Positions 1 through 47,675 of a DNA stretch of 47,675 bases are shown here, piece after piece. The notes beneath the pieces are model-generated. The model did not search any database, was not told the origin of the DNA, and saw nothing but the letters and a program-made list of their open reading frames with translations. Source of the stretch: Thermoguttaceae bacterium (GTDB lineage Bacteria; Planctomycetota; Planctomycetia; Pirellulales; Thermoguttaceae). The DNA lies in the NCBI GenBank assembly GCA_050014815.1, contig JBEKCP010000001.1, positions 1 through 47,675 on the forward strand, written 5' to 3'. How positions within the stretch are numbered: position 1 is the stretch's first letter; each line of letters starts with the position of its first letter. A program made the position numbers and the translations under genes.

Positions 1-1713
1 CATTAATGCCAGTGGCATCGATCCGATGCGAGGCGTTTGTGTGCGCTTCTCGTGGCATCCTGCACACCCCACCGTCTCCCCCGGTTGCACCGTGAAGAAA
101 CTCTGCATCCGTTTGACCGACATGTTGTTCTTATCAAGCGCCACGAAAAACAGACTTCGCATGGCGGGCATTTCTGCATAAGCAGACCCGTCCGCTTCCA
201 CAGGAATCGTGCCCAGAACACGCGAGAGTGTGAAAGTACTCATGTAACTGATCGTATCCATCCAATCGGCGAAATTGATCGGTTTGGGCAAGGATTCGAG
301 GACGAGGAGTTTCTCTATTTCGCCGGGTCGCACACCCTCCATATTCCGACCATGGAGGATATCCGCCAGGTAAATCGTCCCGGTCTCTTTCCCCATATCC
401 ACTCTGTCCGCCAACACCGGTTCACGCGGGCGCGATGTCAATGGACGCGGTTCGTGAACGTCAATTCCATCCGGATTTTCATAGATCATGTCCGCCGCCC
501 CGTTACCGTTAATCAAAAGGATTCGAGTGTTGTCACAAACCAGAAAACAATCTTCGGAAAAAGGATAGGGATCGCGTCCTCCCTCACGGATACGCTTCAC
601 CCTCCTTCTATCATCTGGTCCGGCCTTTTGATCCACGATTGTGACATCTCCCGCGTGTTCTGTCGCCCCATGTCCCCCCGAAAATGAGGCCACCACTTTG
701 TCTGTCCCGGGAATGGGTTTCGCGTCAAGCATGGCGGTGCCAGGGTTCGAGTTTCCATAATAGACCATTTGTCCGCTGCCATCCGGGTTCATGGTCCAGA
801 GGTGATGAAACTTCGTTTGATCGCGATCCACATACTCCCATCGCGTGTAGATCAGCCGGCCGTCAGGCAACATCCAAGGGGTGTTGTCATGCTCCACGTT
901 GGACGAGAGAGGTCGTATATTGCCGCCATTTCCGTCACAGCGATGGACCGTTGCCACCTGAGTGCGCCAACAAGGCACGAATCGCTTGCAACGCGAGGAG
1001 ATGAAGATGATGTTGCCATCCGGCAGGTAGGTGGGTTCAATGTCGTCGAACGGACCGTCCGTCAGTTGCCGCAGTGCGGTTCCGTCGGCATTAATTTCAT
1101 ACAAATTGAAGAACTCACTGCCATCTTTTAGATACGAGAACAGAATCTTTTTTCCGTCGTAATGGACTTGGGGATCGCGAACTCGGCCGGTGACGACCTT
1201 GAGTAACGGGGTCACCTGTTTGGTCCGGAGATTGAGACGGAAGAGGCCTCCGCCTCCTTGAATAGGGACTCTTCCATAATCAATTTCTCCGTTCTTACGA
1301 ATTGTTCCCCCTCTGCTTTCGTGGCCGAAGTTTGCGTACCAATGACCAAACACTGACTTGCGAACGGCAAACACGATATCCTCGACGCCGGCCATTGGCC
1401 CGCGAAGCGCCGCATCCAACAGGGGCACATAGGATGGAGGCGCTACCGGCTTCTTCTGTTTGGCCGGTTGCGATGGTGGCGAGGGTTGTTGAGCAACCGC
1501 TGTTCCAGGAATACTCGACGCAATCAGAAGACAATCGGCGGGCTGGCCGACGAGTGTTTCCCGGTCGGCCGCCAAAACATCCCGAGGTGGTTCCGCCGCC
1601 TGGGTGTTCAGTGTCAGGTTCAGTACGATCAATGCTCCCAAGGCCACTCGCCTTGTCCAGGTATTCATGGTCATCTTCTTGCGGCTATTGTCGCGGTTGG
1701 TGGTGTTGTTCAT
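1..1713 (-). CDS. 3'-truncated (window edge) secreted TolB/PD40-like beta-propeller protein with a CxxCH haem motif; paralogue of 12182..14797
   Basis: It is absent from the ORF track because it has no stop inside the window. Hand translation of the reverse strand is open from 1713 down to 1. N-terminus: MNNTTNRDNSRKKMTMNTWTRRVALGALIVLNLTL (signal-like). Propeller blades: VHYDGKKILFSYLKDGSEFFNLYEINADGTALRQLTDGPFDDIEPTYLPDGNIIFISSRCKRFVPCW and LPDGRLIYTRWEYVDRD, collinear with 12182..14797. C-terminal visible part: MQSFFTVQPGETVGCAGCHEKR, with CAGCH at 52..66. Alternative ATG starts are 1674 and 1668. Confidence 0.8.
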   Translation of the reverse strand, partial: MNNTTNRDNSRKKMTMNTWTRRVALGALIVLNLTLNTQAAEPPRDVLAADRETLVGQPADCLLIASSIPGTAVAQQPSPPSQPAKQKKPVAPPSYVPLLDAALRGPMAGVEDIVFAVRKSVFGHWYANFGHESRGGTIRKNGEIDYGRVPIQGGGGLFRLNLRTKQVTPLLKVVTGRVRDPQVHYDGKKILFSYLKDGSEFFNLYEINADGTALRQLTDGPFDDIEPTYLPDGNIIFISSRCKRFVPCWRTQVATVHRCDGNGGNIRPLSSNVEHDNTPWMLPDGRLIYTRWEYVDRDQTKFHHLWTMNPDGSGQMVYYGNSNPGTAMLDAKPIPGTDKVVASFSGGHGATEHAGDVTIVDQKAGPDDRRRVKRIREGGRDPYPFSEDCFLVCDNTRILLINGNGAADMIYENPDGIDVHEPRPLTSRPREPVLADRVDMGKETGTIYLADILHGRNMEGVRPGEIEKLLVLESLPKPINFADWMDTISYMSTFTLSRVLGTIPVEADGSAYAEMPAMRSLFFVALDKNNMSVKRMQSFFTVQPGETVGCAGCHEKRTQTPRIGSMPLALM

Positions 1714-1756
1714 GGAAGTCTTTCGATGTTCAAATCTCCGTCTACCGGAATAATGC

Positions 1757-4700
1757 TCATGGTTGTGTCGCTCCTTTGGGGGTGGCCGCCTGAACTTCAC
1801 CGGCAACTTGGTACAATTCTCTTACGGCGGCGTTCCAGCGGCGCTGGCTGGTTGCGATCGGATCTCGCCAAGCGTAACGACCTGAAATAATGGATTCAAA
1901 GGCTTGGACGGCTTCCAGGGCTTTTTCCTTCTTTTCTTTGGTCAGATCGGCACAACGGTCTTTTGTCTCTCGGTACACTGCTGCTGTTTGCAGTCCTTCG
2001 CGCAACAATTCATAGCACGGTTGGGGTTCGGCACCATTGGGACCAGGCGTCGTTATTCGCTCGACAAGACCGTTTCGCGGCGTACCACCTCTTCCTGTCC
2101 AGACATTCAAGGAGAACCAGTAATCGAGACCAATCTCACTGGTACCCTGACTTCCGTCTATCAGATCACCTATTGGTTGGTCACGCCATTGCGGTGAAAA
2201 AGGGCCGCCACCTTCAGGGACATAATTCCTACGATTGCCACACGTATAGGGATAGAGACGTTTCATAAAATACCCCGCTGCCACGGTTCCGAAATAATTA
2301 TGTTTCGCAGGAAGGATCCCTTCGAGCCAACCCACCTCGGCACCGCAGAGCAGGGTGAGTTTTCCCTCAGCGGACGGCAACGGAAGACCGTACCCATGGC
2401 GGTAAACACGCCAACGCCAGTCGGGCGCCATCTCTTTGAAGAAGGTGACGACCTCCTCCTGTGGATCCGCGTCCCAAGGTACACCCAATACAACCTTCGT
2501 GTCACGCCAACCGCGTTTAATTAACCTTTCTCGGATACCATCGAAAATGGGCTGCCAGAATTCTTTGGACTTTGGCGTACCGTAGAATGGTGCCCGGATG
2601 TTCTCCAGCGTGCCGTCTGATTTCATGCGAGTGACTTTCACCGAATTCTGCGACGTATAACTGCCCCCAAATGTGCCTTGCGGTCCCATCTGGTCCCACA
2701 TGTACAGCGTGAGGTATTTCGGTTGTCCGCAGATTCGCTGCCAGAGATCGAGATATCGATCCATATAGACAAAATCCGGCGCACCGTTGGCATCCCGTCG
2801 CACCATGGTGTAGCGTTCAGGCAATACTCCTTCGGCGATGAGGAAGACCTGGCACGATTCGCTCCCTATGTCGCGTAAGAGACGAAGCGACGGTTCCATA
2901 TACTTGAGATGCTCGTCTGACCATGGTTCGACCTTGTACTGGCGGGTAATGGCATCGGGTGAATGGATGAAGGCCGTCAACATCGGCCAATCTTTCGGCG
3001 CCGATATGACATAGGCCATGATCTCCAGGCGAATCGGCAAAGATCCTTCAAATCCTTGGCAGGTGACTTTCAAGGATCCCGTATAGACACCGGGTTTTGC
3101 ATCTTTGGGAGCATGCACCAACAGAACCAGATACTGCCTTTTTCCGTCCGCCGGTTTCAATATAAAAGTCTGGTCGTCCTTGAACCATCGCACTTGCACC
3201 GCCTCTGCTGGTACAACCGCTCCGTCTGGTCCGGTCAAAGGTGTCGGTGTTGCGCTAATACCGGTCAATTGCGGGCCGGCGAGACTTGCCCTGGTTGACA
3301 AAGCATATCCATCGCGCGGCACTACCAGACGCAATCCACCAATTTCATCCGCGGAGAAAGTAATCGGTTTTGCCGGTTCTGGCGCGGTTGTGGGAGGTAT
3401 CGGTGTCATCTTTAATAGCTCTGCCATCCGGTAGAGTTCTCGCACGGCACTGTTCCATGTTCCTGATCTTCTTCCACTGGGCACCTTCAATCGACAGTGA
3501 ACAAGCGCATCAAAAAGTTCATAGGTCTCCGTCGCCTGGTACCGAACTTCCTCCGGCAGTCGCGCATCATGGTTGCGCACCTGAAGAAATGCCTCGGCCA
3601 CCTGCATACCCTCGCGCAGCAACTCATAGGACAGATTCGGTTCAGCACCCGTGGGACTCGGAGTCGTCAGCGACATGGGGAGTGATTCATGCAAATTCTT
3701 TTGCCACGGGTTAGGGCTTTTGCTTTTGCGAGTCAGATCGAACGTTCCGCGCCCCTTCTCAACCGGCATCGCCCAGAAATCCAAGCCGACCTGACTCAGG
3801 CCCTGAACGGCGCCCCTCATGGTCAAAGGATACACATCGAGCCACGAATGGATACCAGACCAACCCCCGATATTACCGCTGGCGACCGTCAAGGGATACG
3901 AGCGTTTCATGCCGACCCCTCTGACGATATCCGCTGGAGAAGCCCCCTGGTCTCGTTTGGTGGGATAAACGGAGAGTGGAGCAACTCCTTCCAACCAACC
4001 CACCTCCAAACCATTGGTCAGGACGAGTTTCCCGCTCGTATCAGGCGACGGAAGATAGATACCATAGGCGAACACGCGCCAACGCCACCCGGGCGCAACT
4101 TCCTGAAAAAACAAGACAACCTCCTTTTCCGGTTGTTTGTTGGTGGGTGCTCTATCTGCATGCGCGGGTGCTCCTTGGTCCCCGGGAGTACCCAAGAGCA
4201 CTTCGGTGTCCTTCCAGCCGCGTTTGGCCAAGCGGTCGCGGATGCCGTCAAAAACCGGTTGCCAGAATGCCTTTGATCCTGGCGTGCCGTAATACGGCGC
4301 GCGAATGTTCTCCAGCGTGCCGTCCGCCTTGATCTGAGTGACCTTTACCGAGTTCGTCGCCGACCACGGTGGAGCGCCCTCGCTCTGGTCCCACAGGTAT
4401 AACGTCAACTTCTTCGGTTGCCCGCACACCTTCTGCCAGAGGTCGAGATACCGGTCCATCCAGGTGAAATCCGGCGAACCATCCGCGCGCCGCCGGACCA
4501 TGCTGTAACGCTCGTTGATGATGGCTTCGGCAATTAGGTAAACCTGACAGGACTCACTGCCCAGATCATTCAAGAGACGCAGCGACGGTTCCATCAACTT
4601 CAGATGGGCATCCGACCAGGGTTCTACCTTGTACTGGAGCGCGATGGTGTCCGGCGAATGGATCAAACCCGTCAACATGTACCGATCCTTTGGGGCCGGA

Positions 4701-5209
4701 ACGACCCAGGGCATGACTTCCACGGTGACCGGCAGATCGCCCGTAAATCCCTCGCAGGCGACGCCCAGGCGTCCGGTGTACACGCCGGCGGCGGCAGCCT
4801 TCGGCGCGTGGACGGTCAACATAATGTGTAGCTGCTGCCCGAGCACGGCCCGGCCTTCCCGGTATTCCTTGGTCACGGGCGTCGGCGTGAACTGGTCCCC
4901 GCTGAGCCAGCGTACCTGCACGGCCTCGGGCGGCAATACTGCCCCGCCGGGCCCGGTCAGACGCGGCGGTGTAACGGTGAGGTCGGCGATTTTCGGCCCA
5001 CGCACCACGGACAATGCCGAAGCATACCCATCGCGCGGCACGACCAGTCGCAACCCGGCGTCAGCGGAAAGGGTGTCACGGGTGTCGATGGCAACCGGCG
5101 CCAACTCAGTTGGGATCGCAACAGGATTCTTGACCGGTTCAACTGCGATTACCTGTGTCAGGACCGTAAACGCCATGGCCATGACGGCGATGATGGGCGG
5201 GATCTTCAT
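1757..5209 (-). CDS. secreted protein of unknown function built from two tandem ~535-560 aa homologous modules
   Basis: The track ORF is 1757..5254. I prefer ATG 5209 because it gives MKIPPIIAVMAMAFTVLTQVIA (Sec-type signal) and has GAGGAG upstream. Module 1 is approx 3365..5100 and module 2 is 1760..3364. They are collinear, e.g. YKVEPWSDAHLKLMEPSLRLLNDLGSESCQVYLIAE vs YKVEPWSDEHLKYMEPSLRLLRDIGSESCQVFLIAE, and MDRYLDLWQKVCGQPKKLTLYLWDQ vs MDRYLDLWQRICGQPKYLTLYMWDQ. I did not recognise a family by eye. Confidence 0.85.
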   Translation of the reverse strand: MKIPPIIAVMAMAFTVLTQVIAVEPVKNPVAIPTELAPVAIDTRDTLSADAGLRLVVPRDGYASALSVVRGPKIADLTVTPPRLTGPGGAVLPPEAVQVRWLSGDQFTPTPVTKEYREGRAVLGQQLHIMLTVHAPKAAAAGVYTGRLGVACEGFTGDLPVTVEVMPWVVPAPKDRYMLTGLIHSPDTIALQYKVEPWSDAHLKLMEPSLRLLNDLGSESCQVYLIAEAIINERYSMVRRRADGSPDFTWMDRYLDLWQKVCGQPKKLTLYLWDQSEGAPPWSATNSVKVTQIKADGTLENIRAPYYGTPGSKAFWQPVFDGIRDRLAKRGWKDTEVLLGTPGDQGAPAHADRAPTNKQPEKEVVLFFQEVAPGWRWRVFAYGIYLPSPDTSGKLVLTNGLEVGWLEGVAPLSVYPTKRDQGASPADIVRGVGMKRSYPLTVASGNIGGWSGIHSWLDVYPLTMRGAVQGLSQVGLDFWAMPVEKGRGTFDLTRKSKSPNPWQKNLHESLPMSLTTPSPTGAEPNLSYELLREGMQVAEAFLQVRNHDARLPEEVRYQATETYELFDALVHCRLKVPSGRRSGTWNSAVRELYRMAELLKMTPIPPTTAPEPAKPITFSADEIGGLRLVVPRDGYALSTRASLAGPQLTGISATPTPLTGPDGAVVPAEAVQVRWFKDDQTFILKPADGKRQYLVLLVHAPKDAKPGVYTGSLKVTCQGFEGSLPIRLEIMAYVISAPKDWPMLTAFIHSPDAITRQYKVEPWSDEHLKYMEPSLRLLRDIGSESCQVFLIAEGVLPERYTMVRRDANGAPDFVYMDRYLDLWQRICGQPKYLTLYMWDQMGPQGTFGGSYTSQNSVKVTRMKSDGTLENIRAPFYGTPKSKEFWQPIFDGIRERLIKRGWRDTKVVLGVPWDADPQEEVVTFFKEMAPDWRWRVYRHGYGLPLPSAEGKLTLLCGAEVGWLEGILPAKHNYFGTVAAGYFMKRLYPYTCGNRRNYVPEGGGPFSPQWRDQPIGDLIDGSQGTSEIGLDYWFSLNVWTGRGGTPRNGLVERITTPGPNGAEPQPCYELLREGLQTAAVYRETKDRCADLTKEKKEKALEAVQAFESIISGRYAWRDPIATSQRRWNAAVRELYQVAGEVQAATPKGATQP

Positions 5210-5249
5210 GGGGGTTGTTCTCCTCGTTTCTTGTTGGTGCCCGCACCGC

Positions 5250-5423
5250 CACAAGTTCCACTACGCTCCGTTTCCGACGGCGCTCGAGAAGGCCGGATTG
5301 TTCGGCCCGCGGCTGTTGGCCCTGGTGGGCTGGTTGAAGGGCGTCTGCCACATGTCCTTCACCACGATCCGCAAGTACCTCCGCGACGTAGTGGACGTCC
5401 GCGTCAGCCGCGGCTATCTCGCC
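5250..5423 (+). pseudogene. relic of an IS66-family-like transposase (about 58 codons, no start, no catalytic domain)
   Basis: The tail of + ORF 4629..5495 lies in the 292-nt gap between two minus-strand genes. It reads HKFHYAPFPTALEKAGLFGPRLLALVGWLKGVCHMSFTTIRKYLRDVVDVRVSRGYLA. From memory this resembles the region just upstream of the DDE domain of IS66-type transposases (FGPRL..L...L.G..H.S...I...L.D..G...S.G.L). The similarity ends abruptly at about 5423. The call is from recollection only and no search was done. Confidence 0.4.
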
Positions 5424-5501
5424 TTCTCTGGTCTCACGGTTTCTCCCTGGTCTGCGCCACCGGCCTGGACCGTGAACGCTTACCTGTTTTGTTAGAACCC
5501 T

Positions 5502-6761
5502 CTATTTTGCGCCAATGTCGTAAACGTAGAGGAAATCGCCATGCCGGAGGTACAGCCGCTTGCCGCAGACGACCGGGTGGGCCCAGGTCGGGCCTTGGCC
5601 GCCCTTGGGCAGGCGGAACTCGCTGACCACTTTCATCCCCTCGGGGCTGATCTTCGCCAGGCCGACCCGCGAGTTCTCGCTGAGCATGTAGAGCAAGCCA
5701 TCGGCATAGGTGGCCGACCCTTTGCCGACACCTTGCGCGACCCACTTCTTGTCGCCCGTGGCCCAATCGAGGCACACCCACTTCGCCGAGTTCTGATTGT
5801 GGGCGGAACCGTACAGATAGCCGTCCAACAGCAGCACGCCGCCATGATGGTTGTCCATTTCTTTGGTATCCCAAAGCTTCTCGGCCGTGGCCGTCTTGCC
5901 GTCGGCCTTGACCTTGAGCATGACCCCACCGGCGCCGTAGCCGGTGCTGACAAAGACTTGGCCATCGTGATAGATGGGGCTGGTCACGTTCACATCGTAT
6001 TTCGTCGGTTTCGGAAAACGCCAGAGCAACTCGCCGTTGTCGGCATTGACCGCAATCACCGACTTGGCGGTGAGCGTCAGCAGCATGCGGAGACTGCCCA
6101 TTTTGGCCAGGGTGGGCGACGCATAGCCGGTTGCCTCGTCGACGCTGCCCGACTTCCAAATCGTTTCGCCCGTGAGTTTGTTCAGGGCCACTAGCGCGTT
6201 CTCTTTTCCGCCCGGCGAGCAGATCAACCGATCGCCGTCGATGAGCACCGATTCGGCCAAGGCCCACTGGATGTTGTGGCCACCGAACTTTTCGAGGATG
6301 TTGATGCCCCAGAGTTTTTCGCCGGTGGCCGTTTTCAGGCAGACCAATTCGCCCATCGGACTTTCTTGGTACAACCGCTCGCCATCGAACGTGGGCGTGC
6401 CGCGGGTGCCGGGATAGGACTTCGTCCAGGCCGGGCCGGCAGGAACTTGCCAGCGGACTTTGCCCGCGAGATCCAGCGCCGTAATGACCGTCGTGTCGTC
6501 AAGGTTGCCGTCGGTGAAGACGAGCCCATCGCCGATCGTGACGCCGGCAAAGCCTTCGCCCAGTTTCTCGCTCGTCCAGAGCAACTTTGGCCCACCCTCC
6601 GGCCATTGCTTCAACAGTCCGGTTTCGGTCGAAATGTTGTCGCCCTTTGGGCCGTGGAACCGCGGCCATGCCGGGCTTTCCGCGACCACCAGGCGCGTCG
6701 CGCCAGCGGTAACGATGAGGATGATAGCAAGCCGTAGTGATCGGAGCCCGGCGTGCAGCAT
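5502..6761 (-). CDS. secreted PQQ-like (BamB/YfgL-type) beta-propeller repeat protein
   Basis: 419-aa ORF with an ATG start and signal MLHAGLRSLRLAIILIVTAGATRLVVA. It then reads WPRFHGPKGDNISTETGLLKQWPEGGPKLLW...GFAGVTIGDGLVFTDG, followed by repeated G.L.ALD..TGK..W / W...V....SP....G.V. blades typical of PQQ_2/PQQ_3 propellers. Confidence 0.85.
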   Translation of the reverse strand: MLHAGLRSLRLAIILIVTAGATRLVVAESPAWPRFHGPKGDNISTETGLLKQWPEGGPKLLWTSEKLGEGFAGVTIGDGLVFTDGNLDDTTVITALDLAGKVRWQVPAGPAWTKSYPGTRGTPTFDGERLYQESPMGELVCLKTATGEKLWGINILEKFGGHNIQWALAESVLIDGDRLICSPGGKENALVALNKLTGETIWKSGSVDEATGYASPTLAKMGSLRMLLTLTAKSVIAVNADNGELLWRFPKPTKYDVNVTSPIYHDGQVFVSTGYGAGGVMLKVKADGKTATAEKLWDTKEMDNHHGGVLLLDGYLYGSAHNQNSAKWVCLDWATGDKKWVAQGVGKGSATYADGLLYMLSENSRVGLAKISPEGMKVVSEFRLPKGGQGPTWAHPVVCGKRLYLRHGDFLYVYDIGAK

Positions 6762-6837
6762 GGTTCTGGTCCTTGGGAGGGAATGGTAAAATAGTTAGTT
6801 GTGTCTGCCGACATTCGCGGCGTTCGGTGTCAAGGCA

Positions 6838-6996
6838 CTATTGTAGCTTGTAGTCGCTGGTCCCCAAATGCACCACCAGACCGCGAACTTGGCCGCCGGC
6901 AACCCCGGGCAGTTCGGCCAGATCCGCCCGGCCCTCGGCCGTCGCGCCCATCGCAAGGATGGCCAGCAACACGGTGAATCGGTACGCGACTTCCAT
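6838..6996 (-). pseudogene. possible orphan 5' fragment (signal peptide plus first ~25 aa) of a large PQQ-like propeller gene
   Basis: This is the inner part of track ORF 6838..7083, starting at ATG 6996: MEVAYRFTVLLAILAMGATAEGRADLAELPGVAGGQVRGLVVHLGTSDYKLQ*. The stretch GLVVHLGTSD matches GLVVHLGVSDGQLE at the N-terminus of the 887-aa protein at 35915..38578. The frame then stops after 52 aa. Confidence 0.3.
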
Positions 6997-7029
6997 GGTG
7001 GATATCTCATTCGGGTGCGTGGCGTAATT

Positions 7030-7083
7030 GTGGTACAGGCGTCCTGCCTGTATGTTTCTGGACAGGCGAGACGCCTGCACCAC
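7030..7083 (-). other. 54-nt imperfect hairpin 61 nt downstream of the 7144 stop (possible terminator or RNA-stability element; no U tract)
   Basis: Minus-strand sequence: GTGGTGCAGGCGTCTCGCCTGT-CCAGAAACAT-ACAGGCAGGACGCCTGTACCAC. This gives a 22-position stem with 19 Watson-Crick pairs, 2 G-U pairs and 1 mismatch, and a 10-nt loop. Confidence 0.35.
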
Positions 7084-7143
7084 AAGAAACTCACCAAGTT
7101 GTTCTTTTACAGGCCCTCAGATGTTTCTCGGGTAATTGCCGTT

Positions 7144-10100
7144 TCAGTTGCCTCCTGGGCCGGCGTTGCCCAGCACGATCTTCCGGCCGTCGAAGGCGAC
7201 GGTTCGCCGTCCGACGGTCGCGCGGGCGTCCAGGCCCTTGCCCACGGCCTTCACCTCCGGCCCCTCGCCCTTCTGGATCGTCACGACGACGAAGAAGTTG
7301 CCGTCGGTCCCATCGGCGCCGTTGGCGAAAATGCCGGGGGCGGTGAAGGCGGCCTCGCCGCGATTGTACGTCTGCTGGAACTTGAGCGTCCGCACCCCGG
7401 CCTTGATCTGCGGGTCGGCCGGGCCGATAAAGGTCATCTTCATCGTCGCGCCGTCGGGTTTGGCGACCGTCACGGTGTTGCCCTGGACCTTGACGTTCTT
7501 GAAATCGCCCGCCGCGTCGGAGACCTTGTCGGACGACACGTCGGCCAGGTACCACGGCCAGACCTTGCTCTTGCCGCCGGTGATCTTGTCCACCAGAACG
7601 AAGAGGCAGGGGGCGCCACTGGCGCCGCTGTAGTCCACGGCATAGGCCCGCAGGCCCTGGATGCCCGAGTCCTCGAAGGTGGTCTCCTTGCGGACATTGC
7701 CGTACGCCCCGTAGCCGAGTTTGCGGCAATAGATCTCGTTCATGTCGGCCGTCAGCACGCCGGAGCCGTCCTTTTCCATCTTCACGAAACTGGTGAGCGC
7801 CCGGCCGGCGTCGTTGATCTGGTCCTCGGGCAACATGACGACCGGGTCGAAGCACCGCTTGTTGTCCAGCCGGACCGTCGGGTAGCCCATGTTCCATTGA
7901 TGGCCGAGGCCCATAATGCGGAACGTGCCGGCGTTGGGCATGTAGTAGCCCTTCGGGCGGTTCGATTTGAGCCAGACCTGGACGAGGAAATCGTCCTTCC
8001 CCTCCCAGCCGTTGCGGAAACCGTAGTAGCCGAAGTCCGGGGCTTCCCAGGTCAAGGGCATGACGCCCTTGGGCGGCTTGGGCTCCATGTCCAACGGATA
8101 GTTGACGAAAGCCCGCGGCGTAACATACCACTTCGCATTGGAGACGGCCTTGCCCGCGTCCGCCTTGCCCGTGATCCCCAAGGACCGGTTCCAGGCCCAG
8201 AGGACGGCCGGCTTCCATTCTTCCGGCACGATCGGGAAGTTGTAGGCGAAGTAGTCCGGGCCGATCCCGGTGGGGCCGTGGATCTCGTGAGTCACGGGCT
8301 CGCCCTTGTCGGGATAGACGTGCGCGAACACGCGCCGCGGCAGCGCGTGGCTGATGTCGCCCCACGGCGACAGGTCGCGGCCGAAGCAGATGCGATAGGC
8401 CGAGGCGTACATGGCCGGGTGCAGGCCGAGCTCGTACGATTCGGCGCTGGTGACCGACTGGGCCCCGCCGGTACCCACGCCCTCGCGAAACTGGAGAAAC
8501 ATGAGATAGCGGGTCACCTCGAACATGCGCTGGTAGTCCTGGTCCCAGCCGCCGGTGCGCTTCCACTCGGCCATGTCGTGTTGCCAGTCCTTCAGGGCGC
8601 GGGCGTGGCCTTCCTGGAATCGCGCCAGCACGGCCTTCGACGCCTCGAAGTCTTGCTCCGTGGCGCCGTCCAGTTTCGGCTGGAGCGAGTCCCACCGGGT
8701 CCTGACTCGCATGACGACCAGCATCGGATAGAGGCCCTTCTGCAGCTTGACAACCTGCCCGTCGGCCAGCGTGTGGCCGTTCAGGACGAGCTGCTGGCTG
8801 CCGAAGCGGGTGCCGCCCGCACGGACCTTCACCAGGCGCGGCTCGGCGTTGTCCAGCACGGAGTAGAGGCAGAGCGTCAGCGGGGCATCCTTGACCATTT
8901 CCGGTCCCGGCCCGCGCTTGACGTGCCCGGGACTGACCGATTTGCCGACGTTCAGGTAGACGCCGCCGGCGGGAGGCACGAACTCCGGGGCCAGCGGTTT
9001 GAACTCATACTTGACCCCTTCGAAGGTGAAGGCCGTGCCGGCGGTGGGGCGGCATTTCTCGACGCCGCCGGCGTCCCGCAGCGGGTCGGCCGCGATGATG
9101 GCCCGGACGGGCCCCGCGGCCAGCCACTTCGCCGGCGACTTGCCCGGCTCCAACGGCACGACGGGCACGTCCTTGCCCGGCTGGTAGTCGGCGGCCGGCG
9201 GCACCTCGGCGATCGGATCGAGGGCGGCGGGCGGGGCCGGCTCGGGCCCCTTCTCGCCCAGAAACGTCAACGCCCCCAGTGCCACGCCGTAGTAGAGCGA
9301 GCCCGCCTCGCCGTTGCCGTAGGTATATTGTCCCTGCGTGTTGAACATCCCGCGCTGCCACAGGATCCGCTCGGCCCAGGTCATGAGGTACCGCTCGATC
9401 CGCTTCTTGAACGCCTCGTCCCAGGCGTCGTAGCAGAGATCGTAGGCCACGGCCGGATGCTCCCAGACGTAGCCGTAGTGGAAGATGCCGTGGTGGGAGC
9501 CGGGCGTCTTGGCGTCTTTGAAGTTGCAGTTGAGCATCCGCTCGACGATCTCCCGCGCCTGCTCGGCATACTTCTTATCGCCGGTCAGTTGATACTGGAT
9601 GCCCAGGGTGATGGCGTCGTCGGCCTTCAGCGCGGCCTGGCCCAAGGGCGTCTTGGCCTTCTCCCGCAGCGCGGCTAAATCGCTCTTGCGGAAGAGGATC
9701 CTCGGGTGCTCGCCCGGGGCGATCGGCTCGGGATACGTGGTGTACTGTTTCGACGGCGGGAGGATACGGGCCTCGGCGCGGCCCTGGGCCGGCGCGCCGC
9801 GGAATGTACCGCTATAGGTCCCCTCGAATGCCCCGCCGCCTTTGGCCTTCAGGGCGATCTTGTAGTCGGCGGGTCCGCCCGGGACGTAGTTGTCGCCGCT
9901 GATGTTCATCGTGACGGTCAGGTCGATGGCCTGGTCCGAGACGGTCCCTTGTTCGACCAGCCCGAGTTGGAGGGCCGTGTTCAGGTCGCCGGCCACGCCG
10001 AGCACCTGCTCCCAACGCTCGCCCGAGCGGACGAGAAACAGCAGCAGCATGGCCCCGCCCTTGGGCTGTTCGTTTCCTTTCTGCCACGCCGCATCGTAGA

Positions 10101-10230
10101 GCTTCAGTTCGATCTGGGTCGGAGCAGGGGCGGCGGAGACGGCTGTCCCGCACGCCAGGAACCCAAGTCCGATCACCGCCGCCCCGGCGATCACAGCAAC
10201 ACGGCGATGTGTTACGATACTTCTCATCAT
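7144..10230 (-). CDS. secreted heparinase II/III-like (alpha/alpha-toroid + beta-sandwich) protein with an inserted jelly-roll module
   Basis: The track ORF 7144..10305 begins with GTG. I prefer ATGATG at 10230 because it gives MMRSIVTHRRVAVIAGAAVIGLGFLACGTAVSA and has GGGAGAA upstream. The stretches EHPRILFRKSDLAALREKAKTP...YQLTGDKKYAEQAREIVERML...WEHPAVAYDLCYDAW resemble the DUF4962/heparinase N-terminal toroid. The later stretches GFRNGWEGKDDFLVQVW...NAGTFRIMGLGHQWN...LFVLVDKI resemble the Hepar_II_III C-terminal sandwich. The lyase assignment is tentative. Confidence 0.6.
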   Translation of the reverse strand: MMRSIVTHRRVAVIAGAAVIGLGFLACGTAVSAAPAPTQIELKLYDAAWQKGNEQPKGGAMLLLFLVRSGERWEQVLGVAGDLNTALQLGLVEQGTVSDQAIDLTVTMNISGDNYVPGGPADYKIALKAKGGGAFEGTYSGTFRGAPAQGRAEARILPPSKQYTTYPEPIAPGEHPRILFRKSDLAALREKAKTPLGQAALKADDAITLGIQYQLTGDKKYAEQAREIVERMLNCNFKDAKTPGSHHGIFHYGYVWEHPAVAYDLCYDAWDEAFKKRIERYLMTWAERILWQRGMFNTQGQYTYGNGEAGSLYYGVALGALTFLGEKGPEPAPPAALDPIAEVPPAADYQPGKDVPVVPLEPGKSPAKWLAAGPVRAIIAADPLRDAGGVEKCRPTAGTAFTFEGVKYEFKPLAPEFVPPAGGVYLNVGKSVSPGHVKRGPGPEMVKDAPLTLCLYSVLDNAEPRLVKVRAGGTRFGSQQLVLNGHTLADGQVVKLQKGLYPMLVVMRVRTRWDSLQPKLDGATEQDFEASKAVLARFQEGHARALKDWQHDMAEWKRTGGWDQDYQRMFEVTRYLMFLQFREGVGTGGAQSVTSAESYELGLHPAMYASAYRICFGRDLSPWGDISHALPRRVFAHVYPDKGEPVTHEIHGPTGIGPDYFAYNFPIVPEEWKPAVLWAWNRSLGITGKADAGKAVSNAKWYVTPRAFVNYPLDMEPKPPKGVMPLTWEAPDFGYYGFRNGWEGKDDFLVQVWLKSNRPKGYYMPNAGTFRIMGLGHQWNMGYPTVRLDNKRCFDPVVMLPEDQINDAGRALTSFVKMEKDGSGVLTADMNEIYCRKLGYGAYGNVRKETTFEDSGIQGLRAYAVDYSGASGAPCLFVLVDKITGGKSKVWPWYLADVSSDKVSDAAGDFKNVKVQGNTVTVAKPDGATMKMTFIGPADPQIKAGVRTLKFQQTYNRGEAAFTAPGIFANGADGTDGNFFVVVTIQKGEGPEVKAVGKGLDARATVGRRTVAFDGRKIVLGNAGPGGN

Positions 10231-10301
10231 AGTTCTCCCGATGGTTCGTGTTAACTTGCGACACGCTGTTGCCCGCCACTGCGGCGGATGTGCATGGCCC
10301 C

Positions 10302-12056
10302 TCACTTCACCTCAAGCGACTGCCCGTGGATCGCGTGCAGTTTGAACCAGGCTTCGGCCTGCTCGCGGTCGGCGACCCAAAACATCTTCTTACGTTCCTG
10401 CGGCGCGACATCGGCCGCCCTGCGAACGAGGGGAATCGGGTTCCTGAGCCCTTCGGCCAGCAACCTCTTCTCCTCGGCCCGCCGCTTCGCCCGCTGGACC
10501 GCGTACTCCTTCGATTGTTCGACTTGCTTGTCGGTAGCCTCCTCGAACAGCGGACTGACCGCGCCCCAATTCACGCTACTCAGCCGCAGGACGACGAGCA
10601 TGGGATAGAGGCCCTTCTGGAGTTCGACGATCTGCCTGTGTTCGACGGGCACGCCGCCCAGCACGACTTGCAGGCGGCCGGCCACCGAAAATGGGGCGAC
10701 GAGCCTCACCCGCCTGGTTTCCGGCACCTCCAGCACGGTATAGCCCACGACGGTCAGGTCTTGCCCCCATTTTTTGAGCCCGTTCAACGAAATACCACCC
10801 TTGTCCGCGCCCGGCTTCCCGGCGATTGCCTTGAAGGTTGCCTCGTGACCGTCGATCGAGAGATTGTCGCCCGGCTTGGGGCGGAGCGCCTCCCAGCCGC
10901 CAAGGTTGGTCATCGGATCGTTCTTCATGGCGAACTTCACGTCGGTGCGGACCCAGGCCGACGGGCTGCGGCCGGCGACCAGCGGCGCCACCGGCACGCC
11001 CTCCGGCACGCGGTAGTCCCTGGCCGGCGGGATGGCGGCGAAGATGCCCGGGTTCTCAACTTCCTTGCCCACCAGGTATTCGCTCCCCGACGAAAGCAGA
11101 GGATAGTGCGGCTGGCGGAAGAGGTCCTCGACGGCAAACGGATCGATGACGTATCCGGTGGAGTCGTCGACCTGCTTCAACTCGATCGGGCCGTCGGTCG
11201 GATACTTGTCTTTCGGAACGCGGAGATCGAGGGCCTTGTCGATGAACACGGCCAGATAATCCCACACGCGATTGCGCGACATCCGCTGGGCCGGGTTGTC
11301 TTTTCCCGACGTCGATTCCGGGTAATCGCCGTGGCCGATGCCCTGGGCGACGACCTGGTGAGGCAGCCAGTTCTTCTGCGCGCGGTAGTTCAACAGCGAC
11401 GGCCGCACGTGGACGAACCACGTGCCGCCCCACTCCGATTCGCCGTTGGCGTTGACGTGCAGAATCGTCTCGCCCGCGAGCTTCGCCGAATCGGCTGGCG
11501 GCCAGGTGGGCGTCTCGGCATGGTACGAGATGCTGGCGATGGTCCGCTTGGGATGGTTCCACGCCATGACGATGGGGAACTTGCCGCGCGAGGATTTGCC
11601 CAGAACGATCCACGGGGCATGGCGGAACTCGGCAATGCCGGTCTTTTCGGCCAGAAAGTCGAGTATGCTTTGCACGTCGGGTTCGTCGCCGTTGCGGAGG
11701 TAGAGGATGGCCATCTCGTGTTTCGCCGCGACCGCACGGACGGCCGGGTGCATGGCGACCCCCATCGAGTCCGTGTTGTTGGGGACGATGAACAGGGCGC
11801 GGATGTGTTTCGCGCCCGGCGGGACCCAGGCCAGTAGCGGGGCCTTGACCACGCCGTCACGGCCCGGCTGGCCCAGCGGCACCTGGCGGGTCGCAAACCC
11901 GTAGGGCCAGTGCGGCAGTTCGGCCATTGCCGTCAGGTCTTTCGACTCTTGCCCCGGCTGGGGCGGCTCGGCAGCCGCCGCCACCGCGGCGGCGGCAAGG
12001 AGCAAGGACGCAAAGACTGCGGACCGATGCAACCAGCAGATCATGGAGAATGTCAT
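10302..12056 (-). CDS. secreted protein of unknown function; its C-terminal ~190 aa module is shared with the neighbouring 7144..10230 protein
   Basis: The track ORF is 10302..12140. I prefer ATG 12056 (MTFSMICWLHRSAVFASLLLAAAAVAAAA); ATG 12044 (MICWL...) is equally possible and parallels MIRWL of the next gene. The C-terminal stretch ...VPVAPLVAGRSPSAWV...IVELQKGLYPMLVVLRL... aligns with residues in 8551..9192 of the downstream gene. Confidence 0.8.
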   Translation of the reverse strand: MTFSMICWLHRSAVFASLLLAAAAVAAAAEPPQPGQESKDLTAMAELPHWPYGFATRQVPLGQPGRDGVVKAPLLAWVPPGAKHIRALFIVPNNTDSMGVAMHPAVRAVAAKHEMAILYLRNGDEPDVQSILDFLAEKTGIAEFRHAPWIVLGKSSRGKFPIVMAWNHPKRTIASISYHAETPTWPPADSAKLAGETILHVNANGESEWGGTWFVHVRPSLLNYRAQKNWLPHQVVAQGIGHGDYPESTSGKDNPAQRMSRNRVWDYLAVFIDKALDLRVPKDKYPTDGPIELKQVDDSTGYVIDPFAVEDLFRQPHYPLLSSGSEYLVGKEVENPGIFAAIPPARDYRVPEGVPVAPLVAGRSPSAWVRTDVKFAMKNDPMTNLGGWEALRPKPGDNLSIDGHEATFKAIAGKPGADKGGISLNGLKKWGQDLTVVGYTVLEVPETRRVRLVAPFSVAGRLQVVLGGVPVEHRQIVELQKGLYPMLVVLRLSSVNWGAVSPLFEEATDKQVEQSKEYAVQRAKRRAEEKRLLAEGLRNPIPLVRRAADVAPQERKKMFWVADREQAEAWFKLHAIHGQSLEVK

Positions 12057-12181
12057 GGCGATGTGACCCTGGGGTGGTAATTCGGGCAGGTGGGCAGGCA
12101 GGCAGGCGACCGGCCGCTGTGGAAGCCGGCGATCAAGCACCCATTATAACCTGCGCACGAAGCAATTGCAATAGTCGCACC

Positions 12182-14797
12182 TTACTCCAACGTCGGCCGG
12201 ACGGTCTCGCCGCGGAGTTGGGCCTGGCCGCCTTCCTTCTCGTAGACGCCGTAGAAGATCGAGCAGCAGTCGAGCCACAGCGCGATGCGGTGCCGCTCCT
12301 CATCGGTGAGTTTCACGTCGTAGTGGCCCTTCTCCAACAGCGGCAGGAGCTTCGATGCCCGGGCGCCGAAACGGCCAGGCGTGGTCCGATACGCATTGCC
12401 GTAGCTGTAGAAGCCGTACTTCGCCGCCAGGCTGTTGTAGGAGGCGTACCAGTGGCGGGCGATGGGCTCGCGGCCCAGGTTGGGCGCCTTGTCGCGGTGC
12501 TGGTCGTGACATGCCGCACAGTGCTTGTCCAGCACCGGCTGCACGAGCCGGGGATAGCTGAACGGGTTGGAGCCGTCCACGTCCGGTTGGGGCTGCGAGG
12601 GGCCGCGTCGCAGCGCCAGCGGCGTACTGGACAGGACCGCCGGGGCGCGGTGCCCCGGCTCATGGCAGCCCTGGCAAAGCAACTGCTCGCCCGGTTGCAC
12701 GCAGGCCGCCGACCGCATCGACTGCACGGCCAGCCCCTGCTCGTCGATCGCCTGGAAAAGCACTTCCTTCTGGGCCGGCACGACGAAATGGGCGCTGCCA
12801 TCCTCTTCGACCGGCACGGTGCCTAGCACGCTGCGGGCCAGCACGACCGAATCGCCGGCGGTCGGCTCGCGAAGGCCGATCTCGTGCGGCGGGCTGCCGG
12901 AAGGCACGGTCATGGGCAGGACCTGGAGGATCCTGAGCGACTTGATCTTCGTTCCCTCCGGCCAGGGCTTGTGGCTGTTGTAGACGTTGACGACCGCCAT
13001 GCCGCCCTCGGCCGGCTTGCCGTCCACGGAAACCACCCGCTCGCTACCCGGCAGACGCTCGATGCGCTCGGCCGCCAGCGCGGGCAGCGGCGACGGCGGG
13101 GCGGGCGGCTGCGGCCGCGGCCGCAACGGCATGGGACTCAGGCACGAGACGGCCGGGTCGCGGTAGATCAGCTCTTTGTTGCCGAAACTGTCCACCAGGC
13201 AGATGCCGTAGTTGAAGCGGCCGCCGGTGTTGCCTTCCATGCCCTCGCGGCCGCGAGCCAGATTGGCCAGGCCGTCATAGACGCACAGGTAATAGTCCTC
13301 GCTGAGCGGCCATGCGGTGCTGTAGACCTGCCGGCCGCCTTGCGACTCGGGGAATCCCACCTCCGGCGTCAGCCGCTTGACCGGCGCCATGGCATCGTCG
13401 TCGGCCACGTGCGGGTCGAGGACCACGAGCGACCCGAAGGCCTGACCGTGGTGCGGGGCGGCGGTGGCCACGTACTTGTGCGAGCCGGGGATGGCCAGGA
13501 TGTGCATTTCCATGTCGGGCCGGAGGTTCCGGGGGGCGAAGTTGCCGTGTACCGCCCGGCTGTCCCGCCCGTCGAGCGTCGTGATCCAAGGCAAATGGGC
13601 CGTGCAGCCGTGGCGATCGACGTAGTCCCATCGCGTGTAGATGATCCGGCCGTCGTGCGTGACGCTGGGGTGCCATTCGTTGGTCTCGTGGACGCTCAGC
13701 GGCCGGATGTCGGCGCCGTCGGCCGCCATGTCGTAAAGGGTGTAGGTGGGGCACGCCCGGCCGCATCTCAGGTAACCGCCGCGCCGCTCGGTGATGAAGG
13801 CGATCCGCCCGTTGGGCAGCCAGCAGGGGTGCAAGTCGTTCCACGTGCCGTCGGTCAACTGTTCCAGGCCGGTGCCGTCGGCGTTCATCTTGAAGATGTG
13901 GTACGCGCGGCCTTCATGCCAGTGGCCGCGGCTTGGATCTGTGTGCATGACTTGGCCCGTGGGCCCCCGGCACTCGACGTAGGCGAAGAGGATCGTCCGG
14001 CCGTCGTAGGAAAGACTGGGTGAAAGGAAGCTGCCCCCTTCGAGTTTCTCGCCCTTGAGCCGGCCGCGCTCGACCACGCTGCCGGCCGTTACGTTGCGCA
14101 GTCGGGGGTTGGGGCCAAACGGGTTGGCCAGCACGTAGAGTCCGCCGCCCGGCACGCCGTTGATGCCGTAGTACTGGTCGCACATGTGGTTGAATCGGGC
14201 CGGGTGCCGCTTGCAGAAGAGGATCTGGTCGAAGTCGAGGAGCGGATTGCACAAGGCAATCTTCCGCCGGAGACGGCAAAGGTCGCCGAACAACTCGAAG
14301 CGGGCCTCGGCGTCCTCGACCTTGACCGAGTCGGCCCGCGATTGCAACGGTTCCAACTGCCGGGCCAGCGGGGCCAGCGCCGCGGCGGCCGGCCCGCGCC
14401 GCAGGTCTGCCAGCAATGCCGCCGTCCGCCGCAGGACCACGTCGGCCGGGTCGCGGTCGCCCGCCAGGATCAGGGCCTCCGGGCGAAACGTCTGCGCGGC
14501 CCGGGCGGCGATCGTCCCGCGATTGCGGAGGTCCTCTCCCAGTGCGAAGAACTCGTTCTCGATTTCATGGAGCGGGTCGGCCGGGTCGGCGTGTCGGCGG
14601 GGGATGAGGACGGCCGGCGGCGCGGCTCGTTTCGGCGCCCGGCTGCCCGCCGCGGCCGCCTTCCTCTTGGGGGTCGGGTCGTCCTTTCCTGAGGTCGATT
14701 CCTGCCTCGACTGGGGCTGCTCCGCAACCGCCGCCATTGGGGCCGCTGCAAGGAGCAAGGATGCGAAGAGCGCGGACTGACTCAACCAGCGGATCAT
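12182..14797 (-). CDS. secreted TolB/PD40-like beta-propeller protein with two CxxCH c-type haem motifs (hydrazine-synthase-alpha-like domain order)
   Basis: 871 aa with an ATG start and signal MIRWLSQSALFASLLLAAAPMAAVA. Propeller blades: SLSYDGRTILFAY, MNADGTGLEQLTDGTWNDLHPCWLPNGRIAFITER, MAADGADIRPLSVHETNEWHPSVTHDGRIIYTRWDYVDRHG. The middle region FVVPAQKEVLFQAIDEQGLAVQSMRSAACVQPGEQLLCQGCHEPG carries CQGCH at 12662..12676. The C-terminal region LVQPVLDKHCAACHDQH carries CAACH at 12506..12520 and looks like a planctomycete cytochrome domain. Confidence 0.85.
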   Translation of the reverse strand: MIRWLSQSALFASLLLAAAPMAAVAEQPQSRQESTSGKDDPTPKRKAAAAGSRAPKRAAPPAVLIPRRHADPADPLHEIENEFFALGEDLRNRGTIAARAAQTFRPEALILAGDRDPADVVLRRTAALLADLRRGPAAAALAPLARQLEPLQSRADSVKVEDAEARFELFGDLCRLRRKIALCNPLLDFDQILFCKRHPARFNHMCDQYYGINGVPGGGLYVLANPFGPNPRLRNVTAGSVVERGRLKGEKLEGGSFLSPSLSYDGRTILFAYVECRGPTGQVMHTDPSRGHWHEGRAYHIFKMNADGTGLEQLTDGTWNDLHPCWLPNGRIAFITERRGGYLRCGRACPTYTLYDMAADGADIRPLSVHETNEWHPSVTHDGRIIYTRWDYVDRHGCTAHLPWITTLDGRDSRAVHGNFAPRNLRPDMEMHILAIPGSHKYVATAAPHHGQAFGSLVVLDPHVADDDAMAPVKRLTPEVGFPESQGGRQVYSTAWPLSEDYYLCVYDGLANLARGREGMEGNTGGRFNYGICLVDSFGNKELIYRDPAVSCLSPMPLRPRPQPPAPPSPLPALAAERIERLPGSERVVSVDGKPAEGGMAVVNVYNSHKPWPEGTKIKSLRILQVLPMTVPSGSPPHEIGLREPTAGDSVVLARSVLGTVPVEEDGSAHFVVPAQKEVLFQAIDEQGLAVQSMRSAACVQPGEQLLCQGCHEPGHRAPAVLSSTPLALRRGPSQPQPDVDGSNPFSYPRLVQPVLDKHCAACHDQHRDKAPNLGREPIARHWYASYNSLAAKYGFYSYGNAYRTTPGRFGARASKLLPLLEKGHYDVKLTDEERHRIALWLDCCSIFYGVYEKEGGQAQLRGETVRPTLE

Positions 14798-14840
14798 GGG
14801 GTCTGAAACCTCAGATTTCGGATGTCAACTGACGGAAAAT

Positions 14841-16988
14841 CTACTTGATTTCCACCTCGTACCACAGGGTCTTGTGCTCCGGCCCGAGCCGCAGCAGGGC
14901 CTTGCCGTTGTGCTGGACAGCCGGCCATGGATCACGGCGGACACCCGCGGGATCGAGGGGCCAGCAGCGGACCCGATCGGCGGCGACGGGCAACACGATC
15001 TCAACCCCAACGCCTTCGCATAGGACGGGCGGCTGGCCCCACCGATCGCCCAGAGTGACTTTATCCCCGTCGAGGTATTCGAGCTTCGCGCCACGGTTCT
15101 GCATCCAGCCCGTGGCGGCCACGAGCATCCGCCCCGGCTGGTCGAAGCCCGCGCCGTCGACGCATACCAGCGAGACCGTGGCCCAGTCGAGCCGAGTCCG
15201 GCCCGGGGTGAGAACCACATTGCCCAGGCAAAAGCTCCGCCCCTGGATGAAGCCGGTGAAGAGTTTCGTGCGCGGGCTATCCACGGTGAGATAGCCGCCG
15301 CCTTTGCGCGAGGCGTCCCAACGCATCTGGCCGGTGTCGGAAACGAGCGGGGCCCCGGCGTCGGGCGGGGCCGGCGCGGCCTTGTCGGGCGCGCGGGCAC
15401 GGTCTTCGCCCAACTCCATGGCTATCGCGTGGACCGCCGACCATCGCGCGTCCATGCCCGCCATGGTGGCTTGCACTTCCCAGGGATTGAAGGTCTGGCG
15501 CAGCTTGCGGCGCTCCGCCTCGCGCGAGACCGGAGTCAACAGGGTGGTCCGGGCGGCGGTCACGTCGCCGCGAACGAACATCGCCGCGCAGGCCGGCAAG
15601 TGGACCAGCTTCGCCGGATCGCCCTTGAAGTCGAAGAAGCCAACGATCCGCGACGACTCGTACTCGGAACTGCCGCTATAGGAGAAAGTGTAAATGCCGT
15701 CCCAGCCCTGCAGGGCGCCGAAAGCCGCGGCCATCGGAAAGCCCTCGGCGGCATAGACGTTGGGCGCCGGGTGGTTGTACTCGCTTACCGTGAAAGGCAG
15801 CCCGGCCACCCGCTTGGCAGCCAGCCGGCCGAGGATACCGGGCGGGGTGTCGGCCAGCGCGGTGTTGCCCACGGTCCAGTGGCCGGCGTCCCAATCGCGG
15901 CCGGGGAATGCCGGATGGTGCCAATAGGCGTGGGCGTCGAGGTAATCGAGTCGGGCCTGAATATGGACGGGGCTCCAGGAGACCTGCGTGCCGGACACCG
16001 GCGGGCGGACCCGCAGTTCTTCCTTGAGGAAGCGGTGCATGCCCAGCCAATAGGCCCGCTCGGTGTCCCAGAGGAAATCGGCCCAATCGGCGCGGACCGG
16101 CGGAGTTGGGGCGTCCTTGGCGCGGAGCGGCGCGATTGCCGCTTCTTGCCATAATCGCGAGTCGGCGGCCGCATCCTCGCTTCGGTTCCATGCCTCGCGC
16201 CAACGCTCGGTGCCGCCGTACTTCTGCCGCAGCCACAGGTTCCAGAGCTTGCGAAACGTGGTGGAATAAGGTTCCGGCAGGCGGTCCAATCGGCCGTAAC
16301 GCCACTCCTCGAACAGCGCGTTCTCGTTGTTGATCTCGACAAAGGCCACCGCCGGCTCGTCGGCATAGGCTGCGCCGGTATAAGGATTGACGTGCCGCAG
16401 CAGGTCGCGGGCGAACTTCTTCTGCAACTCGATCATGCGGGGCTCGAAGTTGTCGAGCCCCTTATCGTACTTCGGCCGCTCGGCCCGGCCCGGAAAACCG
16501 TCGGCCTCGTCCAACCAGCGCGAGATGTGCAGGTTCAGGTTCGTATAGACGCCGTGGAGCTTGAGTTGATGGACGAGGTAGTCGAGCCGATCGAGTTGCT
16601 TGGGATCGATCGCGAGGTGGCCGGGGCCGTCGCCCCAAATCTCGCGGCGGTCCATGTGGTGCATGCGGACGCAATTGAATCCCAGGCGGGCCAGGCCGGC
16701 CGCCAGTCGCTGGGCCTGTTCGTGGCTGGGGAAACAGCCCGCCGCGCAGAGGTTCGTCCCCCAGAAGCGAATTGGTTTCATTTCGCCGGAGGCCGCCCTG
16801 ATCGCCAGTCGGCCGCCGATCGCCTGCACGAAGCCGTCTTTGCCCGCCGGGCGGGCGATCCATGCGGAGACATCGCCCGCGCCTCCCGCCGCCGGCAACG
16901 GCATGGAGAAGGGAAACATCTCGTCCTGGGCAACGGTCTCCGGGCTGCCGGCCGTCAGAACAATCGCCGTGAGGAGAAGCGGATTCAT
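14841..16988 (-). CDS. secreted clan GH-A (GH5-like) glycoside hydrolase
   Basis: 715 aa, ATG start, N-terminus MNPLLLTAIVLTAGSPETVAQ. The stretches RFWGTNLC...LGFNCVRMHHMD...LDYLVHQLKLHGVYTNLNLH...VAFVEINNENALFEEW carry the R..HH.D and NE(N) acid/base-type motifs of (beta/alpha)8 GH5-like enzymes. The family number is not verified. Confidence 0.7.
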   Translation of the reverse strand: MNPLLLTAIVLTAGSPETVAQDEMFPFSMPLPAAGGAGDVSAWIARPAGKDGFVQAIGGRLAIRAASGEMKPIRFWGTNLCAAGCFPSHEQAQRLAAGLARLGFNCVRMHHMDRREIWGDGPGHLAIDPKQLDRLDYLVHQLKLHGVYTNLNLHISRWLDEADGFPGRAERPKYDKGLDNFEPRMIELQKKFARDLLRHVNPYTGAAYADEPAVAFVEINNENALFEEWRYGRLDRLPEPYSTTFRKLWNLWLRQKYGGTERWREAWNRSEDAAADSRLWQEAAIAPLRAKDAPTPPVRADWADFLWDTERAYWLGMHRFLKEELRVRPPVSGTQVSWSPVHIQARLDYLDAHAYWHHPAFPGRDWDAGHWTVGNTALADTPPGILGRLAAKRVAGLPFTVSEYNHPAPNVYAAEGFPMAAAFGALQGWDGIYTFSYSGSSEYESSRIVGFFDFKGDPAKLVHLPACAAMFVRGDVTAARTTLLTPVSREAERRKLRQTFNPWEVQATMAGMDARWSAVHAIAMELGEDRARAPDKAAPAPPDAGAPLVSDTGQMRWDASRKGGGYLTVDSPRTKLFTGFIQGRSFCLGNVVLTPGRTRLDWATVSLVCVDGAGFDQPGRMLVAATGWMQNRGAKLEYLDGDKVTLGDRWGQPPVLCEGVGVEIVLPVAADRVRCWPLDPAGVRRDPWPAVQHNGKALLRLGPEHKTLWYEVEIK

Positions 16989-17012
16989 GGTTCACCGAGT
17001 TGTTTCAGCGTT
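16959..17012. repeat. 54-bp segment 100% identical to 22953..23006
   Basis: The shared sequence is AACAATCGCCGTGAGGAGAAGCGGATTCATGGTTCACCGAGTTGTTTCAGCGTT. It covers the first 10 codons of the GH5-like gene (MNPLLLTAIV) and the 24 nt upstream. Weaker similarity continues for about 40 nt into the gene. Confidence 0.95.
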
Positions 17013-17030
17013 AGAGTATCGTCGCAGCGA

Positions 17031-19322
17031 CTACCGTGTAGTCGGCGCCGGTTTTTCGTCCTGCGGGAGGACAACGATGACGGAAAAACCTGTCCTTCCC
17101 CAAGCGTTCTCGAATTTCACCAGCATCTGGTTGACGCCCTTGTTGAGGCACACCTTGGCGCTGCCCCGGTCGGGAATCCAGGGATGCGGCGTCTTCCCGC
17201 TCGACCAGATGCGCTTTCCATTCAGCCAGACTTTCCCGTAGTCGTCGGCGCCGAAGAACATGTAGACCTCGCGGTCGGCGTCGCTTTGCAGCTCCGTCCA
17301 GGCATACCAGACCGCATAGTCCAACGGGTTCCTGGGCACGACGGGCATTTCCTGCGAGTCCAGGGTTTCCCATCGCAACGGCTTGCCTCCCTTGCCCGCA
17401 TAAATGCAGTCGAGATCCACCACCGCTTCGGGCGGATGCTTCTGATCGACGGTCTCTCGCCGGTCGTTTACGAACGGGCCGATGATCTGCCAGTGGTTCA
17501 CGAACATGAGCGAAGTCTCCTTGCCGGCAATGCGGAATACCTTTCTACCCGGCCTGGGGGCGACTTGCCCCATGTCGAGGGCCTTCTTTAGGCCCAACTC
17601 GTCGGGCAGCACCACGGGTCCAGCGTGTACGCCCCACCTGGTGTCGGCTGCTTCCGGCGGCTCATACGATTTGCCGCCCTCTTCCCAGACCAGTTCGGGC
17701 TGCAAGCGGACGATTCCGTCAGCCAGCGTCAGTCGCCGCCGGCAATCGGTCGCTTGAGCCTGAAACTCCGCCAGGAGTTTGCGCAACTCCGTGACCAGCG
17801 CATGTAATCCATTGAAATCTTCAACGGCCGCGTCGAGAAGCTTTGCGTCCGCCTTGGGACGCTCGGGCGCAAGAAGCTTGGTCGCTTCACAGGCATCCTG
17901 GAACGACACGCGTTGGGTTTTGCTCAATGTGATGGCCTGAATCAGCCTATATGCGGCCACTGTCGCCGCCTCTTGTTTGGCGGCGATCTCGAACAACTCC
18001 GCAATGGATCGGTCTGCAAGGTCGGCAGCAGAGAACTTCTGAAGTTCGGGCACCTCAAGCTGAACTCCTGCCATCAGCATCGCCTTGGGGAGTGCCCCGC
18101 GCGCCTCCTTGAGAAGTGTGACCAAGCCAAGGGCTGCTTCCTGCTCGCGCAGTACTCCAGCCGCAAGCTCGTTTCGATACAACTTGGTCAATTCCTTGGC
18201 CGCCTCGTTAAGCTGCCTCGGCGCGGCGTTTTGGGCGGCGCTGAGAATGGCTTCCTCGGCGGGCATGGAACCGACCGGCCGCGGCCGAATCGCGGTAAAC
18301 TGCCCGGCGCCGGCGAACGCCACCGGTTGCAGCTCGAGCTTGGCCAGGATTTCGAGACAGCCCGCAAGGAAAAACGTCGGCGTGGGCCGCTCGGTCTTGA
18401 CCAAAGGCACGGGTTTGGGATGCTGCTGGGCAAACCTGGTCAACTCGCGGCGAAGGTCGGCCGCGCGGACGGCCGCGCCGTTTAGCTGCATCGCGCCGTG
18501 GGGGTCGATCTCGATGGTCAACTGTCGCCCCGCCTCCCACATCTGCGCGGGCGTGACCGCCAGATCGACGGTTGCCTTCCGGCCGCGCGGCAACAGCAAC
18601 TCGACGCGGCCGAGGCCCTCGAACTGGCAGCGATTCAACAGGTTGACCACCGGCCCCGCGGGCGTTTGGTCGCCGGCTTCAATTTGCACCGGGCCGGGGT
18701 GCGGCAGTTTGGCAGCCTCACGCAGAGGCGGTCCAAGCTGCGAGGCGCTGGGGAGAAGTGCGTACAGAACACCCGCTGTGTCCACCTGGAATCGCAGATG
18801 TTCGACCGGCCGAGGCGATTCGACCCCGGCGATAATCTCGATTGCCAGCAAGCGGGCGGCCAACTCCAGATCGACGCCCTGCAACTCGCCGCGTTGAAAG
18901 CGTATCAGCAGGTGGCGGGTCAGGCCGGAAACCGGCCTGCGCAATTTCGACTTCTCTTCCAGGGTTTCCCGGGCCACCTTGGCGTGCTCGCCGCCGGGCA
19001 GCAAACCGCGCTCCTCGGTCGGCGACAGCAGAAAGAACTTGCTGTGGCGCCGCCGCAGCGAATCCATCTGCCGATCGACGAAGTCGGGCCGGTCGTACCC
19101 TTCGGGCAGCGGATCGCCCTGCAGCTTGCACCCTGAAACGTATTTGCCCAGCGCAGCGGCAAATGCCCGCTTGAGCGCCTCGCTTTCGACCGCCTTTCCC
19201 TCAGCGTTCGCTTCCGCGCCGGGGGGCGCCGTGCGAATGTACGGCTGCGTTGTCGGCTCGGCGGCAGCCGCGACCTGAGCCAATAGAAACAAAGAAAACA
19301 GCCTGCGAAGCGTCGTCAGCAT
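17031..19322 (-). CDS. secreted 763-aa protein of unknown function with a C-terminal jelly-roll-like domain
   Basis: ATG start with GGAGA upstream and signal MLTTLRRLFSLFLLAQVAAAA. The C-terminal ~150 aa read HWQIIGPFVNDRRE...GKPLRWETL...AVWYAWTELQSDADREVYMFFGADDYGKVWLNGKRIW...LNKGVNQMLVKFEN. This has the W..GPF ... LNG ... G.N.L.VK pattern of sugar-binding beta-sandwiches. Confidence 0.8.
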   Translation of the reverse strand: MLTTLRRLFSLFLLAQVAAAAEPTTQPYIRTAPPGAEANAEGKAVESEALKRAFAAALGKYVSGCKLQGDPLPEGYDRPDFVDRQMDSLRRRHSKFFLLSPTEERGLLPGGEHAKVARETLEEKSKLRRPVSGLTRHLLIRFQRGELQGVDLELAARLLAIEIIAGVESPRPVEHLRFQVDTAGVLYALLPSASQLGPPLREAAKLPHPGPVQIEAGDQTPAGPVVNLLNRCQFEGLGRVELLLPRGRKATVDLAVTPAQMWEAGRQLTIEIDPHGAMQLNGAAVRAADLRRELTRFAQQHPKPVPLVKTERPTPTFFLAGCLEILAKLELQPVAFAGAGQFTAIRPRPVGSMPAEEAILSAAQNAAPRQLNEAAKELTKLYRNELAAGVLREQEAALGLVTLLKEARGALPKAMLMAGVQLEVPELQKFSAADLADRSIAELFEIAAKQEAATVAAYRLIQAITLSKTQRVSFQDACEATKLLAPERPKADAKLLDAAVEDFNGLHALVTELRKLLAEFQAQATDCRRRLTLADGIVRLQPELVWEEGGKSYEPPEAADTRWGVHAGPVVLPDELGLKKALDMGQVAPRPGRKVFRIAGKETSLMFVNHWQIIGPFVNDRRETVDQKHPPEAVVDLDCIYAGKGGKPLRWETLDSQEMPVVPRNPLDYAVWYAWTELQSDADREVYMFFGADDYGKVWLNGKRIWSSGKTPHPWIPDRGSAKVCLNKGVNQMLVKFENAWGRTGFSVIVVLPQDEKPAPTTR

Positions 19323-19413
19323 GGCGTTTCTCCGATGGATTGAAGTGTGTCCATGACAACTGACGGTGACAAACCGGTTTGATCGTCGATACCGACAACC
19401 GATGGTTCCGCGT

Positions 19414-20034
19414 TCACTTCTTGGCGTTCCTCCAGTTCATGCAGTATCGCCCGTCGCCCTCTTTCGTGGTGAAGTCGGTTGGCCGGGTATCGGCCCCCGA
19501 GTCGTTGGCGCAGTACCGGAACCTCTTGCCGTCGAACCGGAAGATCGCATAGCCTGTCCTACCCAGATTTCCCCCCTCGGTGACGGTGAAGTCGAAGTGC
19601 TTTGGGTCCTTGCCGGCATCCACTGTGAACGTACCCGCCTGCAGGACTTCGTCGCCGGACTTGAACACCCAGTGGTTCCCGGTGAACGTCATCGTGACTG
19701 TGTCGTCTGCGTATTCCACGCCCTGCCCGGCTTTCTCCCTCGAAGTCAAGCCCCACACTCCTTGGAACTTCTCCAACGCGGACGCGGTTGCCGCGGGGAC
19801 CGGCCGCTTGAAGGCGACCATCCCCTTGCCCAGTTGCCCGACGTACTCCCACCCTTCGGCGGCCAGTTCGTTAAGCTTGTTGGTGTTCGCGGCCTCGTCG
19901 TGACCGAACGAAACGGCCCTGTAGTCTGCCTTCGCCCGCGCGGGGGTGTCGCCCAGCGTGGCCGAGGTAAACAAGGAGATACTCAGGCCGGCCAGGAACA
20001 GACCGGCGAACAACGGCTTCTGATTCAGTCGCAT
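19414..20034 (-). CDS. secreted TIGR03067-type (planctomycete paralogous family) domain protein
   Basis: The track ORF is 19414..20190. I prefer ATG 20034 because it gives MRLNQKPLFAGLFLAGLSISLFTSA and has AAGGAGG 7 nt upstream. The C-terminal half FQGVWGLTSREKAGQGV...TFTVDAGKDPKHFDFTVTEGGNLGRTGYAIFRFDGKRFRYCAN...RPTDFTTKEGDGRY fits my memory of the TIGR03067 pattern (LQG.W...S....G......F.ld....PK.iD......G....GIY.l.GD.L..C......RP..F). Confidence 0.7.
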   Translation of the reverse strand: MRLNQKPLFAGLFLAGLSISLFTSATLGDTPARAKADYRAVSFGHDEAANTNKLNELAAEGWEYVGQLGKGMVAFKRPVPAATASALEKFQGVWGLTSREKAGQGVEYADDTVTMTFTGNHWVFKSGDEVLQAGTFTVDAGKDPKHFDFTVTEGGNLGRTGYAIFRFDGKRFRYCANDSGADTRPTDFTTKEGDGRYCMNWRNAKK

Positions 20035-20164
20035 AAAGAACCCTCCTTTGAGAAAACCCCTTTTCGATTGTGCCGGTGGCGATATCGGAATGCGTACCAA
20101 GTTCGCAACGAGGCCGTCTCTGTTGGCTATCGCCACGGCAGGTGCCGCGTTATCTTGGTTGGAC

Positions 20165-21544
20165 TTACTCCGCCTGCTCCTGCAACTCAACGATCAGGCA
20201 CGTCCCTGGGTCGCCGGGCTGTTTGGCGGCAATCAGGAAGCCGCCTCCCACCGCGCTCATACTGAAGCCGCCGCGGTGCCTCGGGCGTAGCCGAGCGGCC
20301 GCCTCGAGCGTCTTGGTGTCGATGATCGCCAAGGTGTTTCCCACCGGCGAACCGACGACCGCGTATCGGCCGTCGCTGCTGAAACTCAGCCCGATGCAGT
20401 TGCCCCAGCCCGGCCGGCCGTCGCGGTCTTCGCGCTCCTCGGTATCCAGCGGCTTGCCGCTTGCGTCGAGGATGTTCAGCCCGCCGCGGCGTCCCCGCTC
20501 AATGCGGTAGATGTGGCGACCGTCCGGCCCCGCGAACACCCGGGTGTACCAACCCAGATGGCCCTCTCGCCCGAGCGCGGGCCGGAAGCTCGGCGCGGCC
20601 GACAACACGAAGAGCTCCGGCACGCCCAGCATCCGCACGGTCCAGGTGCGGGTCGGATCGTCCGGGCGCGGCGGGATCCGCACCTCGAACGGCGGGCCGA
20701 CCGGCCGCACGGTCCATGTCTTGGTCGAAAGCAGCATGGGGACTTCGCGGTTTGGGCCGCTACGCAGGTCGACGAGCAGATTGCCGGCTTTATCTCCCTC
20801 GGCGACGTATCCGTACAGCCGGTCAACATTGTTGGCGTCCGCTTGGATTTCAAGTTTCTCGGGATCGGCGAGCGGAAGCAGGATCCGCCATTGCCGGTTG
20901 GTCCTTGGTTCGGGCGGACCGACCATCAGGCACAGCGTTTTGCCATCCCCGATCAACGCGCCACGCCACTGGTGGCGGCCCCCCTCCGAGCGGAACGTCC
21001 GCTCGATCACCTTCCGCTCCCCGAGGTCGAACCAGGCATAGGACGGCCCGTAGCCGTCGGCAGGAAAGGCGTACCGGCCGTCGGGCGAGAAAACGACGTG
21101 TTGCGCGAAGAGCGTCTCGCTCTCGACCACCCGTTGGCCGCTCCGCAGATCGAGGATTGCCGTTCCGCCGCGGCCCGGCTTCGACTGGCGGTCCGGCACG
21201 GCGGCCCATTTCCGGTCGTCGGACACGGTCAACACGCCTTCCGGGCAGGCGAAACTCTCGTCGAGAGCGGGCTTGAGCGGATCGATGATCCAAGCTCGAC
21301 GTTGCGACTTGCTCCAGAGACACCATCTCTTGAAATCCGCGGTCCGACCGATGCCATCGATCCGCAGGATCGCGAGCTTGTAGTCGAGGCCGCCCAGCCG
21401 GAAGGTCGCGCCATCCTCGATGGTCGGGGGCGGCTCGGCCGCAACCGCGCGGCCTTCGGTTTGACTTCCCAACAGGACGCAGCACAGACTTGTTGCGACC
21501 AGTCCCGTTCCCCGCTTGCCGAACACCACGCTTCGCCACGTCAT
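20165..21544 (-). CDS. secreted beta-propeller-like protein of unknown function
   Basis: The track ORF is 20165..21580. I prefer ATG 21544 because it gives MTWRSVVFGKRGTGLVATSLCCVLLGS and has GGGGAGGA 6 nt upstream. Repeated SxDGRYA/FSPDGRYAF-type strands are present (VVFSPDGRYAFPADG, LSFSSDGRYAVVGS). Confidence 0.75.
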   Translation of the reverse strand: MTWRSVVFGKRGTGLVATSLCCVLLGSQTEGRAVAAEPPPTIEDGATFRLGGLDYKLAILRIDGIGRTADFKRWCLWSKSQRRAWIIDPLKPALDESFACPEGVLTVSDDRKWAAVPDRQSKPGRGGTAILDLRSGQRVVESETLFAQHVVFSPDGRYAFPADGYGPSYAWFDLGERKVIERTFRSEGGRHQWRGALIGDGKTLCLMVGPPEPRTNRQWRILLPLADPEKLEIQADANNVDRLYGYVAEGDKAGNLLVDLRSGPNREVPMLLSTKTWTVRPVGPPFEVRIPPRPDDPTRTWTVRMLGVPELFVLSAAPSFRPALGREGHLGWYTRVFAGPDGRHIYRIERGRRGGLNILDASGKPLDTEEREDRDGRPGWGNCIGLSFSSDGRYAVVGSPVGNTLAIIDTKTLEAAARLRPRHRGGFSMSAVGGGFLIAAKQPGDPGTCLIVELQEQAE

Positions 21545-21593
21545 GACAAGTCCTCCCCGCGAGATTGAGACACGGTTCATTTAGCGCCGGAAG

Positions 21594-22619
21594 TTACCGC
21601 TCCGGCGGGCGCTCCGCATGTGGATCGTTACCCTCGGGCGGCACCGGCGGCTTTTCGGCCCACACCGCTTCGAGCGGCGCAAAGTCCTTCCCGGCGCGCT
21701 GCCGGGCCCGGGCGAACAGCCGCGAAATCGTCGCGTCGGCAGACGCATGGAAGTGACGATCGTGGCCCGGTTTGCGATACTGGAACTGAATCTCGCAAGC
21801 CCCTTGGAGGGACGGGGCCAGCGCCGAGAGGCCGCGATAGGCTTCGGCGAAGCCGAACGTGCCGACCGGCAGCTTCGCGGTCCGATCGTCGCGCGCGACG
21901 TGACCCTGGGTGATCCGGGCACTGCCATCCGGCATGATGCTCAGGACCCATTGGTTCGGCGCATGCACGCTGATTGAGCCCAGATCTTCGGGCGGGGCGG
22001 GCGTGGGCGGAGCTGGGGCTGGCTCGCTCGACCCCTTCAGCGCCGCGATCGCCGTTTCGCAGGCGTGGCGCAGCCCGGGATGGACCATCTGTGGATGCTT
22101 TGCGCGATCCGCGTCGCGCAACCGCTCGAGCAAAGGCACATCATCGGCTGACCCCACCTTGCCCAAGATCTGGACCGCATAGACCCGCAGCGTCGCCTCC
22201 GGGGGCGCAACACCCGACGTGTTCCCCTTTGGATCGATGGCCCGCGGCTCCTCTCGCTCCAGCAACTTCCGCAGCTTTTCGGCGGCTAGACGGCGACCAT
22301 CGCCGGAAAGCCGCGCCGACTTCGCGTAACGGTCGAGTTGAAAGAGGGCCTCGTGCGCGGCCCCGTAGTTGAGCGGGTCGTCGGATAGCAAGAACTTGTC
22401 GAACGACTCCACCCATGTTGCCTTGGAACCCGTCGCGCCGCCCGGCCCGAGGTTGCTGCCCGGCCCATCTGCTTTCGGCAACTCGATCGCCCTCCCAGAC
22501 TGAGGGGACTCCGCAAACGTGTCCTCTCGGGTCTGCGGGCCGGCCGCGCCGATGATCGAAGCCAGCGCGGCCACCGCGCACAGCCCGACCGCAAGAATAG
22601 CCCGTCGATGCCGCAACAT
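21594..22619 (-). CDS. secreted protein of unknown function with a HEAT-like segment
   Basis: The track ORF starts with GTG at 22637. AAGGAGG at 22628..22634 sits 8 nt from ATG 22619 (MLRHRRAILAVGLCAVAALASIIGA) and only 2 nt from ATG 22625. The stretch YAVQILGKVGSADDVPLLERLRDAD is HEAT/PBS-lyase-like. Confidence 0.7.
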   Translation of the reverse strand: MLRHRRAILAVGLCAVAALASIIGAAGPQTREDTFAESPQSGRAIELPKADGPGSNLGPGGATGSKATWVESFDKFLLSDDPLNYGAAHEALFQLDRYAKSARLSGDGRRLAAEKLRKLLEREEPRAIDPKGNTSGVAPPEATLRVYAVQILGKVGSADDVPLLERLRDADRAKHPQMVHPGLRHACETAIAALKGSSEPAPAPPTPAPPEDLGSISVHAPNQWVLSIMPDGSARITQGHVARDDRTAKLPVGTFGFAEAYRGLSALAPSLQGACEIQFQYRKPGHDRHFHASADATISRLFARARQRAGKDFAPLEAVWAEKPPVPPEGNDPHAERPPER

Positions 22620-22865
22620 TTTCATGCCCTCCTTCACGTGGGTTTGGGGCGCAACCCAAGGCCAAGCCGTCCATGATTATACAAGGAAGAAGGTCACTGG
22701 CGTGTAACAAGGATGTAACACGCTATCGAGGTCGCAGATCCCTGCTTGATTTCTATCGCTTCTGCCCGTTCGTTGGGTTTCCACCGGACAATTCGACGTA
22801 AGTCGCCGGCCCGAAGTTCCGTCCCGCCGGTTCCATCGCGTGCAGTCGGGGGCGAGTGGCTGTCC

Positions 22866-22982
22866 TCAACCGGGCAGCGCCCCGGCCAACACCAGGTGAT
22901 GGTGGTGTGCCGCGTCGTCTGCCTTGGCGGTCTGCGGGCCGCCAGCCGCCAAAACAATCGCCGTGAGGAGAAGCGGATTCAT
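22866..22982 (-). pseudogene. orphan copy of the GH5-like gene 5' end (38-codon ORF), either a remnant or a small signal-peptide-only ORF
   Basis: Hand translation gives MNPLLLTAIVLAAGGPQTAKADDAAHHHHLVLAGALPG*, compared with MNPLLLTAIVLTAGSPETVAQDE... at 16988. It is too short for the ORF track. It is followed by 228 nt with no ORF. Confidence 0.35.
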
Positions 22983-23006
22983 GGTTCACCGAGTTGTTTC
23001 AGCGTT
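22953..23006. repeat. second copy of the 54-bp identical segment (see 16959..17012)
   Basis: Identical over 54 bp. In this copy it overlaps the stop codon and the last two sense codons of 22999..23721. Confidence 0.95.
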
Positions 23007-23721
23007 TCTTCCCTTCCAACGCCTCGGCAAGGGTCTTCTTCTTGGTCACTTGCAGCAGGGTAGACTCCGTGTAGGCGCGGGCGTAGACGGTCACCTGGAT
23101 CGGCTTGTCGGCCGCCTTCTTCAGCCCGAGGTCCTTGCCCTGGACCGTGAAGTCAGCCATCAGGTGAATGCTGGTGCCGAGGAAGGCGTTGGAGTGCAGT
23201 CCGCGGAGGTCGCCGCCGCCCGGCAGGTTGTAGCGGACCCGTCCCCGGCCCTTCACGCTGACCGCGCGGCCGTCCACGTCGAGTCGTCCCTCGACGGGCA
23301 ACATCTGATAAGGGCCGGCCTTCGGATCCTTTTCGCCACACGGCTCCCACGGGCCGACCTTTATGACGGTGAAGCGCGCCGTCGGCGTCTTCTCCTTCTG
23401 CATCAACTCGCCCAGCACCTTGTACTCTCCGCCGTCGGGCTGGCAGAGCCGCGTGCAGGTGAGATCGAGGTCCGACTGCGGGGATTGGGGATCGAAGACC
23501 ATCTTGCCGCGGACCTGGCCCCACTTGCCTTCATAAAAGTAGTTGGGCCAAAGCCCGCCCGAAGGGTCGCGAAACTCGATCCGCCCCGCCACGTAAACCA
23601 TGCCGGCGAAGTGAAAGACCGTGCCGGGCGGCACCGGCGTGGCGACGGCCGGCTCAGCCGCCGCAAGCTGCTGAACGAGAACGCTTAGCACGAGCGAGCA
23701 AGAGGCAATCACGCATTTCAT
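22999..23721 (-). CDS. secreted 240-aa protein of unknown function
   Basis: ATG start with AAGGAG 9 nt upstream and signal MKCVIASCSLVLSVLVQQLAAA. Third codon positions are GC-rich like the neighbouring genes. No family recognised. Confidence 0.75.
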   Translation of the reverse strand: MKCVIASCSLVLSVLVQQLAAAEPAVATPVPPGTVFHFAGMVYVAGRIEFRDPSGGLWPNYFYEGKWGQVRGKMVFDPQSPQSDLDLTCTRLCQPDGGEYKVLGELMQKEKTPTARFTVIKVGPWEPCGEKDPKAGPYQMLPVEGRLDVDGRAVSVKGRGRVRYNLPGGGDLRGLHSNAFLGTSIHLMADFTVQGKDLGLKKAADKPIQVTVYARAYTESTLLQVTKKKTLAEALEGKKR

Positions 23722-23746
23722 AGAAGGGTGCTCCTTGGTACGAATA

Positions 23747-26023
23747 TCATGGCTTGTTGACTTCCGGGCTCTGCGAAGACAGGTCGAGGATCATCAGGTA
23801 TCCGTCCAGGCGCCCGCCGGCGAAGCCTTTCTGAACGGGCTCCGACTCGGGCGGAGTGGCAGTCGAGCCCCACACGTCGGCCTTCTCCGCCGCCCCCGAG
23901 AAGAACAGCGCCACGGGCCGGCCGTGGAGCTTGCCCGAAGCCATGCCCCAACCAAGCCGGTTCTCCGAATCGCCCACCAACACGTCGGCGCCGGCGGAGT
24001 TCATGGCGGAGGAGAACCGCAACTTCGTGAAGTCCCGGTCGCAGACCATCACGTATTGGCCCGCCGGGTCCGCCGTGGCAATGTTGTTACTGGTCTGCGT
24101 GAATCCCCAGTAGATGTCGCCGATGAGCAACATGGAGCCGTCGACGGCCTGCTGCACGTCGGTAAAGGCCACGGATGCCTGGCTGGTCCGCGCGGACACC
24201 GACCAGTCTTTTGCCGAGACGCGAAACAGGTATCCCACCGCGCCGGCGCCGCTGCTGCTGGGGTTCCCGAACCCCTTCTTGGCAATCGGTTTCAAGCAGT
24301 CCAGCGGTTCGTGGTTCAGGATCGTGTTGCCGCCGTGCGCCCAGCCAGCCACCAACAGGTCGCCCTGCGGGTCGATGCGAACGCGGTTGATCCCCGAATC
24401 GGCGACGTTCCCCGTGGCCGCGCCGACGAAGGGACCGTCGAAGTGCCACAGCGTCAGCCGCCAGCCGTCCGGCCGGCTGGCGAAGATATAGGGGCAGCGG
24501 TACGGCTCCTGGGCCGTGTTCCACTGGTGCTCGCCGCCGCGGAAGACGGCGCCGTTGCGAGGATCGACCCCGCTGCGTCCGTCCAGTTTGGGGCCCAACT
24601 CGATGCGGCCTTGCTGTTTGCCGTCGGCATCGAGGATGCGCAGGTCCGAGGCGATCCAGGCAATGCGACCGTCCGCAAGCAGCGACACCTCGGGCGGCCG
24701 GATGCCCGCGCCCTCGACCGTCCGCGCCCAGAGCAGGCGCGAGGCGTCGGGCGAGAGCTTCAGCAAGTACGTTGCCTCGAAGCGATCGGGGTGGTCGGAC
24801 GGCGGCCAAGGCTTCGCCGCCGGCGTGGCGGGGGCGGCCGGCGCGGGTGGAGGCGGCAGGGCTTCCGCCGCGAGGCCCGCAAAGCCCTCGCGGCGCGGGC
24901 CGGTCACATAGATATTCCCCGCGGCGTCCAAGGCGACGCCCGTCACGCCGCCCGCCGCCCACGGCAGCCGCGTCGCCGAGCGGATCGACTTCAGGCCGCC
25001 GTCCAAGCGGAGGACGAACGGCGTGCCTTGCGCGTGGCTCCACCGCCATTGCTTCTGACGAGGGTCGCCCTTGTACGGCTCCGGCTCGCCGGGCGCCGGA
25101 CCGTCTTTGCCGAGCACCAGGGTCTTCACCCCGGCGAAGTCCAGGCTGGGGCCAAGGCTCGTGCCCACCGTCACGATGGTATCGTCGGGCTGGATGCCGC
25201 CGCCGACCAGCCACTCGGTGCCCTTGGTGCCCAGACAACCGGCGGAGAGCACCCTCGCGGGATTGGGGCTTTTCAGGAAGGCGGCCGCGCCGGCGGCCTT
25301 GTATTGTTGCCGCCTGTGCTCGGCCCAGATCTTCTTGCCGCCATGCTCTTCCCACCACTGGGCCAACTGCTTGGGCGCCTCGGGCGACGGCTTGACGCCG
25401 CTGGGCACGACGCCGTTGAGCAATTCCAGCAGCCGGGCGTAATGGGCGCGCATCTGGGCCGCGTCGGCCTCGCCCAGTTCCACCTGCCGCGGACGGCCGC
25501 GGGGCCCGCCCTTGAGCGTCAACTTCACCTTTCCGCCCGGCGGCGGCTGCGGATAGTCCAACTCATCCAGCAGGCCATAGAGGAACTCGGCCAGGTTGGA
25601 GCGGTAGGCGGGATTGTTCTTGCGGGCCGCGACCAGCTTTTCCGCGCCGGCATAGCAGCGGTCGAAGTCGTTGCGGACCTGGGCCACCCAGAAGTCCATG
25701 GGCCTTGTCTTCGATCCGGCCAGCTCGATCCAGCGATCGACGGCGGCGGTGTAGACCTGCGGATCGGGGTCTTGGGCATAGACATACTCCAGCAATCCCC
25801 GCCACTTCCGCAGCGTGGCGGCGTCGATCGCACGCAACAAGGCGGCGCGAGCGGCGGCGTCCTGCCCTTCCGACGCCTTCTTCCAGGCGGCGGCCGGGTC
25901 GCCCGGCTCCTTGAATATCTCAAGCTGCGACGGCGCGGGGCGGTCGGCCGCCGCGCAGACGACTGCCGCGGCAAGCAGCCCCAGCAGCGATCCCACGGCC
26001 AATGGATGCAGATTACGAAACAT
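23747..26023 (-). CDS. secreted protein with an N-terminal helical region and a beta-propeller-like domain; distant paralogue of 45573..47201
   Basis: The track ORF is 23747..26212. I prefer ATG 26023 because it gives MFRNLHPLAVGSLLGLLAAAVVCAAA, a clear signal that is shared with the gene starting at 30585. GDLLVAGWAHGGNTI and FTKLRFSSAM align with GNLVVAGWSDGANSV and FKNLMFSSYL of 45573..47201. Confidence 0.8.
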   Translation of the reverse strand: MFRNLHPLAVGSLLGLLAAAVVCAAADRPAPSQLEIFKEPGDPAAAWKKASEGQDAAARAALLRAIDAATLRKWRGLLEYVYAQDPDPQVYTAAVDRWIELAGSKTRPMDFWVAQVRNDFDRCYAGAEKLVAARKNNPAYRSNLAEFLYGLLDELDYPQPPPGGKVKLTLKGGPRGRPRQVELGEADAAQMRAHYARLLELLNGVVPSGVKPSPEAPKQLAQWWEEHGGKKIWAEHRRQQYKAAGAAAFLKSPNPARVLSAGCLGTKGTEWLVGGGIQPDDTIVTVGTSLGPSLDFAGVKTLVLGKDGPAPGEPEPYKGDPRQKQWRWSHAQGTPFVLRLDGGLKSIRSATRLPWAAGGVTGVALDAAGNIYVTGPRREGFAGLAAEALPPPPAPAAPATPAAKPWPPSDHPDRFEATYLLKLSPDASRLLWARTVEGAGIRPPEVSLLADGRIAWIASDLRILDADGKQQGRIELGPKLDGRSGVDPRNGAVFRGGEHQWNTAQEPYRCPYIFASRPDGWRLTLWHFDGPFVGAATGNVADSGINRVRIDPQGDLLVAGWAHGGNTILNHEPLDCLKPIAKKGFGNPSSSGAGAVGYLFRVSAKDWSVSARTSQASVAFTDVQQAVDGSMLLIGDIYWGFTQTSNNIATADPAGQYVMVCDRDFTKLRFSSAMNSAGADVLVGDSENRLGWGMASGKLHGRPVALFFSGAAEKADVWGSTATPPESEPVQKGFAGGRLDGYLMILDLSSQSPEVNKP

Positions 26024-26088
26024 GGTTTTGGGTCTCCCTGGACAATTCATCATGGTTGACGACGATTTTACAGAGGATAGCTCGCCCG

Positions 26089-27447
26089 TCAAGTAGCGTA
26101 CCTTTGCTGCCGCAAAAATTGGAGGAGCAAGCCGCTGACTCTTTCCGGCTGCTCTTGTTGCACCCAGTGCCCGGCCCCGTCCACCAAATGGCAGCCCCGC
26201 ATCGTGGTACATGCACTCCGCTGCATTTTCTCGATGTCACCGGGTTTCTGGTAGATCCCCCAATCGCTCCTTCCCGCGATGAAGCACGATGGCACGTCGA
26301 TCGTGCGTCCGCCGTAGGTTTGCATTTCGGCGGTGAACTTGCCGCTGGTCATGCACCGATACCATTGCAGGCCGCCCTGGAACCCGGTCCGGCCGAACTC
26401 GTCGCCGTACACGCGCAGTTCTTCGTCGGGAAGCCACTTGCACGCGGCGATCTCGGCCGCGGTCGGCATCTGGGCCGCCACGGTCTCGGCCATCCCCTTG
26501 TCGCGGTCCATGACGTAGTAGGTGGGGAGTTTCGCCAACTCGGCGGCGCTCCACGACTTCAGCGGAAAGGGCCGGTTCTGCTTCCAGTCGGCGCTCTTGT
26601 AGTGGAAATACGCGCGGAGGAAGGCGTGGACGCCCTGCGGGCACTTCCACATGTTATCGTTGGCTTCGCGCGTCGAGTAGTACCACTGGTAATGTTTCCG
26701 CGGCCGATCGAGCGCCGCCAATTCGCTGGGGATGTTGATGGGCGCGGGGTCCTGCGGCGCCTCGTTGGCAGTATTGAACGGCAGCGGCGGCGGGCCGGCG
26801 AACGGGGCGCTCATCAGCACCAGGCCGCGGAACACGTCCGGCCGCACCAGCGCGCACCAGGCCGCGACGAACGAGCCGAAGTCATGCCCCACCACCGCCG
26901 CCAGGGAACGGCAGCCGAGCGCCGAGACCAGTCCCAGCGAATCCCTGACCAGGTTGAGCATGCGGAACGAACCGAGGTCGCCGTCATAGTCGCCATCCCA
27001 GCCCGTGGTGCGACCGTAACCCCGCTGGTCGGGAGCGACTACGTGGAACCCGGCCGCGGCGAGCGGCAGCAGCACCTTTCGCCAACTGTACGCAAGCTCC
27101 GGAAAGCCATGCAACAGCAGGACGCAAGGCCGGTCCTTGGCCTCGAAACCGGCCTCGAGCACGTGCATCGTCAGACCGTTGATGTCGCCGACAAAACGGG
27201 AGCGGATGCCGGGCGGAAGAGCCGCCTTCGGGTAAGGGAGCATCTCGCTGGTCTTACCGCCCGTCGGCTCTTCGGAATGGCTCGGCGTTCGACCGCCAGG
27301 CGCGGGTTCAGCGGGCGCATCCGCCGAACGCGCCCGCGTCGCCGTCGCAGCGGCCCCCGCGGCGGCGACAAGACCGCCGATGAACTCGCGGCGCGTGAGA
27401 GTTCCGCGTTGGAATGGCACAAACATATCGCCCACCGACTTATTCAT
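26089..27447 (-). CDS. TAT-signal alpha/beta hydrolase (epoxide-hydrolase / haloalkane-dehalogenase-like)
   Basis: ATG start with GAGGAGGGG upstream. N-terminus MNKSVGDMFVPFQRGTLTRREFIGGLVAAAGAAATATRARSA carries a twin-arginine motif. Hydrolase motifs: VLLLHGFPELAYSWRKV, APDQRGYGRT and VVGHDFGSFVAAW (GHD.G Asp-nucleophile elbow). Confidence 0.85.
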   Translation of the reverse strand: MNKSVGDMFVPFQRGTLTRREFIGGLVAAAGAAATATRARSADAPAEPAPGGRTPSHSEEPTGGKTSEMLPYPKAALPPGIRSRFVGDINGLTMHVLEAGFEAKDRPCVLLLHGFPELAYSWRKVLLPLAAAGFHVVAPDQRGYGRTTGWDGDYDGDLGSFRMLNLVRDSLGLVSALGCRSLAAVVGHDFGSFVAAWCALVRPDVFRGLVLMSAPFAGPPPLPFNTANEAPQDPAPINIPSELAALDRPRKHYQWYYSTREANDNMWKCPQGVHAFLRAYFHYKSADWKQNRPFPLKSWSAAELAKLPTYYVMDRDKGMAETVAAQMPTAAEIAACKWLPDEELRVYGDEFGRTGFQGGLQWYRCMTSGKFTAEMQTYGGRTIDVPSCFIAGRSDWGIYQKPGDIEKMQRSACTTMRGCHLVDGAGHWVQQEQPERVSGLLLQFLRQQRYAT

Positions 27448-27470
27448 AGCCCCTCCTCTTCAGGAGTGGG

Positions 27471-27550
27471 GGAAAGGGGACAGGCACCGTCGCCGCAATG
27501 CGTTTGCCCACCGCCACATCGAGCGTGGCGACGGAGCCAGTCCCCTTTCC
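27471..27550. repeat. palindromic intergenic element, copy 1 (24-nt arms, 32-nt loop)
   Basis: Left arm: GGAAAGGGGACAGGCACCGTCGCC (27471..27494). Right arm: GGCGACGGAGCCAGTCCCCTTTCC (27527..27550). The arms are complementary except for two A/A positions. The core GGGGACAGGCACC...GGAGCCAGTCCCC is shared with 35818..35912. Confidence 0.85.
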
Positions 27551-27567
27551 AATCTTGCGCAGTAGTG

Positions 27568-30500
27568 CTAGTTCGTCGTACGAGTTCTCTCCTCGATTAC
27601 CGCCGCGGCGTGGCGCGCGAAGTGCCCGCGCACGTCCTGGGCGAACTGCCGCAGCGTCTTCTCGCCGAGGCCGCCGTGGTCGCCGCAACGGTACAGCGCA
27701 CGGGCGAGCATCAACTCGCGCAGCGCGGCGCTGCGGGCGGCGTCGCCATCGGTCCGGCTGGTCTCCGGCCGCTCACCCGGCGGGGGAAGCAAAATCGCAT
27801 GGCCGCCGATGCCTTCCTTCGCCAGCACCGCAGCGAGCGCGGGCGCGGCTGCCTTGTCGCCCAACGCCTCCAGGGCCAGCGCGACCGCGCGATGGTGCGA
27901 AAGCTGCTGGCCGGCGTCGAGTTCCGCGGCCTTGTCCAACAGCGGCCGCAGCGCACCAGGGTGCCGCGTGCGGCCCAAGGCGATGATCTTGCTGTCCAAC
28001 GGGCTGATGCTCGCGCCGAACTGGCCCATGCCTTTGAAGTTCCACCCCCGGTCCCACGTGGCGCCGGCAACGGCCTTTGCCAGCACCTCCGCGCCGCTGG
28101 CATCGCCCAACATCCCCAGGACATGGGCGTAAATCAGCTTCGCCTCGCCATCGGCCGACTTCAGGGCATTGCGCAACAGCGGGATCGACTGATCCAGGTG
28201 CGCCAACACGATCTCCAACTCGTTGTAGTTGTTCGCCAGTTGCGCGACCGCCGAGGCGACCGCTGCCGCCGGAAGCGGGAAGGAATCCTTCTGGCCGAGC
28301 ACTTCGGCCGGCAGAAGCCCCTTCTCCACAAGATGCCGCTGCAAGGCGCGGACATCGACCCGCCGCAACGTCGTGCCTTCCTTGGCTGCCGTCGCCGCCG
28401 CGACGCCGATCGCGTAGCCCTGGTTCTGGACGTCGGCCTGCATGCGGATCACCGGCAAGGCGTCGCGCTGGGCGCTCACGGCCAGCCCCGTCACCGCGAT
28501 CCCTTCCAACCCCTTGGGCAAGAGGCAGCGCAGCGGCACCTGGGCCAAGAGCGCCTCCTTGTGCGGCGCCCTCAGGAGGAACAATGGGTGGACCGTGTAA
28601 CCGTGGGTGTCGAAGTTGCTCTTGGCGATCGTGATCGTATCGGGGAACGTCCGCCGCGCGACGATGTCCATGGGCGAGATCTCGATGTCGCCGACGATGC
28701 GGCGGCGTTCGCGGCTGTCGATGAGTTGGGAAACGTCGAAGGCCGACGGATACTTGGCGCGAGCGTAGAGGAAGTGCTGCCACAGGTCCACGGCGTCGGT
28801 CTCGTCGACGAAAAGGTAGTCGGTGTTCGTGTAGCTGGCGCCCAGGTTCCGCGGCGGCAGGCCGGTTCCCTGCACGGCGATTTCCTGCGCGCCGCTGGTG
28901 ACGCACTCCGCGCCGGCCGCAGCGGCGATGTCGGCGCCCCCGGTGGCGTCGATGACGACCTTCGCCAGCACGGCACCGCGTCCGAAGGGCGTGGCGACCA
29001 CGGCGCCGCGCAACTTGCCGCCTTCGACCAGTGCGCCGCAGCCCAGGCACCCGAACCAAATCTCGGTGCCCGCGCGACGGTTCTCGACGCGCCACCACTC
29101 GGCCTTGGCGTTGACGTGGACCAGCGCCCCCATGCCCCGCACGCCGGCGTCGTGTTCGGCGGTGAAGCCGACGCGGTTGCCGAACCAGTACTTGCCGATC
29201 AACCCGTACGTACCGACGCCGCCGAGCATCGGCAGGTATTCGACGAGCAGGGTCTTGGCGCCTTGGCGGCCCGCGCCGATCCCGGCCGGGGCGCCGCCGG
29301 TGCCGCCGCCGATGACCACCACGTCGTACTCGCCCAATACCGGTAGTGCCCTGGCCTCGGCCGGCACGCGCGCGGCTGGTCTGAGCGCCGGGCGAAGTCC
29401 CGCGAGCGACTCGCGCACCTCGACCGCCGACCTTGCCGCGCCGGCGGCGCCGGCCAGGCGCACGCCGCCGGGGGCGGGCAGTTTCTTCGCCTCGTCGGCG
29501 GCCTGGAGGCCGACGCGCTGGCCGAGCGCGATCGCGTTGGCCGCGCGGACCAGTTTGGCCGCCGCCGCGCGGGAAACGTCGGCACAACCGCCGGCGATCC
29601 ACACGCGCGGCACGCCTGCGGGCCGCAGTGCCCCGAGGTCAACCGCCGCCGCGCCGGCGAAATCGCCCGGCTGCGAGACCGCGCCCTGAATGGCGTCGGG
29701 CGGAACCTGGAAGAGCGAGTCCGAGGCCTCGCCCAGGCGGGCATTCCACGTCTTGTCGCGCGCCGCCTGCTCGGCCTCGGCAAACGACCGCCACGAACCG
29801 TCGCGCATCGGCAGTTCCATGGCGCACTCATAGTAATCGAAAGCGACCGCCGCTGCCTTCGCCGGTTTCTCGCGCGGGTTCGCCTTCGCACGGGCCGGCC
29901 CCTTGAGTTTGCGGACCTTGACCCCGTCGGCGTCGATCGGCTGCGCGCTGATGACCACGCGGGTGAATGTCTGCGGGCCGGACGGATAGGGCGAGAACTT
30001 CGCGCCGGCCATCCGCGCGACAACGGCACGCTCGGTGGCATCGACGATCACCTTCGCCCGCACCGCCTGGCGGCCGGAGCGATTCGCCATCACGATGCCC
30101 GCCGGGTTGCCGTCGGCATCGCGGAGCACGTCGGTGGGCAGGCAGCCGGTGAGGAACGTCACCTTGGCCTGCAGGAGCGCGGCATCCAGAGCGGTCTTGA
30201 TCGCCAGCGGCGTCGCCGGGCTGCCGCCGTCGAAAAGCCGCTTCGCCAAGGGCGAGTCGGGCGTTTCCCCCTCGTCGAGCCACAACCGCATCGTGCCGGC
30301 GAGGTCTTCGCCCACGTAGGGGCGCGGCGCGGCCAGGAAGACCGTCGCCCCCCGGCTGGCCGCCGCACAGGCGGCGGCCACGCCGCCGCTGGTGCCGCCC
30401 ACGACCACCACGTCAACGTCGTAGGCCAGAGGCAGTTCGCGGGCCGATTCGAGAAGAGAGGCACAAGGGATTGGGGAATTGGGATTCGGCGACGGCATGG

Positions 30501-30585
30501 GGCGGTCGGCCGCCGCGCCGACGGCTGCCGCGGCAAGCAGCCCCAGCAGCGATCCCACGGCCAATGCACGCAGATTACGAAACAT
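27568..30585 (-). CDS. secreted protein with two tandem FAD-dependent-oxidoreductase (FAD_oxidored-type) modules and C-terminal HEAT-like repeats
   Basis: The track ORF is 27568..30651. I prefer ATG 30585 (MFRNLRALAVGSLLGLLAAAAVGAAA). There are two dinucleotide-binding motifs: DVVVVGGTSGGVAAACAAASRGATV (GGTSGG at 30382..30399) and DVVVIGGGTGGAPAGIGAGRQGAKT (GGGTGG at 29293..29310). Each is followed by its own module end: WIAGGCADVSRAAA..ALGQRVG and GIAVTGLAVSAQRDA...QGYAIGVAAA. The C-terminal stretch HVLGMLGDASGAEVLAKAV / ALGRTRHPGALRPLL / ALEALGDKAAAPALA is HEAT-like. Confidence 0.8.
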   Translation of the reverse strand: MFRNLRALAVGSLLGLLAAAAVGAAADRPMPSPNPNSPIPCASLLESARELPLAYDVDVVVVGGTSGGVAAACAAASRGATVFLAAPRPYVGEDLAGTMRLWLDEGETPDSPLAKRLFDGGSPATPLAIKTALDAALLQAKVTFLTGCLPTDVLRDADGNPAGIVMANRSGRQAVRAKVIVDATERAVVARMAGAKFSPYPSGPQTFTRVVISAQPIDADGVKVRKLKGPARAKANPREKPAKAAAVAFDYYECAMELPMRDGSWRSFAEAEQAARDKTWNARLGEASDSLFQVPPDAIQGAVSQPGDFAGAAAVDLGALRPAGVPRVWIAGGCADVSRAAAAKLVRAANAIALGQRVGLQAADEAKKLPAPGGVRLAGAAGAARSAVEVRESLAGLRPALRPAARVPAEARALPVLGEYDVVVIGGGTGGAPAGIGAGRQGAKTLLVEYLPMLGGVGTYGLIGKYWFGNRVGFTAEHDAGVRGMGALVHVNAKAEWWRVENRRAGTEIWFGCLGCGALVEGGKLRGAVVATPFGRGAVLAKVVIDATGGADIAAAAGAECVTSGAQEIAVQGTGLPPRNLGASYTNTDYLFVDETDAVDLWQHFLYARAKYPSAFDVSQLIDSRERRRIVGDIEISPMDIVARRTFPDTITIAKSNFDTHGYTVHPLFLLRAPHKEALLAQVPLRCLLPKGLEGIAVTGLAVSAQRDALPVIRMQADVQNQGYAIGVAAATAAKEGTTLRRVDVRALQRHLVEKGLLPAEVLGQKDSFPLPAAAVASAVAQLANNYNELEIVLAHLDQSIPLLRNALKSADGEAKLIYAHVLGMLGDASGAEVLAKAVAGATWDRGWNFKGMGQFGASISPLDSKIIALGRTRHPGALRPLLDKAAELDAGQQLSHHRAVALALEALGDKAAAPALAAVLAKEGIGGHAILLPPPGERPETSRTDGDAARSAALRELMLARALYRCGDHGGLGEKTLRQFAQDVRGHFARHAAAVIEERTRTTN

Positions 30586-30609
30586 GGTTCTGAGTCTCCC
30601 TGAACATAA

Positions 30610-30657
30610 GTGCTGGGGCGGGATCGTGTTCCAGGCGAACGGCAGCGGCATGTTGAG
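30610..30657 (-). pseudogene. 48-nt relic of an AlgJ/AlgX-like gene 3' region in the leader of the FAD gene
   Basis: It translates as LNMPLPFAWNTIPPQH, compared with INMPLAFGSNTIPPEH of the CDS at 38611..39612 (coordinates 38707..38754). By hand alignment 40 of 48 nt are identical. An in-frame TGA lies just upstream and no further ORF follows. Confidence 0.4.
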
Positions 30658-30688
30658 ACCGTGAGATCAGCGGACCAGTATTCCGCAG

Positions 30689-31807
30689 CTACACGTACTC
30701 CCAATTCTTCAGCCACTGGTAATTCCCGGGCAGGTTGGCCCAGGCGTGGTCCATGGCGCGGTCCAGCTCGGCCCTCTCTTCCTTGTCCAACTCGCGGCGC
30801 TCCTTTACAGCCAGGGCGATGTTATCGACCTGCTCCACGGTAATCATGCCCGGTATCGGCGCGGTGATCGCCGGGTTGCAGAGGATGTAGCGGATGGCCA
30901 GCCGGGCGATCCGGTTGTCCTCTTCCCGATGCGGACTGTCGGGGGAGCTGTCGCCCTTGAACGCCGATCCGCTGGCGAACGGCTTGATGCCGAAGAAACC
31001 GCAGTTGCACTTGCGCACGCTGTCGAAGAAGCTGTCCTTTGCCAGGACCTTGCTCTTGGCGGTGTAAGGGGTGACGACCGCGTCGATCTGGTCGGGGAAC
31101 TTCTCGATCATGTAGCTCAGCCAGACCCGGTCGTGCGACGAGACGCCGGTCTTCCGCGCCTTGCCCGATTTCTTCGCCTTGTCCAGCGCGGCGGCGATCC
31201 CTTCGGATTCGGCCGGGGTGTGGGTCATAATGTACTGGCCGTCCGGTCCCCGCTTGCCGTCGACGCAGCAGGTGATGCGCCACAGGTCAACGTATTCCTC
31301 CTGGCACTGCTTCATGCCTTCTTCGAGGGTCGGCAGGAGGGCCTCGGGGGTGCGGCGGTCGGCGCGGCGGGCCTCGTTTTCGTACCAGGACCAGCCCAGG
31401 TGCATCTTATCGCGGCGCCCCTTCAACGCCTTGCTGTAGGCCTGGATCTCGCCGTGCGTGCAGGCGTCGATGTAGTTGATGCCCCGCTCCATGCAACGGG
31501 TGACAACCTCGTAACGGTTCTTCTGGAAATCGGGCCGCGCGACGTTGCCGCCGTAGTCGCCGATGCCTTGCCCGCCGATGATCTTCACGATCCGTTTCCA
31601 GTGCCCGCCCAGGCACACCGCCGAGACCATCCAGCCGGTCTTGCCGCAGAGGCGGTACTCCATGTCCGGGTTGTAGTTGATGATCTTGTTCGTGTCGGCG
31701 GCCTGGGCGTTGCCGACCTGAACGAAGGACAGGCCGGCGGCCAGGGCGGCCGCGCCCGCGGCCGTATCTCGCACAAACTCGCGACGGGTAACTCGCTGCT
31801 GGGTCAT
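30689..31807 (-). CDS. TAT-signal aldo/keto reductase family protein
   Basis: ATG start with AGGAGGAA upstream. N-terminus MTQQRVTRREFVRDTAAGAAALAAGLSFVQVGNAQA. AKR-like stretches: GINYIDACTHGE, GVSSHD, FGIKPFASG, PIPGMITVEQVDNIALA. Confidence 0.75.
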   Translation of the reverse strand: MTQQRVTRREFVRDTAAGAAALAAGLSFVQVGNAQAADTNKIINYNPDMEYRLCGKTGWMVSAVCLGGHWKRIVKIIGGQGIGDYGGNVARPDFQKNRYEVVTRCMERGINYIDACTHGEIQAYSKALKGRRDKMHLGWSWYENEARRADRRTPEALLPTLEEGMKQCQEEYVDLWRITCCVDGKRGPDGQYIMTHTPAESEGIAAALDKAKKSGKARKTGVSSHDRVWLSYMIEKFPDQIDAVVTPYTAKSKVLAKDSFFDSVRKCNCGFFGIKPFASGSAFKGDSSPDSPHREEDNRIARLAIRYILCNPAITAPIPGMITVEQVDNIALAVKERRELDKEERAELDRAMDHAWANLPGNYQWLKNWEYV

Positions 31808-31861
31808 TCTATTCCTCCTGGTTCGCGTGGGGTGAATGCGTGTCCGGTTGCGGCTCCCGCA

Positions 31862-32746
31862 TCAGACGGGCACGGCCTTATCATAGCACTTTTTCAGGTA
31901 ATTGGCTGCCGTGGCCAGACCGGCTGCCATCTTTTCCGGCTCCGGGTGCCCGTGCATAAAGGGATTGACGTACCCGGCGTAGCCGGCCTTCGCCAGCGCG
32001 GCGATCCACGGCGTGAAGTCGGCCGGACCGTGGCCGGGAAGCTGGTTCATGGCCGGGGCGTGTTGCCAGGCGTAGAAGAACAAGAGTTGCTTTCCCGCGA
32101 CGGCAATGGCCTCCTCCACCGGCGCTCCAGCGGCTTGCAGGTGGTGCGGCGCCAGCGCAATCCCGACGCGAGGGTTCGTGTTGGCGTCCACGAAGGCCTT
32201 GAACGAGTCCAGGGAGTTCAGCAGGGCGCCGCCGTGGTTCTCGATCGCCAAATAGGAGTTGTGCTTCTCCGCCAGTTCGGCATCGCCCTTGAGGCCCTGC
32301 AGGAATGCCTTCATCTTCGCCGCGAGTTCCTCGGGCTTGCACCCACCGGCGCTGCCGCGGACAGCCACGCCGCCGCCTGCTTTGCCCAGCAACTCGGCGT
32401 ACCGGCCATACCCGCTCGCGTAGAGGCTAAAGGCGTAGAGTTTGAGCTTGAGCCGGTCGAGCATTGCCTTGAGCCCGTCGCCACCCAACTTATCGGCTTC
32501 GGACAGGTGCTTGTTTCCGCCGAACTGGTCCCAGATATCGACGGCCTCGAATCCCAGGGCCGCGATCCGTTGGCAAGCCTTTTCGAGGGGCAAGGAGCTG
32601 AACTGGATGGTCGAGGTGGAAAGCCGCATCGGCCAGCGTCGAGCGGCGCCGCTGGCCTTGGCTGCGCTGAATAGCGTGGCCCCCAGTAACGAACCCGCCA
32701 GGGTATCCCGCACAAACTCGCGTCGCGTTACATGTCGTCTAGTCAT
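31862..32746 (-). CDS. TAT-signal xylose-isomerase-like TIM-barrel protein (sugar phosphate isomerase/epimerase family)
   Basis: ATG start with AAGGAG upstream. N-terminus MTRRHVTRREFVRDTLAGSLLGATLFSAAKASGA. Family-like stretches: ALGFEAVDIW, YLAIENHGG, VGIALAPHHL and GYAGYVNPFMHG, typical of the AP_endonuc_2 fold. Confidence 0.8.
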   Translation of the reverse strand: MTRRHVTRREFVRDTLAGSLLGATLFSAAKASGAARRWPMRLSTSTIQFSSLPLEKACQRIAALGFEAVDIWDQFGGNKHLSEADKLGGDGLKAMLDRLKLKLYAFSLYASGYGRYAELLGKAGGGVAVRGSAGGCKPEELAAKMKAFLQGLKGDAELAEKHNSYLAIENHGGALLNSLDSFKAFVDANTNPRVGIALAPHHLQAAGAPVEEAIAVAGKQLLFFYAWQHAPAMNQLPGHGPADFTPWIAALAKAGYAGYVNPFMHGHPEPEKMAAGLATAANYLKKCYDKAVPV

Positions 32747-32790
32747 TTGCTCTCCTTATCGGGTGGTTCGGACGACTCCGAAAATAGTCC

Positions 32791-34203
32791 TCAGAGACTC
32801 CAGCCTTTCCGGTACTCCCGCTTCACGTACTGATTCAGTTCGGGGATGTTCGTGCATTTCATGGCGACGCCGTCCCATTGGACCTTCCGGCCGACGCCTG
32901 CCCACATCGCCAGGTTGCCGACCAACAGCGACTCGATGTACGGACCGGAAGCGTCGGGGAAGTTGGACGACGGCGGGACCCCGCCTTCCTTCACCGCCCG
33001 TAGGAAATCGGCGTGGATGCCGCGGGTCCGTGGGTACTTCTTCGGGGGCGCGGGGAACTCCTTGTGCTTCTCCTCGGGAACGATCCGCGTCCCACCCACG
33101 TAGACGTCGCAGAACATATAGCCCTTCTCGCCCACGAAGATCGTGCCGCCGCCGGTGAGGTTCCGGCCGTACTTCGCCGTCAATTCGTCGGCCAAGCGCG
33201 GGTAGTTGGGGCCTTTCGGGTACGGCCTGCCGTCTTTGTCCTTGGCGTTGGGATTGCTGTGCCTGCCGTCGTACCAGTAGGCCCGCAGCGTCGGCAAGCC
33301 GGGCCGCGGGAACTCGTAAAGGAGCGTGTTGAGCGTGGGCCAGACGCCGGGCGTGGCGCCCTCCTGCTCCACGGCCTCGACGCTGCTGGGGTACTTCAGT
33401 TGCAGGCCCCAGTGGACGGCATCGAACGTGTGCGCGCCGACGCAGGCCAGAAGTCCCGTGCCGTAGTCCTGCCACTGGTACCAGCCAGGGGCCGGATGCA
33501 GGCCGTCGCGGTACTCGGTGTACGCTCCGGGGCCGATCCACTCGTCCCAGTGCAGGCCCGCTGGGACCGGACGGTCCGCCATACGGGTCCGGCCGCCGTA
33601 GTACTGGTCCTGCCACGAGTGGGTTTCCAGGACGGTGCCGATGGCCCCGGCCTCCAGGTACTCGCGGAGCGCGCGGATGCCCTCGCCCGCGTGGCCCTGG
33701 TTGCCCATCTGCGTCATGACGTTGTACTTGCGGGCGGCCTCGCCCAGGGCACGTGCCTCGTAGATGTCGTGCGTCAGGGGTTTTTCGCAATAGACGTGCT
33801 TGCCCAGCTTGATGGCCATCATCGAGGCGCACGCATGTTGATTGTCCGGCACGGCGACGAACACCGCGTCGAGTTGCTTGTGTACCTCGTCGAACATCTT
33901 GCGATAATCGTAGTAGGTCTTGATCTTCGACACGTCTACGGCCGGGTTCTTGGCAAGCCCCTTGAGCGCGCCGGCCATGCGGTTGTCGTCCACGTCGACC
34001 AGGGCGACGAGGTGCTCGCTTGCGGCCACCGGGATGTGGGCACTTCCCCGGCCTCCGGAACCGATGACGGCCATACCGAGCTTGGAAGTGGGCGCCCGCT
34101 CGGCCAAGAGCGCCGGAGCGCCAAACGCACTCGCCCCGGCCGCCGCGGCCGCACCCGTCGCGGACTTCTTGAGCATCTGCCGCCGACTAAAACGTCTGTT
34201 CAT
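32791..34203 (-). CDS. TAT-signal Gfo/Idh/MocA family oxidoreductase
   Basis: The track ORF is 32791..34242. I prefer ATG 34203 because it gives MNRRFSRRQMLKKSATGAAAAAGASAFGAPALLA and has GGAGAA upstream. Rossmann motif: LGMAVIGSGGRGSAHI. Family motif: HVYCEKPLTHDIYEA. Confidence 0.85.
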   Translation of the reverse strand: MNRRFSRRQMLKKSATGAAAAAGASAFGAPALLAERAPTSKLGMAVIGSGGRGSAHIPVAASEHLVALVDVDDNRMAGALKGLAKNPAVDVSKIKTYYDYRKMFDEVHKQLDAVFVAVPDNQHACASMMAIKLGKHVYCEKPLTHDIYEARALGEAARKYNVMTQMGNQGHAGEGIRALREYLEAGAIGTVLETHSWQDQYYGGRTRMADRPVPAGLHWDEWIGPGAYTEYRDGLHPAPGWYQWQDYGTGLLACVGAHTFDAVHWGLQLKYPSSVEAVEQEGATPGVWPTLNTLLYEFPRPGLPTLRAYWYDGRHSNPNAKDKDGRPYPKGPNYPRLADELTAKYGRNLTGGGTIFVGEKGYMFCDVYVGGTRIVPEEKHKEFPAPPKKYPRTRGIHADFLRAVKEGGVPPSSNFPDASGPYIESLLVGNLAMWAGVGRKVQWDGVAMKCTNIPELNQYVKREYRKGWSL

Positions 34204-34520
34204 GACAGTTCTCCATAGGTAGCCGTTCAACCCCTGGCACACGCCGAGGAATCAAGTCGGGTACGACTGCAATTCGTAACCGTTCACGGCGTTCTTGACC
34301 TTGTCACCCCTGCCGGAACGCCACGGCGGCAGGGCAACGGAATGTTTTCCACTATGGTCGGCTAAGACACCCGCGGCAACTGACCGCGGCATTGTTCTCC
34401 CGGGCCCGTTTTTCCGGGGCTTGTGATCTTGTTTGGCGGATTGCCCCTGAATATCTTCCCAGGGCTTCGGCTTGTCAAGCGTCTCCCAAGTCGCATGATC
34501 TCTTCTTCGCATGGATTGGT

Positions 34521-35774
34521 TCACGACGCTTTCGATTTCGAGACCACCTTCGCTTCCCGCAGGGCGCGGTTGGCCAGGTGGGCCATGTCGGCGACCTTGG
34601 CCGCCTCCTCGACGGGCGCGGCCGGCGCCTGGCGCGTCTTCATGCAGTCGATCCAGTTCTGCAAGTGCCGGAGTTGGGCGTTGATCTCGCGGTAGTCGCT
34701 CGATCCGCGGGTGCCCGTGCCCACCACCAGCTCGCTCGCCGGGACCTTCGATCGGCGTTCGGGATAGATCTCGTACCGCCCGCGGTCAAGGTACATCGTC
34801 GCCTCGGTGCCCATCAGCTCCATGCTGCCGTCGAAACGGCTATTGACCACGGTGGCCTCGAAAGTGGCCTGCACCTGGCTTTCCGGGAAACGCAGCGCAG
34901 CCTGGACCGTGTCGGGGGTCTCCCACTTGCCCGCGTACATGAAGTGGTCGCCGATCGCCACGACCGTTTGCGGCATCGGCAGATCGAGAAACCAGCAGGC
35001 GACGTCCAGCCAGTGGACCATCAGGTCGGTGAACAGCCCGCCGGCGTAGTCCCAGAACCAGCGCCAGGAGCGGAAGCGGAAGGCGTCGAACGGCCGATCG
35101 GGCGCGCTGCCCAGGAAGGCCTTCCAGTCGACCGTTTGCGGATCGACCACCGGCTGCGGCAAGGCCAGTTTGGCGTAATTGCGGTTCCAAACCATGCGGA
35201 CCTTGTGGACCCGGCCGATATGACCGGCGCGAACCAGCTCGCGGGCCTTGACGATGTGCTCGATGCTGCGCTGCTGCGTGCCGACCTGGACGACGCGTTT
35301 CGACTGGCGCACGGCGTCGATCACCCGCGGTCCTTCCTCGATGTGGTGCGTCAGGGGTTTCTCGACGTACACGTCCTTCCCGGCCTGGCAGGCGGCGATG
35401 GTCATTGCCGCATGCCAGTGGTCGGGCGTGGCGATCATCACCGCGTCGACGTCCTTGCGATCGAGGACTTCCTGCCAGCGCTTGGTGGCGAACGCTTCGG
35501 CGCCGACCGTTTCGCGGGCCAGCTTCAGGTGTTCGTCCCAGATGTCGCAGACGCCCACGATCGAGGCGCCCTTGAGTTCGGCACGCTGCATCATGAGGCG
35601 GCGCCAGCGGCCGCCCGTTCCGATGCACGCCACGCGGACCGTCTCGTTGGCCGCGTACGCGCGGGCCGCGGTCGCCGGCGCCACCGCGGCCACCGCCGCG
35701 CCGGCCCCCAATTGTTTCAGAAAACTACGCCGCTCAATTCGTTCACGCATGATGGTATCCTTCGGGGTGTCCAT
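34521..35774 (-). CDS. TAT-signal Gfo/Idh/MocA family oxidoreductase
   Basis: N-terminus MDTPKDTIMRERIERRSFLKQLGAGAAVAAVAPATAARAYA; the alternative start is ATG 35750 (MRERIERRSFLK). Rossmann motif: VRVACIGTGGRW. Family motif: DVYVEKPLTHHIEEG. Confidence 0.85.
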   Translation of the reverse strand: MDTPKDTIMRERIERRSFLKQLGAGAAVAAVAPATAARAYAANETVRVACIGTGGRWRRLMMQRAELKGASIVGVCDIWDEHLKLARETVGAEAFATKRWQEVLDRKDVDAVMIATPDHWHAAMTIAACQAGKDVYVEKPLTHHIEEGPRVIDAVRQSKRVVQVGTQQRSIEHIVKARELVRAGHIGRVHKVRMVWNRNYAKLALPQPVVDPQTVDWKAFLGSAPDRPFDAFRFRSWRWFWDYAGGLFTDLMVHWLDVACWFLDLPMPQTVVAIGDHFMYAGKWETPDTVQAALRFPESQVQATFEATVVNSRFDGSMELMGTEATMYLDRGRYEIYPERRSKVPASELVVGTGTRGSSDYREINAQLRHLQNWIDCMKTRQAPAAPVEEAAKVADMAHLANRALREAKVVSKSKAS

Positions 35775-35817
35775 GTTTGTTTCATTCCTCGTTCTTCAAT
35801 GCGCGTTGCGCCTCAGA

Positions 35818-35912
35818 GGCTGTCCGAAAAGGGGGACAGGCACCCAATATCTCGTGGTTGCGCAAGTAATCATCCACAACATCTGGGAGCCAGTCCCCCT
35901 TTTCGGACAGCC
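35818..35912. repeat. palindromic intergenic element, copy 2 (27-nt arms, 41-nt loop)
   Basis: Left arm: GGCTGTCCGAAAAGGGGGACAGGCACC (35818..35844). Right arm: GGAGCCAGTCCCCCTTTTCGGACAGCC (35886..35912). The same two A/A mismatch positions occur as in copy 1. The element ends 2 nt before the stop codon of 35915..38578. Confidence 0.85.
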
Positions 35913-35914
35913 AC

Positions 35915-38578
35915 TCAATTGGCTGCCTTTGGCTTCGCCTTGGCGGGGGCCGTCTTCTTGACGTTCGGCCGCGTGGGCATGGTCGGTTGGCCCTCGCTGT
36001 GCGGGTCAATGACGACTTGGTAACGCTCGCCCATTCGGGGCGCGCCTTCATTGGTCATGTCGCGACTCACCAGCACCAGTTTGCCGTCGCTCACGCTCAA
36101 CGGGCCGTTGATGATCGTGTTGGGGAGCTTCCGTGCCCCTCGACCAGCGACGGGTTCGTTCACAGTTCGCAGCCGTCGGTCCCAGCGCGCCTGGCCGGTG
36201 GCCGGGTCCAGTCCGTAGAAATAGATCCCGCCGTCCAACTCCGGATGCCGGCCGGCGCTCACCGCGAACAGTCCGTCGTGAACGACAACGCCGTACACAG
36301 GCCACGACGACTCCAATTGGCCATAGGCGACGATCTTGCGGTGATTGGGCGCCGCCAGAAACCGCCAGAGCACCCGGCCGTCTCTGAGGTCCAGACAGCT
36401 TACCCAGCCGTCGTGGGAACCGAGGCATACCTTGCCCTCGTGAACGACCGGGGCCGCGCTGATCCGCCCATCGGCCACGAACGACCATACCACGCGCTCG
36501 CCCCGCCGGGCTTCCAGCCGGTGTTCGTTGACCACGGCCACCAGTTCCAGATCCCCGGCCTTGATCGGCTCGGTCTCCGGGTACGGCAGGACGTCGTTGC
36601 CGCTCCATGCATTGCGGACCATCTCGCCGTCGAACCGCGGGACCGGCACCTCGAACGCACTCTTCGCGCCCATCATTCCATCGGACACTTTGATTGTGGC
36701 CACCGGCTCCGCGCGGCGAACCTGTTCGATGATCCGCGGCGCGGCAGCGCCGCTGCCCGCCTGCGTGCGCTGGGCAATGGGCAGCGACTCCGAGAGCGGC
36801 TCCGCTGCGTAGCCCGCCCAGCCGCGCAACATCGCAAAGCACCAGCACTGGAACGATGTATTGGTCGGCGGCAGGTAAATCATGCCGTTGGCCGGAGTCA
36901 TTCCCGTGGCGCATGCGCCGCGCGAGATATTCTGGTTCACGCTCGTCAGCAAGTCCCCGGCCACAAACGAACCGAAGCCGATCAGGTGATATTGGGTCGT
37001 CAGGCGGGGACGCGTGCAACGACCGTTATTGACGGGCAACGCCAAGAACTTCAGCGGCTCGCCGGTATCCGCGTCGAACTCGACGACGCCATTCTGGTTT
37101 GTCAGGTACAGCTTGCCGTTGCGCAGGGCGATGTTGAATTGGAAGCCCGGAAAGGTCAACTGTTTGGCGAAGGGAAGCGGATCCTTCAGGTAGTCTCGGC
37201 TCCATTTCAGCTTGCCGCTCTTGGCATCCAGCGCGCCGATGATTCTGTCCGGGAACGCAGGGGCCCCAATGCCCGACGGCGTAAAGAAGGCCAACCGGCC
37301 CTCGTCATAGACCAACTGGCCGATTGCCGGGCCGGCCATTTCAGCGTTGCGCCAGACCTGCTTTCCGGTCTGGAGTTCCAAGGCCACGATCGCCACCAGC
37401 GGACTACCCGGCCAGCGACTGTTCCACGCGCCCCAATCATTGCTCATCGGACTCTCGGCCTTGCGCGTGACTGCAACAAACACCCGGTCCAGATCGGGCG
37501 CCACGGCGGCGAACAGCAACCGGTGACCGTCCGCGTCGCGGTACACCCACTGCCGCTTGCCGGTCTGGGCATCCAAGGCGTACAGCGAGTCGTTGGCCGT
37601 TTGGAACAACCGGCCTTGATGGTAAACAATCCGCACCCAGCGCGGCGCGCCGGCCTGGTAGGCATGTCCCCCGCCGCCGGCTTGCGCGGGTGTCTCCAGC
37701 TTGCCGCCTTCGTCGAATTGCAGCAACTCCTTTCCGGTCGCCAGGTCGTAGGCCCGCATCGGCCCTAGGGGGTCTTCGGGATTGGCCATCGTGAATATCT
37801 TGCCATCGGCCACCACCGTGCTGGGAATACTGGTCTTACAGGGCAGGAAATAGTGCGGCAGGCCGTTGAAGCTATCGCGCACCGCCAGATGCATCGGCTG
37901 TTGGCGGCCCGGATTCGCCCGTTCATGGACCATGGTGCCGCGCCAGATCCAAGACCGCGCGCCCCCGCCGCCCCGGTAGCCGTCGATCCACTTCAACGTC
38001 GTCACCGGCCCAACCTGCGTGTCCCGCGAGACCGGGTTGCCGGTGCAATCGTGATCGAAGTGCGTCCAGTCGTCGAAGTCCTCAGGCCAGGGCTTCGTGG
38101 CGGCCTTCCAGGCGTCGCCGTCCTTCAGGTAGGCCATGCCGCCCGGCACGAGCACCCGCAACACATCCGCCGGTTCGATCCCGCGGCGAGCCAGCAATGC
38201 CTTGTCGGCGATCAGGACATTGACCAGGTCGGCAGCGTAGGGCAGCTTGGGTTGGGGATACTGCATTTCCACGCTCGCGACGCCGTAGACTCCCGCCTCA
38301 GTGAGTTTGCGCCGAACTCTGTTCAGCGACGCCTCATCTTCGGACAGACCATGAACCAGCAACCGGCCTCCCTTGGCCAGATCCAACTCCAGTTGCCCGT
38401 CGGAAACACCCAGGTGGACAACCAGCCCGGCCGTGAGCCGCGCGGCGCGAAGCACTTCCTCCGCATTCTGTCCTTTGGCGGTGTTTTGGATGAGGCAAAA
38501 CGTACTGACGGTCGCCAGCACGATGATCCGCGTGACTATCCATTTCAGAAAACTGCGCCGCTCGATGGGTTGACGCAT
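35915..38578 (-). CDS. large TAT/Sec-signal PQQ-like beta-propeller repeat protein with an N-terminal methyltransferase-like (GLVVHLG) region
   Basis: The track ORF is 35915..38644. I prefer ATG 38578 (MRQPIERRSFLKWIVTRIIVLATVSTFCL). The stretch AGLVVHLGVSDGQLELDLAKGGRLLVHGL is followed by many Y.LDA.TGK..W / G.LY... propeller blades. Confidence 0.8.
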   Translation of the reverse strand: MRQPIERRSFLKWIVTRIIVLATVSTFCLIQNTAKGQNAEEVLRAARLTAGLVVHLGVSDGQLELDLAKGGRLLVHGLSEDEASLNRVRRKLTEAGVYGVASVEMQYPQPKLPYAADLVNVLIADKALLARRGIEPADVLRVLVPGGMAYLKDGDAWKAATKPWPEDFDDWTHFDHDCTGNPVSRDTQVGPVTTLKWIDGYRGGGGARSWIWRGTMVHERANPGRQQPMHLAVRDSFNGLPHYFLPCKTSIPSTVVADGKIFTMANPEDPLGPMRAYDLATGKELLQFDEGGKLETPAQAGGGGHAYQAGAPRWVRIVYHQGRLFQTANDSLYALDAQTGKRQWVYRDADGHRLLFAAVAPDLDRVFVAVTRKAESPMSNDWGAWNSRWPGSPLVAIVALELQTGKQVWRNAEMAGPAIGQLVYDEGRLAFFTPSGIGAPAFPDRIIGALDAKSGKLKWSRDYLKDPLPFAKQLTFPGFQFNIALRNGKLYLTNQNGVVEFDADTGEPLKFLALPVNNGRCTRPRLTTQYHLIGFGSFVAGDLLTSVNQNISRGACATGMTPANGMIYLPPTNTSFQCWCFAMLRGWAGYAAEPLSESLPIAQRTQAGSGAAAPRIIEQVRRAEPVATIKVSDGMMGAKSAFEVPVPRFDGEMVRNAWSGNDVLPYPETEPIKAGDLELVAVVNEHRLEARRGERVVWSFVADGRISAAPVVHEGKVCLGSHDGWVSCLDLRDGRVLWRFLAAPNHRKIVAYGQLESSWPVYGVVVHDGLFAVSAGRHPELDGGIYFYGLDPATGQARWDRRLRTVNEPVAGRGARKLPNTIINGPLSVSDGKLVLVSRDMTNEGAPRMGERYQVVIDPHSEGQPTMPTRPNVKKTAPAKAKPKAAN

Positions 38579-38610
38579 GGGTGGTCCTTTCTCGGTGTGG
38601 CATCGGGAAC

Positions 38611-39612
38611 TTACTTGGTCTTGCTGCGGGTCGGCCAGCCGCACGTCGGCAACATGCGGGCCATGTTCGCCCAGATCACCACGCGCTTGCCGGAGAGCTT
38701 GCCGAAGTGTTCGGGCGGGATCGTATTCGAGCCGAAGGCCAGCGGCATGTTGATGTGCAGGCCGATGTGCGCCGGCATGTGTGCCGAGCGGGGCGGCAAG
38801 TTCATCATCAGGGCGCTGTCGCCGGTGATCAAGATGGGGGAATTACCCGCGTCGGCGTAGCGCCCGCCCGTCCTCGCATCGAGCACCACGAGCAACTGAT
38901 CCGGCTTGTCGCGGCGATACTCCGGCTTGGTCGAGTAGCGTTTCTCTTCGGCCATCGCCTTCTTCACGAAATCGTAACGCAGCAGCCGCCCGGCAATCTG
39001 CTCGCCCGCGATCTGCGCAGCGAGATTGTTCCAGTGGCTGTCCCGGTCGTAGTACAGCGGCTTGTCCTCGTTCCGCTTGCGGAACGCGTGGAACGCGGGG
39101 TACAAATCGACGCATTCCACGTCGTTCTCCAAGAGTTTCTTCATCAAGTGCTTGACGGCCGGCGCAACCATGCGATCGGCCGGGGCGGCGTCGGAAAGGT
39201 AATCGGGATAGATTTGCAGTTTGTCGGGCAGCGGTACGAAGATGAGGTCGATGCCTTCGGCCTTGAGCTTCTTGTGCGTGTCCAGGATGACGTCCACAGC
39301 CCGCTTCGACTGGCCTTCCAGCGTGTCGAGCATCAAGAGATTGACTTCCGCGCCCTGAAAGGCGAAGTTGCTCTTGGCCGGCCAGGGCCACTTCTCGGTG
39401 GCGAGGACTTTCCGAACGGCGTCGCGGTAGGGCTTGATCGAGTTGCCCCAGTTCTCGAAGCTGCCGCCGTGATCCTTGAGTTCCTGGTCGATGGCCGCCA
39501 GGGTCGCCTTCATGGCCTGCTCGCGAGAGACGGGGTCGGCGGGCGGCTCGCCCAGTGCCCGGCCGCCGATCAGGATCAGGGTCGCCAACGATAGTGCTTT
39601 GCTCATGTCCAC
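38611..39612 (-). CDS. secreted AlgJ/AlgX-like (SGNH-like O-acetyltransferase family) protein, paralogue 4
   Basis: The track ORF is 38611..39675. AAGGAG at 39621..39626 sits 8 nt from GTG 39612 (MDMSKALSLATLILIGG); ATG 39606 is the alternative. Motifs: IDLIFVPLPDKLQIYPDY, LYYDRDSHWNN (D-x-H-W) and ILITGDSALM (GDS). Confidence 0.75.
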   Translation of the reverse strand: MDMSKALSLATLILIGGRALGEPPADPVSREQAMKATLAAIDQELKDHGGSFENWGNSIKPYRDAVRKVLATEKWPWPAKSNFAFQGAEVNLLMLDTLEGQSKRAVDVILDTHKKLKAEGIDLIFVPLPDKLQIYPDYLSDAAPADRMVAPAVKHLMKKLLENDVECVDLYPAFHAFRKRNEDKPLYYDRDSHWNNLAAQIAGEQIAGRLLRYDFVKKAMAEEKRYSTKPEYRRDKPDQLLVVLDARTGGRYADAGNSPILITGDSALMMNLPPRSAHMPAHIGLHINMPLAFGSNTIPPEHFGKLSGKRVVIWANMARMLPTCGWPTRSKTK

Positions 39613-39671
39613 GGGTTTTGCTCCTTGATGGAAGAAGATTCGCGGTATCGCGGGGTGCTCCAAAAGAAACT

Positions 39672-41171
39672 TCACTTCGTACCCGCGCCGCCCTTGGGCG
39701 CGGCGTCTTCGCCGACCACGGACAAGTCCTTGGCGTCCAGGGCCGGTTGATCGGGCAACTCGGCCCAGTAATGCGGTTTGTCGATCTCCAGGTCGATATC
39801 CGGCAGCGCCTCGCTCTGGATCTTGCCGTACTTCGCCTGGACCTCGGCCCAGGACGTGAGCTTCACCGCGAGCCCATCCCCTTTGGCGGCCTTGGCGATC
39901 GGGAGAATAATTCGGTGCCGCATGGCCAGGATCCGCAGCACGCCGTCGCCCGTGCCGATCTTCTTGCCGCCGGCGTCCACGAGGTCGGTCACGTACAACC
40001 GCATGATGTAATGCGCGTAGGGCGCGTTCTTGGCGGGCGGGAGCCCGGCCATCGCGACCGTTGCCCGGGCCTCGATACGGGTGACCGTCGCGGCCGGCTT
40101 CCGGCCGGCAACTTCGGGAAGGCTGACTACCGGCCAGACCTGGTCCCGTGCCCTGGGAAACGACCGTTCAGTAAAGCTCCAGATTACCACGCGCCGCCCC
40201 GCGAGGAAACCCCGCTCCTTTTCGAGTTGGGCCATGGCGACGGGCATATCGGGACCGAGGCCCTCGGTTGCCAACAGCGTCAGCGGCAGGCCGACGTGGA
40301 AGGCCACCTGCGCCGTCAAGCCCGCCCCGCGATTGGCGTTGTACACGGCATGGCTGTCGCCCGTGAGCACGATGGGGGAATCAGGCGCATCCTGGCAGGG
40401 GCGGCCGCCGGCCTGTTCGAAGATCAGCCGCAACCGGTCGGCCTTCGGCCCGTCGGAACGCGATCCAGGCTTCGAAGCGTACGGATTCTTGGCCGATGCC
40501 TCTTGGACGAAGCCGTACCGCTTCAACCGCGAGGCAAGCTCCTGGGCGGCCAGTTGCACCGCCAGGTTCCGCCAGTGGCCGTCACGGTCGTAGTAAAGAT
40601 AAGGATCGTCCCCGTTCTGACGCCGATATTCACGATAGAGCGCGTGCAGATCGACCACCTCGATGTCGTTTTCCAGCAACCGGCGAACGAGATGTTTGGT
40701 CGAGATCTCGACAATCCGGTTTTCGGGCGCCTTTTCGGAAAAATAGTCCGGATAGATGGAAAGCTTGGAGGGGATCGGCATGACGATCAAGTCGATGCCC
40801 CGCGCCTTGAGCTGGCGGTCCCAATGCACGATGGCCTCGAAGGGGCGCCATGCGTCCAAGGTGTCGGCCATCAACAATTCCACGCTCTTGCCCTGGAAAC
40901 AAAGATTCCCTTTGGCCGGCCAGGGCCACTTGTATTCCTTGACGATCCGCTGCATGTCCTCGCGGAACGGTTTCATTTTTTCGGCCCAGGCTTCCCACGT
41001 GCCGCCCGCAGCCTTCAGCGTCTTGTCCACGCCGGCGAGCGTTTTGCGGATCGCCTCAGCCCGGTCGGCTTGCGCGGACTGCTCGGCCGCCTGAGACGCG
41101 GCCGCAACGGATGTCCAGGCCATGGCGACGAACCATCCCAACGTCAACGCGAAACGGCGGTTCTTGCACAT
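39672..41171 (-). CDS. secreted AlgJ/AlgX-like protein with an extra ~140-aa C-terminal module, paralogue 3
   Basis: ATG start with GAGAGGAA upstream. N-terminus MCKNRRFALTLGWFVAMAWTSVAAA. It is about 50% identical by eye to 38611..39612, e.g. KWPWPAKGNLCFQGKSVELLMADTL vs KWPWPAKSNFAFQGAEVNLLMLDTL. Motifs: LYYDRDGHWRN and VLTGDSHAVY. The C-terminal module (YAHYIMRLYVTDLVDAGGKKIG...LTSWAEVQAKYGKIQSEALPDIDLEIDKPHYWAE) resembles the C-terminus of 42308..44044. Confidence 0.8.
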   Translation of the reverse strand: MCKNRRFALTLGWFVAMAWTSVAAASQAAEQSAQADRAEAIRKTLAGVDKTLKAAGGTWEAWAEKMKPFREDMQRIVKEYKWPWPAKGNLCFQGKSVELLMADTLDAWRPFEAIVHWDRQLKARGIDLIVMPIPSKLSIYPDYFSEKAPENRIVEISTKHLVRRLLENDIEVVDLHALYREYRRQNGDDPYLYYDRDGHWRNLAVQLAAQELASRLKRYGFVQEASAKNPYASKPGSRSDGPKADRLRLIFEQAGGRPCQDAPDSPIVLTGDSHAVYNANRGAGLTAQVAFHVGLPLTLLATEGLGPDMPVAMAQLEKERGFLAGRRVVIWSFTERSFPRARDQVWPVVSLPEVAGRKPAATVTRIEARATVAMAGLPPAKNAPYAHYIMRLYVTDLVDAGGKKIGTGDGVLRILAMRHRIILPIAKAAKGDGLAVKLTSWAEVQAKYGKIQSEALPDIDLEIDKPHYWAELPDQPALDAKDLSVVGEDAAPKGGAGTK

Positions 41172-41234
41172 GATTCGTTCCTCTCTCCCTGCAAACGGTT
41201 TTTCCGTAGGGGCGGCGAATGCCGGCCTCCGCTC

Positions 41235-42311
41235 CTATTTGACGACCGGCAGCGGCCGCCAACCGCCGGCCGACTCGGTCAATTCCCGCGACGTGAAGCA
41301 GTAAATCACTACCTTCTTCTTTGCCAGCCAGGCCGGTTCGCCGCTGGCCGTGCGGTAAAGGTCCACTCGGGCGGTCGTGGCCGCCGAGCCGCGGATGCCC
41401 AGCAGATCGACCGGGAAACCAAGTTCCCATGCCAGGAGGTCGGGCAGGCCGCCCTGGGTCGCGTGCAGGTCGTCGCCGTCGTGGTAAATCAACGTATGGC
41501 TGTCGCCCAGCAGCAACACCGGAGAATTCTTGTCGGGCTCGATCCGCTCCAACTTCTCGCCGGCCTTTCGCCCCACGCGAAACAGGCGGATCTTCTCCTT
41601 GCCCATCGACTTGCCGGCCTCGCCGAGCATGCGCACCAGGTCGCCGGTGATTTCCAGCGGTTCCTCTTTCATGCCGATGTCCTGCGTGGGCACGTTCTTC
41701 ACCCACGGCCTCTTCTTCAACTCGGCGGCCATCAGCCGCGCCGCGAGCAGCGCGCCGCGCGGCGAAAAATGAACGTCGGTCCGGCAGTAAACGGGGCCCT
41801 CCTTTTCGTCCTCCGCGCGCGCCGCCATGAAATGCGGCAATAGATCGAGGACCGCCACGCCTTGTTTCTCCAAGGTCTGGTAGAACGCCGCCAGGCCGTC
41901 GTCGAGCCGCTTGCCCGGCGAAAAGCGGGCGTCGAGCTTGTCGGGGTACGTCAGCACCTTGGGCGGGACCGGCACCAGCAGCAACTCGATCCCAAGCTGC
42001 TTCAAATCGTTGTGGAACTTGACGATCGCGGGCGCAGGGTCGGCCCATTGCGCCTTCTGGGCGCGACACGCCTTGGCGGCCTCCTCACCCCAGAACTTCT
42101 CCAGACTGACGTGCCGCAACGATTGACTGAAGAACAGCCAGCCGTCGCGGCCCGAGACCACGGCCGCGTCGCTCTTCTCGCATTCGGCGGCCTTGGCCGC
42201 GCAGAGCTTCTGGAAGTCCTTCACGGTCTCCGCCGCCGCTGCCATGCCGGTGCAAAGACCGATGGCGGCGAGTACCGGGACAAACACCCGCTTGGAGTAC
42301 GGCATCCTCAT
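41235..42311 (-). CDS. secreted AlgJ-like protein, paralogue 2
   Basis: The track ORF is 41235..43280. I prefer ATG 42311 because it gives MRMPYSKRVFVPVLAAIGLCTGMAAAA and forms an ATGA overlap with the upstream stop at 42308..42310. The longer extension overlaps the upstream CDS in another frame. Motifs: IELLLVPVPPKVLTYPDKL, YCRTDVHFSPRG (D-x-H) and VLLLGDSHTLI. Confidence 0.75.
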   Translation of the reverse strand: MRMPYSKRVFVPVLAAIGLCTGMAAAAETVKDFQKLCAAKAAECEKSDAAVVSGRDGWLFFSQSLRHVSLEKFWGEEAAKACRAQKAQWADPAPAIVKFHNDLKQLGIELLLVPVPPKVLTYPDKLDARFSPGKRLDDGLAAFYQTLEKQGVAVLDLLPHFMAARAEDEKEGPVYCRTDVHFSPRGALLAARLMAAELKKRPWVKNVPTQDIGMKEEPLEITGDLVRMLGEAGKSMGKEKIRLFRVGRKAGEKLERIEPDKNSPVLLLGDSHTLIYHDGDDLHATQGGLPDLLAWELGFPVDLLGIRGSAATTARVDLYRTASGEPAWLAKKKVVIYCFTSRELTESAGGWRPLPVVK

Positions 42312-44044
42312 TCTGCTACCTCTCCCCACCAGGGTCTGGCGGTCATCAGGTCCAAATCTTCGGTAAGACTGCGGTTCAGCCGGCCGTACTTCTTCTCGAA
42401 CTCCGGGGCCCACGGCTGGAGTTTCAACTTCACCCGTTGGCCGACCGTCCAGGAGTAGGCGGGCGTGTTCTTCTGCCCTCTCATACTGAAAAGATACACG
42501 GGAATGCGATGGTCGGCCAGCTTCCCGGAGAGAACCTGGATGTTTTCCAGGTCGATCGTGAAGATGTGGTCGGCATAGGTGACGGTGCCCGCCCGGGGCG
42601 CCGCCGACTTGGCCGCGACGACGCCGCTGACGACCGTCGCGCCGCCGCCGGGCGTCGCCGCGTTGACGGGGCGCGCGGCTTGCTTCAACTCCATATCGAG
42701 CAGTTTCCAGTCGCCCGCCGACAGCTCGCGCGCGGCGAACTGCCATACCACGACCTTCTTGCCGGCCAGCCGGTCTTGCCCTTGGGCCAGCTCGCGGCTG
42801 AGGATCGCGCGGGTAGCGTGCGCACCGTCGTCGTTGCGCAGAATTGCGTCCACGGGTTGCTGAAGCTCGAAGCTCAGTTGTTCGGCCAGCCCCGCCCCCG
42901 CGCCCCAACCCATCAACTCCAGCGAAAAGATGTTGCTGAAACTGTCGCCCAGCAACAACACCTCGGCGCCGGACTGCGGCGACCACGGAGCGCCGGCGGC
43001 CGTCGTCACCGGGTGGATCACCGCCTCCTCGCGCCCGAACAGTCGTTGCTCGGGCCGCAGCTTGAGCATCACGGCCACGTCGCCAAGGTTGCAGACCGTC
43101 TGTTCGCGCCGACAAACGTCCGGGCCGGCGGGGGCAAGCGGCACGCGCCGGCGGATACAGCGGGCGAGCTCGGCGGCAGCCTGCTCCATCGCCTCCGGGC
43201 GCCAGTGCGTATCGGTGGCCAGGTACATCGGCCGGAACGTCGTCTGCTCGCGCCCGACGAGAATATTCGCCACGTCGCACACAACCACGCCGGCCCGCTG
43301 GACTTCCGCCACGAACTCCGCATAGGACGGGTTCTGAACCGCCGCGGCCTCGCGCCCGTCGTAACGATCAGAAAACATCTCGGGATGGATGGTCGCCTTG
43401 TCGGGCACGGGCATGAGCACCAGCGCGATGCCGCGGTCGGCCAGTTGCCGGTGGAATTGCAGCACGGCGCGGCGCGGGTCGGGCTGGACTTCCAGCTTGG
43501 CGTTGGCGCGGCGCTGGGCCAACGCCCTCGCGTCGAGAAAGGCAGGGCCCGTGCAGTAGTCGATCCCCGGCCGGTAGAACAACCAGCCGTTGCGTCCGAG
43601 ATAGGCCTTTTCGTTTGCCGCCCCGGCGTAGGCAAGGCCCTCTTGCACCCAGGGCCGGACCTGATTCGAGATGCACGAGTCTTTCGACAACTCGTCGGCA
43701 AATGCGTCGATCTCGCTGGGCGGCGGCAGCGAGTTCCACCACCGCCAAAAACCCTCCTGGCCCGCGCTCCGGCGGAAGCTGGGCAGCAGGCGGACCACGT
43801 CGTAGCATTTCGGCAAGAGCCGCAAGAGCGAAGGCTTCGCGCCGGATTCCTTCAAGGCCGCCAGGTTCCGGCGGATCTCCACGACGTGTTGGATCGCCAG
43901 TTCCGAGAAGAGGATCGTCGCCAAGGCCACGCACACGAGCCAGGCGACGGGCCTGGAGACGGCGGTTGTCTTCAGCGACAACTCGGCCTCTTCCTCGCGG
44001 CTGCCCTTCTCGTACAGACGGTATTCGTGTTGCGTTGCCGTCAT
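42308..44044 (-). CDS. membrane-anchored AlgJ-like protein with a C-terminal extra module, paralogue 1
   Basis: ATG start 1 nt after the MBOAT stop. There is one N-terminal TM helix (RPVAWLVCVALATILFSELAI). Motifs: IALVLMPVPDKATIHPEMF, YLATDTHWRPEAM (D-x-H-W) and VLLLGDSFSNIFS (GDS). The C-terminal ~110 aa resemble the C-terminus of 39672..41171. Confidence 0.8.
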   Translation of the reverse strand: MTATQHEYRLYEKGSREEEAELSLKTTAVSRPVAWLVCVALATILFSELAIQHVVEIRRNLAALKESGAKPSLLRLLPKCYDVVRLLPSFRRSAGQEGFWRWWNSLPPPSEIDAFADELSKDSCISNQVRPWVQEGLAYAGAANEKAYLGRNGWLFYRPGIDYCTGPAFLDARALAQRRANAKLEVQPDPRRAVLQFHRQLADRGIALVLMPVPDKATIHPEMFSDRYDGREAAAVQNPSYAEFVAEVQRAGVVVCDVANILVGREQTTFRPMYLATDTHWRPEAMEQAAAELARCIRRRVPLAPAGPDVCRREQTVCNLGDVAVMLKLRPEQRLFGREEAVIHPVTTAAGAPWSPQSGAEVLLLGDSFSNIFSLELMGWGAGAGLAEQLSFELQQPVDAILRNDDGAHATRAILSRELAQGQDRLAGKKVVVWQFAARELSAGDWKLLDMELKQAARPVNAATPGGGATVVSGVVAAKSAAPRAGTVTYADHIFTIDLENIQVLSGKLADHRIPVYLFSMRGQKNTPAYSWTVGQRVKLKLQPWAPEFEKKYGRLNRSLTEDLDLMTARPWWGEVAE

Positions 44045-44045
44045 G

Positions 44046-45521
44046 CTAGAAGATGAAGTAAATGAAAGGGTTGTACTCCTGGGTCGCCAGGACCATGAGC
44101 GACAGGATCAAGAGGCCCACGCACAGGGACGCCCGGGGCAAGGTGAGCCGGCGGGTCCAGGTCCAGGTTTGAGGGCACGTCCAGACGACGATCGCCGCCA
44201 GCCCCAGCGAGAACACGTAGTAGGGCTGGTACAGCAATCCGCCGAGCAATGCGGCGCCGGACTGCGGCCGGCCCTGGCCGAACATGCTGCCCAGGTACGC
44301 GACGGCCGCCTCCAGGCTGCCGGCGCGAAAGAACACCCAGGCGATGCAGACCGTGAAGTACGTGATCGTCATCCGGACCAGTCCGGGCAGCCGGTGATAG
44401 AGGCTTTGCTTGCCTTGGGCCCGCTCGATGCCCAGCATGGCCCCGTGGATGGCGCCCCAGATGACGAAGGTCCAGGCGGCCCCGTGCCACAGCCCGCCCA
44501 GGAGCATCACGATCGCCAGGTTGGCATACGTCCGCGCCTCGCCCTTGCGGTTGCCACCCAGCGGGATGTACAGGTAGTCGCGGAGCCAGGTTGAAAGGGA
44601 AATGTGCCACCGCCGCCAGAACTCGGTAATCGACTGCGACCGGTAGGGGGAATCGAAGTTCTTGGCGAACAGGAACCCCAGCATCAGTCCCAGGCCGATG
44701 GCCATGTCGGAGTAGCCGCTGAAATCGAAATAGATCTGGAAGGAGTATCCGAACACGCCGACCCAAGAGTCCAGGGTCGTGACGGAACCCGCGTTGAAGG
44801 CCGTGTCGGCGATTTTGCCGCAGGGGTTGGCGATCAGGATCTTCTTGGCCATGCCCAGCGAGAAGAAGGCCATGCCGCGGGCGACTTTGTCCAGAGTGAC
44901 GACGCGGTTCTCCATCTGGTCGGCCAGGTAGGAGAACCGCAGGATCGGCCCGGCCACCAGGTGCGGACACATCGACACGAAGCACGAGAAGTCGATGAAG
45001 TTCCTCATTGCCTTGGCGTGGCCGCGGTAGACGTCGATGATGTAGCTGAGCGACTGGAAGGTATAGAAGCTGATGCCCAGCGGCAGGACCACGCGGAAGA
45101 GCGTGTCCCAATGCCAGCTCGTCATGCCCAGCGAGGCGACCAGGGTGTTGTAGCTGTCCACGCCGAAGTTGAAGTACTTGAAGAAGCCGAGCATCGTCAG
45201 GTTCGAGATCACCGAGAGCGCCACCGCCCAGCGCTGCGTGGCAGACCGCTCCGTACGAATGGGCAAGGGAACGATTTCCTTTCCCCAGGCCCGCCAGAAG
45301 TCCCAACTGTCCCAGGCCACGATCAGGCTCAGCAACCAGTCCACGAAGGTGGTGCCGAACATGAGGAAGATGAACTTGGGATTGGCCCACCCGTAGAAGA
45401 TGTAGCCCATCACCAAGAGCCACAGGTTCCTTGCGCGCTGCGGCGCCCAAAGCAGTGCGTAATAGACCAGCAGCAGCAGCGGCAGGTAGTAGTAGACGAA
45501 GATGTGGGAACTGAAAACCAT
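44046..45521 (-). CDS. MBOAT family O-acyltransferase (AlgI/DltB/PatA-like)
   Basis: 491 aa, ATG start, multi-pass hydrophobic. Motifs: MVFSSHIFVYYYLPLLLL..., ISFYTFQSLSYIIDVYRG, FQIYFDFSGYSDMAIGL and SITEFWRRWHISLSTWLRDYLYIPLGGNRKG (the conserved MBOAT His region). Confidence 0.93.
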   Translation of the reverse strand: MVFSSHIFVYYYLPLLLLVYYALLWAPQRARNLWLLVMGYIFYGWANPKFIFLMFGTTFVDWLLSLIVAWDSWDFWRAWGKEIVPLPIRTERSATQRWAVALSVISNLTMLGFFKYFNFGVDSYNTLVASLGMTSWHWDTLFRVVLPLGISFYTFQSLSYIIDVYRGHAKAMRNFIDFSCFVSMCPHLVAGPILRFSYLADQMENRVVTLDKVARGMAFFSLGMAKKILIANPCGKIADTAFNAGSVTTLDSWVGVFGYSFQIYFDFSGYSDMAIGLGLMLGFLFAKNFDSPYRSQSITEFWRRWHISLSTWLRDYLYIPLGGNRKGEARTYANLAIVMLLGGLWHGAAWTFVIWGAIHGAMLGIERAQGKQSLYHRLPGLVRMTITYFTVCIAWVFFRAGSLEAAVAYLGSMFGQGRPQSGAALLGGLLYQPYYVFSLGLAAIVVWTCPQTWTWTRRLTLPRASLCVGLLILSLMVLATQEYNPFIYFIF

Positions 45522-45572
45522 GTGCTGCTATGAGTGAGTTGGGGCGCCATCGTCCCGCACCATAGTCATCCT

Positions 45573-47201
45573 TTACGGCGTCTCAAGGCAGATGATGTTC
45601 CCGTCGGTTGCGCCGCCAAAGGGTTGCAGCGTCTTGAGCGACGGCGACGGGGTGGGAGGCTCCTTGCCGTCGGTTCCGCCGGAGCGCGAGACGCAGAGCA
45701 ATCCCTTCTTCGTGGCGAATACGCGAACATTCTCACAGCCTGGCAGATAGGAGGAGAACATCAGATTCTTGAACTCCTTGTCCCACACCCCCAGCGTTTC
45801 ACCGCCATAGTCGTAGTTCGTACCGGAGGGCTTCCAGAAGGAGTTCGGCGTCTGGATCAACCCCGTCCCCGCACTGCCGGTGAACGCTACCGCGTCGCCC
45901 CTCAACACGGTCGCACGGGAGATCCTGGCTGTCTTGATGCGGTTGGCCTTGGCGTTTGTCGAAGGCAACACCGCACACCACCACGAGTGCAGTATAGTCT
46001 CCAGCGTCTTCGGATTCACCACCGTCAAGTGTCCGAGGGAGTTCGCGCCGGACGGATACCACGGCCAGAGGAACCCGCCGAGGGGACAGTTCCGCTTCCA
46101 GTCGGTGGCCTGTTTCCAGAAGACCGAATTTGCCCCGTCGGACCATCCCGCCACGACAAGGTTGCCGTTGCTCATCGTGTCCACGTCCCGGACGGAAGAA
46201 TCGGCTTCCAGTCCCGCGTGGTCCGAGCCCATGTCCTTCGGATCGAATTCCCACAACTTCCACAGCCGTTCCCCCGTCGCACTGTACTTGTACAGGTACG
46301 GTTGCCGCCAGGGCTCGCGGCGGGTGTGCGTATTCCGGTCGCCGCCGAAATAGGCCCCGCCGTCTTCCAGATCGATCCCCAGCCACTTGCCGGTTTTCGC
46401 GTTGACGAGTTTGACTTCCTTGCCGTCGGCGGCAATCCGCCGCAGGCCCTTCAGGTCGAAGTACACGCCGCCCGCCTTGTCGAGCCAGAGGTTTGCGGGC
46501 GCCGCTGCTGCGCCCTCGAAAATCCATGCCCATGCAAAGGTGCCCGTGGCCGCATCAAGTTTCACGACGTACACGTCCGCCCCGCCCGACGAAGGTTCCC
46601 TCTGGACCTGGCCAGGCCCAGCTTTCTCGGTCAGGGCACGGAAGGCAGGCGTTGCCCGGCCGGTCAGGACCAGTGATTTGCCGTCCGGCGCCACGGCGCC
46701 GGTACGGACCTGCGCGACGCCCCAGTCGAACTTCACAACCTTCTTGATCGCCTTCAGGCCGGGTTCGTACAGCACCCAGAAACCGGCGCAGTCGGGATCA
46801 TCGTTCACCGGAACGAGGCGTCCCTTCTCGTCCCGGTCCGGCTTCAGCCCCTGGTGAACCCCCTTCCCGAGAACCGCCGACGGCGGAACCACGGGGAACT
46901 CCGGTCCCCAGGCGTTGCCGATCGCCACGAGCGTGCCGTCAGCGAGTTCCCCCGCGGCCACGAACTCTTCGTAACCTTTCCCGCCGAAGAACGTCGCTGC
47001 CACGACCTTCATGTGCGGGCCTTTGGCCGCCTCCTCGTGCCACAACTTGTACCGATCCGGCAGGATCTTCGTCTTTGGAAACGGGTCCCAGTCCTTCTCG
47101 GCGGGTTTTCCGGGGGACGGATCCGCCGCAACGGCAACACCCGCCGCGCAGCCGGCCCAGACGAACGACCCTAACACCACACAACGGAAGAGCGTCGGCA
47201 T
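45573..47201 (-). CDS. secreted beta-propeller-like protein; distant paralogue of 23747..26023
   Basis: ATG start with AAGGAGGAA upstream and signal MPTLFRCVVLGSFVWAGCAAGVAVAA. It is collinear with the C-terminal ~480 aa of 23747..26023, e.g. GGDRNTHTRREPWRQPYLYKY vs RGGEHQWNTAQEPYRCPYIFAS. Confidence 0.8.
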   Translation of the reverse strand: MPTLFRCVVLGSFVWAGCAAGVAVAADPSPGKPAEKDWDPFPKTKILPDRYKLWHEEAAKGPHMKVVAATFFGGKGYEEFVAAGELADGTLVAIGNAWGPEFPVVPPSAVLGKGVHQGLKPDRDEKGRLVPVNDDPDCAGFWVLYEPGLKAIKKVVKFDWGVAQVRTGAVAPDGKSLVLTGRATPAFRALTEKAGPGQVQREPSSGGADVYVVKLDAATGTFAWAWIFEGAAAAPANLWLDKAGGVYFDLKGLRRIAADGKEVKLVNAKTGKWLGIDLEDGGAYFGGDRNTHTRREPWRQPYLYKYSATGERLWKLWEFDPKDMGSDHAGLEADSSVRDVDTMSNGNLVVAGWSDGANSVFWKQATDWKRNCPLGGFLWPWYPSGANSLGHLTVVNPKTLETILHSWWCAVLPSTNAKANRIKTARISRATVLRGDAVAFTGSAGTGLIQTPNSFWKPSGTNYDYGGETLGVWDKEFKNLMFSSYLPGCENVRVFATKKGLLCVSRSGGTDGKEPPTPSPSLKTLQPFGGATDGNIICLETP

Positions 47202-47311
47202 GAGTTCCTCCTTCAGGTTGAACCGGAACAGGATATGGCACCTCGGGGTAAATCGTACAGGTCGTTGCAGGCCGACAGACCATCAACGGCTCGGATTGCG
47301 ATTTCGCAGCA

Positions 47312-47675
47312 TCATTTGTCCGCCGGCTCGACGGCCGGGACATCGAGGATCGGCAGGTCCTCGGCCGACCCATCCAGTTTCAGGACGATAACGGTATCCA
47401 CCCATTGCCGGCTGGCGGCGGGGACGGTCACACGGATCCCCTTGTCCGTTTGTTCACAGGCGACTTTCTCGCCGTTGGCCAGCAATGTGCAGCCGACGAT
47501 CTTCCGCTCCGGTAACGACGGCAATTGTACGGTCTCATTGCCATTCCAGTCGGTTACGTGCAGGAAGAATCGGTCGCCTTTGCGAGTGGTGCCCCACACG
47601 AAGCCCTTCTCGGCACGTCTTGGCGGCGCCTTGCAGGTGGTCAGCCAGCACGGCTGGTACGGGCCGCCCCATGTG
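47312..47675 (-). CDS. 5'-truncated (window edge) CDS; the C-terminal beta-sandwich resembles alpha-L-fucosidase (GH29) C-termini
   Basis: The track lists only 47312..47599, which starts with GTG. The same frame stays open to the window edge: ...TWGGPYQPCWLTTCKAPPRRAEKGFVWGTTRKGDRFFLHVTDWNGNETVQLPSLPERKIVGCTLLANGEKVACEQTDKGIRVTVPAA...VIVLKLDG. The pattern (T.KG...YLHV..W.....L..L...V....LL..G..V...Q....I.V.VP) is what I recall for GH29 C-terminal domains; this is not verified. Confidence 0.55.
   Translation of the reverse strand, partial: TWGGPYQPCWLTTCKAPPRRAEKGFVWGTTRKGDRFFLHVTDWNGNETVQLPSLPERKIVGCTLLANGEKVACEQTDKGIRVTVPAASRQWVDTVIVLKLDGSAEDLPILDVPAVEPADK

Follow-up and report, generated by a model that had tools for sequence, protein, structure and literature searches.

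An HzsA-related dihaem β-propeller protein from a Thermoguttaceae bacterium that shares the fold of hydrazine synthase α, with a possible link to glycan-derived substrates

We analyzed a 47.7-kb stretch of DNA (contig JBEKCP010000001.1, positions 1 to 47,675, of the Thermoguttaceae assembly GCA_050014815.1), which is referred to below as the window. The gene under study, the regions of its product and its co-directional neighbours are as follows.

12182..14797, minus strand: complete ORF of 871 aa with an ATG start, encoding an HzsA-related dihaem c-type cytochrome with a β-propeller (Pfam HZS_alpha, E 4.3e-24)
14723..14797, minus strand: signal peptide, aa 1-25, with a hydrophobic core and a cleavage site, by eye, between AVA and EQ
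14576..14722, minus strand: Pro/Ala/Lys low-complexity linker, aa 26-74 (pLDDT <50 at aa 18-58)
14255..14575, minus strand: N-terminal bundle of five helices, aa 75-181 (model 2, pLDDT 94-98)
13118..14230, minus strand: PD40/TolB-type β-propeller, about aa 190-560 (from the model, TolB Foldseek matches and conservation tables)
12659..13009, minus strand: β-sandwich middle domain, aa 597-713, with Pfam HZS_alpha at aa 617-713, ending in haem motif 1
12716..12718, minus strand: Met694, an invariant residue
12662..12676, minus strand: haem-binding motif 1, CQGCH, aa 708-712, aligned with the haem α-I motif CSGCH of hydrazine synthase
12185..12619, minus strand: all-helical cytochrome-c-like C-terminal domain, aa 727-871 (from the model)
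12506..12520, minus strand: haem-binding motif 2, CAACH, aa 760-764, aligned with the haem α-II motif CAMCH of hydrazine synthase
14841..16988, minus strand: upstream co-directional ORF of 715 aa, weakly GH5/GH42-like, with a clan GH-A type EINNEN segment (context only)
7144..12140, minus strand: two downstream co-directional ORFs of 612 aa and 1053 aa with a 190-aa module in common (context only)
1..1713, minus strand: paralogue running off the window edge, 571 aa visible, with a propeller and an HZS_alpha middle domain ending in CAGCH, and without the helical bundle

The ORF and its two CxxCH motifs, to which a preliminary description of this DNA had drawn attention, are read directly from the sequence. 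By eye, the N-terminus is a Sec-type signal, MIRWLSQSALFASLLLAAAPMAAVA, followed after the cleavage point by EQ, and the product would be a Sec-exported, approximately 90-kDa member of the 'HzsA-related' family. The 5′ 105 nt of the ORF recur, with 81% identity, where the neighbouring ORF begins, which supports the ATG at 14797 as the start, as opposed to Met21 of the public gene call. Alignments of homologues begin only at about aa 74-78 of the 871-aa protein, and the linker sits where most close homologues have an F5/8-type-C or NPCBM module; the protein itself is devoid of a carbohydrate-binding module.

Conservation was assessed in a set of 49 diverse relatives with 38-62% identity. The middle domain matches the Pfam model HZS_alpha (PF18582) over positions 2-98 of 98 and well above the gathering score (85.3 bits vs a cut-off of 26.6). 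The Pfam PD40 model stays below its threshold in the 871-aa protein (18.3 vs 20.9 bits) but is matched by 23 of the 49 relatives, and the proposed TolB/PD40-type propeller is further confirmed by the Foldseek runners-up, TolB structures (E 6e-12) that cover the propeller alone. Model 2 (pLDDT 85.3, pTM 0.87; an earlier model built from a shallow alignment had a pLDDT of 65.8) contains some 22 propeller strands, which is consistent with six blades. About 20 near-invariant His, Cys, Arg, Asp and Trp residues are found on the propeller face; the family-conserved propeller residues are H204, C325, C345, H370, H401, H417, H449 and H450, together with a conserved cluster of arginines (R338, R339, R344, R389, R395, R414). 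The C-terminal region has weak Pfam matches to Paired_CXXCH_1 (E 0.0066) and Cytochrome_CBB3 (E 0.023), nine of the 49 relatives match Cytochrome_CBB3 or Cytochrom_C, and the family profile matches the class-I cytochrome c 4rlr_A (E 0.0027); this domain resembles a generic class-I cytochrome c. A search with PSCyt1 (PF07635), which had been suggested for this protein, gave no match at E≤0.1.

The sole relative detected in PDB by sequence is chain A of hydrazine synthase, 5c2v_A (E 5e-9 pairwise and 5.6e-27 with the family profile), and the alignment spans the propeller blades, the middle domain and both haem motifs. In Foldseek, the structural model matches the same chain far better than any other structure (E 1.8e-28, TM 0.56/0.62), over 828 columns with 18% identity. 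Taken with the HZS_alpha score, these alignments uphold the earlier classification of the protein as a non-anammox dihaem propeller with the three-domain order of hydrazine synthase α.

The CQGCH site is invariant among the diverse relatives (49/49), the CAACH site is kept in 48 of 49, and exactly two CxxCH motifs are present in 240 of 270 homologues. Given the composition, the expected number of CxxCH motifs is 0.015 per protein, and among 20,000 shuffles a fraction of only 5e-5 had two or more; a chance origin of the motifs was rejected. Because both motifs are homologous to haem sites in the 5C2V crystal structure and the protein has an export signal, we infer covalent c-type haem at both. 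Met694 is invariant (49/49 in A2, 32/32 in A1) and kept in the paralogue, and hydrazine synthase has Ala at the aligned position. This residue may serve haem 1 as a sixth ligand or line its pocket; judged by sequence, it might render haem 1 six-coordinate and thus a pure electron carrier, and catalysis would then occur elsewhere. For haem 2, His825 (76% conserved) may be the distal ligand.

The family, named 'HzsA-related protein' at NCBI, numbers 21,551 clusters at 50% identity and is represented in no fewer than 593 species genomes, the majority of them from PVC bacteria. Five of its clusters (P0049, P0053, P0081, P0088 and P0109) are 65-67% identical to the query over 91-94% of its length, and cross-phylum orthologues are about 59-68% identical; the 871-aa protein is an ordinary member of a recognised family and no new kind. 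Close orthologues are present in the strictly anaerobic lineages Sedimentisphaerales, Anaerohalosphaeraceae and Kiritimatiellae, which disfavours an O2-dependent reaction. More than one family member was found in 16 of the 83 orthologue loci described below. The ORF at 1..1713 had been taken for a paralogue, in agreement with its HZS_alpha match (E 2e-18) and its 31% identity to the 871-aa protein over 519 aa (E 1e-56); orthologues of this type (55-59% identity) adjoin the main type in two other loci (L024 and L051).

Non-anammox HzsA homologues were described earlier as 'hzs-like genes' by Suarez et al. 2023 (PMC10732223), who suggested that a broad family of enzymes acts on alternative substrates, and as clades I-IV by Hagglund et al. 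2025 (PMC12758564), who reported co-location of α and β-γ genes in these clades. Clade I of the latter study has two haem motifs, as does the 871-aa protein (PMC12758564), and the key catalytic residues of hydrazine synthase are conserved neither in the described homologues nor here (PMC12758564, PMC10732223). Both studies chose homologues by co-location with β-γ-like genes and focused on nitrogen chemistry and evolution, whereas members of the subfamily analyzed here mostly stand alone (80 of 83 loci) and usually have a carbohydrate-binding module fused to them. Neither 'carbohydrate' nor 'discoidin' appears in the text of PMC12758564. In the literature searched we found no functional study of hydrazine-synthase-like proteins outside anammox, no link of such proteins to glycan degradation, and no paper that names hydrazine synthase together with fucoidan, sulfated polysaccharide, Kiritimatiellota, Lentisphaerae or CBM; the eight papers that pair hydrazine synthase with glycoside hydrolase are, by title and abstract, community metagenomic or multi-omic surveys.

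The match in domain order and in both haem motifs could also be read as the mark of a genuine hydrazine synthase α, and with it of an unrecognised anammox-type nitrogen metabolism, which we consider extremely improbable. The NCBIfam equivalog hydrazine_alpha (NF052339) scores 44 bits vs a cut-off of 800, over aa 635-718 only, and the identity to 5c2v_A is low. In hydrazine synthase α, Tyr591 is the proximal ligand of haem α-I, and His587 is on a zinc shared with Cys303 (PMC12607021, PMC12758564). In an ungapped alignment the Tyr591 position corresponds to His716, in a column that is variable in the family (Trp in 17, His in 9 and Arg in 6 of 49, that is, 35% Trp and 18% His); a conserved equivalent of Tyr591 was not found among the 49 relatives, and the Cys303 region does not align with the 871-aa protein. 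As judged from these residues, haem 1 is probably canonically His-ligated, unlike that of hydrazine synthase α (compare PMC12758564). Searches of the 47.7-kb window by tblastn with β-γ-like modules in any frame revealed no hzsB/hzsC (β/γ) partner; HAO/HDH-type multihaem ORFs are likewise absent from it, and its only CxxCH ORFs are the two HzsA-like genes. The equivalog score and the absence of partner and multihaem ORFs in the window rule out a true anammox system; the occurrence of the family in at least 593 heterotroph genomes also speaks against it, and published analyses of related homologues conclude likewise (PMC12758564, PMC10732223). The 871-aa protein has its whole fold in common with hydrazine synthase α, yet it is not a hydrazine synthase.

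The preliminary description had instead drawn on the gene neighbourhood to propose a redox role on glycan-related substrates. The gap of 43 nt between the dihaem ORF and the upstream GH5-like ORF was confirmed, and the labels given to the neighbours stand as faint resemblances, all Pfam matches being below threshold. The 715-aa ORF reaches 20 bits with GH5/GH42 models, below cut-offs, and its PDB matches to GH5 mannanases have E 1e-3 at best. The two ORFs described as a heparinase-like pair do share a module of 190 aa, but the 1053-aa ORF is only faintly DUF4962/heparinase-like (DUF4962, 21 bits vs a cut-off of 28.7), and the 612-aa ORF matched no family, having only this module in common with its neighbour. 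The window is rich in GH123, GFO/IDH/MocA, xylose-isomerase-like TIM, FAD-oxidoreductase and AKR genes, including two GFO/IDH/MocA genes (one with a TAT signal), an FAD oxidoreductase and PQQ-type propellers. The ORF at 20165..21580, a Cytochrom_D1-like propeller without a haem motif, was considered as a β-like partner and rejected, since neither the propellers fused to family members nor any PDB entry resembles it significantly.

For comparison, 18 window proteins were searched by tblastn against 85 fetched loci, and the counts refer to 83 orthologue loci other than the window; locus ORFs were called by codon-usage log-odds trained on the HzsA gene of each locus. The argument from context did not hold in this set. 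The GH5-like, 612-aa and 1053-aa neighbours were found beside orthologues in none of the 83 other loci, and a conserved operon was rejected, as tblastn revealed no conserved neighbour and the best neighbour cluster in an all-against-all ORF clustering (GFO/IDH/MocA) is present in 10 loci. Immediate neighbours of orthologues belong to 148 Pfam families; neighbours in other loci include GH39, GH116, GH2, GH29, GH95, peptidase M60, 3-keto-disaccharide hydrolase and GFO/IDH/MocA. The last is the most frequent recurring neighbour (10-17 of 83 loci), and its share of immediate neighbours (6/106) does not differ significantly from that of distal controls (4/133). The excess of sugar genes beside orthologues over distal controls is marginal and too small to claim. 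Glycan genes abound in PVC genomes in general, which makes adjacency weak evidence.

A glycan-related redox function, as opposed to nitrogen chemistry, is nonetheless plausible, and it is better backed by the carbohydrate-binding modules of close homologues than by the neighbours. Within the 120 closest clusters, F5_F8_type_C is present in 71 and NPCBM in 20 (91/120 in total, by our own count); these modules are N-terminal, for example in P0002 and P0017, and more distant relatives carry Laminin_G_3, CBM_4_9, PA14 or T9SS sorting tails. Because the closest relatives possess N-terminal F5/8-type-C or NPCBM modules, a glycan-type substrate is suggested. The reading that we prefer, and to which we assign about an even chance, is that the protein is a stand-alone periplasmic haem-dependent oxidoreductase acting on glycan-derived substrates. 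The substrate would most probably be a galactose-, fucose- or GalNAc-type glycan or derivative, held in a pocket that the conserved His/Cys/Arg propeller face forms above the canonically His-ligated haem 1, whereas haem 2 would be the port to an external redox partner. The assignment of the catalytic haem and the direction of electron flow are both presumed in this scheme, and the step in which haem 2 relays to haem 1 could be wrong. The conservation pattern, with about 59-68% cross-phylum identity and many invariant charged, His and Cys residues in the propeller, suggests an enzyme.

In a minority of relatives, fusion or adjacency to a propeller and CCP/MauG dihaem module, similar to HZS β-γ, indicates that the family works within haem redox systems, in line with the oxidoreductase reading; the same cases also speak for a different proposal, that the protein is the α-like subunit of an HZS-like two-site complex. 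A small reactive molecule (H2O2, NO, hydroxylamine or similar) would be passed between two haem sites, the partner with a propeller and a CCP/MauG dihaem module would be encoded elsewhere in the genome, and carbohydrate-binding modules would merely localise the complex. Natural fusions with 44-52% identity to the query join a β-γ-like to an α-like part (P0170) or an α-like part, PKD/PA14 and a β-γ-like part (P0141). A separate β-γ-like gene directly adjoins the orthologue in L044 and lies 8 kb from it in L081, a β-γ-like gene of L057 shares an operon with two family members and a NIR_SIR reductase, a CCP_MauG gene is located two genes from the L003 orthologue, and α and β-γ genes are co-located in clades I-IV (PMC12758564). 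We regard such a complex as possible but unlikely, as the window contains neither a β-γ-like sequence in any frame nor CxxCH ORFs besides the HzsA-like ones, the propeller at 20165..21580 is unrelated to the fused propellers, a partner is found within 10 kb in only 3 of the 83 orthologue loci, and the widespread fusions to carbohydrate-binding modules are hard to square with a small-molecule enzyme.

It is improbable, in our estimate, that the protein is a non-catalytic dihaem electron carrier or docking protein, in which Met694 would make haem 1 His/Met six-coordinate and the propeller would bind a partner or glycan, as TolB-like propellers bind ligands. The protein would then take up electrons from periplasmic sugar dehydrogenases (nearby GFO/IDH/MocA, FAD or PQQ-type propeller enzymes) and deliver them to the respiratory chain. 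This role is in line with the invariance of Met694, including the paralogue, vs Ala in the catalytic hydrazine synthase α, with the recurrence of GFO/IDH/MocA genes beside orthologues, with the two such genes, the FAD oxidoreductase and the PQQ-type propellers of the window, and with the generic character of the C-terminal cytochrome. However, the near-invariant residues of the propeller face and the high cross-phylum identity point to an active site more than to a docking surface, the expansion into many paralogues within single genomes or loci resembles that of substrate-diversified enzymes, and Met694 is only a candidate ligand, proposed from alignment.

Returning to the oxidoreductase that we favour, it can be tentatively extended, with a rather low degree of confidence, to the stand-alone HzsA-related proteins that bear carbohydrate-binding modules as a whole. 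They may constitute a very large and so far unrecognised class of carbohydrate-active redox enzymes that depend on haem c and occur in PVC bacteria and allied glycan degraders, an 'auxiliary activity' also available in anaerobes; hydrazine synthase α may have been recruited by anammox bacteria from this stock of enzymes. The interest of the family lies in its very large size, in its conservation across several phyla of polysaccharide degraders and in its being the only known relative of the hydrazine-making enzyme of the nitrogen cycle. What is new here is modest, namely the association with carbohydrate-binding modules and, in rare cases, a retained pairing with the CCP-like β-γ module. Experimental confirmation of this would make the ancestral function of hydrazine synthase accessible to testing and might reveal a new type of haem-dependent glycan-processing enzyme.

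Among known systems, the fungal PQQ-dependent pyranose dehydrogenase combines an AA12 six-bladed propeller, an AA8 cytochrome and CBM1, and bacterial quinohaemoprotein dehydrogenases are likewise cytochrome-linked propeller sugar dehydrogenases. By analogy, these secreted or periplasmic proteins would follow the same logic of a carbohydrate-binding module, a propeller scaffold and a cytochrome outlet; they have no sequence or specific fold relationship to the 871-aa protein, and the comparison is one of 'works-like', not of membership. The cytochromes of HzsA-related proteins differ in being c-type, with presumably covalent haem, and in that one lies directly beneath the propeller, and there is no evidence of PQQ. 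The propeller type is also that of TolB/PD40 proteins and of the PL22 oligogalacturonate lyase 3PE7 (Foldseek E 1.3e-6), and PL22 illustrates that such propellers can hold a His-ligated metal site acting on sugars. TolB and PL22 have no haem domains, and about 400 of 871 residues align; the TolB equivalog TIGR02800 scores 34.5 bits vs a cut-off of 343, the structural match being to the propeller only. HzsA of 'Ca. Kuenenia stuttgartiensis' (kuste2861, 5C2V/5C2W chain A) has a PD40-type six-bladed propeller, a β-sandwich with CxxCH and a helical domain with CxxCH in the same order, and is also exported. The 871-aa protein differs from it by the extra N-terminal helical bundle and by its setting in heterotrophic glycan and sugar metabolism, as opposed to anammox; it lacks the hydrazine-making features and shares a common ancestry with hydrazine synthase α.

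The HzsA-related ORF and its two haem-binding motifs, which the preliminary description had presented as a dihaem propeller resembling the alpha subunit of hydrazine synthase (HzsA, HZS alpha), were confirmed by ORF analysis and by reading the DNA. From the composition of the protein 0.015 CxxCH motifs are expected, and at least two occurred in 5e-5 of 20,000 shuffles. The ORF at the window edge, also named there as a paralogue, is indeed one: in addition to its HZS_alpha match, it is 31% identical to the main protein over 519 aa (E 1e-56) and carries its own CAGCH.

HzsA-related features of the window
12182..14797, minus strand: HzsA-related ORF (main protein), 871 aa, ATG start
12676..12662, minus strand: haem motif 1, CQGCH (TGCCAGGGCTGCCAT), aa 708-712, read from the DNA
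12520..12506, minus strand: haem motif 2, CAACH (TGTGCGGCATGTCAC), aa 760-764, read from the DNA
1..1713, minus strand: truncated ORF, paralogue of the main protein, HZS_alpha E 2e-18

The GC content of window 1-4000 is 0.54, versus 0.61-0.70 elsewhere in the window. This block includes the paralogue (1-1713) and most of a GH123 gene (1757-5254), and may have been acquired separately.

The Pfam HZS_alpha family (PF18582) gives a full-length match to aa 617-713 with 85.3 bits (cut-off 26.6). The sole sequence relative of the main protein in PDB is HZS alpha (5c2v_A, pairwise E 5e-9); a profile of 49 relatives finds the same chain at 5.6e-27, in an alignment that takes in two segments of the propeller, the linker with the middle domain, and the second haem motif. 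A first AlphaFold model, for which the alignment was shallow, was poor (pLDDT 65.8). With 49 diverse representatives as input, the second model is confident (mean pLDDT 85.3, pTM 0.87) except in the signal and linker stretch (aa 1-58) and in four short loops (aa 280-282, 516-526, 575-586 and 644-649).

Domains of the main protein in the second AlphaFold model
aa 75-181: five-helix bundle
aa 190 to 560: propeller, ~22 strands, which fits six four-stranded blades
aa 597-708: beta-sandwich, leading directly into CQGCH
aa 727-861: helical C-terminal domain, with CAACH within a helix

A Foldseek search of PDB with this model returned 5c2v_A as the top match (E 1.8e-28, TM 0.56/0.62, 828 aligned columns), followed by TolB, which matches the propeller only (E 6e-12, ~400 columns). 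Based on the Pfam, PDB sequence, model and Foldseek results, the three-domain order of HZS alpha is truly present in the main protein, with both haem motifs homologous to crystallographic haem sites. Among the domains suggested earlier, PD40 is sub-threshold in Pfam, whereas the propeller fold itself stands by its structural match to TolB; PSCyt1 was not retained, having no Pfam match in the main protein. Paired_CXXCH_1 and Cytochrome_CBB3 also score below threshold.

Conservation was measured in 49 representatives with 38-62% identity to the query. In the first haem motif C708, G710, C711 and H712 are invariant; in the second, C760, C763 and H764 are kept in 48 of the 49. Met694 is also invariant and is kept in the window paralogue. 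The propeller face is conserved as well, with H204, C325, C345, H370, H401, H417, H449 and H450 at 78-94% and an Arg/acidic cluster (R338, R339, R344, R389, R395, R414, D391, D394, D409) at 90% or more. Such a pattern would be expected for an enzyme with its active site between the propeller face and haem 1. For haem 2, His825 (76% conserved) is the leading distal-ligand candidate. Exactly two CxxCH motifs are present in 240 of 270 homologues examined.

The main protein falls far below the cut-off of the NCBIfam HzsA equivalog model (44 bits vs 800). In HZS, the CxxCH histidine His587 instead binds a zinc jointly with Cys303, and haem alpha-I is ligated by Tyr591 (PMC12607021, PMC12758564). 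An ungapped alignment places His716 of the main protein at the Tyr591 position, and this column is variable among the relatives (Trp in 17/49, His in 9/49, Arg in 6/49), with no conservation of a tyrosine ligand. By these residues, haem 1 is probably His-ligated in the canonical way. Overall, we are highly confident that the main protein is a true dihaem member of the HzsA-related family rather than a hydrazine synthase.

The window contains nothing similar to a beta-gamma partner (a propeller with a CCP_MauG dihaem module), and no ORF in any frame carries CxxCH apart from the HzsA-like genes. The propeller ORF at 20165..21580 was considered as a beta-like partner and rejected, being unrelated to the propellers fused to family members. 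The alternative that the main protein has a partner encoded elsewhere is kept alive by the pairing of alpha and beta-gamma-like modules in a minority of the subfamily. Among homologous cluster representatives, P0170 (1429 aa) consists of propeller, CCP_MauG dihaem and HzsA-like modules, and P0141 (2267 aa) of HzsA-like, PKD/PA14, propeller and CCP_MauG dihaem modules; the partner modules of the two are 41% identical. Among the genomic loci with orthologues, L044 (5341-14603) has a separate beta-gamma-like gene directly downstream of the orthologue, then GFO/IDH/MocA, DUF6807 and enolase-superfamily genes; L057 (2665-12367, plus strand) has an operon of NIR_SIR-type sulfite/nitrite reductase, beta-gamma-like, second HzsA-like and orthologue genes; and in L081 a beta-gamma-like gene (20712-22484) lies 8 kb from the orthologue. 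The HZS alpha and beta-gamma partnership therefore survives in this minority, which supports a redox role. As single-chain alpha and beta-gamma-like fusions, P0170 and P0141 have opposite module orders. Another representative, P0208 (1774 aa), comprises two complete HzsA-like units in tandem with four CxxCH motifs.

The N-terminus of the main protein (MIRWLSQSALFASLLLAAAPMAAVA, followed by EQ) reads as a Sec signal, after which a linker rich in Pro, Ala and Lys extends to ~aa 74. One public annotation places the start at Met21 instead, giving 851 aa. The ATG at 14797 and an exported product are supported by a 105-nt direct repeat (81% identity, 14695-14799 vs 11942-12046), because it also heads the neighbouring 612-aa ORF: it spans the 5' ends (signal peptide and linker start) of both ORFs and encodes near-identical peptides (MICWLHRSAVFASLLLAAAAVAAAAEPPQ vs MIRWLSQSALFASLLLAAAPMAAVAEQPQ). 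The repeat suggests a leader duplication or gene conversion, and a true start of the 612-aa ORF around 12046 instead of the GTG at 12140. More speculatively, the leader exchange may have replaced a carbohydrate-binding module that close homologues have.

The preliminary description had argued for a glycan-related redox role from GH5-like and heparinase-like neighbours. The 43-nt gap between the main ORF and the upstream ORF 14841..16988 (715 aa) is correct. The neighbour labels are weak. In the 715-aa ORF, GH5 and GH42 are below threshold in Pfam and GH5 mannanases in PDB match at E 1e-3; the 1053-aa ORF has HepB at E 0.005 and a DUF4962 match that falls short of the threshold; the 612-aa ORF yielded no family match. 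The 612-aa and 1053-aa ORFs, which lie downstream of the main ORF at 10302-12140 and 7144-10305 (both minus strand), have in common a ~190-aa module (aa 367-544 vs 365-557, 36% identity, E 5e-26) with no match in Pfam, NCBIfam or PDB, and neither protein has homologues in the 83 related loci.

Moreover, the window neighbours are absent beside orthologues in these 83 loci, so the argument from context does not carry over to other loci. After clustering of all locus ORFs, the commonest neighbour, GFO/IDH/MocA, occurred in only 10 loci. The 106 proteins directly flanking family members fall into 148 Pfam families, including SDR (6), GFO/IDH/MocA (6), 3-keto-disaccharide hydrolase (4), GH95 (3) and GH2 (2); among 133 control genes at least five genes distant, the counts were SDR 4, GFO/IDH/MocA 4 and xylose-isomerase-like TIM 2. 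The census, clustering and distal control thus show neither a conserved operon nor an enrichment that would convince statistically. Of the neighbours seen, just one is tightly conserved, and it is lineage-restricted: a short-chain dehydrogenase, 81-84% identical between several loci of Sedimentisphaerales/Phycisphaerae type (L011, L015, L016, L019, L005), directly downstream of the orthologue at about 12400-13300.

Glycan and sugar genes are abundant in the window (GH123, two GFO/IDH/MocA, xylose-isomerase-like TIM barrel, AKR, FAD oxidoreductase, PQQ-type propellers and AlgX/MBOAT acetylation genes); such sugar-gene richness is typical of these genomes. A set that we take to resemble oxidative (3-keto) glycoside-processing pathways is present in the regions 27568-30651 and 32791-35774 (minus strand): close to a 1027-aa FAD_oxidored protein are a xylose-isomerase-like TIM barrel, an aldo/keto reductase and two GFO/IDH/MocA oxidoreductases, of which one has a TAT-like signal. 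The region 38611-45521 (minus strand) looks like a polysaccharide O-acetylation cluster, with four AlgX-like SGNH proteins in a row (38611-39675, 39672-41171, 41235-43280 and 42308-44044, the last two overlapping as called) adjoined by an MBOAT acyltransferase (44046-45521).

Domain fusions are better evidence for a glycan link than neighbours, and through them the glycan-related redox reading remains plausible. By our count, the 120 closest clusters include F5_F8_type_C in 71, NPCBM in 20 and neither in 29. The fused modules are N-terminal (P0002, aa 8-130; P0017, aa 129-211), in place of the low-complexity linker of the main protein, and are of the galactose-, GalNAc- or fucose-binding type. 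More distant representatives have Laminin_G_3, CBM_4_9, PA14, PKD and fn3, and 4 of 49 representatives possess a T9SS sorting tail. GH29, GH95, GH2, GH39, GH116 and peptidase M60 genes near individual orthologues fit this sugar chemistry. The carbohydrate-binding-module link is a small new element, since none of the papers in the library searched joins 'hydrazine synthase' with fucoidan, sulfated polysaccharide, Kiritimatiellota, Lentisphaerae or CBM; the eight there with both 'hydrazine synthase' and 'glycoside hydrolase' are, to judge from their titles and abstracts, metagenomic or multi-omic surveys of communities, and the words 'carbohydrate' and 'discoidin' are absent from PMC12758564. 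That the substrate is glycan-derived we propose only tentatively, rating it somewhat doubtful.

The family is very large. A word-indexed search with the main protein gave more than 5,269 matches, and exhaustive phmmer against 1.84 billion cluster representatives gave 21,551 at E<=1e-3, 5,871 at E<=1e-10 and 1,506 at E<=1e-30. The best 120 clusters, from Planctomycetota MAGs, are 63-71% identical over >90% of the query, several being named 'HzsA-related protein' or 'discoidin domain-containing protein' by NCBI. At least 593 stretches of GTDB contigs (one genome per species) encode relatives; the best 80 of these (59-68% identity) come from Pirellulales, Thermoguttaceae, Sedimentisphaerales and Phycisphaerae, from Verrucomicrobiota, Kiritimatiellae, Lentisphaerae/Victivallales, Hydrogenedentota and Sumerlaeota, and from bins that carry the label Armatimonadetes or Anaerolineales. 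Two papers already cover non-anammox HzsA homologues; one of them, Hagglund et al., describes similar predicted folds lacking key residues and any confirmed function (PMC12758564). The cultured carriers reported in that paper belong to Thermogutta, Aquisphaera, Novipirellula and Anaerohalosphaera. The finding is already known as a kind, and the gene adds one member to a family that is known but uncharacterised. What makes the family of interest is its great size, its strong conservation and its evolutionary tie to hydrazine synthase, but the locus brings no decisive clue to family function.

Taken together, the main protein would be a haem-c oxidoreductase of the periplasm, whose propeller pocket would present a glycan-derived substrate to haem 1 while haem 2 would exchange electrons with an outside partner; we consider this composite explanation about evenly balanced between right and wrong. 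The occurrence of close orthologues in strict anaerobes argues against O2 as a co-substrate. HZS itself provides a caveat to the proposed roles of the two haems, since the distance of its haem alpha-II to the other haems is too great for transfer to be efficient, and its haem alpha-I carries out a net non-redox condensation (PMC12607021). The HzsA-related family also differs from HZS alpha at Met694, which might make haem 1 six-coordinate and which is Ala in HZS.
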